Origin: Macrostomum lignano
Taxonomy: Eukaryota
Direction of reading: 5' to 3'
NCBI GenBank assembly: GCA_002269645.1
Contig: NIVC01000254.1
Location: 1-64,000 of the forward strand
DNA length: 64,000 nucleotides
Both the position numbers and the translations under genes were made by a program. The notes beneath the pieces were generated by a model. That model saw only the letters and a program-made list of their open reading frames with translations, had not been told where the DNA came from and searched no databases. Positions 1 through 64,000 of this stretch are shown here, piece by piece (within the stretch, counting starts at the first letter, position 1; each line of letters begins with the position of its first letter).

Positions 1-4
1 ATCT

Positions 5-882
5 AAGTTGATACTTTCTTGTCACTCCAGTTTGATAATTTCTTGTCACTCCAGTTGGATACTTTCTTGTCACTCCAGTTGATAATTTCTTGTCACTCCA
101 GTTGGATACTTTCTTGTCACTCTCAGTTGGATATTTCTTGTCACTCCAGTTAGATAATTTCTTGTCACTCCAGTTGGATAATTTCTTGTCACTCCAGTTG
201 GATATTTCTTGTCACTCCAGTTGGATTTTCTTGCCACTCCAGTTTGATAATTTTGTCACTCCAGTTGGATACTTTCTTGTCACTCCAGTTGATACTTTCT
301 TGTCACTCCAGTTGGATACTTTTTTTCACTCCAGTTGATAATTTCTTGTCACTCCAGTTGGATAATTTTTTCACTCCAGTTTGATAATTTCTTGTCACTC
401 CAGTTGGATAATTTATTGTCACTCCAGTTTGATAATTTCTTGTCACTCCAGTTGGATACTTTCTTGTCACTCCAGTTTGATAATTTCTTGTCACTCCAGT
501 TGGATACTTTCTTGTCACTCCAGTTGATAATTTCTTGTCACTCCAGTTGGATACTTTCTTGTCACTCCAGTTGGATAGTTTCTTGTCACTCCAGTTAGAT
601 AATTTCTTGTCACTCCAGTTGGATAATTTCTTGTCACTCCAGTTTGATAATTTCTTGTCACTCCAGTTGGATACTTTCTTGTCACTCCAGTTTGATAATT
701 TCTTGTCACTCCAGTTGATAATTTCTTGTCACTCCAGTTGGATACTTTCTTGTCACTCCAGTTGGATACTTTCTTGTCACTCCAGTTTGATAATTTCTTG
801 TCACTCCAGTTGATAATTTCTTGTCACTCCAGTTGGATACTTTCTTGTCACTCCAGTTGGATACTTTCTTGTCACTCCAGCT
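5..882. repeat. 24-bp minisatellite (TTTCTTGTCACTCCAGTTGGATAC and variants), probably intronic to the dopamine receptor
   Basis: About 36 tandem units with some 23-bp variants; explains the LSLQLDTF / TGVTRKYP repeat ORFs. Confidence 0.95.
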
Positions 883-1150
883 TTCTCCTTGGCAAGCTTT
901 GATATTTTCTGTCACTTCGGATTCCAAGAGTATCTCTTACTTTATTCTAATAAGAATACCCTTGTCACTATCTAGAATCGTCTTGGCACTTCAGTCTGAG
1001 ATGGATGGGTGAATCCATCACAAAAAATATTATATTTACACTTAAAACATTAAGCAGATTCTATCTAAGTGGCCACATAAATTCCCCCATTTTTCTGTCG
1101 TTTAAAATCCCAATAAAATCTGCCGCTTCCCCACCCCCTTGCAAACTCAG

Positions 1151-4100
1151 GTGCGCAACGGCCACTGGGATTTCTCTGACCTTCTGTGCGACCTGTGGAT
1201 CATGTGTGACGCATTGTTCAGCACCGCCTCCATTCTTAACCTGGTCGCCATCAGCATCGACAGGTGAGTGGTCGGGCCATTGCGTCTGATTTGTTTTTGT
1301 AGTTTTAGAAATCCTTAGGGTGAGATTTTGTAGTTTTATAAATCCTTAAGGTGAGATTTTGTAGTTTTCTAAATCATTAGGGTGAGATTTTGTAGTTTTG
1401 GAAATCCTTAAGGTGAGATTTTGTAGTTTTCTAAATCATTAGGGTGAGATTTTGTAGTTTTGGAAATCCTTAGGGTGAGATTTTGTAGTTTTCTAAATCC
1501 TTAGGGTGGGATTTTGTAGTTTTAAAAGTCCTTAGGGTGAGTAGTTTTATAAACCATTAGGGTGAGGTTTTGTAGGTTTCTAAATGCTCAGGGTGAGATT
1601 TTGTCTTAAAATGAGATTCCTCCTGTGATGAGATTATATTGTACTTGTAGTTTTCGTTTCTTTATCCGGACTGCAAAATTGTGATTTGTTTTACTTTTCC
1701 AAGAATACCGGAATGATTTTGTTGTGCCGTCCCGTCTAGCAATTTACAAGCTTCATTTTTCCCATTGAATTCCCACAGTCCCGCATTCATGATTGACTTC
1801 CTCTCAGAAGGGAATCATTTCTGAAAACAATAAATATTAAATTTCATGTCGTCAAAACATTCTAAATAATCCTATGGGTCGGTGACCTGGTTTCCCTCTC
1901 GGGGTCTCTTTTAGAATTTTCCCCTTCGACCGGATTCTAAAAAGCTGCGCACTGAAAGAAATCGCCTTCTAACTTTTTTATTTTGCTTTTCTAAAGTTAC
2001 TTTTTTATTCCCTCAAGAGTCGAGGCGCCTCTCGATCTGCGGGTCCATAGTCTGCTTTCCAGAACTCTCTCCCCCTTATCCCACTCTCCTTTCCCGTTAA
2101 TTTGGCATTCATGAGATACTGGAGGCCATCCATTCCCCCCGAAACTCTTCGAAATCGAATATTCCTGGGATCTTGTCGCTTCTTAGAAGCCGAACTTCCT
2201 TGGCAGTTTGTTTTAACTGTCCGGGTCAATTATCTGTCAACGAATATTTGTGCCTGTGTTTTTTTTTAAAGTTTTCAAAAAAGACACAATCTCAAATCTG
2301 AATATGATTTGTTATGAGATTCGGATTAGCAGAAATCCCAGTTGCTATGGGCATCTCTCTGGGGAACTCGCTGCAGTTCCCGCTCTGCACTGGGGTGATG
2401 GGGTGGCAGCTGCCGAAACTCAATCAACTCGAGCTTGCATCATCCCGTTGCTAGCCAGATATAATGAGAAAAAAATAATTTTTTCTTATAATTAAAGTCG
2501 ACAGACAGAATACTGCTGAAGGGTCCTAATCCACTGCGTTGAAAAGTTTTACTGTCTCAAAAAATTGAATGTTTTTTTAATAACGAGAATTCTACCGCTT
2601 TCAACTGTCTACCGGTAGAGTTGCTATAGCCATGGACAAGAACTCAGGCATCAAGGTGCGACAGCTGAGCAATTGTTGGCACCTAGTGTCGTGGGGGCCC
2701 GAAGCACTACTCAACTTACTTTTATTGATAAGAAGAGATTAAAATGCCCCAAATCATTCTTTTTTTAATGAGCCTGAGTCATTGTTCACTGGGAATCGAT
2801 TCATTGTGGGGGTGCGTCTTTGGCGTGGCGCCAGCACCAGGGGCGCCAGCACCAGGGGCGCCAGCACCAGGGGCGCCAGCACCAGGGGCGCCAGCACCAG
2901 GGGCGCCAGCACCAGGGGCGCCAGCACCAGGGGCGCCAGCACCAGGGGCGCCAGCACCAGGGGCGCCAGCACCAGGGGCGCCAGCACCAGGGGCGCCAGC
3001 ACCAGGGGCGCCAGCGCTAGGAGCGCCAGCACCAGGGGCGCCAGCACCAGGGGCGGGATTTCGCACTCTAGACGGGGCCCAGACAAACTTTTGATGTGAA
3101 ACTTGAACTTTCTACTCCCACATACTTTGGAGTCGCGAAATTATCAATCCAATTGTTGCTGGGGTGCTTGCCACTGGTGAGCCAGCTATTTTAAACTTAT
3201 TTATTCGGGGAGATGTTCTTTTACGCACCAGCTAGCAACTTTGCCTGCTCAGTAAAGGTCAGTATCGGTGCAATGCTAACTTGAGTTGATATTTTGTGTT
3301 TCATTGTATAAATTTATTCTTTCTGTATTTTTTTCACACATCTCTGAGAGTTAATACACTTTTCGTCAATAATTCTTTAAGACATTCCAAAGTTCTCCGG
3401 AAGACAACTTTCTGTCTTTCTCTAATCACAATAACTAATCCCATACTCGATATTGCAGTCCATTATCTAAGACAGTCCCATAATCTTTCCCTAAGACAGT
3501 CCCCTAATGCTTCCCTAAGACAGTCCCCTAATAAGACAGTCCCCTAATGCTTCCCTAAGACAGTCCCCTAATGCTTCCCTAAGACAGTCCCCTAATGCTT
3601 CCCTAAGACAGTCCCCTAATGCTTCCCTAAGACAGTCCCCTAATGCTTCCCTAAGACAGTCCCCTAATGCTTCCCTAAGACAGTTCCCTAATGCTTCCCT
3701 AAGACAGTCCCCAATCTTTCCCTAAGACAGTTCCCTAATGCTTCCCTAAGACAGTCCCCTAATGCTTCCCTAGGACAGTCCCCTAATGCTTCCCTAAGAC
3801 AGTCCCCTAATGCTTCCCTAAGACAGTCCCCTAATGCTTCCCTAAGACAGTCCTTTAATGCTTCCCTAAGACAGTTCCCTAATGCTTCCCTAAGACAGTC
3901 CCCTAATGCTTCCCTTAGACAGTCCCCTAATGCTTCCCTAAGAAAGTCCCCTAATGCTTCCCTAAGACAGTCCCCTAATTCTTTCCTAAGACAGTCCCCT
4001 AATGCTTCCCTAAGACAGTCCCCTAATGCTTTCCTAAGACAGTCCCCTAATGCTTTCCTAAGACAGTCCCCTAATGCTTCCCAAAGACAGTTCACTAATG

Positions 4101-6856
4101 CTTCCCTAAGACAGTTCCCTAATGCTTCCCTAAGACAGTTCCCTAATGCTTCTCTAAGACAGTTCCCTAATGCTTCCCTAAGACAGTTCACTAATGCTTC
4201 CCTGAGACAGTTCCCTAATGCTTCCCTAAGACAGTTCCCTAATGCTTCCCTAAGACAGTTCCCTAATGCTTTCCTTAGACAGTTTCTAATGCTTCCCTAA
4301 GACAATTCCTAATGCTTCCCTAAGACAGTTCCTAATGCTTCCCTAAGACAGTTCCCTAATGCTTCCCTAAGACAGTTCCCTAATGCTTCCCTAAGACAGT
4401 TCACTAATGCTTCCCTAAGACAGTTCCCTAATGCTTCCCTAAGACAGTTCCCTAATGCTTCCCTAAGACAGTTCCCTAATGCTTCCCTAAGACAGTTCCC
4501 TAATGCTTTCCTTAGACAGTTTCTAATGCTTCCCTAAGACAATTCCTAATGCTTCCCTAAGACAGTTCCTAATGCTTCCCTAAGACAGTCCCCTAATGAT
4601 TCCCTAAGACAGTTCCTAATGCTTCCCTAAGACAGTCCCCTAATGCTTTCCTAAGACAGTCCCCTAATGCTTCCCTAAGACAGTCCCCTAATGATTCCCT
4701 AAGACAGTTCCCTAATGCTTCCCTAAGACAGTTCCCTAATGCTTCCCTAAGACAGTTCCCTAATGCTTCCCTAAGACAGTTCACTAATGCTTCCCTAAGA
4801 CAGTTCCCTAATGCTTCCCTAAGACAGTTCACTAATGCTTTCCTAAGACAGTCCCCTAATGCTTCCCTAAGACAGTCCCCTAATGCTTCCCTAAGACAGT
4901 TCACTAATGCTTCCCTAAGACAGTTCCCTAATGCTTCCCTAAGACAGTTCCCTAATGCTTTCCTTAGACAGTTTCTAATGCTTCCCTAAGACAATTCCTA
5001 ATGCTTCCCTAAGACAGTTCCTAATGCTTCCCTAAGACAGTTCCCTAATGCTTCCCTAAGACAGTCCCTAATCCCAACAACAGTCGGCCTCCAACCCTCC
5101 CAAACCCGCAGGTTCATCGCGGTCACCCAGCCCATTAAGTACGCCAAGCACAGGAACTCCAAGCGAGCTCACGTGACCATCGCGGCCACCTGGCTGCTCT
5201 CTATCGGCATCGCCCTGCCGATCGGCTGCGGCCTGCAGAATCTGCAGGGCCTCCGCTATCACGAGAAGTTCCGTCACGTTTGCACATTTTTCAATGGCGA
5301 TTTTCTGATCTACTCCAGCCTGGGCAGCTTCTACATCCCCTGCCTGGTGATGCTGGTGCTGTACTACCGCATCTTCACCGTGATCCGCAGTCGGGCTAAG
5401 AAAGTCAGCAAAGCCAACGACAAGAAGCTTCGGACTCTGTCTAACCAGCAGCAGCAGCAACCGAAAGAATGTGTCAACAATGCCAAGTCTAAAAAAATTC
5501 AAAGACCCCAGACTCTTGCCGCTCCATCAATGGCGAATGCGGCTGGCGACTGCGCCGCTTGTCAGGTGGACGGAATTTACACCGGCGAGGAGGCTGCCCC
5601 GCACACCTGCCGGCTGCCGAGCATCGACTCGCCGCAGCTGCTCACGGAGAGCCAGACCCTGGCCGGCCCGTCCAACTCCGACAACAGCGGACCTCAGAGC
5701 GGCGACAGCGGCGGCGGAGGCGGAACCAGCAACAACAAGAAGCAGCAGCCGAATCATCAGAAGCAGCAGAAGAAGCAGCCGCTGTTTCAGCAGCTCAAGT
5801 TGCGCAAGAAACCGACAGGCAGCAGCAAGGCGGAGAGGTCGGCCGCCAAAAGGGAGAAGAAGGCCACCAAGACTTTGGCGATTGTGCTGGGTGAGCTGGG
5901 GAGGGGTGGGTCGAGTCTTACCTAATCACCGGCTGTCATAGGTGCTTTCAAGACCTGTTTTCACCCATGACTCTCATGTCCTGACCGTCTCATCCTCACT
6001 GCCGACTGTGAGAATGTATTTTAACCATTTATTGTGACATCACCTGACCCCTCTGACCCTCCTGACCACCCTGACCCCTTTGACCCCTCTGACCCTCGTG
6101 ACCACAATGACCCCTCTGACCCTCGTGACCACAATGACCCCTCTGACCCTCCTGACCACCCTGACCCCTTTGACCCCTCTGACCCTCGTGACCACAATGA
6201 CCCCTCTGACCCTCCTGACCACAATGACCCCTCTGACCCTCCTGACCACAATGACCCTTTTTACGCGTCTGAGTCTCCTGACCACCCTGACTCCTATGAA
6301 CCCTCTGACCCCTATGACCCCTGTGATTCCTCTGAGCCTTATGACCACTATGACCCCTTTGACCCCTCTGACCCTTCTGACTACCCTGACCCCTTTGAAC
6401 CCTTTAACCCCTTTGACACTGAAGCGACTTCTGCCCTCCTTCCGTTCACTAGCCTTCTCTCTCACCCTCTCTTCACTCTGATTGGTCCTCACCTCGTCCC
6501 TCCTCAGCCTCCCGTTCTCACTCCACCCTCCTTTTATTATTCTGGACTCAACCCCCTTAAGTTGATGTCTTTACCAGACACCTCTGACCCCATGACCCCT
6601 CTGACCCCTTTGACCCCCCGCAGGAGTTTTTCTACTATGCTGGCTTCCATTCTTCATCACCAACCTGATGTGGGCCGCCTGCTTAAAGAATTTCGACCAT
6701 CAGGAGTCGCTGGGCATCATCTGCCAATACGACAGGCGCATCAACGTGTTCATAGTGTGGCTGGGCTACGTGAACAGCTTCCTTAATCCGGTAATTTACA
6801 CCATATTCAATAACGAATTTCGAAAAGCTTTCAAGAAGCTGCTGCACATTCAGTGA
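1151..6856 (+). CDS. D2-like dopamine receptor (class A GPCR), 3' part; exons 1151-1263, 5112-5890, 6624-6856; TM1-2 exons not found in the window
   Basis: AG/GT boundaries with matching phases. Spliced protein: TM3 CDLWIMCDALFSTASILNLVAISIDRF, ICL2 IAVTQPIKYAKHRN, TM5 YSSLGSFYIPC, TM6 [25 protein letters not shown], TM7 WLGYVNSFLNPVIYTIFNNEFRKAF. The ICL2 and TM6 strings match invertebrate Dop2R from memory; no search was run. Confidence 0.9.
1296..1604. repeat. 31-bp minisatellite (ATCCTTAGGGTGAGATTTTGTAGTTTT..) just after the GPCR donor site
   Basis: Period 31 (ATCCTT at 1311 and 1342), about 9-10 units. Confidence 0.9.
2827..3054. repeat. 15-bp GC-rich minisatellite (GGCGCCAGCACCAGG)
   Basis: About 15 near-perfect units; explains the GAPAP / RGAST ORFs. 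Confidence 0.95.
3465..5070. repeat. 24-bp minisatellite (CCCTAAGACAGTCCCCTAATGCTT), two CCCTAA hexamers per unit
   Basis: About 65 units, ending ~40 bp before the 5112 acceptor; explains the CLREALGD ORFs. Confidence 0.95.
6040..6620. repeat. Degenerate 9-bp-based repeat (CTGACCC core) filling the last GPCR intron
   Basis: TGACC words recur at multiples of 9 bp up to the 6624 acceptor, with a non-repeat pyrimidine stretch at ~6420-6570. Confidence 0.85.
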
Positions 6857-7008
6857 CTGCCCGTGAGGGGCGACACCCGACATGACTTGAACAGCATCAG
6901 CCATGGAGGTATTGTAGTATATATTTTAGTGTACTTTATACTGCTGTTATGCACCTTTATACAATACCAAATTGTACCTTACAGTGAGCATATCCGCCTA
7001 TGTTATTA

Positions 7009-7014
7009 AATAAA
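7009..7014 (+). terminator. Probable poly(A) signal of the GPCR
   Basis: AATAAA ~150 bp after the stop, followed by T-rich sequence and then a repeat array. Confidence 0.55.
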
Positions 7015-7032
7015 TCAATATTTGGTCTCATT

Positions 7033-8550
7033 CTGACTGTCTCACCCCCTGACTGTCTCACCCCCTGACTACCTCACCCCCTGACTATCTCACCCCCTGA
7101 CTGTCTCACCCCCTGACTGTCTCACCCCCTGACTATCTCATCCCCTGACTGTCTCACCCCCTGACTGTCTCACCCACTGACTATCTCACCCCCTGACTGT
7201 CTCACCCCCTGACTATCTCACCCCCTGACTATCTCACCCCCTGACTATCTCACCCCCTGACAGTATTACCCCCTGACTGTCTCACCCCCTGACTGTCTCA
7301 CCCCCTGAATGTCTCACCCCCTGACTGTCTCACCCCCTGACTGTCTCACCCCCTGACTGTCTCACCCCCTGACTGTCTCACCCCCTGACTGTCTCACCCT
7401 GACTATCTCACCCCCTGACTGTCTCACCCCCTGACTGTCTTACCCCTGACTGTCTCACCCCCTGACTGTCTTACCCCTGACTATCTCACCCCCTGACCGT
7501 CTCACCCCCTGACTGTCTCACCCCCTGACTGTCTCACCTCCTGACTGTCTTACCCCCTGAATGTCTCACCCCCTGACCGTCTCACCCCCTGACTATCTCA
7601 CCCCGTGACTGTCTAACCCCATGACTGTCTCACCACCTGACTGTCTCACCCCCTGACTGTTTCACCCCCTGACTGTCTCACCCCCTGACTATCTCACCCC
7701 CTGAATGTCTCACCCCCTGAATGTCTCACCCCCTGAATGTCTCACCCCCTGACTGTCTCACCCCCTGACTGTCTCACCCCGTGGCTGTCTAACCCCATGA
7801 CTGTCTCACCACCTGACTGTCTCACCCCTGACTGTTTCACCCCCTGACTGTCTCACCCCCTGACTATCTCACCCCCTGACTATCTCACCCCCTGACTATC
7901 TCACCCCCTGACTATCTCACCCCCTGACTGTCTTACCCCTGACTGTCTCACCCCCTGACTGTCTTACCCCTGACTGTCTCACCCCCTGACTATCTCACCC
8001 CTGACTATCTCACCCCCTGACTGTCTCACCCCCTGACTGTCTCACTCCCTGACTGTCTTACCCCCTGACTGTCTCACTCCCTGACTGTCTCACCCCCTGA
8101 CTGTCTCACCCCCTGACTTTCTTACCCCTGACTATCTCACCCCCTGACTGTCTCACCCCCTGACTATCTCACCCCCTGACCGTCTCACCCCCTGACTGTC
8201 TCACCCCCTGACTGTCTCACCCCCTGACTGTCTCACTCCCTGACTATCTCACCCCCTGACTGTCTCACCCCCTGACTATCTCACCCCCTGAATGTCTCAC
8301 CCCCTGAATGTCTCAACCCCTGAATGTCTCAACCCCTGGATGTCTCAACCCCTGGATGTCTCACCCCCTGAATGTCTCAACCCCTGAATGTCTCAACCCC
8401 TGGATGTCTCAACCCCTGACTGTCTCACCCCCTGAATGCCTCACCCCCTGAATGTCTCAACCCCTGAATGTCTCAACCCCTGGATGTCTCACCCCCTGAA
8501 TGCCTAACCCCCTGAATGCCTCACCCCCTGACTGTCTCACCACCTGACCG
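7033..8550. repeat. 16-bp minisatellite (CTGACTGTCTCACCCC)
   Basis: About 95 units; variants cluster toward the right end. Confidence 0.95.
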
Positions 8551-8980
8551 TCTTGTACTCTATACCGTTATGCATCTTTATTGAATTCGCAGATTAATGA
8601 GCATATCTATCTAAGATAAGAAATATTAGTTTAAAAAATCTCCTGATTTTTCCCATATTTATGCAAAGCCTACAAGCTGTGTAAATATTATTATTATTAG
8701 CTGCATGAATTATTGTTATTGATAATCCATAAATGGAAACCCAATGCAATATTTTGTTATTGTTTTGCTTCTAAAATAATCAACTTTACATAATACATGT
8801 TTTGTTTGTTCCGATGTCAAACAGCAAGGTTATATATTGATATAATGTAACTAATTGTAATTGGCTTTGCTTCAGCACCGATTTATGATTGCAAATTTTT
8901 ATGATTTCAGTAGCGTCTTAGCCACATGTTTGTGACAGTCTTTTTATTTTGAATTTTCTAGAGCAGCAAAGCTCATGATG

Positions 8981-9815
8981 CTCAAATACGAGTCTGTCAG
9001 CTGCTCAAATATGAGTCTGTCAGCTGCTCAAATATTAGCCTGTCAGCTGCTCAAATATGAGTCTGTAGCTGCTCAAATATGAGTCTGTAGCTGCTCAAAT
9101 ACGAGTCTGTAGCTGCTCAAATATGAGTCTGTAGCTGCTCAAATATGAGTCTGTAGCTGCTCAAATATGAGTCTGTAGCTGCTCAAATACGAGTCTGTAG
9201 CTGCTCAAATACGAGTCTGTAGCTGCTCAAATATGAGTCTGTAGCTGCTCAAATATGAGTCTGTAGCTGCTCAAATACGAGTCTGTAGCTGCTCAAATAC
9301 GAGTCTGTAGCTGCTCAAATACGAGTCTGTAGCTACCCAAATACGAGTCTGTAGCTGCTCAAATACGACTCTGTCAGATGCTCAAATACGAGTCTGTCAG
9401 ATGCTCAAATACGACTCTGTCAGATGCTCAAATACGACTCTGTAGCTGCTCAAATACGACTCTGTCAGATGCTCAAATACGAGTCTGTAGCTGCTCAAAT
9501 ACGAGTCTGTAGCTGCTCAAATACGAGTCTGTAGCTACCCAAATACGAGTCTGTAGCTGCTCAAATACGACTCTGTCAGATGCTCAAATACGAGTCTGTC
9601 AGATGCTCAAATACGAGTCTGTCAGATGCTCAAATACGACTCTGTCAGATGCTCAAATACGACTCTGTAGCTGCTCAAATACGACTCTGTCAGATGCTCA
9701 AATACGAGTCTGTAGCTGCTCAAATACGAGTCTGTAGCTGCTCAAATACGAGTCTGTAGCTGCTCAAATACGAGTCTGTAGCTGCTCAAATACGACTCTG
9801 TTAGATGCTCAAATA
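8981..9815. repeat. 22/23-bp minisatellite (GCTCAAATACGAGTCTGT[C]AGCT)
   Basis: About 37 tandem units. Confidence 0.95.
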
Positions 9816-10267
9816 CGCAGTCTGTGTGAGTCTATTTTGCATGTAAACCTCAAATTAGACATTTTAAGGACTAGTTGTCGTCTTGTATTATTGCGTGGGA
9901 CAGCGGGAGGGCAGAGGGGGCGGTTGTATCAGTTAAGGTCGAACAGGATAAAATTGATAAAAATTTCGAATAGCGCCTGGAGCACGTGACTTGGATTAAA
10001 TCGGAAAAAAATTCTTTGCGAACACGCGGATATTGTTTCCGTGACAATTAATTTATCCAACTTTCTAATTTCTTCTGACAGCTCTGACTCGATAATTAGT
10101 TCGAACTGATGAGGATTGGAGCTGAGATAGAAATATCTTGCTTGACTATGATTTTACTGAAAACTAGCTTACTAAATATGACATTGGCTCTAAGTTTGGA
10201 AAATTGGGATCAGTAACAACTTTATAAATATGAAATATAGCTGAAAAAATGACGTTGACTAGCTCCA

Positions 10268-11107
10268 CTGATAAGGAAGTGGCAATGATTGATAAGGAAG
10301 TGGCAATGATTGATAAGGAAGTGGCAATGATTGATAAGGAAGTGGCAATGATTGATAAGGAAGTGGCAATGATTGATAAGGAAGTGGCAATGATTGATGA
10401 GGAAGTGGCAATGATTGATAAGGAAGTGGCAATGATTGATAAGGAAGTGGCAATGATTGATAAGGAAACGGCAATGATTGATAAGGAAGTGGCAATGATT
10501 GATGAGGAAGTGGCAATGATTGATAAGGAAGTGGCAATGATTGATAAGGAAACGGCAATGATTGATAAGGAAGTGGCAATGATTGATAAGGAAGTGGCAA
10601 TGATTGATAAGGAAGTGGCAATGATTGATAAGGAAACGGCAATGATTGATAAGGAAGTGGCAATGATTGATAAGGAAACGGCAATGATTGATAAGGAACT
10701 GGCAATGATTGATAAGGAAATGGCAACGATTGATAAGGAAATGGCCATGATTGATGAAAATGGCCATGATTGATAAGGAAGTGGCAATGATTGATAAGGA
10801 AGTGGCAATGATTGATAAGGAACTGGCCATGATTGATAAGGAAATGGCAATGATTGATAAGGAAGTGGCAATGATTGATAAGGAAGTGGCAATGATTGAT
10901 AAGGAAGTGGCAATGATTGATAAGGAAGTGGCAATGATTGATAAGGAACTGGCCATGATTGATAAGGAAATGGCCATGATTGATGAAAATGGCCATGATT
11001 GATAAGGAAGTGGCAATGATTGATAAGGAAGTGGCAATGATTGATAAGGAAACGGCAATGATTGATAAGGAAGTGGCAATGATTGATAAGGAAATGGCAA
11101 TGATTGA
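10268..11107. repeat. 21-bp minisatellite (ATAAGGAAGTGGCAATGATTG)
   Basis: About 40 units, with 20-bp variants that break the MIDKEVA frame. Confidence 0.95.
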
Positions 11108-11940
11108 TCGGTAAATGGCGCTGATTGTTAAATATTTTTACAGCTTAGTCGGATTCCAACAGAAAACCGAGCTCATCATTTCAATTTGAAAGAAGAAATG
11201 ATTTTTTCTTTAAATACTTTAGACCCAGCTACTGTTAGTAGACAGTTTAGCTAATTTACTCTTTTTCCGCTCCATTTTAGTTTATCAACTTGTCCACAAA
11301 ATATTGCAAAATTAATAACTTGGTTTTTTATTGTGTTGCACCCTTGGGCGGCCATGGAAAATGAGAAACATTGGATACAGACTATTCAATAAAATTAAGC
11401 TCCCAGTAACCAGCATCTTCCATTGTCCCCAGCAAGATGTTTAGATAAAGTGGATATTCAGTTTAAGCCAGCTTGCAGTACCCATTCGAAAACTGTACTG
11501 CACAAACTCTATCCCCTACAGAGAGGTTCTTCGAATTATAGAAATCGCTACATTCATATTGTAGCTGTTTCCCTACGTAGTAGCTAAATTGAACTTTAAT
11601 TCAAGATGGCTCTTTTTTCTTAATTTACTATAGCGTAAGTTTTTCATATATTTGTAAATCTTTCACAGTTTTATAATTTTTGTTATTGAGATTCTTGGGA
11701 TTTCAAGAACTTCTCTATCGATTGTCCAACTTTGCGTAATACGTCAAAAATTGCAATGTTTTGTAAACCTGAACGCTATGTGCGTCCATTGGTCCAGGAG
11801 GCTGATTGGCTATGGGATGTGCCTTGCCTCTTGTTATGAATATGATGAATGCAGTTCACTGCTGTAGCAATTGGGTACTTCAGTTTTCTGCTTTTAACTG
11901 CATGCGTCAGTTAGCAACATCGGTTCAAAACGCAAACCGG

Positions 11941-13875
<1,935 letters not shown>

Positions 13876-13963
13876 AGCTGAATCTGATAATTTATTTATT
13901 GCATCGATAATTTTTATTTGAGTATAAATTAATTATTACACGGATAACCTGTTCTTAGGTAAG

Positions 13964-14350
13964 CAGATCTGTCACTCCTTCAATTACAGATCTGTCACTC
14001 CATCAATTACAGATCTGTCACTCCATCAATTACAGATCTGTCACTCAATCAATTACAGATCTGTCACTCCATCAATTACAGATCTGTCACTCCATCAATT
14101 ACAGATCTGTCACTGCATCAATTACAGATCTGTCACTCCATCAATCACAGATCTGTCACTCCATCAATTACAGATCTGTCACTCCATCAATTACAGATCT
14201 GTCACTGCATCAATTACAGATCTGTCACTCCATCAATCACAGATCTGTCACTCCATCAATTACAGATCTGTCACTCCATCAATTACAGATCTGTCACTCC
14301 ATCAATTACAGATCTGTCACTCCATCAATTACAGATCTGTCACTCCAATT
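13964..14350. repeat. 23-bp minisatellite (CAGATCTGTCACTCCATCAATTA)
   Basis: About 16 units, downstream of the zinc-finger gene. Confidence 0.95.
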
Positions 14351-15149
14351 AGAGATGTCGCTGCATTACTTATAGATCTGTCATCACATCTTCAAAATCG
14401 CATTCGTACGTGCATGGAATTGACAATAGTTAGAACAATAAAGTAGTGCCGAGTACATTTGCACATGTACAATAAAAGCTATAGTCACTACACAATAATA
14501 TAAAGTATATTGGCCTGCTAATTAAATCAATGGTGTACACAATTATAATATTTGTAAAGCTTTCGACCAGGGCAGGACTTGGCTACTTACAATATATCTA
14601 GATATGCATCTAATTTAGCTAAACAAAACGCCGAAAGTGAAACCAGCCAGCTTACATGTATAACATATACACATTGATACACATGCAGTATATGCATGAA
14701 TAATCGATATCCAACGCGGTCACTTCCACATGTGAGAATGCTGAGGGAGAGGGATCCGCAGTATAAAGGAAGGATGGAAGATGGATTTACGATTTTCTGG
14801 GCCCCATTTCTGATTCATACTGTATATATACTCGTATCAAGCCACAGCGATACTAATGATGCATAAATAATTCGTACATATGCATATTTGACTGGCTGCA
14901 TTATACAGATTGACGCAAATTTGCATACATGCTTTATGTGTGCAAGGACCAGTATAAATATTACTTGGCTCTGGTGGCCTACGTAAATCATGCATATGCA
15001 TGTACTCTATATGCATTCTCCATATTCTGAAATATTTACCTACTCGACTCCCGACTAGCCTCAGTTCTCAGGAAAATGAAAGCAAAGGCGAACATTCGCA
15101 TTTTATTTGTAGAGATAATACGAAATTACGAAATTAAAATTTATTAATC

Positions 15150-16340
15150 AATCTTCGCGCGACATGTTTCGCCGAACAATCGGCATCTTCAGGCAAGGCA
15201 AGAATATAGTTTCAGAGAGACGGTAATTTTTTTAAAGTCTAGTAGGCCAAAAAGATTGTAAGTATGGGTAACCGAGTTAGATGGCCCTACATGTAAATAA
15301 GAGGCAAGCGCATGGGGTCAGAACACCCTTAGATGGACACTCGCCCCTCTACCACCAAGCTGGATGTTCATGGTGGGCTTTAGCTGTTTAATGTACCAAC
15401 GCCTCAAGAGTAGACAACTTCAAACTCTGGCGATTACGATCGATAATTTCAAATTTCTAAGCATTTCTAACTTTAGCACATTGATTGCACATCGGGAGGT
15501 GGTCGTACACAGCGCTAGCTCTTGTACGATGCTCCTTTAACCTTGTGTGTAGGTGCCTTTCGGTTTTACCTATGTAAAACCGGCGTTGGTCAGCAACGCA
15601 CGAGAATTTGTAGATAACTCCCGCACACAAGGTTTTCGGTACACTGCACTTGAGTCTTTGCACGTATTGCGACACCTTCGTAGTATAGAACACAGGGAAG
15701 ACCTTAGTGTTCATGTGGGTTATGACAGATGGCCGTTATTTTACGGCAGAACCTAAGGCTAGGCAGCCCAATGTGTGGCACTTGAATGATATTGGAACGG
15801 GAAACTCTGTCGTTCTTAACATTTTCCATGGTTTCGCGAATCAAACCAACCTTCCAAGAGTTGGGGCAAATAACACGGTAGTTGAGCATGAGCCCAGTAA
15901 ACGTTTTCTTGCGGTAAACAGACGTTTCGAGGTTGCGGCCATTGTGGCGAGCAGTGACATCGAGAAAGTTTAAAATTTTATCACCAATCTCAGCAGTGAA
16001 TTTAATGTTAGGATGGGTGTTGTTAATGACGTTCAGGACTTCCGTGTATGGGCTCCCTTTGGTGTTGAAGATAGTGAACGTGTCGTCCACATAGCGGTGG
16101 TACACCAGTGGGGCACATGGGCACTTCAGCCATTCAGCTTCCCAGTGGGCAAGGCAGAGGTTGGCAAGCGTTGGCTCAAGGGGACTACCCATAGCACAAC
16201 CGTCTATCTGCCGGTAGAGGTGCTCACGGTACATGAACAGGCCATTGGTACTAAACTTGAGCAGCTTACGGAAAATATCCTCACTAAAAGGAACTTGTAT
16301 AGGACAGTCCTCACTGCCTGTAGATACGTTTTCAGTGAGC
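15150..16340 (-). mobile_element. Penelope-like retroelement, 5'-truncated and frameshifted (RT + GIY-YIG endonuclease + 3' end)
   Basis: RT motifs YRQIDGCAMGSPL, YHRYVDDTF, LNFLDV, VYRKKTFTGL. Endonuclease GVIYKFSC..FYIGKTERHLHTRLKEH..HLPMCNQC; out-of-frame tail LKLSTLEAL..KPTMN..LRVF* ending ~15320. Confidence 0.92.
15155..15198 (-). ncRNA. Minimal type I hammerhead ribozyme motif at the Penelope 3' end
   Basis: Minus strand reads CUGAAGA-U-GCCGA(UUGU)UCGGC-GAAA-C(AU)G-UC. The core is intact, with a 5-bp stem II and palindromic ACAUGU stem III; stem I is short. Cleavage predicted between 15161 and 15160. Confidence 0.8.
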
Positions 16341-16489
16341 ACTGTCCTATACAAGTCTTGTATAGAAGTCTTGTTGAACTGATAAACGACACCAGCGCTG
16401 TACATTAAAGAGCATTCCCCCAACCTCAACACTTGCAACTCCGTCCGTGTCATCTTTAGTTCTGCTAAGGTTGGCAACTTTGTCGGTCG

Positions 16490-17075
16490 GTTGGAGTCAC
16501 GTGTTCCCTGTGCTCTTCGTGCTGGTGTCGTTTATCAGTTCAACTGCTCTGATGACCAGAGCGTCTCCTACGTGGGGAAGACAAAAAGGCACCTGCACAC
16601 TAGAATCAGGGAGCACTGGCTGAAACCGTCGGCTATCCAAAACCATCTCTTAGAGTGTAATAGTTGCTCCAACTGCAAACCCGAAGAGCGCTTCAAAGCC
16701 ATTGATCAATGCTCATTTGACTCCAAACTCCAGATACTTGAAGCGCTGTACATTAAAGCGCATTCCCCCAACCTCAACACTCAACTCCAACACAGTGGCG
16801 AGGGACATGTCCTCCGTGTGTTCTGAGGGAAGGGGCACTGGATGTACATTATTATACTTCTAACTATTTCGACTATCATTCCGTCCCTGGACTTTGCCTC
16901 TCGACTTCTGAACCAACAAACATGTACCAGTACTTTATATATACGAGTAAAATGTTGATTGAATTTACAACCCAAAATTTTGTATTTATTTCTTGCCGAT
17001 CTCACTCGTTTTTTTTCGCTCAAAAATAAACCTGAAGATGCACAATATCGTGCGAAAGGCGTCGTTAATTAAATG
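16490..17075 (+). mobile_element. Second Penelope-like fragment from a different subfamily: GIY-YIG endonuclease + 3' UTR
   Basis: ORF 16491-16826: GVVYQFNC..SYVGKTKRHLHTRIREH..HLLECNSC..LQILEALYIKAHSPNLN. Paralogous to, but clearly diverged from, the minus-strand endonuclease. Confidence 0.9.
17024..17070 (+). ncRNA. Minimal type I hammerhead ribozyme motif with one stem III mismatch
   Basis: AAUAAAC-CUGAAGA-U-GCAC(AAUAUC)GUGC-GAAA-G(GC)G-UC-GUUAAUU. Stem I pairs 6 of 7; G at 17058 replaces the usual C. Confidence 0.72.
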
Positions 17076-17139
17076 TTGATTTTCGCCTTCCTATGGTATT
17101 TATTCTACTCTAACCACCTCGACTAATTTACTCAGACGA

Positions 17140-17430
17140 TGTCTACTCATACCCAGTCTACTATTCTACTCAAGTCTACGCAGTCTACTCTTCTACTCTA
17201 CTCTACCCAGTCTACTCTTCTACTCCACTCTACCCAGTCTACCCTTCTATCTCTACTCTACCCAGTCTATTCTACTACTCCACTCTACCCAGTATACTTT
17301 TCTACTTTACTCTACCCAGTCTACTCTACTCTTCTATCTTTACTCTACCCAGTCTACTTTTTAATTCTCTATGTCTACTTCTAGCTTTACCCGATCTACT
17401 CTACTTATCTAAACCTATTATCTACTCTAG
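17140..17430. repeat. Degenerate CTACT/CTACCCAGT simple repeat
   Basis: Direct reading. Confidence 0.8.
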
Positions 17431-18025
17431 TAAGCCCACACAGAGAAACAAATAAAGACAGCAATATACTTGAGCAGCGATAATGTTACTTAGCGGCTTA
17501 AGCATCATCAATATTAGCAAAAGAACGCACAGCAGCGAACGCTGTCATATTTCATGTTTTCTTATTCATATTCTGTATATTAATGAGATAAGACAGCATA
17601 ATAATTAGTCTACGAATCAAACATGAAAGTGCGAGAAAAAAACGTTATTTCAATTATATATAAATTTCTATTAACAATTAGATGGATTTTAAATAGGCGC
17701 AACCAATTACTGAATACATCAGGTTTAAACAATTATACTAATTACTGTATAGAACAAAGATAAGAGCAGTGGGCATAAATGGGCGGGTCATGCATTGAGA
17801 AGATGGGGTTACAGGCTAAAGGGATTCAGATATTAAATGCGATAACTGACTGCCTGTCTGCAGCGCTAGGCAAACTTTAATAATGCAGACAGATTAACAA
17901 CTCTTACTCGATAAGTTGCGCTTTGCAAAACTTGCAGTTGATAATTTCTTGGGAGCAATAGTAATTATATGACCAAATTAGATTTACTTAAAAACTGTTT
18001 AAATAGGGCTGCAGTGAAAATTAAA

Positions 18026-18700
18026 GTGACGATAGAGTGATCAGAGAGTGATAATAGAGTGATCATAAAGAGTCATATTAGAGTGATCAGCAGTGATTAG
18101 AGTGATCAGAGGGTGATAAAAGAGTGATCAGAAAGAGTGATATTGGAGTGACCAGAGAGTGATATTGGAGTGACCAGAGAGTGATATTAGAGTGATCAGA
18201 GAGTGATAAGAGAGTGATAATAGGGTGATCAGAGGGTGATCAGAGGGTGATAATAAAGTGATTAGAAAGAGTGATATTAGAGTGACCAGAGAGTGATATT
18301 AGAGTGATCAGAGAGTGATAATAGAGTAATAATAGAGTGATCAGAAAGAGTCATATTAGAGTGATCAGAGAGTGATATTAGAGTGATCAGAGAGTGATAA
18401 GAGAGTGATAATAGGGTGATCAGAGGGTGATCAGAGGGTGATAATAAAGTGATTAGAAAGAGTGATATTAGAGTGACCAGAGAGTGATATTAGAGTAATC
18501 AGAAAGAGTGAGAATAGTGACCAGAGAGTGATATTAGAGTGATCGGAAAGAGTGATATTAGAGAGACCAGAGAGTGATATTAGAGTGATAATAGAGTGAT
18601 AATATAGTGATCGGAAAGTGATATTAGAGTGACCAGAGGATGATAATAGAGTGACCAGAGGATGATAATAGTGACCAGAAAGAGTGATTAGAGAGTGAAG
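18026..18700. repeat. Degenerate 9-11-bp repeat (AGAGTGAT core)
   Basis: Direct reading. Confidence 0.9.
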
Positions 18701-19090
18701 AAGCCATAAATGAATATTTAAGCAAGCAAAGCAAGAAAGACAATTTGATTTACTAACTATGCAACTAATTACGATGTACTTTTACTATTATAATAATAAA
18801 AATCACAAGCCTTGGGCAAATCTTTAATTTTGAACAACAAATGACACACAGCACAGAATTAACAGGCAGCATAATACATATATTTTATCATCCATAACAT
18901 TAAAAAGGCACCAAAACACACATTATTAGTAAGCAGTTTCGAAGCCAGATGCATATTTCCGAAACACACATTTGCCATAATTATTGAGTAGAAAAATAAA
19001 CGAGGCATACAGATAAGCCCTAGTCGAAGGTGGACTGACATTTACAACTACAAAAGCATTCGGTTTATATAATCTGTTTGCTTTTAGAAA

Positions 19091-21299
19091 TCATTTGAGC
19101 AGACACTTCTCAAAGTACTCTTCGCCAACGTAGCCGCCTCGCATAGATCTGAGCACATTCTGCTCAAACAGTCGCCTATTTGACTTCAACACCTCGGCCG
19201 CCTCTCGATTTAGTGGGTCGTCAGGATTTGGCTCCTGTAGGAGACATTGAATTGTTGCATACTAAACTATTTCTGCTGAATTTGTCTACTTAAAGTAGTC
19301 TGACGTGAAGGTTTTTATATATTTCTACTTTTTAGAATTTCAGGAAGCCTGTTAAATAGGGAATTTGATGTGAGCCTCTCACGGTGGGGATCTTAACTAA
19401 AGGGATCTAATATAAGGGATTTGAAATTTGGAACCTGACGCATGGCATTTAAAATATGGGATCCAACCATGGGATAATGGGATCTAGAATCAGAGATCTG
19501 AACATGGGATATAAAATGGGATTTAAAGTCCAGGATTTGAACGTGTGATCTAAAAAGGGATCCAAAATGAGAACTAAAATGGGATCTGAACATGGGATCT
19601 AAAATAAGATCTAAAATGGGATCTAAAATGGGATCTGAACATGGGATCTAAAATAAGATCTAAAATGGGATATAAAATGGGATCTAAACATGGGATCTAA
19701 AATAAGATCTAAAATGGGATCTAAAATGGGATCTAAAATGGGATCTGAACATGGGATCTAAAATAAGATCTAAAATGGGATCTAAAATGGGATCTGAACA
19801 TGGGATCTAAAATGGGGTCTGAAACATGGGATCTAGAATCAGGGATCTGAACATGGGATCAAAATCAGGGATCTGAAACATGGGATCTAGAATCAGGGAT
19901 CTTAACATAGGATCTAAAATCAGGAATCTGAACATGGGATCAAAATCAGGGATCTGAACATAGGATCTAAAATCAGGAATCTGAACATGGGATCAAAATC
20001 AGGGATCTGAACATAGGATCTAAAATCAGGAATCTGAACATGGGATCAAAATCAGGGATCTGAACATAGGATCTAAAATCAGGAATCTGAACATGGGATC
20101 AAAATCTCGGATCTGAAATGGGATCAAAATCAGGGATCTGAAATGGGATCCAAATCAGGGATCTGAAATGGGATCCAAATCAGGGATCTGAAATGGGATC
20201 AAAATCAGGGATCTGAAATGGGATCAAAATCAGGGATCTGAAATAGGATCAAAATCTGGGGTCTGAAACATGGGATCAAAATCAGGGATCTGAAACATGG
20301 GATCTAGAAAAAGGGATCTAAACATGGGATCTAAAATTAGGGACCTAAAATGGGATCAAAATCTGGGATCTGAAATGGGATCAAAATCTGGGATCTAAAA
20401 CCAGGGATCTGAAACATGGATCTAAAAATTAAGGAACTGAAATATGATATTTAAAACTGGGGATCTGGAACAGGCCGACAAAAAGTCACCTGGAACAGCA
20501 GTTGCAGGCCGTAGATGACAGAGTTGATTGACAGCACTGGTTTCCAGTCTTCGCGCAGCACATTGAGACACACATTGCCCTCCAAGTCGATATTGGGATG
20601 ATAGACTTTAGTTTCGCATTTCACTTTGGGCGCCTCGTGAGGATACTGATCGGTGACGTGAAAGTTAAAGATAAACAAACCGCCTTTGTAGAAGCCTTCG
20701 TCTGGTGCGATGGCCAATTTGAAGTTCATGAGGTCATTTGGATTTGGATAGGTCAGGCGGGTGCAGTGGTTCTTGGTGTCAATGTCCGACAGGTCTTGAG
20801 GGTGAGGTGAAATATTATTTACAATCAAATGAGTACATCATATAGTGCCGTATTATAGAATAGTTTTTAGTTTCGATCAACTTTCGTAAATGGTCAGAAG
20901 TCTGTCAAATAAAATTCAGGGTTCCACACAAACTTATCTTTAGACACTTGGTGGTTTCACAGACATTTCTTTTCAGAAACTTCATGGCAGGGTTTTGCTG
21001 GCACTTATCTCCAGGAACTTCAGGTTCCACTAGCACTTATCTTCACGAACTTCAGGTTCCACTGGCACTTATCTTCAGGAATATCAGGGTAGAGTTCCAC
21101 TGCTACTCATCTTAAGACATTTGGATATCCATTGCTACCTCTTTTAAAGCTTTAAGGGTTTACTGCTATTTTTAGCAAGATTTGGTGTATGATTGTCTTT
21201 ATTATTACCTTTTTGCACTCGCAAATAAGCTGGAGAACTTTTCGATGTAGATTTGTTAGAATTTTTGTTCTCCTGTGACTTCTTGTGCAAATTCAACAT
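19091..21299 (-). CDS. UBE2M: NEDD8-conjugating E2 enzyme Ubc12, complete, 179 aa; exons 21299-21209, 20794-20490, 19234-19091
   Basis: Exons of 91+305+144 bp total 540 bp in frame. [95 protein letters not shown]. Diagnostic Ubc12 motifs are present and the catalytic Cys is intact. Confidence 0.96.
19440..20465. repeat. GGGATCT(A/G)AA-based 11-12-bp minisatellite with higher-order blocks, in UBE2M intron 2
   Basis: Direct reading; reaches to ~25 bp from the donor at 20489. Confidence 0.92.
20960..21090. repeat. Short ~32-bp tandem repeat (CTGGCACTTATCTTCAGGAACTTCAGGTTCCA) in UBE2M intron 1
   Basis: Three to four imperfect copies. Confidence 0.7.
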
Positions 21300-21668
21300 G
21301 ATTTCTGGAACTGAGAGCATTGGTTGTAATCATTAAGTTTTTTAAGAAATTTTCTTTTTAATTTTTGTTACTTTATGCAGTACAAATGCAAGGGAAACAG
21401 AGGGTCATTGTAATATTTTTGCATGGTATGTTTTATATGGTATTTATTTATGTCAGAATGCTCATTAAAAACAAAAGTTACAATACATCTTTGTTGTTTT
21501 TTCTATAGTTTAAGTATTAAAAACTGCACAATACAATAGTTTTGAAACATTGCTACAAAAAACATAAAATTTATATTTTTAAGCCAAGCAAATGTGCATT
21601 GGTACACCTTTTGTTTTAGTCTTACTTTATGTAAAGATTTTTTTAATTCTATGCTTTTTGTAGAATGT

Positions 21669-21710
<42 letters not shown>

Positions 21711-22680
21711 GCAATGTGCATTGCTATATAGCCAGAGTAAAATTATTAAATTATTGTCATACTATCATAAATAAGAGACTAAAACTGAAATTTACCTTAT
21801 GTTGTACATAGAAATCATTCTGCACAATGGCATTTCATTGTATTAAATGTATTAGTTCCTAGTTTTGATTGTGTATTAATGTACACTAGGTTTAATGCTA
21901 GAAAAAATAACAAGACCGTGTGTGTATGCTGGGTTTGTATACCAATACAAAAATATTATCATTTGACACAATGTATCTAATGTGTTATATAGACTGGAAT
22001 ATACCATGATATACATTAAAAAATGGTAAGACCCTTTTTGTACACCATAGTCTGGAAGGTGGCCTTTACACTGGAAAATTCTACTGTATTTTTGCTCTTG
22101 CTGACAATTTTGGCATATACTTGGCATAGGGCCTATAGAATTTTTAGGTTTAACATTTTTTTACAATTTCAGTTACAATTTCAGTTACAATTACAGTTAC
22201 AATTTTACAACAACAGTTTCAACAATTTTTAAGTAACAAGTGTTACAAAGCTGGCATAAAAAATAGAAAAGTTTAGGGCTAAAATAATTGTATAGTTAAA
22301 TATTAACCAACTAAAGCTTTTCTATATATAATTGGTAACTAAGATAAAGAATATGAACACAATTTATTAGAAAAACAAAATTAAAACAAAGAATAACAGT
22401 TCTTAGCAAACAATAGCCATTTTCAAGTTTATTAAAGGTTTTAATTTTCTAAAAATATAAATAATAAAAAATTGGCATATAAACAACTTCAGGTTTAGCA
22501 TAAAGCCATAAAGGTTAAAGGTTAAAGGTTTAGCATAAAGGTTTAGCATAAATTTTTTTTAATTTTATATTGGTGTAAAATTGAAAATACATAAATTTTC
22601 ATTCCGGCATATGTCTGCCATGATCCAGACTATGGGTTGTACACCAAGAAATCCCAGCACATATGTTGCTTTTTAATTTA

Positions 22681-23169
22681 GGCCGTGCTTATTCCCACAG
22701 TACCGTAGGAATAATTTCTATCTTATTCTAATGGTACCGTGGGAATAATTTTCTGCTTATCCGCACGGCACACTGACGAGATAGCTACCATATCGTCTAC
22801 ATATATATGCTGTACGTGAATAGGCCTAGTTTATAGCTTTTTGAAAGGGAATTTGAATTGAGGATACTAAGAAGTTGTTGATCTGGATCAAAACTACCAC
22901 TAGCTTTTTTTGCATAAAAAGGCCATTAAATCTTTACTTCTATTAAACAAATTGTCAAGCAAAGTTATGTTGATATACTGCACTTAAAGTTAAACTGTAA
23001 CTTACAGTGTCAGTACAAAACTAAAATCTAAATTATTCCCACGGCATATGTAGAAGATGGGGCAGCTATCTTGTTAGTGTGCCATGCAGATAAGCAGAAA
23101 ATTATTCCCACGGTACCATTGGAATAAGACAGAAATTATTCCTATGGTACCGTGGGGATAAGCACTGCC
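22681..23169. mobile_element. Non-autonomous Mutator-like element (MITE)
   Basis: Imperfect ~130-bp TIRs beginning GG; 9-bp TSD TTTAATTTA at 22672-22680 and 23170-23178. Confidence 0.85.
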
Positions 23170-23613
23170 TTTAATTTATAGCATCTGTTTGGTAGAGTTG
23201 GTTTTTTGGTTTTGGTTAATTTGGTTGGACTTTTTTGATACCATAAACTAAATAAAATAAGATAGAAATTGAAACTATATTAAGATTATTAGGGCCTAAC
23301 TACTGAAAAACATGAACTAAAAATGTGACTAATTTTGCATTATTTTTATACTCCTTTTAAATACAAATTTTGCAAAGCAAGTAAAATTGTGAAAAAACTA
23401 CCAACCATAAAGTGCAAAGATGTAAAAATATACAAATACTAGTAAAAAACAACAAAAAATGGCTTCAAGTACAATGTTAATAGACCAAAGTTTTAGGCCT
23501 ACCCTAGCATAAAATTTTCCCATAGATAGGCTTTTTCCATATTTGTAGCCATTGCCATTGCCATCTACCAAAATTATTTCTGTAGGTAGCCTATTTTACC
23601 TGCACCTTCCAGT

Positions 23614-24486
23614 TAGGCATTCCAATCCCGGGATTTAGCCTCAAAACACAGGATTTCAATCCCAGGATTTATAGGACTTGAAATTTCGGGATTTATGATC
23701 CTCGGGATTATAACAGTGCAGGATTGGGATCCCGGGATTTTAAGGCTTCTAAAGGATTATCCCGGGATTGTTTCGGGATTCAAACTGATTTTAATTCTCT
23801 TTTTTCAACTAAAATAATCATGTAAAATTTAAAAAAAAAGATTCAACTTTAAAAAATATGAAATAATACAACTGCAGCCTGCATGTCTGTATCGAAATCA
23901 CATATAAAAAGCAGCAAAATTTGTTAGAGCAGTTTGTTAAGCAGAAATTTAATTTTTTTTCGTTTTCGTAAGGTGTAATTTAATTTCACATGTTCGTCAA
24001 TTGCGTGATGTCTAACACTGTAACGTGGCATTAAACATCACATTCACTTTGATACTTTACATTGATATTGCATAGCTAGCTATATAACCTATATTAAAAC
24101 AAGTTATTATTGTTGTAATCAATTATAATCAATTATCTTTTATGGATAAATATTATTTATTATTATCAAACAATTTTCTATTTCTACTTGTACAATAACT
24201 AAGCAAAGAGAAGTTTATTGCGTAAATATACCAGTTTGGACCATTAGTATCATTATAAATATCATAATTATACTTTGTGGTCGTGGTGGAAGCTGGATGC
24301 AGATGTTTCAATACATTTGATATCGGGATCCCGGGATTCCGGGATTTTTTTGAACTTCGAAGCGGGATCCCGGGATTACTCTCAGTCGGGATTTTCCGGG
24401 ATTAGTGATCCCGGGATTTTAAACCATCGGGATTTCAGGATTTCTCAATCCCGGGATTGTAAATTGTCGGGATTTTGGAAACCCTA
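23614..24486. mobile_element. Non-autonomous hAT-like element with many subterminal (ATCC)CGGGAT motifs
   Basis: TIR TAGGCATTCCA / TGGAAACCCTA; 8-bp TSD CTTCCAGT at 23606-23613 and 24493-24500, with an extra CATGTA between the right TIR and the TSD. Confidence 0.75.
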
Positions 24487-26329
24487 CATGTACTTCCAGT
24501 TCATTCGTCGGCCGACAATTCGTCTGCTGAGTGGACAAAATGCTCTTTCCTTCTAAAACTGTTCGTCTGCTGGGAAATGGAGTGGGTGGGACTAGGGAGC
24601 TGGGGGACTGGGGAGCTGCCTCTGTATGGACAACTTCTCTGTCCGTTAACATTGTTATAATAAAGCGCTGCATGTATAGGGGTCTATCATCATTTAAACA
24701 AACTATTTTACAATATATACCTAAAATAAGAAAGCTTAACGAAAAACAGTGGGATGGAACGGAAGCTGTTAAAAATTTGATGAAGATAAAAATATCGGCG
24801 AATAGTTATTCTCATTCAAAATTTCATGGACATGCAAGACATCTGTGTCGTTTGTAGAAAGGGTGTGAGCACTCGACAGCAAGCTTTGCAATGTGATGAT
24901 TGCAGTTAATGGCAGCACCGAATATGTGGTTCAGGCATAAGCCAAAAGGAGTATCCTCAGATTCTAGAAGACGACGCTTCATTTACGACAGATTTTCAGC
25001 TCTTTGGAAGGATTTATTGGGTTCACCGCCGGTTCACCGCCAAAACATAACAAAAATCACCCTCCTGATGTCCAGGGGCAACGCGCAGAGCCAAAAATCT
25101 AGGCGCAACTCTAGTTTTACTTGCGCTATTGATTATATATATTTTTAACCCTAAAGTTAAAAATCCGGTGAACCCAAGTGGCGGTGAAATCAGTAGTTAG
25201 TGGGCCTTTTCATATTGCTTGTTCTGGTTCCAGAACCATGCAGAACCAATTTGTGAAGTATAACTTTTTGTCTCCATAACTAGAGGGAGATACGTGCTAT
25301 AAAGTTTTTATTATTGAATGACAATCGCCAAGAAGAAAGTGAAAAATTGTGCTAAGTGAGGTTGTTAAGGCAGTCAAAAATTCAAAAGAATTAAATAGTT
25401 ATACTGCTGTTTTTCTTGGAAGATCCGAACCGATTCTGATTCTCTGGAATCGGTAATATGAAAAGCCTCAGTGTAAAAAAATAGTTCACTGGGTATTTTA
25501 GGAACTAGAACTGCGTGACTAACGAAAACAATTTTTATAATATTTGGGAGAACGATTTAAGCAGAAGATTTTGTTTTTAGAAAATTTTTATTGTTTTTTT
25601 AAACAAGAAATAAACGGAATAATTTCATTTATTTTTTCTACGGCATCTAGCTATTGCTAGAAAAAGCTGGAGACTAAAGTAAAGATGTACGTACAGCTTC
25701 AGACAAAAATCGACTCTGCAATTTCGATAATTTTTTTGCCTTTGATCGGCACCTAGCTGAATCTGAAGAGCTGGAGTGGGACAATTTCTCGGCTTTCATA
25801 GTCAAGTGGTTTGTTACGTTTAATTCCAAGGTTTAATCAGTGCATGCGATGGTGCATGGTGCTTATATTATCCGATCGCCTATATACTAAACACTGGAAA
25901 TGCATGAAGCTATTTTAAAGATTGATGTCCGCATAACTATAGTCTCATCCGAAGATGTTACACCTCAGAACCTATAGCTATCTTAACGAGTATAGGATCG
26001 TAATTCAGCTGAAAGTCCCAATAAAGAATAGATAGATAGCTAATACATAGATAGAAAGATGCTGAAGAAACGCGCTCGCAAAAAAGCTTATAGGGGCAGC
26101 AGGAAGTGCAGGCCTCAGGCGGGTGAGGTGGATGGCATAAGGTCACTAGCAAATAGTCTTTAGATCGAAGCGTCTCAATGCGCGCATGTCCGCGACGATA
26201 TGGGTCGCATGGCGGATTGAGCACGACGATCGCAAGGGGGTTCATTTCCCCGCGTCTGTAGCTGCGTAGTACGTATGGCCGTAAAGACGGTCTCTTACTG
26301 CGAAGACTCGATCAATTTATTGAATGTTG

Positions 26330-29005
26330 ACTTATGCACGGCCCTTGGCCTTCAAATCGGGTGCCTCCTTCCGGCGGTGTAAAGGCCATGGGTCAACGGG
26401 TGCCGCCAGCCTTCTGGCAAAGTGCGGCAGCTAAAATGGCAACCCAACCAGGTCGGCGCACTCCTGAAGCTTCCGAGCGTCGACTGCGCAGATACAACGC
26501 CAGGTGCAAGGAGCTTCATTCGACTCCTCGCTCGCCGAGCACGCCGAGACCGCAAGGCCTCGCGGCCTACCAGGACGGAGGTTAGGGCCATGCAGGTCAA
26601 CTTGATCCTACCAGGCTCGCACTCGGAATTCACACCTTTACGATTGAGGTGAAAGAGCCCCAGGAACCCCAGGGAGTAGCAACTCAATCTGCCTCTGCCA
26701 CCAGAGCCGCTATTCAAAATGATGTGGCCGCATGCCACCGTCTCGGCACCTTCAATGCCCGGACCCTTAAAGACTCTGGAGGGTCGCCGAACTATGCACG
26801 CTCGCTTCGGCGCTTAGTATCGCAGTTCTCGCTGTTCAGGAGCCCGAGTCAGCATCGACGAAACTGATGTCGGAGCTGGATGGCAGTTCAGGGCCACTCC
26901 AGCCGACTGCATGGGGGATGGGGAATAGGCTTTCTTCTGTCTCGCGCTGCCATTGCTGCCCTTCTCGACATCAGCTTCATCAACGACCGAATAGGCCGTG
27001 AGACCTTTGCCTTGAAAGACCACCAACTGAATCTCATCTGTGCGTACGCACCGACTAGTCAACTGCATACGAGTGAAGACAGCGAGGCCACTGTCGATCT
27101 CTACAGAACCCTGAGACAGATCTGCAGCTCTCTAGCAGCCCCCGACGCGCTCTTCATTATGAGAGATTTCAACGCTTCCCTCACGGCTGACGGTGAGCTG
27201 GTCAAGAGCAGATGTGGATTTCTGAATGCCAACTCTCCTTTCCTGACCGACTTCATCTCCTCGGGTCTCCTGATTTCTCTTAATGGCTATTTCGGCAGTG
27301 TTCTGCTAAGCTGCCCACTTTTTATGGTACCAGCGGGCGTGTCTCTCGCCTTGACTGGCTGCTTTGCCCGAAGCACAAAAAGCACATTGCCAAGAGGGTG
27401 ATCAACATTAGGCCCAAGTGTATTCCGTCCGACCACTCTGTAATCGCCTGTGACGTAAACTTCCTCTCGCACACCTACAAAAAGCAACCCCCCTTTTCCT
27501 CTCTGGGCAGATCTTTGCAACCAAGATACGAGGACCAATTTTGTTTAAAGCCTCCTAAATCCTGACTGTTCTGACGACTCCGCCGACGCCTTCGCCTGCG
27601 CCGTCGCATCTGCCGCCGCGGTGCTGCCAAAACGCACCCTGCACCGGCCTAAGGCGATGTGGGACTCCGATCTAGCTACAAGTGAAACTGGCGAGGAGAA
27701 GCCTGCAGAAGGACATCGCCCGTTTCGGTCACGACAGTCCTGCTGCCGACGACGCTCGTGAAAACCTCACTCGCACCCACTCTGATGGCACAAGACACTT
27801 CATTGAGGAGGTTGTCATGGAAATCAGGGACACGGCTGACAACTGCAGACACACAGAGCCGTCTGAAGAGCCATCAATAAACTGACTGGGCGAAAAACGA
27901 GGCAGTGCACTGTCGTCAGCGCCGACTCTGTCGAGGACAAGAAGGCTAAGCTCGTGGAGCACTACCGGCGTGTGCTCAACGCCCCTGCCCCAACCTCGGC
28001 GCTCCTGCATGTGCCTGGCTTCTCCCCTGCTCGCAGTGAACACTTCAAAACCAGTCCTATCACGAACTACAGTCCTGTCACCGCCCTCAAAAGCCTGAAG
28101 CCTGATGCTGCTCCTGGTGTCGATGGAGTCCCTCGCCAGGACTCTCAGACTCCCAGAGCTCAACTCGACCATCACCACGCTCCTCAATAAATATTCCGTT
28201 CTTGGAGGCGATGACTGCGTCGAAGCCCCATCCATCTGGCGCACCTCCAAGATTATCTCAATCCCAAAAAGCGCCTGTCCATCAGCTTGGACAACCAAAG
28301 AGACATCGCACCCCGAGTGCGTCAATTCAATCCTGAGTAACAGACAGCTGCCGATCATCAATACGCTTCTGCTGGACGCTCAAAGTGGTTTGCGTCCAAG
28401 CAGATCTACCGTCGAGCAGATCGCTACTGCCCGCAGCATCTTCGAGTCCTGCGTGACGCGGCAGAAGTCGGTGACCCTCGTGTTCGTCGACTTCGCAAAG
28501 CCTTCGACTCGATCGTACACTCTGCCATTGGATGGCTCCTCTCCTACTACGGTATTCCGCCGATTCTGGTGACGGCCATAATCGACCTCTACTTTGACAC
28601 CCGCGGTTTTGTCGAGATGAAGAAAGATGTCACCGAGGCCTTCACTACCAGTTCCGGCGTCCTGCAAGGGAACACTCTGGCCCCTTTCATCTCTATCATT
28701 ATCATCGACTATGTCCCGCGCCGCACCCTCTCTCAAGACGATGGCTTCGTTGTCGCGTTACCCTGAGATCACGCTGGCTGCCCTCGCTTTTGCGACGACA
28801 TTGCCCTGGTGTGCAGAGACCCCTCCACCGCTCAATTATGCCTTAACAGGATCTGCGAGGAAGGCTCCAGAGTCGGCCTCGAAGTGAACGCCCACAAGAC
28901 CGAGGTGCTCCGATCCACGTCGGCATCAGCGACCTACCTGCTCTCACCCTCCCAAACGGCGACAAAATCTCTTCCTGCTCGGATTTTCGCTACCTCGTCT
29001 GGCTG
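26330..29005 (+). mobile_element. RTE-like non-LTR retrotransposon (APE + RT), frameshifted; 5' end present, 3' end missing
   Basis: APE motifs GTFNARTL, GIGFLLS, LICAYAPT, DFNA, SDH. RT motifs APGVDG, QSGLRPSRSTVEQI, LVFVDFAK, GVLQGNTLAPF, DDIALV, GLEVNAHKTEVL; last recognisable motif DFRYL at ~28983-28997. Clade assignment is tentative. Confidence 0.88.
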
Positions 29006-29039
29006 GTGGTCGCTGGCTGGTGGTTTCTATCTAAAGAAA

Positions 29040-32000
29040 ATGTCAGTTTCATCTTTCCGCTACGCTTGCATTTACGCATTGATTGCCTTTGTTCTGTGCT
29101 TCAATCATTGGACTTCAGTTACCGGTAAGACGACTTTTATAAGCTACATGTAAAACAAAATTTTATGAAATAATGAATTAAAAATTTTTTTTCAGATGCA
29201 TGCTCAGGCTATAAATAGTCCAAAGTTCAGGAGTCATTGCGTGTCGGGCAGAAGACTCAGGAAGCAGCGTCTATCCTAGCTCCCTAGATGTTGGTTGGTT
29301 AATTCCACTGAGTTCTATAAAAATTAGATTTACGAAGCTGCAGATTCGCGAGTGCTGCGACATGATTCAAATCTACGAGTGGGCGCCATCGAGCGGCTTG
29401 CAGCAGGAAAAATTCAGGCTCACTGGGTCAGATGCGATCAGATCTGAGTATTTGCTGCTAAATGGTCCTGTGCGGGTGACGTTTCGAGCAACTGGTGGAG
29501 GCTCTGCCGTTGAAGGCGGATTTCGACTTATTTACGAGACTGACTACTCTTGTCTCTGGTAATGCTTAAAATTTTATCAAGTACGACTTTAGTAGAAGAA
29601 CGGGAAACTTAGTTTTTAACAAAAAAAATATTTCTGGTTTGCGTGAAAAACACACTAAGGTGATAGGAGCTTTTCATTTTTCGGCACGAAAACAGCATGC
29701 TCATTTAATTGATGGGGTTAGATATAGGTTCAAGTCCTTCTACGTACGGCGTACATGTATATTCAAGTATCCTTTTATTGCATCCAATTTGTTGTAACCG
29801 CCTGAGATTTACAGAATGAAAACATCGATAATATTTATTGTAGAAGCATCGCAAATTGTAAGCCAAAAGAGTGGTGTGAGATTCAGTCATCCTGGCTTTC
29901 CGAAGACGTATCCAACAGATTACATAAAAAGCTGGAGCTTCGATGTTCCCCGAAACTACAATCTGACGATAAGATTTGCAAACTTTTTTACTTATTCTGG
30001 AAATGACATTCTCAGCGTTTTCTATAGTCTAACAAAAGGAAATGACGCGCTGTATCAGTATTCTGGCAGTATAGGGCTTTTCGAGCTTCAATTCCGGCAC
30101 AGTGTGACTCTAACTTTCCGATCACAAAGTAACAACCCTGGCTACCATGGCTTCAGATTTTTATTCAACGTCACCGATACAAAATGTACCAGGTTTACTT
30201 AAGTTTATTCAAGTTTTTAGCTCAATTCAAGTTCAATTTAAACTCAATTTAAATAATGAACCATATTTCAGCCACATGTACAGGCAGAAATCTTTACTCC
30301 ACTTCTAGAGTTATTTCTTGCTTTGATGACTACATGTACTCGAACAGCACTACTGATTCAAGAAACTTGGATGTCCGATGGCCAATTCATTTGAACGACT
30401 ATAATATATCAATTCAATTTACTCAGCTAAAAGTTGAAGACTGCTACGACAGCATCCGCATCTACGAGGGAACCAATTTAATCAGTTCTGACAAGGAGAA
30501 GTTCAGGCTAAGCAGCAGGTCGGAGGCGCTGAATTCTGAATTCCGATTGAACGGCCCCATTCTGGTGAGATTCGTCACCGGCAGTTTGATCGCCGCTAGA
30601 GGTTTTAGATTTAGTTACGGGATGATATTACATCCGGTTTCAGGTAAATCATCTGTTGCACAATGCTTTAATTTTCATTAGAGGCAGGGGGCTGCGTGCA
30701 CTTAAGAGACATTGTCATATAACCGGCGAGAGGCATTACTGCCCATTCCGCCGACTCCCCTGAGCAGGCACACAAGCGCGCGGATACGTACGCAGTCATA
30801 CGCACAGGCATTCACACACATTATTTATCGTTAGGCATGTACACTTCAATGTCTTAGGGGTTGACCATCAAGGCCATTAATCGCACGAACAGAGCCAAGC
30901 CGAGGTTCCAATTTAGCCCCAAATTGATGTGACTGCACTTGGAATCGAGCCTGGGCCGCTGGCACATCAGGGAACAACAAGGCTACGACCCATATTAAAC
31001 CATACGATGAAATTCAACCATAAGCATTTTCTGTTCGACCAATGATACTGTATTCAAAATAAAATTTACACTTTCTTAGAATCAACGGAAATTTTGCGAC
31101 AGCGTAGCGGTGTTCGAACCAGCCATCCTGGGTTTTCAAGCCATAATCATCCGGCCAAATACAAAATTACTTGGAGCTTCGATATCCCAGAAGGCTACAT
31201 TTTAACAATAAAATGCACATATTTTATTACACATGACTCCGACTACTTGCGCTTCTACCAGGGCATCGTGCCGATTAATAAATGTCAAGTCCTATATCAC
31301 TATTCTGGAAGCATTCCAAAGGAATTACAGCTTCAGTTTGCTCGCAACTTGACCCTCGTTTTTCAAGCCATTAGAGGTGCGAATCCAGGCTTCAGATTTG
31401 AGTTTACGGTTTCTAAAACAAGTAGGTAGTTTATTAATTTCACATTACAAATTTGTTCCTTTATGTATTTTATCTGATCCCGAATGAATGCAAATTGAGA
31501 GATTTCATCCTGAGCTGTGGTCTCTAACTGGAGTAGTTCATTTTCGAGCAGTGTTTGAGTTTAGGCTGCTCCCATGTGAGGCACAATTGTTGGCTGAGAA
31601 GCATTGATAACGTCAGCACTCTCGCGTGCCCGATTAAACGGGTGAGGACCACTAGGACTTACCGGTGTACGATAGTAACTTTTAGTAGTCCTTGATTATA
31701 TTTTAGACGATGCTAAATATAGCTTACTGCTAAAAACCTTCGAAACTCATCAGCAGATGATGGAAAACACCATCACCGACTCCAAGTGTCTTGGCACAGC
31801 AATTTCACAGTTCTCGGGGGCGGCTCAGCCATCGCTCATTGGACGGTCGGTCATTGAATGCTGACTGCTGAATGGCAGTACTGCTGTGCTACAGTTGCAC
31901 CTGCCGAATCTTAATTGGTTCGTTTTTTGTGTTCTGTAGACATTCATGTACTGTAAGTTTTGTACTTCAGCCATTTCCCAATCATATCTGCAGGCTTCAG

Positions 32001-32329
32001 GCTTGCTAAAGTCTGGGAGAGGCCGCTGCTTGTAGATTCCCTAGCAACTGCCGTCGTGGCTCTGGTCGTTCTCACCGGTGTCGCCTGCGCGCTCATCAAA
32101 ACCGTCAGGAGATCATCGACGGAGCGGCCGGCAGCTGCGATGCAGCAGCCCTTGATGATGCAACCAGTTTGTAACGAGTACCATAGCGATACTACTGTGG
32201 TGAGTAGCTGATTAATAGTAAAATATTAAGTATTGTTTTAATGCCGTAACAGAAGAACTAACAAAAGATTACTATCTCTCATTGCAGCGCCACTATGCCA
32301 CCGGAGTTTTCACCAAAAATGGCCAGTAG
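29040..32329 (+). pseudogene. CUB-domain membrane receptor paralog 1, pseudogene (SP, 4 CUB, one two-exon domain, TM, tail)
   Basis: Exons 29040-29124, 29196-29558, 29844-~30192, 30272-30643, 31080-31421, ~31474-31650, ~31760-31910, 31994-32199, 32288-32329. Lesions: frameshift near 29214 giving TAG, apparent indels near 29551, 30183 and 31560, acceptor AG>AT at 31472-73, in-frame TGA at 31485 and 31862. Confidence 0.85.
30712..30991 (-). mobile_element. tRNA-derived SINE, same family as 51359-51650
   Basis: The reverse complement gives A-box-like GTAGCC and B-box-like GGCTCGATTCC, then AAGTGCAGTCACAT..GCTCAGGGGAGTCG shared with the 51-kb copy. Confidence 0.75.
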
Positions 32330-33560
32330 AACAGAATTAAAATGTAAAACTCAATTTTTCAACAGAGAGCTGCGTGTTTGTTGAGTATCAAGATAAGAAA
32401 CTTTGAACTTCAAACGAATAAGGACTTCAGAAAAAACGGGACTTCCCAGTATTAAGGTTAGTATATTTTTTCTGCTTGAAATCAGTAAGCTGTGCTGTAT
32501 TTAGTTGCTGTTTTAGTCATCTTTTGTTCTTATGTTTCACTTTTTGAGATATTCGATCCGTTTTGTTAGATTCTAGCTGTCACTGCAATCCTCTTATGTT
32601 TTATGTGATGGCTGCATGGGTTACATGTTATTTCTGACAGAACCGTAAAAAAGTTTATCTTATTAGTTAACTAATCAAGAAAATACCAAGATTTCAACGT
32701 TTATTTATTCATGCCTAAATATAATTTTGACATCTTGGGTGACACTACATGCATCAATTGTTATTTGTAACTTTTCGCAATTAAAAGTTTACACTACGAC
32801 TGATATGGTAGTCTAGCCTAAAGTCACCTAGAGGCTGAAATTTCTTAGAAAAAAAATTATGCACCATACCTTGGTCGCTGAGTGTACAGGCTGAAGGCTT
32901 TAGGCAACGAAAATGGAATGGAAAGACAGACGAGGAAAGATAAACAGACGGTGCTTTTATATGTCGCGCATGCAAAAATTCTGCATCCAAACGGTTTTTC
33001 ATATATTAAAGAAATAACATATATACAAAAACATATTATATACATATTAAAGGGGTATTTCCGTGAAGACATCTTAAGGTATAAAACGAAAACTTCCAAA
33101 TTCGAGCGGTTCAAAATTGTGAGTGAACTCTTTCCTAACTCAAACATTTTTGAAACCTTGCACTTGCATGGACCTTTGGTCATATTCAAAAAAACTGAAA
33201 ATGTGTTGTCTGTCTCAGTTGGTAGATACGCTTTGTATATGTTGAGCTTGTATACGGCTCAACCGCTTTTTACAAAACTTTGTAGCGTTTGTCAAACATT
33301 TTTACTGCTTTCCATAAAACACCATGGATTAAGAAATAAAAAATTTACCAGTTAATTATTTCAATTAGCATCTTTGGCTTTTTGTAAGAGTGTAGCAGCC
33401 CAAATCAACTTTCACTTCACCATGTTTTGATAGCAAATTATGCAGATTTATGATTTTTTCTCCATAATTGATAACCGAAAGCACCAGAAAATGCCTTAAT
33501 TGGTAGTATTTGACATGCAGTGTTGAGACACTGTGTCTTGAGAGGAATTTCGCTAATAAG

Positions 33561-33938
33561 TGTTGTGACTGTGAGCGAGGAGTGACACGTTAGAGCCCTC
33601 TAGGCTTGATACCCTGTCTGCTGCGTACCCAGTGCACCCATGCCCCCTTTCCCAAGCACAGACAGCATGACTAAGCTGTCTCATCCCCGGCCTCCCCACC
33701 CTACAGTTTGTGTGTGAGTAATGTCTATGTGCCGGTATCTTACCCGGTCTCTCCTGTGAGCCAATCTAAGGCCCCGTGTTGAGGTGGTATGAGAAACTGT
33801 TTGGTTAAATACACAGGCCCGCTCAGATGAGGGGCTAAGCAGTTAAGAGTGCCAAGTGTGCTATAAATCTATCAGTCTGTACGCTCGTAAGACTTGCACT
33901 TCCTTGTCAGCCAGTGACACCACAGGGCAGTTGGAACA
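33561..33938. mobile_element. Solo LTR (378 bp)
   Basis: TGTT...AACA termini; 5-bp TSD ATAAG at 33556-33560 and 33939-33943; TATAAAT at 33862-33868. Confidence 0.78.
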
Positions 33939-34247
33939 ATAAGAGCTATGCTTCCTGGGCACACTCTGTCACTCTATTAAAAAATCCGAGAAAATTGGAA
34001 GCTTGAGTAAAAATTAGCAAAGCTATAAGCCACCACATTTGCGGCAAAGCTGCTTTGTAGTTGACAGATTTGGTTCAATGGAATAGCTCGTAAAAGTAAC
34101 AGTAACAGCAGGCTAAATTTGATGTCCTGTGTACTGGAGCTTAATTTATTTACTAGAAAGAAGATATGATATGACAAGGAATCTTGAAACCGCAGTTTTC
34201 AGGTTTCAGGACTCTGCTAACATATTCAGCTGAACCAACAGCCTGCG

Positions 34248-37200
34248 ATGAAAACATGCACTAGATTTTTTCGTTACTTTCAACTTGCTGTCTTTGGCCT
34301 GTTATTTTGGTTTTCTTCATCAGGTAGGTTTTATTCTATTTTGATTAGAATCAGAAAAACAAGTTTGCTCTCGCTAAAACGTCGGCTACTAAACAATGCA
34401 GAGTGCTGCTCCGGTGGGCGACTTTCCTCGTCATCTGGAACGATCGCGTGCCCCTCCTCTGGAGGCCAGTATTCAAACAATTTGGATGTTTCCTGGTTTA
34501 TTCAAGCACGTGGTGTCAGCCGAATCCGATTCAGCAAGCTGGATGTGGAGCCGTGCTGCGACAAAGTGCTCATTTATGAAAACGCAACCTCCACATCAAG
34601 CAGCTCAGAGAAGTTTCGACTTGTGCATGCGAACGCGACTGAGTCTGAGTTCTGGGTAAATGCGCCCTTTGTTGTGCGGTTCCAAAGCGACCACTCTGTC
34701 ACGAAATCCGGATTTCGGCTTTCTTACGAACGCCGGTCAGAATCGATTCCAGGTGAATTTTATGCGCAACGTTTATTGTAGCTAACACTCGAGTTGACTT
34801 TTACTGATTGATTTTTATCTCAGACTTCAGTTTCTATCTGTATGTCTATTGTCTAGGGTAATGACCTTTTATTTCTTTAAGAGCCGAATACATGTATTGC
34901 TTTTGTCAGCCTAACTGAGAATAAAGCCATCCAAAGTGAGAATCCTGCCTACGCTGACTGCGAAGGGCCTGGCTGCGTCCAGCCTTAGTGTATGGGCCAT
35001 AGACAATAAAGGACAAGCAAAGTGATAAAAAGCCATCCAATGTGAGAATCGATTGGTCTTTTAAAACTTTGCTTGTCCTTAATAGTCTATGGCTCATAGA
35101 CTAGGCTGGACGCAGCTAAGCCCTTCGTATTCAGCGTAGGCAGGATTCTCACATTGGATGGCTTTATTCTCAGTTAGGCTGACAAAACCAATACTACAGT
35201 AGCGCAAAGAGCAAGTTTCTGCGTGCGCTCGCTAGAGGCAAATATAAGCCGTGAACCGCGGTGCTACACCTTTTCACGTTCAATTTTGATCGAAGTCCAG
35301 TTCTAAAAAACTAGCGGAAATTCAATTCAGACTGGCGACAATTTTGTTTGTTGCTAAACCTTGCTTCGGTGGCAGAATGTTTTAAACTGGGGTTTGTTTC
35401 TATTGATTTTCCCTAAGCGTCGCCCCATTCTGAATTGTCTGAATTGAATTTCCGCTAGTTTTTTAGAACTGGACTTCGATCAAAATTGAACGTGAAAAGG
35501 TGTATAAACACAGCTTCTTCGACTTAGACTTTTATGTCCGATGATAACCTTAAGGCTGTAATCATTGTTGAAGTAGAATGTTATTTGTTTGTGGAGAAGA
35601 GGCGAAAGGGATAATACGCACCGGTTTTGCTGTGACCTTATAAGCACTGCGCGTTAACTATACTTTATTTTCCTAGTTGATTTCCTAGTCATTTCCTAGT
35701 CATTTTGATCTTAGTAACTCGCGCTCGCAAATACGCTGTACGTATTGCAATAAACAAAATTTAGTCAGCCATTGACGGCTTTTTAGAATTGAACTAAAAG
35801 TTCGTCTTCAACTCCAACACTACTTTCCATTGGCTAGAGTCTCTGGTTCGATCGTAAGTTAGTCTGTCCGGAGCCTTTCGTTGGCGGCTGCTTCTCCGAA
35901 GTCCGGTTACCTCAGATTCGCCTGAATCTGGTGTGATGTCCTGCTGAGGTCCCATTGATTACAACAATGGCTGTAATCATTGTTGAAGTAGAATGTTATT
36001 TGTTTGTGGAGAAGAGGCGAAAGGGATAATACGCACCGGTTTTGCTGTGACCTTATAAGCACTGCGCGTTAACTATACTTTATTTTCCTAGTTGATTTCC
36101 TAGTCATTTCCTAGTCATTTTGATCTTAGTAACTCGCGCTCGCAAATACGCTGTACGTATTGCAATAAACAAAATTTAGTCAGCCATTGACGGCTTTTTA
36201 GAATTGAACTAAAAGTTCGTCTTCAACTCCAACACTACTTTCCATTGGCTAGAGTCTCTGGTTCGATCGTAAGTTAGTCTGTCCGGAGCCTTTCGTTGGC
36301 GGCTGCTTCTCCGAAGTCCGGTTACCTCAGATTCGCCTGAATCTGGTGTGATGTCCTGCTGAGGTCCCTCAGGTGGGAACCTTGGCTTGGTCTGCTCTCG
36401 GTGGTAACGCCCAACTTTGCCTTCATCCAATTGGACGTCCACGATGGTCTTGCCTTCTTGGCCGATTACTTCTCCGGCCTTCCATTTAGCAATTTCATCT
36501 CGATAGGTCATCACCCATATCGGTTCTCTCGCTAGAGTGAGTGCCGTGGTACGAAGCGCATGTCCTCGCATAAGCTCGGCGGGTGACCTACCAGTTGCAG
36601 AGTGTTGGGAATTGCGATATTGCAGAAGGAAGCGATCCACTGACGCTTGCAGGTCAGCAGTTCCTGAGGCTCTCAAGTGATTTTTCAGATCGCATACGAA
36701 TCTCTCAGCCAAGCCGTTTGACTCGGATGGTAGGGTGGCGTAAGAAGGTGGCGACAATTGATTCCTTTTGTGCCATCCTTCGGACTCCTTAAAAGATGAA
36801 TTGTGGATCACTAGTGTGACTGGAACTCCTTCCTGTGCGAAAGTTCTGCGCAGTCGGTTGATTGTCTCAGTGCTGGTTGTGGACCTTGTCACGTGCACCT
36901 CAGCCCATTTGCTGTAAGCATCAATTATGACCAATAGGTAATTTTCACCTTCCACAGGTCCTGCGTAATCGATGTGCACTCGAGACCATTTTTCTATTTC
37001 TTCAGGCCAAGCGGTCCATTGCGCCGTAGATCCGTGGTCTTTTCCAGTTTGGCAAGCAGGCTTTTGAGTACAATGCAATATCTTTGTCAATTCCGGGCCA
37101 CCATGTACATTGCCTAGCAATTGACTTCATTTTCTCCGTGCCAATGTGCCCGTGGTGCAGCATTCGTAAAACATCTGGCCTGACAGCTTTCGGTATCACG

Positions 37201-40200
37201 AGTCTTCCTCGGTAAACCAGTCCATGTTCGATTGCAAACTCGTCCTTAAAGCTGGAGTATCCCGGAAGCTCTTAACATCCTCTCTGTGTCCAGCCATGTT
37301 TGACTTGATTAAAAAGTTTTCGAGCCTCTGGATCCATCTTTGACTGCTGTCTAAGTTTGGTCTTTTCAATCGGTAGTTCGAGTAGTGAGTCTTGGACGGA
37401 GCTAACATCAAACTACTCAGTTTGTGATGAAACTCCTGGTAGTCTCGAAAGTGCATCAGCCACAGGAGTTTCAGCCGATCGTTTGCATTCTACTACGTAG
37501 TTGTACCCCATGAGAGAAATTGCCCAACGCTGAATCCTAGCTGCGGCCACTGTAGAGAGTGCTCTGCCAGGATCAAACAGGAATTTGAGTGGGTGGTGGT
37601 CGGTGCGAATAGTAAACTTGTGACCCATCAGGTACTTGTGAAATCTCTTCACCGCCCAAACAATAGCCAGGGCTTCCCGCTCAATCTGCGCGTAGTTGCG
37701 CTCCGCCTTTGTCAGTGTTATGGAGATAAAGATCACAGGTCTAGAAAATTGTTCTAGAACCGCTCCCAATCGGATGGTGATGCATCTGTAGTCAAAACTA
37801 TCCTATCATTTGGATCGAATGGTTTGAGCTCGACAGATTGTGACAGGAGTTCCTTGATCTTCGAAAAGGCTTCACTTTCGCGTTTGCCCCTAAACCATTT
37901 TACTCCTGATCGAGTCAAATTAGACAGAGGCTCCTTCAGACTTGCTAGATTCCTGACGCATCTTCCGTAGAATTCTACCATGCCAATGAACGATTGTAGC
38001 TGCTTTACATCCTTCGGCTCGTCCATGTTAGCGATCTCTTCAGCTTTTCTTCTCACTGGTTTGATACCGTTTCCGCCTATCTCGAATCCCAAGAACTGTA
38101 TCGCGTGCTTGTTAAAGCTGCTTTTCTCGTTGTTGATGTTCAGCCCGTGTTCCTTGATCAGTCTGAGCACAGTAACGAGTCTTTCATCGTGGCTATTTTG
38201 GTCGTTTCCCCACACCAGTATATCGTCTTGGTATGAGATGACTCCATCCAGGCCCAGCAGTAGTCTATCCATGCACGATTGGAAGATGGCCGGTGCCTGC
38301 TTAATGCCATACGCTAGGGCAGTAGGCAGTAGGTAGGTAGGCTGATAGAGTCCAAATGGTGTACTCCACGTCTGCATGGCGCTGCTGTCTTCGTCTACCG
38401 GAATTTGCATATAGGCATTAGTCAAGTTCAATCTTGAGAATCGTTTTGCCTTTCCCAATTGAGACAGCAGCTCGTCAATAGTAGGTGTTGTGGAGACCAA
38501 GCGCTTGAGATGCTGATTGAGCGTAACTTTGTAGTCCCCACAGATTCTGATCCTCCCGGACTGCTTGCGGACGCGCACAATTGGTGTAGCCCAGTTGCTG
38601 GCTTCGACCTTCCTCAGCAGTCCAGCCTGCTCTATTCGGTTCAGTTCGGCCTTCACATCCTCTTGAATTCCATATGGAAGCTGTCGCGGTTTGATGAAAA
38701 TTGGTTTTGTTTCTTGTTCAATCGATAATGAAGCAATAGAGCGCTCCTTAGATACCACCGACGACAATTTCTTTAGGTCTGTGGTTTTTCCGTCTTGACC
38801 AATAATTGACGCATACAGATCGGGCTCCAACTCAGAGATCTATTCGAGACCATATATCGATTCGGCCCTTCAGCAAGGAAGAGTGGGAGGCTGCAGGTCC
38901 TTTCACCCAGTTGGACTGTGACCATCGCTTCGCCGGAGACGTGCACTGGCTCTCCCTGATATGCAACAAACCTTCTCATTGTGGGCTTGATATTTGAGAT
39001 GTGCGGCACGTCCTTGTAAACTCGACTGGAGACCAGTGATGATATTGAGCAAGTGTCCAGAACCATTTCTATGCTCGCTCCATTCACAATGAGCTTACAT
39101 GTTATTCTTGAGTTGCTCCGCAACTGAAGACATGATTTAACAGAGAAGATTCGTTCCTCTTGATCGTTGTTGAAGTCCGCCACTGGGCTTACCGCTTGAC
39201 GTTGCTGCTGAATTGATCTTATTCTGCTTCCAGACTGAGGACCACCGCTTTTGGAACGACACAGATTTCATGTGTCCAGTCTTGCCACATAATTGACAAG
39301 CCTTTGATCGGTGGAAGCAATCTTCTTTTCGGTGACCATCTTTTCCACGGCAATAACATTTTACTTCTCTGTGTCCACGTCCACCTTTGTCTGGTCGTCG
39401 TTGCTTCCTTGCTTCCTTGTCTTCGGATCTAGGGCCCTCGCGTCCTTTTTGATAAAGAGCACGCTGTTGCCGGTGAGTTGCCTTTCTCCACGGCTAACCG
39501 CTTCACATGCGCTCGAGACAGATGTTACTTTTTCCCATGTCAGATCTTTCAGCTTCTCAATGAGCAGCTTGCGAACAATATCCTTATTTGTGAGTCCAAA
39601 GATAAGTTGGTCTCTAAGCCGTTCTTCCCGGTCCGTAAATTTACACGGCTCCGCTGCTAGTCGGAGTCTTCTGGAGCTACCTCTTCTCCATCTTCCTGTT
39701 TCATGTGATGAAACGCGTATCGGTGCGCGATTTCCGATTTGTTAGTCTCAATTTCCTTCTCTACAAGGTCCTTTAGATCTTCGTAGGATTTCTGATGAGG
39801 CTCTTGTGGCAGTGAGGCGTTAGCCAGTATGTTAAACGCCTTCCTTCATACTTTAGTGCATATGAGTGCATACTTTAGCACAATGCCTATTAATACATGC
39901 CTATGACTAGCAATAATTTCTCTAAAATTCAACACGTTTTAAAGTGCATCCGAGCTGTAAGGTCAACTCAATATTCAATATTCACAATATACTAAATCTC
40001 TTAGATCTGTCTGTCTGCCAATGCACTCTGCAGGTTGGCATCAAGATAAATATAAAGGCGGCCTTAGATAAAGGGCTAAGGCTTAAGCTTTTCGTTCGCC
40101 CAAAGTGCAGGCAGTATCCACCCCTCCGATATTAGGTACACGCATCAAGCAGCTTAAAGAAAATTTAAATTTTTCTCGCAAATGTGACAAACTCAGTTCT

Positions 40201-43200
40201 TGCTCAATGCTCCCTTCGTTGTGTGGTTCCAAAGTGACGGTTCTGCGACAAGATCCGAAATTTAATTTTCAAATATTTCAAATATTCGATTTTTATCAGA
40301 GTCTAGTTATGTTCCGTTTACTAAAACGGCGCTTTGGTTACTACGCAGGTTACAACGCAGAAAGCTGCTCCGGTGGGAAGACTTACTCGTCATCTGGAAC
40401 GATCGCGTGCCCCTCGTCTGGAGGCCAGTATTCAAACAATTTGGATGTTTCCTGGTTTATTCAAGCACGTGGTGTCAGCCGAATCCGATTCAGCAAGCTG
40501 GATGTGGAGCCATGCTGCGACAAAGTGCTCATTTATGAAAACGCAACCTCCACATCAAGCAGCTCAGAGAAGTTTCGACTTGTGCATGCGAACGCGACTG
40601 AGTCTGAGTTCTGGGTAAATGCGCCCTTTGTTGTGCGGTTCCGAAGTGACGGGTCTGTCACGAAATCCGGATTTCGGCTTTCTTACGAACACCGGTCAGA
40701 ATCGATTCCAGGTGAATGTCCAACGTTTTTTACAGCTGACACTCGAGTTGACTTTTGCCGATTTATTTTTATCTAGAATGTTAAATGGAATTTCAGCTGC
40801 TACTGAGATCATTCGGCAGAGAAGCGGTGTCAGACGGAGCCATCCAGATGTTGGGTCCTACAGCAATAACTACAAAAAGGCTTGGAGTATTAACGTGCCC
40901 AGAAATTACAGTGTTTTCATTCGATTCACAAAGTTCGACACGGAATCTGGCTGCGACTATCTTAGGATATATGCAGGAATTGTTCCGGAATATCAGCACA
41001 CGGCTCTGCAAGCGATTTCGGGCAATCATAGTCATCCGTCATACACGTTTTCGCATAGCGTTACCCTCGTTTTTACTACTGACGGCTCCTCTGTCCGTGA
41101 AGGGTTCGAATTTGAGTTCAATGTCCGTGAGTTTAAAGCGAATGTTAAGCAGTTTCTTACATTTTGAACCTGTTTTATGAAGAAAGTTCAGAACTTCTCT
41201 ATTGTTGTGTATAGACAAAAAAAGACGAAACGGACTTTTAGTTTCTCTCTGCATGTCTATTGTCTGGGGTAGGACCTTTTATTTCCTTAGAAGCCGAATA
41301 ATATAGTATCGCAAAGAGCAAGTTTCTGCGTGCGCTCGCTAGAGGCAAATATAAGCCGTGAACCGCGGTACTATAAACAAAACTTCCTCGACTTAAACTT
41401 TTATGTCCGATGATAGCCTTGAGGCTGTAATCATTGTTGAAGTAGAAGACATAACACCCATTGAATGTCCAGTGCAGAAAATGTAGACTAAAACTAATAC
41501 ATGCCTATGACTAGCAATATTTTCTCCGAAATTCAACACAACGCTTTAAAATGCATCCGAGCAGTAAGGTCAGCTCAATATTCAACATTTTATATCTAAA
41601 TGCACAGTGCTAATGTACTCCGCAGGCTGGCATCAGGATAAATATAAAGGCGGCCTTAGATAGAGTGCTAAGCTTTTCGTTCACTAAACGTGCAGGCAGT
41701 ACCCACCCCTCCGATATTATAGGTACACGCATCAACAGCTTAGAGAAAATTTGAATTTTGCTCGCAATTGTGACGGACTCTGAGTTCTCGTTAAATGCTC
41801 CCTTCGTTGTGTGGTTCCAAAGTGACGGGTCTGCCAAGAAATCCGAATTTCTATTTTCAAATATTTCAAATATTCGATTTTTATTAGCGTCCAGTAATGT
41901 TTCACTTACGTACTAAAATGGCGCTTTGTTTACCACTCAGATTACAACGCAGAAGACTGTTTCGGTGGGAGGTTTTACTCGTCATCTGGAACGATCGCGT
42001 GCCCCTCCTCTGGAGGCCAGTATTCAAACAATATGGATGTTTCCTGGTCTATTCGATCACGTGGTGTCAGCCGAATCCGATTCAGCAAGCTGGATGTGGA
42101 GCCATGCTGCGACAAAGTGCTCATTTATGAAAACGCGACCTCAGCCTCAAACAGCTCAGAGAGGTTTCGACTTGTGCATGCAAACGTGACTGAGTCTGAG
42201 TTCTGGCTAAATGCTCCCTTTGTTGTGCGGTTCCGAAGTGACGGCTCTGTCACCAGATCCGGATTTCGGCTTTCTTACGAACGCCGGTCGGTATCGATTC
42301 CAGGTGAATTTTATGCCTTACATTTATAACAGCTAACACTCTGGTTCACTTTTGCTGATTGATTTTTATCTCGGATGACAAATGGAATTTCAGCTGCTAC
42401 TGAGGTCATTCGGCAGAGAAGCGGTGTCAGACGGAGCCATCCAGATGTCGGGTCCTACAGCAATAACTACAAAAAGGCTTGGAGTATTAACGTGCCCAGA
42501 AATTACAGTGTTTTCATTCGATTCACAAAGTTCGACACGGAATCTGGTTACGACTATCTCCGGATATATCGAGGACTTGTTCCGGGATATCAGCACACGG
42601 CTCTGCAAGCAATTTCTGGCAGAAATACAAGTCTTTATCTGTCATACACGTTTTGGCATAGTGTTACCTTCGTTTTTACTACTGACGGCTCCTCTGTCCG
42701 TGAAGGGTTCGAATTTGAGTTCGGTGTCTGTGAGTGTTACAATAAGTCTAAATTACGAGCTATCTTTCAGTTTTTTCACTTTTTATATTTTGGATTAGTT
42801 TATGTAGAAAGTTCAGAAGTTAGGTCACTAATTGTCCTGTGCAGAAAATCTAGACTAAGTTTATGTATTTTTGTTTAAAATGTATTCTCTTGGCCAAATA
42901 CGGGCAGAGAAGAATATTTCTACTCCGGATTATGCGCCATAGGATTATCGAACATTGTATAATGAATTACCGCTTCTAAGCAATGAAAAGGAACTTACAG
43001 AAATTTCCTTTCAATTACATAAAAATTTTGACTTACACAAAATTTTTTGTGCTGCATTAACTCATCATGATACTATATTTACAGATTATCCTGAATTAAA
43101 GGCGATCTTTTCAAAATGGACCGGAATGGCCATAGGTGGCTCGAAATTCAGTGTTTTACTGATTTCCCTGCATCAAAATGTATCAGCAAGGTGTTACTTA

Positions 43201-46200
43201 GATCTTGAATGTGGAAGCCGAACTTCGGAGATGGCAATGAATTCCGTAAGCCGTGAATTTTCGTGCATTAAACTTTCGAAAAAAGTTGCATATATTTACT
43301 GGTTTAAGTTTTTCTTATAATCTTGCATAGCGAATGTAATCTTTTTCGACCTTTTAATGCAGGGGCGGGCAAACTTTTTAGAGAGTGGGCCAAATAATAC
43401 TTTTGTTGAACAGCCGCGGGCCGGAGCTCAATAACGAGGCAACTTTCTTGGTAGATAGAAATACAGTTTAGTTTATTTGCATATCAAGCTTTTAATTGTA
43501 CGTTTCATTACAATTTTTGAAATACATGTATCATTGAATATGCAGATATTTGCTTTATATAAAGTCGAATTAACAAATGATAAGTTTAAGTAAAAATGTC
43601 GTTTAAAAAATTACGTAACAGCTCTTACTTCCGATGGCAATAACATCAGCGCTGATGAAAAAGTTATTAGTTACTTGCTACAGATGATACAGTTGATATT
43701 TAATGAAGGAAAATAGTACTAGCAATAGAGAAAAAGGGCAGTAAAAGGGACATTGACAGGGAATTATAATAGGAAAGATACAAAAAGAAATACATTGACA
43801 AAATGCTCGAACAATGATGGGCAGTGATAGCATGCTGTTAGAGGAGATAATGGTGACAAATTTTGGTTGACAGACATGCCCAATCTACAGTCTGTTAGCA
43901 GAAATTCAGTCATTTGAACTTAATGAGATGGGTGGTACTGTCTGCCCTGAAGAAGTGCTTCAAAATCCGGCTTGATAGACGAAGTAGACAGCAGAAGGAT
44001 ATCATTAAGATGGCGGTCTGAAATCTGGGAACGAAGGCGAGATTTGGTGAAGCTCATTTTGGAAAACAGCTGTTCGCAGCAAGAGGTGCTCCCAAACATG
44101 GCCACAATACGTTGAACATGGGCGATGGATTTTGGAAAGTTGTTGGATGGGAGAACAAGGTCGCGAAAGAAGGCTAGAGGGGAGGAAGTGCGGAACTTTG
44201 CCTTCAGTCCATCGTTGCACTGCAGCTCAACCAACTCCATCTGGAGGGCAGCTGGGGCATCATCCACCGAGCAGTCAAAGGGAGCAGTGAGGAGCTTGAA
44301 GTCCACAGCCAGGCGTCTGACTCCTGCAAAGCGGGAGGCAAACTCCTCCCGCAGAGAAGCCACAACCCCTGCGCAAGTGACCAGGTCCACGTCATCTGGG
44401 GCACAGGCAGCAAGACGAGGAAAGTGCACAAACTGACCAGCAGTCAGCTGAGCCTCCCACAAGCGTAGCTTGACCTCGAATGCAGTGATCTCAGCGTGCA
44501 TGTCCGTCACAAGAATTTCTTGGCCTTGAAGTTTTATATTGAGGGCATTCAGGTGTGCAGTGACATCAGCCAGCAGGGCCAGGTGAGCAAGCCATTTTGG
44601 GTCAGAAAAGCAGTCCGCATGGGGCAGATTCTTCTGGCGCAAAAATGTGACAATTTCCTGCTGCAGGTCATCACACAAGAAAGCATGGCCCCACGGCTCA
44701 GCCAGCGGTCTTCGCAGAAGTAGAGCAGGTCTCCATATTGCGCATTCACCTCGTCCACTAGACTCTGGAACTGGCGATCGTTGAGGCTGCTAGAGAGGAT
44801 GGAGTTGACAACTTTCACCACAATCGACATGACATCAGCAAGTTTGGCAGACTTGGCGCACAGGGCCTCCAGATGAATAATGCAATGCATCTTTTGTATT
44901 GGCTGGGTATGGCCGGCAGCCTCACAGTGATGCGGCGCCTTTCCTCTCTCCAGTCATTGCTGGGGCACCATCGGTCGTCACACACACAAGGCGAGAAAGA
45001 TCAAGTGAGTGCTGCTCAACACACTGAAGCACAGCATCAAAGATGTCCTTGCCAGTGGTGGTGCCATGCAGTGGGACAAGCTGCAGAAACTCCTCGTGAA
45101 TCTTGAGGTCAGCAGTGACTCCTAGGATAAAAATGGCCAGCTGGGCTGTATCTTTCATGTCAGTACTCTCGTCAAGAGCTAGGGAGAAGGCAACTAAATC
45201 AGAGCAGCAGGTCTTCAGCAAGTCCGACATCTCCTCAATGCGCCGTCGAACAGTACGGGATGAGAGGCTCACGCTCTCAAAAGCAGAACGCTGTTCTGGA
45301 CAGACAGAGTTCACCACAGTCACAAGGCACTCCTTGATGAAGTCTCCATCCGAGAAAGGCTTCATCCGGCAAGCTAGTAGATGGGAGACCTCGTAGCTTG
45401 CACGAGTCACCTTGTCGGCCTCAGTGGTCTGCTTGCGGAAGAGCAAAGTCGTATTCTGCAGGTTGCCAGACAGCTTTGCGATAGCTTCTTTCTTCTTATC
45501 AGCAGGCATTGAAGCACAGGCTGATGTTTGGTGATTAGTTTCCCAGTGGCGACGCACACTGAATTCTTTAAGGACAGCCACAATCTTAAAACAGATAAGA
45601 CACTGCGCCTGGCCAAAGCGCTCAACAAAAAAGTACTTCTCCTGCCAATCAGCTTTAAAGGCCCGACACTTGAGATCTACTTTTCTCTTTTTAGCAGGTT
45701 GAGGTGTAGTAGACATGATTAGATAGATAGATGGGAGGCACACTGTGACACTGGTGGAAATTTTATTTTAGGGTAACTTTTAGTTAATAGGCACATAAAT
45801 AAACAGATTCGGGAGGAGGTGGTCTACCAACAGCAGGCTGCAGCCAGCTAAACAGTGCAGGGGCCAAACCAACTCTTTTCTCTCTGGATAATATAACAAT
45901 GTCTAAGGCTTGATAGGAAGACTGCTAGAAAGGGGAAGAGAACTTATGGACGTACGCCACGTGCCCAGAGGGACAGGCAGCCAAATTGAGCTTAACGTTG
46001 GGCACGGCCCATACCTTCGAATCTTCGAATCTGACAATATACTATATAAAGGGAGAGGGGAATAAGTCTTTGTTTGCTTATTAGAGTCTAGACTCGTTAG
46101 TAGAGCCTTAGAATCTGGAAAATCTAGTGCCAGACTTATGCGGGCCGGATTTTAATGCAAATGATATGCTATGTGGCGGGCCAGAAAATAGAGCCTCGCG

Positions 46201-48619
46201 GGCCGGATCTGGCCCGCGGGCCGGAGTTTTCCCGCCCTAGTTTTAATGTTTTAATGTGAAATCAAAACCAAATTTACGGAGGTCTTAAATTATCTGAATT
46301 GTTTGCCATTCCCTCAGACGATCTACTCACAGCGAAGATCAGCTAAAAAATTGTTCTTATTTTCTGGAATCGTCTCAGATACTGCTGTCTGCATTCGAAA
46401 CATCACGTGCAGACTCCGTGGCAGCGGTATGAATGAACTGGTTGAATCGACTCCAGCACCTGATGGTAAAACGTATTTAATCATTTTCTGAGACTGTAGA
46501 TCTGCAAAAAATTTTGAATAGGTGAAAGTGTCTGAATTCGATAATTAGCAAAGCCATACAATAACTGTATCAGATTAATGATTATCATGCCCCAATTTCT
46601 TTTAAAAGTATGAATCTGATTTTCAGTTGACCCAGTCTCGCTTGGAATTAGCCTGATTAAGCCTGAGCTGTGGAGTCTCTCAGATGGTTTGATTCGGTTT
46701 CGAGCTGTGTCTCAAGCCGAGTGTCGGCGAGTGAGGCATCGCTGCGAGCTGAGGCTTTTCAATGGAAGCGCAGTCACTGCTGCGCAAATGAAGCGGGTAA
46801 GAATAATGTAGTAATGCGTAGTTAAAATATTTAGCAAAATATAATATACTTCAAGAGTAATTGCTATGATAGGCGTGTATAATTAAACGATGTACTGTAG
46901 GCCCGTACTGATATGCAGATATACGCAATTGTATTTTCCTTCAGTTTACAATACCCAGCTAGCGTATTTTCATTCTGATACAATTGCTACGTCAAAACTT
47001 CAGCAAGCATCACAGCCACGTACATCTCAGTGTGTGAGCAGAGTTCAGACAGACTTTGCTGTGGTGGCTGAGCTCATCGACACAGTCAATTCCACGATAC
47101 TTTGTTACAAGCAAGCCGGAACAGTCAACTATTCTCTGCCGGTTATGAAACTGCGTGAGTTGAGTTAAGATTATGAAATCAATGCATAGATGAATACAAA
47201 TAATAGGAATTTAGTATATAGAACTTCATTAGAACAAGAAGTATATATATTCGCATAACGTCACTTGAATCGAAATTGAACGAAAAAAAGCAATCTAACA
47301 TGCTATTACTATTACTTTATTCATCGTAAAGTTGATTCTAAAACAAGAAATACTTTATTCGAATATTAGGCGTTTCTGACTCTGTTTTCAAATAAACATG
47401 TGAAATTGGCGGCAATTTTGAGAGTTCTAATCAGGTGAAAAATGTGTCCTATGTACAGCTGATTTATTCCATGCTAAAAATTGAAAATAAAAGAAAAGAT
47501 TCTCAGCTCCTTGCAATGATCATTCTCTTATCCCAGCTGTTCGAGAAATTCAATGGAGATTCCCAGATTCTGCTGGAATCACTGCGGGTGCTGCAGTGCG
47601 CATTTTGTTTACAACAGCTGCAAGCATCCGAGGCCGATTCGATTGAATTCAGCGAATTACCTCCAGGTATCGCTTTTGAACTCTCTGGCTAATAGTTTCC
47701 TTCATAACAGCGCATAAAAAGCAAGGCCCTTGATTCATTTAAAACAAACTATGTAATCAAAGCCCGTTTCTGCGTTTTTTAATTGATTTCAGTTGAACCA
47801 AATGACTTACAGCTTGAGTTGATTGATCCTGAGCTGTGGCTACTCAATGGAGCGATTCAGTTCCGTGCGGTTTCCGAACTCGCCTGTCCCAGTGTGAGGC
47901 ATCGCTGTGAGCTGAGGACGGCCACTAATTATTCGATTCCTGCGACACTGATAAAGAAGGTTGTTTTTGTCTGTTGTCAGCCTTTTTTGTAGCTAGCTAT
48001 TTGTGCAAGATAGTATGCTTTGCTTAACTTCAGGATGTCTCGAAGCCCACCGGACCTCAGTGCTTCAGCTCGGTGATGTCGCAGTTCTTGGCGTTCGCTC
48101 AGCCATCAGACGTAGCGGGTTCCACTGTGAGATGCCGCCTGCTCAACGGCAGCTCTGCGCTTCTCATGCATCCCGAACTGGGTTTTGGTGAGTTTCGCAG
48201 CTGATTTCAGATGTTATACACGAGGAAGCAGCCGTGCTTTAAATATTGGCATATTGCCTCCATCAACAGGAGAGACGAGGCTGGCGGGAGTCTGGGAGCG
48301 GCCACTGCTAGCAGCTTCATCAACTACGGCTGTTCTCGCCATCATTGCACTGGTAGCAGTGGTGGCCTGCTTTGTGCTGATGAGATCTGGTCGGCGGCCA
48401 CCTTGGAAAGAATCGCCGGATGCGTCAGTAGTGAATGAGTCAATGAAGATGCAAATGACAGTCAGTAACCAATACTATGGCGAATCAGCAGGCATTGTAA
48501 GCAGCTTTAATGTGATTTGAGGCACCAGACTTCATCATATTTTCAGCAATTTCAAATTATTAATCATGCTTGCATCCGACTTTCAGCCTGATGACTCAAC
48601 CGGAGTTTACGTCACGTGA
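34248..48619 (+). CDS. CUB-domain type I membrane protein paralog 2, apparently intact, 898 aa
   Basis: Exons 34248-34323 (signal peptide), 34402-34752, 40361-40711, 40797-41126, 41953-42303, 42394-42729 (5 CUB), 46627-46796, 47004-47154, 47793-47959, 48034-48187 (two copies of a two-exon domain), 48270-48496 (TM), 48587-48619. Total 2697 bp; phases are compatible and I found no internal stops. The model assumes 47507-47666 is skipped. Confidence 0.8.
34897..35191. mobile_element. Foldback MITE with TA target duplication
   Basis: ~125-bp imperfect inverted arms (TTG.TTTTGTCAGCCTAACTGAG..) with TA on both sides; absent from the paralogous intron at ~41295-41310. Confidence 0.85.
35267..35502. 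mobile_element. MITE with perfect 66-bp TIRs and TA TSD (Tc1/mariner type)
   Basis: 35267-35332 is the exact reverse complement of 35437-35502; the empty site is visible at ~41370. Confidence 0.92.
35554..35953. repeat. Tandem duplication of host flank + 241-bp LTR (35579-35819) + Gypsy 3' end; second copy at 35969-36368
   Basis: Direct repeat at offset 415 separated by a 15-bp filler; includes 25 bp of host intron. Confidence 0.92.
35994..39845 (-). mobile_element. Ty3/Gypsy LTR retrotransposon: 3' LTR (35994-36234) present, 5' LTR/PBS deleted, frameshifted gag-pol
   Basis: Gag knuckle CQLCGKTGHMKSV, protease VLDTCS, RT YQDDILV, RNase H TTDAS and EREALAI, integrase H-H-C-C / HIDYAGP / DAYSKW / SNGLAERFV. 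LTR has TG..CA ends and a short purine tract before it. Confidence 0.95.
39930..40270 (+). pseudogene. Intronic relic of a CUB-A exon (copy A)
   Basis: Degenerate translation ..LNAPFVVWFQSDGSATRSE aligns to the functional NAPFVVRFRSDGSVTKSG; upstream part is broken. Confidence 0.7.
41540..41860 (+). pseudogene. Intronic relic of a CUB-A exon (copy B)
   Basis: SLEKI*ILLAIVTDSEFSLNAPFVVWFQSDGSAKKSEF aligns to SSEKFRLVHANATESEFWVNAPFVVRFQSD; contains an in-frame stop. Confidence 0.75.
43360..46240 (-). mobile_element. hAT DNA transposon (Charlie / GTF2IRD2-like group), both ends intact
   Basis: TIRs CAGGGGCGGGCAAACT / AGTTTTCCCGCCCTAG; 8-bp TSD TTTTAATG at 43352-43359 and 46241-46248; subterminal GGCCCGCGGGCC motifs. 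Confidence 0.93.
43920..45716 (-). pseudogene. hAT transposase split by at least two frameshifts
   Basis: AKKRKV NLS, CLIC..RRHWETNH finger, LALDESTD, TTDGAPAM, HCIIH, RWLSRG, CCEQLFS spread over three ORFs. Confidence 0.9.
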
Positions 48620-50665
48620 AAGAGCCCAGAGTATGATTAACTTCTTTCTCGAGTAGACGAAAGATAACGACCGTAATGCACTTATAAATATAAGGCAAGT
48701 ACTTTTTTATAAAAAGCTTTGAAAAACTCATCTCCATTCCTACTACAGTTTTACTTCGTTTTAAAGTCAGTAATTACTTCCAACATTAGCTTTATATGTA
48801 TCTGATATATAAACCCTACGTTTTAGGTTCTCCTGTATTCCTGATGGTCCTGAGGCTTTATATATACAGTTTAAACTATAACCACTGTTTTTGTAATTTA
48901 CTCAAGGTGGTATGGTAGTGCTTAATAAAACAAAATTTATCATAATTGAATTACTTCGAAATCTAATGGATAAAATTATTAAATGAATTCTGTTTAGTAC
49001 CTTGACAATTTGAACTTGTGAAGCAACAATTTTTGAGCATGTAGACTTAGGAACAGTCTCGGATATTTAATAAGGAGTATCAGAATGTCAATTAATTTCC
49101 ACTGAAGTCTTCCGTCGGGTTTTTATTTTTTTGAGTTTGAAGTTTTCGTGCGATTAATTGAAGTAAAATTCTGATTTCAAAAAAAGTTTTTAAATTTCAT
49201 CAATAACGAAGTCTTTAAAGCTTTTTCAGTTTCCTATTGCCAGTTTTTTTATAGTAGCAGTTTTTTGTCCCTGCAGCCGTAAAAGCTTACTAGTAGTAGT
49301 GTAGTGACCTTCGCGAAAGTTCGATGCATTAATTATGAATTATTTATTTCTAGAAATTTCCCCGTAGAGTACAAATTAAATTCTCGAAATTTCTTCTCAC
49401 AGTAACTAATTCTAATACTCGCATTTATAAATATTCAATGTATAATTTATTACAGTAAGGCAGTACTACAATTAATGCAAATCTGATAGGAATCAATGAT
49501 TCATATTTGTTTTGTTATAATGCTCAGAATATTCTAGAAGTTTCCGGCGATGCTCCTGATGGCTATAAATAAACGGTGCCAACCGCGGATAATCTTTACT
49601 TCTCCTTACTTCTTACTCCGCTGTCTCTTAACCACATAAAATAAGAACCACCGCCTAGCTCTTTCCCTTTCTTTAATTTACATTAAATTCTACAGTAGCA
49701 CTATAAGAAAACGATTCGGGGTCAGCCTTGGCTTGAGTTTAGTGACGAAGTTTATTCATTCACGTATGGGATTATTTCTATCAAGGGATGCTTGCTGGGA
49801 TTGATGTGTTCCTTATTACCAGACTTTCTGTGTAATCAAGGAACAATCACTTCTAGCTCTTTGCTAGGTAACCCAGTTATCAATTGAAGGTACTGCTTAC
49901 CTTGACTTAGTGTGAGATATCTCATCTGTTGTTCTCGCGGTACGTCTCATGTAGATCTCGTGTAGATCTCTCCTTGTCTTCCGGAAGAATTAACAACTTG
50001 AATCTGTTGTTCGGGTCCAGCTTCTTCTTCTACTTCCGATGAAGTTGTTCCGGCCGGTATCTGCAGTCAGGACCAATCAGAGGCCTCGTATCAACAATGG
50101 GTATCCTGCGCCGAACTGCGGTTTCACTTAAGCCTTCTCTTTCTAGTAGTGCCTCACTGCACTCTAGGTATTGCTCCGGTAATCTCTAATAGATCCTCTA
50201 AGATCTATTAGGGTAGTCCTTCGGGCGACTACAGCCAATGGAGTCTCAAATGGACTCAAGAGTCTCAACAGACTCTAACACTATCAAAATAGGGAGTCGA
50301 CTCAACAACAACTGGCGCAATGAGCAAGGCTTACTGCAACAACTCGACCAAGTCTCGATTGACTAGGTGATTAGGAAGTCCTCTTAAGGCTTCCTCTTCG
50401 GAGCTCTCCTATCGCCGGAAGTTGGCTCCGGGTCCGCTTTGGACCGCTTGTATTTATAGACATTTTTGCCAGCAAAAAATAGCAACATAACTCGCGTGTT
50501 GCGTTAAAAATAGTAACATGATTCATTCTGCTGCTATAAATAGTAACATGATTCATCTGCTAAAAATAGTAACATGAATCATCCTTAAGTGCGCATGCAT
50601 GCACTAGCTTACTTATAGTAGTATTCTACGATTTATACTTTGCGTAGGAGATATAACACACTACA

Positions 50666-50885
50666 TGATGCTTGCCATCTGGGAGATGCTATCTGGGGGA
50701 TGCTTGCTATCTGGGGGATGCTTGCTATCTGGGGGATGCTTGCTATCTGGGTGGATGCTTGCTATCTGGGAGATGCTTGCTATCTGGGGGATGCTTGCTA
50801 TCTGGGGGATGCTTGCTATCTGGGGGATGCTTGCTATCTGGGTGGATGCTTGCTTTCTTGGGGATGCTTTCTATTTAGGGGGAAT
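50666..50885. repeat. 18-bp minisatellite (TGCTTGCTATCTGGGGGA)
   Basis: About 12 units; explains the DACYLG ORFs. Confidence 0.92.
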
Positions 50886-51358
50886 GTCTGTTATCTTTGT
50901 GAAAGCTTTAATATGTCATCTTTGTCAATTTTAGAAAAAAGAGATTCATAGGAAACATCTTTGTCCGTGACAATTTTACTTGATTAATGTGACTTTTAAA
51001 ACTAAAGAAAAAGGAGTTAGGTCCTGAGAAAATGTGAATTTTAATTTTTTCCATGAATAATTTTTGCTCCTTGCTTATTGGGCCCCGAAGGAGGGCACTA
51101 GATTGCTAGTCTATCAACTAGCATGGCTTTCCATGATAATATGATAATCCATGATAATGATAATACGGCCTTCTAAAACGCTTAGATTTTGCAATTTAAT
51201 CGCAAGCAATTTATCATGTGAAAGAAAAGCCGCAGTGCAAGGAAACTTCAGGCAGCGCTTATAAACTGCAAATATAAACAGGAAAATGTACGCCCGTACC
51301 TAAAACAAGGCATTCTAATTTCGCTTGAAGGCTCATGCAATAAAAAAATTATTACCCC

Positions 51359-51650
51359 GGGACCGTAGCCTAGTGATCTAGCGAGGTAGTGTCTGTGGTC
51401 AAGGCTCGAATCCAAGTGCAGTCACATTTATTTAAGGCTAAATTGGAATCTCAGCTTGGCTCTGCTCATGCAATTAAAGGCCTTGAGGGTCAACCCCAAG
51501 GCACAGTGAAGTGTACATTCGGAACGATAAATAAATAAATTTAAGGCAGCTGTACACTTCTGTACGTGAGAGTGCCTGTGCTTATGATTGTGTAGTGCTC
51601 AGGGGAGTCGTGGGAATGGGCAGTATTGTCTCGCTGGTTGTGTGATGAAG
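51359..51650 (+). mobile_element. tRNA-derived SINE, same family as 30712-30991
   Basis: TAGCCTAGTG A-box and GGCTCGAATCC B-box (51403-51413); body shared with the 30.7-kb copy. Confidence 0.75.
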
Positions 51651-54600
51651 CTATAACTTTTACCTCACTCGTATTGCACATGTGATAAGAGTTTTTTTCA
51701 TATTCCTTTCCTACTACTGTAGAGAGTTATTAAACCATACCGTAATGCTCTACTTAAAGTAATATTCTAAGAAAGTCAATTTATTCTAGAATGAGTCATA
51801 TCTACTTTAGGAATCACGCGCAAACAGAGTGATTTAGAACCCTGCGTGGGATTAACATTGTTTGATCAAGGAACCGGATTCCAACAGCTGTATTTATTTA
51901 ACTCCATATATGGTAATGCTCAAACATGCATGACCGCTTAATCAAACATGAATGACCTAAGTAAATACCCAATCCCAAACCGGTTTTTCTCCAAAATTTT
52001 GCTATAAATATAAGTGAAAATTTGAGTCAAAAATTCAGACTCAGAGCGGTCTCTAAGAAGAATCTGAAGGAACAAAGAAGGAGACCAATCTCTGAGGGAC
52101 CACACTTGTCTAATTGGTAAGCGTTTACCGGATTCAGTTCTTTGATTGTTAGCGTTAATAAGTTGATTAATTGAGTTATACGAGAGCAGTTCATTGTCGA
52201 TACATTTGAGAAAGGCCTCCTTGTTTCCTAGGATATATTACTAGAGGATTTTGATTGAGTTATCCATTACGTTTCGGACGTAACGAAGAAGACGCCCTTA
52301 AGGAGGACCTATCACAAAACTTGAAGACTTCAATTGTTCATTAGGGCGCACGTTTTATTGTTAATTTCGAGCTCGAGGACCGTCACAAGAATTCTGATTT
52401 GCTCTCGTTTTGGTCGACCCACAGATAAAAAGTCAAAGACTCCAGAAGACTACAGTTGATCACCGAAATCGGCCGTCACTACCGCTCAGCCAAGTTAGAC
52501 AGAGTCACACACTGCAAGACCCAGACGTCTGCAACCACAAGAGGAGCCGCTCCAGTAAGAGTTATTTGAATTTGCAAATACCTAGGCACTTGTTCCCCAG
52601 TGTCTAGAAGTGGGAGTTTTTGAGTGACTGATCACTACTCATAAACTCTTCACTACTTATTAGTAGCTGATATCTGTTCGCATACCATTTGTACGAGCGT
52701 ACTACAAAAATCAGAAACGACAGCGAGACAGCTCCCTTATCAGGGCATACCCGTAGATATCTGAAATCCTGCATGCAAGCGTCCAAGTTACATTGCAACC
52801 AGATGTGTAGCCAGAAGGTTAAGTATACGACAACCCTTCAAATGAAAAAGTGCTCCAATGGCAGCAGAAACACTCATTGGCAGTAGCTTTTGGCACGCTG
52901 AAGATACGGGCTGAGAAAAAACCTGGCTAAGAATACGAGCTAAGCATACTCAAGCTATTCAGCCTAAGCCCGGATAAAATGAAGTACGATCGTAGCTTTG
53001 TCGTCGAATTGTCAGACCCACCGCGCAATCATTTTAGCCTTCGATCTGATTAGTTGTTTACAGTACTTGTTCTTTATTTTGTGCAATTTCACATACTTCT
53101 GAAAAAACTGTGAAAAAACTTCATTTCTTCTAAGGATGAACGAATTTGACCAAAATTATCAACACAAGATACCATAAAATACTGATTTTTGCGAAATTCA
53201 TTATCTTTATTTCGAGATGATGTGCAACACTTTATATTCTTTGACCCCCTGCATGTGGCCTCTATCATACTGCTGTCGCTACCAGTCTTGATTAACCACT
53301 GGGTGGCAACGCAGCTCAGGGAGAGGTAAGGATGACTGGTATTTCAGCTCTGCCGTACTCTGTTCCTCTCCCCCGCCCTCCGCAGGACTCAACCGTATGG
53401 GCATCAAGGCGGTGGCCACGGCTAATCTCAAGTCATGGCTAGTCAGTTCAAGGAAGCATTTAATGTTTAAATGTCTCCTTTAACCCGGATCTCTCCGATA
53501 TTTTTAAGCACGGGAATTTCTGCCACCTCATCCATGCCTATGGGCTACCGGGCGACCGATCACCCACTTTCTAGAGAGGGACAGAACTGCGAACGACGGC
53601 ACCACCGGATCTTCCTGCGCGACATCGTAGCACCAGCTGCCCGTGATTGCCATGGGTCTGTGGAATGGGCGGCAACACCTCCCATCTGCACCCAGTATAC
53701 TCCAGGAAGCCTTGCAGCTATGTTGTGTATTGGATAGTCGATGTGTCGGTTGATTTGGTTTTACTGAGAGCTCAATCCATCTATTCAATAATGCTAAAAT
53801 GATTTCATTTATGCGCACTGGCTTTGTGTACGTTCTACGTACTCATGGACAAAGAAGACAAACGCTATACTGGCAAATCGCGAGGCCGATTTCTGGAAAT
53901 AAATTTTCGCTACAAAATACAGTATGAGACACTCGCGACTTTCAATATGAGTTCCAGAAGGTGCGAGACCGTAGTGGATGTTGTGCTAAAAAACTGAAAT
54001 CTTGAAATCTGCGTAATAGTGAAATCTGTGCGATTTACAAGTGTAGCTTCCTTCTGCTTTAGTTGCCCGTGCCCCTATTAGTAAAGAAAATGACAGGTTC
54101 ATTTAAATTTTCATATGGTGAGAATTGAAGTTCTTCGCTTCAGTGTTTATATACATCTATTGAATCGGAAAACTTACGAGCAATAACCAATTAAATTCGC
54201 TTGCAGAAGCCTTCAATATTTACATTCCTGCTAATCTTTGTGATTCGTCTACCGGTGAAGTTCGCTCTACGAGAGTAGTTATCTTGTCTATGGTTTCCGT
54301 TCGGGAAACACTTGATGGATTGAAAGGCCGTTTCTTATTTTAAATACATGCAGATGTATTATTTCTTACGCGTAACTTCAGCTTAATATTTTTGGAATTT
54401 TAGGTCTAAATATATAAATGTAAAGAAAGTTCAACTTGAAATTGCTAAGGTTTAATAAAGTTTACAAACTGGTCCGAAAATTGCAAATGACCCGTGAAAA
54501 CTCAAGCAATTATTTCACTTCATATTATCACTTGGCTGTGTTAATTTAAAAATGTTAGTAACAACAGCAAATTTGTTCCTAGTATAGCTTCTATTGATAA

Positions 54601-55979
54601 TATCTGCAATGTTTTTGTAAATGCAACTCAAAAGATTAAAAGTCTATTGAAGATCAAGTCTAATTCTGGAGATGACCATTTTCTGAGAGGCATCGCCAAA
54701 TACAGATTCTATTGAAAATATTAAAAGGTTGTTGAATAAAAAATACACAATGGCTGTGCACACTCTTATTAATTTCCTTTAAGAGCGTAAGCCATGAGAA
54801 CATGCTGCTGTATTGATGTCACCATGAGAACTTACATGGATTTACACAATTAGGTTCGAAGTTTTTTACTGCTAACCAAAGCTACCTACATGAAAGTGCT
54901 ACACGTAAATAGAAATCGCAAAGAAACATCTGCTAAATATTTAACCTTAAACCACGACTACATTTACCTAGTAGTGTTTCCGTAGCCATCAGCTTTCTTT
55001 TGCCAAAAGATCTGTATCAATGTTAAAGACTTCGCCCAAGCTCGTTGTTATCGTAGTTACTGCTATTTTTACAGTTTGGTCATGTGATGAAAGGCTTGTA
55101 TAATTAAAACTTTGCTAGAAAAGCAAGCAATGAAAGTGTTTTAACAGATTTAATCTCTAAGAGAAACTTTCTTCTTGCTCTGACCAAAATGTCAGAGTCC
55201 AAAAAAAATTTACTCTTATAGTACATGTATAAAAGCTTCATTATATGAATAAACTTTTGAAACGCTATAGGTCCAGATTGAAAGTTTATCAACGAGAGCA
55301 GTAAATTAAAATCATGCTGGAATGAAAAACGTTTACTTGCCGCTTCTATCCGCACATATTCGTAGTGCAACCTCCAGCACATTCGGGGAAGGCTGAAAAA
55401 TGTTAGCGTCTTAAAGGCTGCAGTTGGCTGCTGTCTGGTGATTTTCACTTGCACCCGTCCTTGTTTATTTAAAACGCGTCACTGAAGCGCATTAGCGGCA
55501 GTCCAAACTTAGAAACTTGCTGATTTATTAAACTTTGAACTATTCATTGCAACTTGCAGTTTGTTGAAAGTATGCTCATATTAAATCATTTTCTGCATCA
55601 GATGGGCTGCAGATCAATCAACGGCTTGCTACTTGGCGTCGCGCTGCTAATTTTGTCACGCTCAGCACTGCAACCAGTTGGTGAGCAAGTTGCGATTTGC
55701 TGTTTTCACGGGTTACAAAGTTAATGTCAGTTTTTCAAATCTCTGAAATGGAGCTCAAAATTCAACGACAAAACCAAACCAACTGTAATGGATAACTTGC
55801 CAGAAAGTTCGACTAGAACCACAGAAATATTTTATCTATCAAGACTATAGAATGCAACCAAATTTTAGCTGAATTTCTTAGAAAATTAGGCAAACATCGC
55901 TTAAGAAATGGTTGCTTGCCTTTGTCATTACACCGGTTGCATATGTACATATGTGCAACCGACAGCTCAGCCGCAGCTA

Positions 55980-56212
55980 TTGTGCAGCGCATCTGAAGGC
56001 TGCGCACGGCTGTTTAGTCCATGGGCTGGAGGTCGCCACTTACACTCTTAATTACATCAGCTGATGCTGGTGCTGATTTTACAGCTGGGTGAACTGAAGC
56101 AATACAGAGTTAAGTGTCTTGCTCAAGGGCACAAATTGTTCCAGTGGGATCGGGAATCGAACCCCCAACCTTTAAGCCGTGAGTCTGACGCTCTAACCAC
56201 TAGGCTACTACC
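55980..56212 (-). mobile_element. tRNA-derived CORE-like SINE in paralog 3 intron 1
   Basis: Reverse complement: GGTAGTAGCCTAGTGGTTAGAGCG..GGTTCGATTCCC, then GTGCCCTTGAGCAAGACACTTAACTC..CAGTTCACCCAGCTGTAAAT resembling the CORE domain. 3' end is approximate. Confidence 0.8.
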
Positions 56213-59200
56213 ATTGTCATTCTTAGAAACTGTTATAGTTTGAGAAGTCATGTTCGAGTTTGTCTATGATTAAGCCCCCCGTGTCTTCAACTCCACTCGC
56301 TGTGTTAGTCACAGGAACTTACGTGTTAGTTGAATAGTTGCTTCTAAGGTCCTCTCCTTCTAGCCTTCCCTGTCTCTAAGAAACGTTGCCTCGCTTCGTT
56401 GCTAATAGCTCGTAAAATTGGTTTTTTAAGTTTGGCTTGACCGATGTGCATTCTAAGGCCACAACAGAAACTAATCTTGGAAATAGGAATGCCAGACTTG
56501 GCCAAAAAATTAATTATCTATACTTTCACCATTGTTGGTGCTAAGTGTCCCAGCCCCTCCATTCTGTATTCCTAAAGTTTTTGCATAGAGAATATTTTGT
56601 GTCAAAAACTATTTCTCGTTGTAACCGCATTTTCAAGAAGGCGCGCTTCAAGTCGATTAGTCTGGCATATTATCGATTGTAGCCGACTTGATCCAGAGGC
56701 TTGATTCCGGAGCTCAACTTGACATTTTTCATTTAGGATATTATACACTAGATATTTATTTATTTTTTTAAACTACCTTTTAAGAGGCGTGCAAAAGTGA
56801 AATTCTAACCGCCGATAGCGGTGCGGTCTCGTGTCCTCCCGATCAGGAGTCGGGCAGCAGATATGGATCTGGTTTAGACAGTCGATGGATCATCAATACT
56901 ACAGGTGTAAAAATTATCAGATTTATTAAAGTGGACGTAGAACCAAAGTTAGACAATATTCTCCTGTTTGAGAATACAGGCGCCAACGATCCTGACCAAA
57001 TGAGATTCAGAATTAATGATGCAGATGCAGTCAGCTCCGAGTTCTGGCTCTCTGGCACAACTCTGGTGCGCTTTAGCACTGACGGAAGCATTTTTCGGAC
57101 TGGCTTTAAGTTTACCTTTGAATGCAAAAGCAACATTAGCATACCAGGTAAGAAGAAGTTTATATGATTTGCACTGTTCATTATTTCTTAAGTTAAAACA
57201 GTAATTTGCCTTTCTAACATAGCTGCCACAGAAGTAATCAGACAGCGAAGTGGCAACCGGTACAGTCACCCTGGGTTTTGAAGTAGCCGCTACCCGAGCG
57301 ACATGAAGCTGGCCTGGAGCATCCAAGTTCCAGCTAGTCATTTATTGACTATTAGATTGATCACCTTCAAGACGCAGGCCGGTCGTGACTTTCTGAGGAT
57401 TTATCGGGGCACAGTGCCTAATATCGGAAGCGAAGCACTGTATGAGTTTTCGGGGAAGAGTGCTATCTCGGAGATGGAGTTCAATGAAAGTGTAACGTTG
57501 CTATTTACAACTGGTGGTTATTCTACTAATTTAACCGATGGATTTGAATTTTCATTTAGTATTATAGAGGCGTGTGAGTGAAATCAATAATTTCTATTCC
57601 GGACAAACTCTCTCACGTGTTTCAAAAGTTCTGTATTACCAACGTATTGTTTCAGCCGCTTGCTTGCGGACGATAGTTTTAAAAGCTAGTAATGGAAGAG
57701 TCCGCAGTCCTACCTTCGATAACGAAGTTAGTCAAGGTAAAAAAGAAATCTGTTGGCTCTTCACTGCTAGAGAGTTCATTGGGATCAATTTCCACAGACT
57801 GGACTTGGACTCACTGGACTCAAGCGGCAAAGTGTTTATCTATGTCAACACCGATGTGCCCAACAAGGAGAAGGAGGTGCTTCAGCTTTCCAATTCCGAT
57901 GCATTGACGTCGGAATTCTGGCTGGCCACATCCTGGTCAGTTCTCATCAGGCTCAGAGCAACTAAAATACCGACAGTTGAGTTTTCGTACAGGACCAATA
58001 GTACGCAGCAGAGATCAATGAATCCCCTGCTTATAACCAGGCGCCATCGTGGTAATTATAGAAATGTTTTCTGCATAAGTGCATGCATCCTGCAACTTTA
58101 AGCGGTAGCTAGTTCCCATGACATAATCATTTTAGGAATACTGCCGTACGTGTTGGTCATGGAAAAAATAAACTCAGAAAGTGGCTCAAGAAGCAGCATT
58201 TCTGGGTACCGATCGTACGGGTACCGATCGTACGGACTGCTCAACGCACATTATGACTTCTCAAAGTTCTTTACCCAAATATGGGTAATTAATGCAAAGC
58301 TGACGGAAACTGTGACGATCAGATTCGGCAATCTGTCAACCAAGTTTAACCAAGGCCAGTTGCAGGTATTTGCTGGCCCGTACGAAACAATGTACGGCAG
58401 CACCAGGCGGAATGTGTTGGCCAGTTCGAAAAAGGAAGTGGAATACCAACTTCTTGGTGGAGCAGTGATTGTGTACAGCTCAGACGTTTCGGCCAAGCAT
58501 TCTGGATTCGACTTTGAATTCAATATAGGTAAGAATTCCTTTTTTCTCATTTATAAGACTACGATAGTTCTTATAGCCCACACCATCCCAAAATTATCCC
58601 GAAAGTTATTTTTCAGCTAATAAATTTGGCTGTGCTTCAATATTTATAAATATGAATGTATTATATTGCACATTTGAATTCATATTTTAGCTATATTCAC
58701 CAGCTGTAAAAGTCAACCCACAAGAATTCAAAATTTCTGCTTTTTTGCTCTATAAATTTAAATTCGGCAGTTCAGCAGCTATACTGCAGCTGGGCTGGAC
58801 GTATTGCCACATGCAGCTTATTTCCATTGCGAATATACAATATTTTATTTTTATCCCTTAACGATTTTTCTCCCACAAAAAGTTAGCCAACAAGAGAAGT
58901 TCAAAAAGGGATCCTGGGATTTTTTGTCCAAGGGTGGTCGATCTTTGTAACACGTTGGCAGGATGTTGCAGCCGGGGTGACTATTTTGTTGAGTAAATAC
59001 TACCTATACGTCGTATTTCTTTCGCTCTATCTAGACAGATGGAAGCAGTCCATTTAGTATTCGTGGCCTTGAATGCAATTGTAATCGACATCAAAAACAC
59101 ATTTTTCGATTTCATTCAATTTTAGGTCATAGGATCTACCCAATATTTGAGCATTGGTCTGGGAAAGTATCTCGAAATAGCTCTACAAAACTAATTGTTC

Positions 59201-59539
59201 AATCTTCAGTTGCGAATTATTCAATTCACTGCCGTCTCAGGCCTGCGTGCGGGAATCGATCATTCGATGTCACTGTAAATCAAGGAAAATTCATATCACT
59301 GTCTAGTATGGATAGTTTTAAGCAAGCATTAACGCAAATGCCTTAACAATCTTCAGATGATCCACTCCAATGAGCAATGTTTAAGGGCTGTGTATTCTGT
59401 TTATTCGTCGAACCTTCCTTCTTTCGAGTTTTGCGCAAGGGATGCACAGTGCGGATTCATTCGGCCATTTGGAGTGACTACGGAAGAGTTGAAGCACGAA
59501 GCTAAATTCCTAGAACGTAAGCGTCGAAACTAGACCGTT

Positions 59540-59848
<309 letters not shown>

Positions 59849-61692
59849 AGCTGTGATTAGAATGCATTAATAACCTTGCAGCTGACCCGGAATCAGTAAT
59901 CATCGATCTGAAGCAGCCACAGTTCGCCTCAGTGACTGGAGCGGTGCAGTTTCGGGCGATATCCAGACTTGCCTGTCCCAGTGTGAAGCATCGGTGCGAG
60001 CTGCAGACAACCGATGGCAAATCTATCACTGCTCAACTAATCAAAAAGGTAAAGACGTAATTTATTTAGTAAATATTTGTCAGCAGATTCCTAAATAACC
60101 TGTGCAACTGCTATTTTCTAGAATATCACAGAGCCAACAGAGCCACAGTGCCTCAGCTTGGTGACGTCGCAGTTTGTAGCGGTTGCTCAACCATCTGTCA
60201 TCACAGGCGCCGTCATCAGGTGCCGCCTGTTTGACGGTAGCTTTGAGCGTCTCAAGCTGCCACAACAGACCACTAGTAAGTACTTATTCGCAAATTTTCT
60301 TTAAATTTAATTTTTGGTACTGCCGCACATCGCGGCGTCAATGAACCCGCAGCAAGCGAGGAGCAAGCAGTTTTCCCTAATCTGTTTATCTCTGAGCATA
60401 CCCAGGCCACGGATATGAGGCTAGGTACCAATGTTGGTTTTTGCGAGATGGAATTTTAGAGATTGTCTACTGCCTAGTAGAAAGTGTGGCACTTACTTCC
60501 AAATCATGCTTAGTGTGAGAAAATAAACTACGTCATGTTAGAGTGCACTTTGCAGCGATAGCAATAGAAAATTAGACTGGAAACCAATTGAGCTGTTATT
60601 TCCTCGGTGCCTATATTTGGGACTTATAAAAATGTCCTGGAAGTGCCACACCTTTTTATAAAAAATCATATAGTTTTGTTCACATAAGCAAGGGGTGCAA
60701 TTGGTTTAGAGAGCTCATAAACCTGAGAATTTGATTTTCAGAAGCGTTATTTGCAGAAAAAGCCTCCAAAACTTTATGTGCACTAACTCTGGGCTGCGCG
60801 TTGTGGTGCCGCAAGAAAAATCCAACTGATTGTGTTTAATGGTAAAGAGTTGCTTGATCTTTGCAGATGTACGGTTGCAAGGAGTCTGGGAGCTGCCGCT
60901 GCTCATTTCTTCATCAACAATAGCTGTCATCTCCCTAATCGCACTCTCAGCTGTTAGCTACTTTCTATTCAAAAGTTTGAAAGCCAAACGATCAAAATCA
61001 ATTGAAATGAATATTCGTCCACAGCCAAAGCCAAATCCTTATAAAAAGCATGTAAGTAGGCCTAGACTAAGTGGGTATTTACTCGTATCTTTCAAACCGC
61101 AATCTAATTCAGCCTTGCACTTTCGTTTTACGCTTTCAGCCCGCCAGTGAAGTCTATTTGAACTAATGTAGTACTTGACTTTCCATGCCGATTTTTATTC
61201 CATTTTTATCCTTGTCTACCTTTGATTTTGTCAATCAATAATCTACCAGACACTACTCAATACTGAGTAGTTAGTTCCTGAGTATAAAAACTGAGTATTG
61301 AGTACCTGAATCTACACTGATATTCTCTAAAAATTTGTGAATTGCACTTTAGAAATTGAGTTTTCTAAAGTCCTACTTAATTGTTCCGATATTGATTGAC
61401 TATGTGCTTTTTTTCATTTTGCTTCTGGTTCACACGCCTTTTGAAAATGCACTGATTAAAATATTCTTAAAACCTGTGCATATTAGTATCCATATGAAAT
61501 GCATATTTTTACACCTCACATGTATATATGTATCTTTTCAATCGACGATGTCCCAGGTTCTCAGCTTCTATCCAATATTTCTATAGTAATACGACCTTTG
61601 CTCTGGAGTCTAATTATTATTTTAAGATTGACCGGACTTTTTCACGTAAATACGGATAGGCCCAGTACCCTATTTTTTACCATAAATATGAG

Positions 61693-61812
61693 CTATATAC
61701 GAGTATATGGAAGTCTGACGCCAAAGAAGTCAGACGATTGGTAAACCACCCAGTCTTTCAGGCTGATATAAAAGCGTGACGGTGTCGAATTTTTCTTTAT
61801 ACTCGTATATAG
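61693..61812. mobile_element. Possible tiny MITE bounded by a 15-bp perfect inverted repeat
   Basis: CTATATACGAGTATA at 61693-61707 and its reverse complement at 61798-61812; single copy only. Confidence 0.4.
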
Positions 61813-62082
61813 TTTAGGTATAATTTGCAATCGAATTTTGTTAATTGTATTTTCCAATCTAATTAATCTAATCCAACCTAATCAATACTTGAAGTTATAG
61901 TAACATTTGTTTTACAAGTATCTCATTAACGAAAATTTGAAATCATTTAGTTGAAGCGTTACTACATGCTCCTCTGGTCTCTTTGCGCTTCTCTGCGTGC
62001 GTGCGTGCTCTGGCATTGTCCTGTGTCCGCCGAAAATACAATCCCTTGGATACTTCGATTCTGCGAAGACTAAGTTAGTACA

Positions 62083-62870
62083 TCTATATACTAGTTGTGA
62101 GATGTCTCTGTCTGTCTGTGCGATGATTTTTTAAAAAAAACGGCTCAACCGATTTGCGCCATTTGATCACAAATTGTCAGCAATCGGTATGGTTAAAATT
62201 ATTAGTGTCTACGTCATTTCCAAGTACAGTTAAATAAAAAAAACTATTTTTACTATCTAAATAGTGTATTTTTCTGGCAGTCAGAGCTCAAACTTCAATT
62301 TTATGTCTGGCCAATTTTTCTGCTTCTGCTGATACTCAAGTCCAGAGTAGGGAAGTGAGAGCAGTCCTAACCAGAGGTCACATTGCTTAATCCTCACTCT
62401 GTCTATCTATCGAAACTATCAAAACCATGGCCCGTCGTGGAGGTGCTAGCAATCTAAAAAGGAGCCGTGTAGCTAAGCAAAAACGTCAAAGCGAAACGGA
62501 AGTCCAGCGCGAGGCCCGGCTGCAAGCTGGTCGCCAGCGCGAAGCTGAGCGTCTGGCCAAGGAGTCTGACGGGGACACTGAAGCCCGACGGATGCGTTGG
62601 AGAAACCCTTCAGAAAAGAGAAGGGCTTCTGAGCCCAAAAGATTTCAAATGTGCCCGGGACGGTACATGTATTTTTACGTATTAAGCTCTAGCTCATTGC
62701 TAGGGGGATTAAATATTCGAAAAACTGTACTTTCCCTATCTAATTAGTGTTTTTTTCTCGCAGTGAGAGCTCAATACGTCTATGGCCATAGACTAAACTT
62801 TAATTTCTTGAGCTGATGCTACGAGCTATAAATAATTAAATATTCGAAAACATGCCCTTTTGCATAAGGG
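62083..62870 (+). mobile_element. Helitron-like 5' fragment
   Basis: A|TCTATATA start, CTGTCTGTCTGT and ACGGCTCAACCGATTT, then ORF 62427 with charged repeats (RQSETEVQREARL..KESDGDTEARR) like Helitron Rep/Hel N-termini. No Rep or helicase motifs in the window. Confidence 0.55.
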
Positions 62871-62885
62871 AGCGATATCAGCCAG

Positions 62886-64000
62886 TTAACCAATCACACC
62901 CCAACAGCGAAAGAGACGAACAGCGGGCAGGCAAAGGTCTATGGCCCGAAGCAGCGCGAGAGGTTGGGAAAGCGACCCCGTAGTAACGATAAGTTTATTT
63001 TGCAAGCAAACGAGATTAAAAGAAAAAGAATGTGCTTAAAAAAATTTTGAGCTGCAAAGCCAAAGCGAGCGACGGGGCACAGAGGGCGGCGTGCAAATAA
63101 ATAAGCGGGTGAGCAAACCCCTCCCCCACCTCACGGGGGGTAGAGAGGACGGAGCACAAAGGCGGCACAATGTACAGCGCGAGGGGTGGATGGCTAACAC
63201 CCATTTCACTCCAGGCTCACAAAAGAGCCTAAGAGAAATGGAGGCATTAACCAATCACACCCCAACAGCGAAAGAGACGAACAGCGGGCAGGCAAAGGTC
63301 TATGGCCCGAAGCAGCGCGAGAGGTGGGGAAAGCGACCCCAACCCCGAAAAAAAGGAGGAGAAAAGGAGAGAACAGGAAGATAAAAGCAAGGAGGCAGCA
63401 AAAGTAAGCGAAACCAGGCCACGAACGCCAAGGTAAAACGCCAAAGGGTCAATAAAACGAGCGAGTAAGCAGTCAAGAGGCCAGGCAGGCAGCGACCTGC
63501 CGAGCTGCTGCCCGACGGCGGGCAAATGACGCCTCATCAGAGAAATACCGAAAGACGCAGTCTGAACGCAAGTCGCCCATGCAACGGATGTCGGCGATTG
63601 AGAGGCCTGACTGAAAGGCAGCGCTGGCCCCGCCTCTACGCAGACTGTGACCCGAGAAGCCGCACTCGCCAAAGCCGCACATAGACATGCCCCGCTTTAG
63701 GAGCCGGATGAACATAGCGGCAGACAAGAGAGTCCGGCCGCGGCTGCCTAGGACAGAAAACAGGGGCTGCCGCGGTCCGTAGATTTGATTCTCGCGCAGA
63801 TCAGTTGCTAGTGCGGAAGCGGGACAGATAAGCAGGCATTCAGAGGCCTGCGGCAGAAATACTTCCAGTTGCCGCTCCTTGAATTGGTTTGTCTTTGACC
63901 TGTTGAGCACCAGCCGCAGACCACCGGGGCACGCTGATAGGCAGCTCCGGGGAAGAGCGTCCGCAGCGGTGGATGGTAAGAGCTCGCCGAGCCTAAGGAC
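62886..64000 (-). mobile_element. Tyrosine-recombinase retrotransposon (DIRS order, Ngaro-like), 3' end with split direct repeats
   Basis: YR C-terminus FSGHSLRRGGASAAF..MGDLRSDCVFRY (63473-63910). A 94-bp direct repeat at 62886-62979 and 63247-63340 (1 mismatch) flanks a 267-bp segment ending in AATAAA on the minus strand. Confidence 0.85.

Follow-up and report, generated by a model that had tools for sequence, protein, structure and literature searches.

The question raised by this locus is the nature of a Cys-containing two-exon module that is repeated next to the membrane in the products of tandem genes of the flatworm Macrostomum lignano, and whether it belongs to any known domain. The window analyzed here is the 64,000-nt stretch from position 1 to 64,000 of scaffold NIVC01000254.1.

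Gene organization and protein layout

Three genes lie in tandem on the + strand across the window, and their products are type I membrane proteins consisting of a signal peptide, 2-5 CUB domains, a stalk, a TM helix and a short tail. Among these proteins and their paralogs, the three full-length ones examined have a stalk of one or two pairs of modules (here called Z and core) and a Tyr in the tail. This architecture is based on Pfam CUB matches, N-terminal signal peptides and TM helices. Flanking exons in the window reach the Pfam PF00431 (CUB) gathering score (E = 1.2e-7 and 1.4e-11), and CUB is also matched in the paralog proteins P0006 (E = 2.8e-18), P0012 (E = 4.1e-9) and P0014 (E = 9.7e-18); the nearest solved relatives of the CUB part are cubilin, MASP, neuropilin-2, PCPE and NETO2. 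Gene 3 corresponds to BOX15_Mlig017866g1. The features on either side of the stalks are as follows.

34248-34752, additional signal-peptide and CUB1 exon of gene 2
40357..42729, + strand, two CUB1-CUB2 exon pairs of gene 2 in tandem (Pfam CUB E = 1e-7, 1e-11)
48270..48496, + strand, gene 2 exon encoding the linker next to the membrane, the TM segment (LLAASSTTAVLAIIALVAVVACFVL) and the greater part of the cytoplasmic tail, with a homologous exon in paralog locus L002
48587..48619, + strand, gene 2 terminal mini-exon (PDDSTGVYVT and stop) with the conserved C-terminal Tyr motif
56784..58528, + strand, gene 3, four CUB exons, all of phase 1-1, preceding Z and core (Pfam CUB on P0012)
60867..61051, + strand, gene 3 exon for TM and tail (LLISSSTIAVISLIALSAVSYFLF)
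61140..61166, + strand, gene 3 terminal mini-exon (PASEVYLN and stop)

In each of the three full-length proteins examined, every core module has a Z module before it, and the decayed gene 1 has no Z module. Only ~12 residues separate the last core copy from the TM helix, in agreement with the juxtamembrane position proposed for it in the initial annotation.

The core module

The core module comprises ~105 residues with four Cys and is encoded by two exons with phases 1-0 and then 0-1. Its copies in the window are listed below.

31474..31643, + strand, exon 1 of core copy D (decayed), gene 1; AT at the acceptor, in-frame TGA and frameshift (HMM matches split over two frames, E = 8e-6 and 1.5e-4)
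31760..31910, + strand, exon 2 of core copy D (decayed), with a TGA right after Cys4 (HMM E = 0.012)
46627..46796, + strand, core copy A exon 1, gene 2, 170 nt, phase 1-0, with Cys1 and Cys2 (ECRRVRHRC); HMM E = 6e-28, paralog L002 3004-3173
47004..47154, + strand, core copy A exon 2, 151 nt, phase 0-1, with Cys3 (SQC) and Cys4 (ILC)
47793..47959, + strand, core copy B exon 1, gene 2, 167 nt, phase 1-0 (HMM E = 4e-29)
48034..48187, + strand, core copy B exon 2, 154 nt, phase 0-1, the final extracellular module of gene 2 (HMM E = 3e-19)
59882..60048, + strand, core copy C exon 1, gene 3, 167 nt (PAA86983.1 mapping and HMM)
60122..60275, + strand, core copy C exon 2, gene 3, 154 nt (PAA86983.1 mapping and HMM)

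Copies A, B and C are intact and share 40-49% pairwise identity, with 20 invariant columns that include the four Cys in the spacing C-x6-C ... C-x23-C. Six-frame self-BLAST between core copies gave E values of 1e-19 to 4e-15, well past chance, and the outer acceptor of copy A exon 2 is also used by the transcript-based paralog model P0006. Each of the ten exon starts named in the initial annotation falls right after an acceptor-like site and opens the reading frame assigned to it. The repeated module recognized there is intact at 46627/47004, 47793/48034 and 59882/60122, and the four Cys ascribed to its clearest copies are invariant in A, B and C; the exon lengths of 167 and 154 nt given for all paralogs hold for copies B and C but not for copy A (170 and 151 nt). 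The pair at 31474/31760, described as degraded, indeed has AT in place of AG at its acceptor, is shifted in frame and carries TGA both in frame at codon 4 and after Cys4; it was excluded from the core profile because of its stop codons. This decayed gene 1 copy gives a picture of the core module without constraint.

Module Z

The pair at 59126/59357 had been counted as another copy of the same module; its motif does not fit, and it represents a second module type, Z. An alternative reading of 59126 as a decayed core copy in another frame ('IIQFTAVS...') was excluded by the exact mapping of PAA86983.1 in the frame originally assigned. Like the core, Z has four Cys and is encoded by two exons with phases 1-0 and 0-1; its motif is F..W.G ... 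C-x5-C in exon 1 and C-x5-C in exon 2. The gene 2 copy and the remnant Z' listed here were absent from the initial annotation.

43085..43245, + strand, Z exon 1, gene 2, 161 nt, phase 1-0 (...FSKWTG...ARCYLDLEC...); Z HMM E = 2e-18, L002 2352-2512
46318..46465, + strand, Z exon 2, gene 2, 148 nt, phase 0-1 (...AVCIRNITCRLRGSG...); Z HMM E = 2e-16
47537..47666, + strand, Z', the broken remnant of a second Z in gene 2, 130 nt (not divisible by 3); Z HMM E = 6e-4
59126..59274, + strand, Z exon 1, gene 3, phase 1-0 (exact mapping of PAA86983.1, P0008)
59357..59516, + strand, Z exon 2, gene 3, phase 0-1 (PAA86983.1 mapping and HMM)

When spliced after exon 2 of copy A (A2), Z' reads into a TGA. Its counterpart in the paralog locus is intact as two exons (L002 3907-4070 and 4236-4377). 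UniProt models treat the ORF 'LFEKFNGDSQ...' at 47537-47666 as a linker exon; this was rejected, as comparison with the paralog identifies the ORF as the wrong reading frame of a Z' exon that has suffered an internal deletion.

Core and Z may be a single ancient domain type; Z would then have arisen from the core by duplication and strong divergence, and the stalk would simply repeat one Ig-like family in tandem. This possibility is a serious one, falling just short of an even balance. The two modules have in common their two-exon structure and phases, similar exon lengths (161-164 / 142-166 nt in Z and 167-170 / 151-163 nt in the core) and two Cys per exon, spaced C-x5-C in exon 1 of Z and C-x6-C in exon 1 of the core; in addition, both halves of a predicted Z-core di-domain align to two-Ig chains. 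Against a common origin, hhalign of Z with the core returned a probability of 0.8%, giving no support for homology, the core HMM does not detect Z, and the Z structure is predicted with low confidence. Because the Z portion of the AF2 di-domain model has a pLDDT of only 42-69, its assignment as Ig-like is tentative. Searching a word index with the Z alignment yielded no match; the same index also missed the GenBank PAA paralogs, and this negative result therefore carries little weight.

Coding status and the fate of gene 2

The core module is a real, expressed coding domain of M. lignano membrane proteins. The exons at 59126, 59357, 59882 and 60122 are matched exactly by PAA86983.1, a transcript-based GenBank protein, and two more paralog loci have identical exon number and phases with near-identical exon lengths. 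Comparison of copies A and B with the paralog locus gave a pN/pS of 0.18; of 30 substitutions, 10 were nonsynonymous, where 75% would be expected (p = 1.5e-6).

It is possible, if somewhat unlikely, that the gene 2 copies themselves (46627-48187) are nonfunctional relics of a recent duplication whose conservation reflects young age alone. No GenBank gene model overlaps 47303-57302, the gene carries an LTR-retroelement insertion and duplicated CUB exon pairs, and inclusion of the broken Z' exon brings in a stop. Identity to the paralog is similar in exons (92-99%) and introns (90-96%), and the UniRef models of the locus stay open only through out-of-frame splicing. However, both exons of copies A and B and the exons for TM and tail are all open with intact splice sites, splicing of A2 straight to the first exon of copy B produces an unbroken ORF to the stop, and the substitutions relative to the paralog are strongly biased toward synonymous changes. 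The broken Z' exon nonetheless suggests that the gene 2 paralog may be heading toward a pseudogene. The practical value of the findings as a whole is in annotation, for example as a new Pfam entry and in correction of the mis-spliced UniProt models at this locus.

Sequence searches

When copies A, B and C and the full-length paralogs were scanned against Pfam (hmmscan), CUB alone was matched, leaving the stalk without a match at E<=1; no model of the Ig clan (V-set, C1-set, C2-set, I-set or Ig_3) was matched at this threshold. A PDB search with the core profile returned nothing below E = 1, and one with full-length P0014 returned CUB proteins only, with the stalk unmatched. The original statement that the module matches no nameable domain is thus true at the sequence level. 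An exhaustive core-profile search of 1.84e9 representative proteins found nine proteins, all from M. lignano, and one weak bacterial match. Literature searches on the locus tags and on M. lignano CUB proteins found nothing relevant.

The bacterial match is a Lachnospiraceae protein (P0011) with Ig_3 / I-set repeats, whose whole-protein E value of 2.6e-4 is summed over 4-5 repeats that score 3-11 bits each. The similarity is centered on a '(Y/H)RC.(I/L)...NG..(V/I)T' beta-hairpin, but the alignment places the F-G hairpin of P0011 over what is predicted to be the C-D hairpin in the flatworm domain. The Ig_3 repeats of P0011 were considered as a bridge to the Ig superfamily; due to this positional conflict with the AF2 model and the low score of each repeat, the match is not taken as evidence of homology.

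Predicted structure and fold class

The AF2 model of copy B (pLDDT 81.7, pTM 0.73) is a beta-sandwich of 7-8 strands, and the core is predicted to be all-beta save for two short helices. In the di-domain model of Z and copy C, copy C has a pLDDT of 84-97, and overall scores were similar in all five models. The alignments supplied to AF2 were 5-6 closely related sequences deep. Foldseek searches with the single core domain retrieved the IgA and IgE Fc, TCR, CD22, tapasin and SYG-1, with TMq of 0.5-0.6 and a best E value of 1.2e-3, none being at E<=1e-3. These neighbors are almost exclusively Ig domains (probability 1.00), and the resulting match to a known domain holds at the fold level only, with 10-15% identity. 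The di-domain had 590 PDB matches at E<=1e-3, the best 50 of which are all two-Ig chains of Fabs or TCRs (E ~1e-5). The seven- to nine-stranded Greek-key sandwich of Ig domains was found by AF2 prediction and Foldseek only.

The Ig superfamily hallmark is a disulfide that links the two sheets from strand B to strand F and packs on a Trp in strand C. In the predicted core, Cys32 lies at the end of strand B and Cys90 in strand F, 58 residues apart, a placement that would be compatible with such a bond, with additional Cys at positions 39 and 66; the sole Trp (W16) is placed in a helix between strands A and B, and strand C has none.

The core, a real coding domain, is therefore likely to be a sequence-orphan, Macrostomum-restricted Ig-like beta-sandwich of ~105 residues, encoded as a two-exon symmetric phase 1-1 cassette. 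Since the Foldseek match to Ig is at the fold level only, the core constitutes an unassigned family within a known fold class; it appears to be an ordinary Ig-like sandwich positioned between the CUB domains and the membrane rather than a new fold. The initial annotation had suggested a divergent Ig/FN3-like or new disulfide-bonded fold; AF2 and Foldseek favor the Ig-like part of this suggestion, and the new fold and FN3 parts were not borne out. FN3 domains are usually without disulfides. The core has four invariant Cys, fn3 had no Pfam match, and no FN3 domain is among the top 50 Foldseek matches. Sushi/CCP domains are ~60 aa with four Cys paired 1-3 and 2-4 and an invariant Trp; the core also has four Cys, but it is 105 aa with a different Cys spacing, and Pfam gave no Sushi/CCP match.

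A truly new disulfide-bonded fold, with the AF2 sandwich merely a default output from a shallow alignment, is improbable. The absence of a profile match to any Pfam or PDB family, the difference between C-x6-C ... C-x23-C and the classical Ig Cys pattern, the single-domain Foldseek result of at best 1.2e-3 and the collapse of two of the five models in the first AF2 run of copy B (pLDDT ~30) would all fit such a fold; however, an independent AF2 run on another copy arrived at the same topology with the high pLDDT noted above, and the Foldseek neighbors belong overwhelmingly to one fold class. SEA domains are alpha/beta sandwiches of ~120 aa with a G/SVVV autoproteolysis motif, and GAIN domains are ~320 aa, with a Cys-rich GPS motif at their end that includes the HL/T cleavage site. 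That the core is an autoproteolytically cleaved juxtamembrane module of the SEA or GAIN/GPS type is hardly credible, as only its position right before the TM helix and its four Cys point that way, whereas Pfam SEA and GPS/GAIN were unmatched, the predicted structure is essentially all-beta with Ig neighbors, neither a G/SVVV nor an HL/T-type cleavage motif is visible in the aligned copies, and 105 aa is far below the size of a GAIN domain.

No new fold or mechanism is revealed by these results. What is new to the extracellular repertoire of this regenerative flatworm model is an unannotated domain family and its companion module Z, and several BOX15_Mlig CUB proteins have "hypothetical protein" tails that are predicted to be structured Ig-like stalks, not linkers.

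Comparison with known systems

The core resembles Ig constant-type domains (C1/C2-set: IgA/IgE Fc, TCR constant, tapasin and membrane-proximal CD22) in its predicted 7-strand Greek-key sandwich of ~100 residues (TM-score 0.5-0.6), in being extracellular, disulfide-containing, glycosylated (NxS/T sites) and used in tandem as a membrane-proximal stalk, and in its phase 1-1 cassette encoding. It differs from them in lacking profile-level sequence similarity, in having four Cys (C-x6-C ... C-x23-C) rather than a single B-F pair and no C-strand Trp, in the phase-0 intron that splits it, in the short helix between strands A and B, and in being found in M. lignano only, according to the profile search of 1.84e9 proteins and with the one weak bacterial match set aside. 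At the level of the whole protein, the N-terminal CUB array, type I TM segment and short tail are also seen in neuropilins, NETO1/2, C. elegans SOL-1 and LEV-10, and cubilin-type arrays, and neuropilins (MAM) and NETO proteins (LDLa) likewise have a non-CUB module between the CUB domains and the membrane. In M. lignano, by contrast, the juxtamembrane position is occupied by the orphan Ig-like pair of Z and core and not by MAM, LDLa, FA58C or Sushi, and the likeness observed is one of layout.

Proposed role and evolution

Z and core together form the membrane-proximal stalk. Judging from position and conservation only, their disulfide-braced Ig-like modules may make this stalk rigid, and it could serve to keep the ligand-binding CUB array off the membrane. 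Two basic motifs, VRHRCELR and VRCRL, which lie on the strands predicted as C and F, make up the most conserved surface of the core, a face which is probably a lateral contact for dimerization or for a co-receptor; the GFC face is a contact surface in many Ig domains. A more far-reaching reading is that Z-core is a taxon-restricted juxtamembrane super-module of ~210 residues that arose in Macrostomum or Macrostomorpha, in which the non-canonical four-Cys bracing and the invariant basic C/F-strand face make up a dedicated docking site. This is doubtful; under such a reading, candidate docking roles would be receptor dimerization or the binding of a partner that is acidic or sulfated, and the topology of Z could be one never seen before.

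Changes in module number by exon duplication and loss would be explained by the phase 1-1 cassettes. The M. lignano genome is heavily duplicated, and this locus provides a clean case of phase 1-1 exon-cassette gain, loss and decay in very recent paralogs: the modules are arranged as Z-A-Z'-B in one paralog and as Z-C in another, and Z' is broken in the window.

Organization of the CUB-receptor paralogs

Six-frame self-comparison, Pfam and tblastn searches identified three tandem + strand paralogs in the window, the sequence of which contains spliceosomal introns. Each carries at least one copy of a repeated ~105-residue, two-exon, four-cysteine module (the core; copies A to D). A second two-exon, four-cysteine module upstream of it is denoted Z, and a further copy of the latter, broken in the window, Z'.

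Genes, core copies and Z modules in the window (all + strand)
About 29.2-32.2 kb: gene 1; four CUB exons, decayed core copy, TM exon
31474/31760: core copy D, gene 1
34.2-48.6 kb: gene 2; signal-peptide and CUB1 exon, large intron, two more CUB1-CUB2 exon pairs, Z, copy A, broken Z', copy B, TM exon, tail exon
43085-43245 and 46318-46465: Z, gene 2
46627-46796 and 47004-47154: core copy A, gene 2
47537-47666: Z' remnant, gene 2; 130 nt, internally deleted
47793-47959 and 48034-48187: core copy B, gene 2
48587-48619: terminal tail mini-exon, gene 2
55.6-61.2 kb: gene 3; signal peptide, four CUB exons, Z, copy C, TM, tail
59126-59274 and 59357-59516: Z, gene 3
59882-60048 and 60122-60275: core copy C, gene 3
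61140-61166: terminal tail mini-exon, gene 3

Full-length paralogs at other loci
PAA76314.1 (P0006): SP-CUB-CUB-Z-A-Z'-B-TM
PAA86082.1 (P0012): SP-CUB x4-Z-C-TM
PAA75150.1 (P0014): SP-CUB x2-Z-core-TM

The repeated core had been correctly recognized and well located in the initial annotation: every exon start listed there is preceded by an acceptor-like site and opens the proposed frame, and copies A, B and C are intact, with 40-49% mutual identity and exon translations that match each other at BLAST E values of 1e-19 to 4e-15. Twenty positions are invariant among A, B, C and the P0014 copy, including Cys32, Cys39, Cys66 and Cys90 (copy B numbering). Exon 1 is in phase 1-0 and exon 2 in phase 0-1, making the core a phase 1-1 exon cassette, and the intron position and phases are identical in two independent paralog loci. 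The uniform lengths of 167 and 154 nt first proposed apply to B and C but not to A (170 and 151 nt); exon 2 of the P0014 copy has 163 nt. Copy D, already described as degraded, has lost its AG acceptor and contains two in-frame TGA codons and one frameshift. Core exons 1 and 2 have similar ends (VRHRCELRxxNGSxxT and TVRCRLLNGSxxL, respectively; e.g., 46728-46780 versus 47100-47150), reflecting either an ancient internal duplication of a hairpin motif or beta-hairpin convergence.

The pair at 59126/59357 had been counted as another core copy. It is real coding sequence, as the GenBank protein PAA86983.1 (BOX15_Mlig017866g1, P0008), which aligns to the window at every residue across GT-AG introns, covers it, but it belongs to module Z. 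Z agrees with the core in the number and phases of its exons and likewise has four cysteines, in the pattern F..W.G ... C-x5-C in exon 1 and C-x5-C in exon 2. The core HMM fails to detect it, it has no Pfam match, and hhalign showed no sequence homology to the core (probability 0.8%). In each of the three full-length proteins examined, Z precedes a core copy; gene 1 lacks the module.

An orphan family with a predicted Ig-like fold

The initial annotation could name no domain for the core, and at the sequence level this holds: Pfam yielded no family at E<=1, and sequence searches of the PDB gave no match to it. When the core profile was run exhaustively with HMMER against 1.84e9 cluster representatives, 10 proteins were recovered, nine of them from M. 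lignano (E 1e-15 to 1e-102). The tenth, a Lachnospiraceae protein built of Ig_3/I-set repeats (E 2.6e-4), was not counted as evidence of homology: its F-G hairpin aligns on the predicted C-D hairpin of the core, and its individual repeats score only 3-11 bits. This weak bacterial Ig_3 match is driven by the hairpin motif common to both core exon ends. The family rests on gene 3 and on paralogs from other scaffolds, irrespective of whether gene 2 still functions.

Of the two alternatives offered earlier, a divergent Ig/FN3-like domain or a new fold, structure prediction favors an Ig-like domain. AlphaFold2 modeling of copy B from a 6-row alignment gave a pLDDT of 81.7 and a pTM of 0.73, two of the five models having failed, with strands at 7-11, 21-31, 37-42, 48-58, 68-77, 87-92 and 97-101 and short helices at 13-19 and 80-83. 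In a second run, on the gene 3 Z+C di-domain, the five models were similar overall; the C half reached pLDDT 84-97 and the Z half only 42-69. Foldseek searches of the PDB with the single core domain (best E 1.2e-3, TMq 0.5-0.6) returned almost exclusively Ig domains (IgA1 and IgE Fc, TCR, CD22, tapasin, SYG-1, shark UrIg2), together with a few other Ig-like sandwiches. The di-domain gave 590 matches at E<=1e-3, the best 50 of which, at about 1e-5 and with both halves aligned, are without exception chains of two Ig domains (Fab heavy and light, TCR). As modeled, the core fold is not new; the core belongs to the most common extracellular fold class as an unannotated family restricted to one lineage.

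Constraint on the core and gene models of the gene 2 locus

Gene 2 and the P0006 locus, 92-99% identical in exons and 90-96% in introns, are recent duplicates. Between them, nonsynonymous changes account for 10.5 of 30 substitutions in A and B, versus 75% expected (pN/pS 0.18, binomial p 1.5e-6), and this low share despite recent duplication suggests that the core copies are under constraint. The retention of frame, cysteines and exon phases across paralogs only 33-50% identical, in contrast to the decayed copy D, also argues for constraint.

When exon 2 of copy A is spliced directly to exon 1 of copy B, the gene 2 frame stays open past the TM exon and up to the stop; inclusion of the Z' remnant introduces a TGA. 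GenBank has no gene models over 47303-57302. UniProt's models for the locus (P0005 and related entries) are open only via inner acceptors and an out-of-frame second exon of copy B, and older ones (A0A1I8HLB7 and relatives) read the Z' remnant in another frame as 'LFEKFNGDSQ...' before the same out-of-frame exon; these models are mis-spliced. The core family merits a Pfam entry, along with correction of the gene models.

Architecture and possible function

The core is an extracellular, cysteine-containing module with NxS/T sites, and is always the last module ahead of the TM helix; its position next to the membrane, noted at the outset, is borne out by a gap of about 12 residues. The Z-core pairs may form a rigid stalk projecting the CUB array, which likely binds ligand; comparable elements are neuropilin's juxtamembrane MAM domain and the Ig domains that many receptors have near the membrane. 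Conservation in the module is highest not in its hydrophobic interior but in a charged run, V-R/K-H-R-C-E-L-R/Q (predicted strand C), together with R-C-R-L (strand F). Strands C and F would be neighbours in the GFC sheet, which is the usual Ig interaction face, making a role in lateral docking or dimerisation plausible. The cytoplasmic tails of all paralogs carry an upstream N-x-Y followed by a conserved terminal mini-exon, (S/T)-x-V-Y-(V/L)-(T/N), also present at the P0014 C terminus; these motifs hint at Tyr-based sorting or signalling. The core-bearing CUB-receptor architecture is itself unremarkable, and the biological surprise is modest.

Other features of the window

The large intron of gene 2 holds LTR-type retroelement ORFs on the minus strand (36209-38830; RVT_1 E 3e-21, RT_RNaseH_2, RNase H, weak rve), flanked in the self-comparison by 100%-identical repeated stretches (repeated segments 35483-36465). 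Two long minus-strand ORFs at 43920-45743, one with a Spin-doc-type zinc finger (zf-C2H2_12, E 3e-6), lie within the 3-kb intron splitting the gene 2 Z module and are possibly transposon-derived or a nested gene. A (TTAG)n microsatellite of about 300 bp (59540-59850) fills most of the gene 3 intron that separates the second Z exon from the first core exon. Immediately before gene 1 lies a GC-rich (about 55%) + strand block (26000-29150) where numerous long ORFs overlap in several frames. By eye it resembles a frameshifted non-LTR retroelement; the two ORFs scanned there had no Pfam match. Tandem-repeat blocks that are open in more than one frame of both strands occur at 1-1000, 9270-9990, 10160-11140, 12740-14440 and 18090-20450, one with a low-complexity match to Pfam MSG, and GC skew is strong at 6-8 kb and 10-12 kb. 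A + strand ORF at 5173-5925, preceded by protein-level tandem repeats (about 3290-5170), matches the rhodopsin-family GPCRs (7tm_1, E 4e-11).
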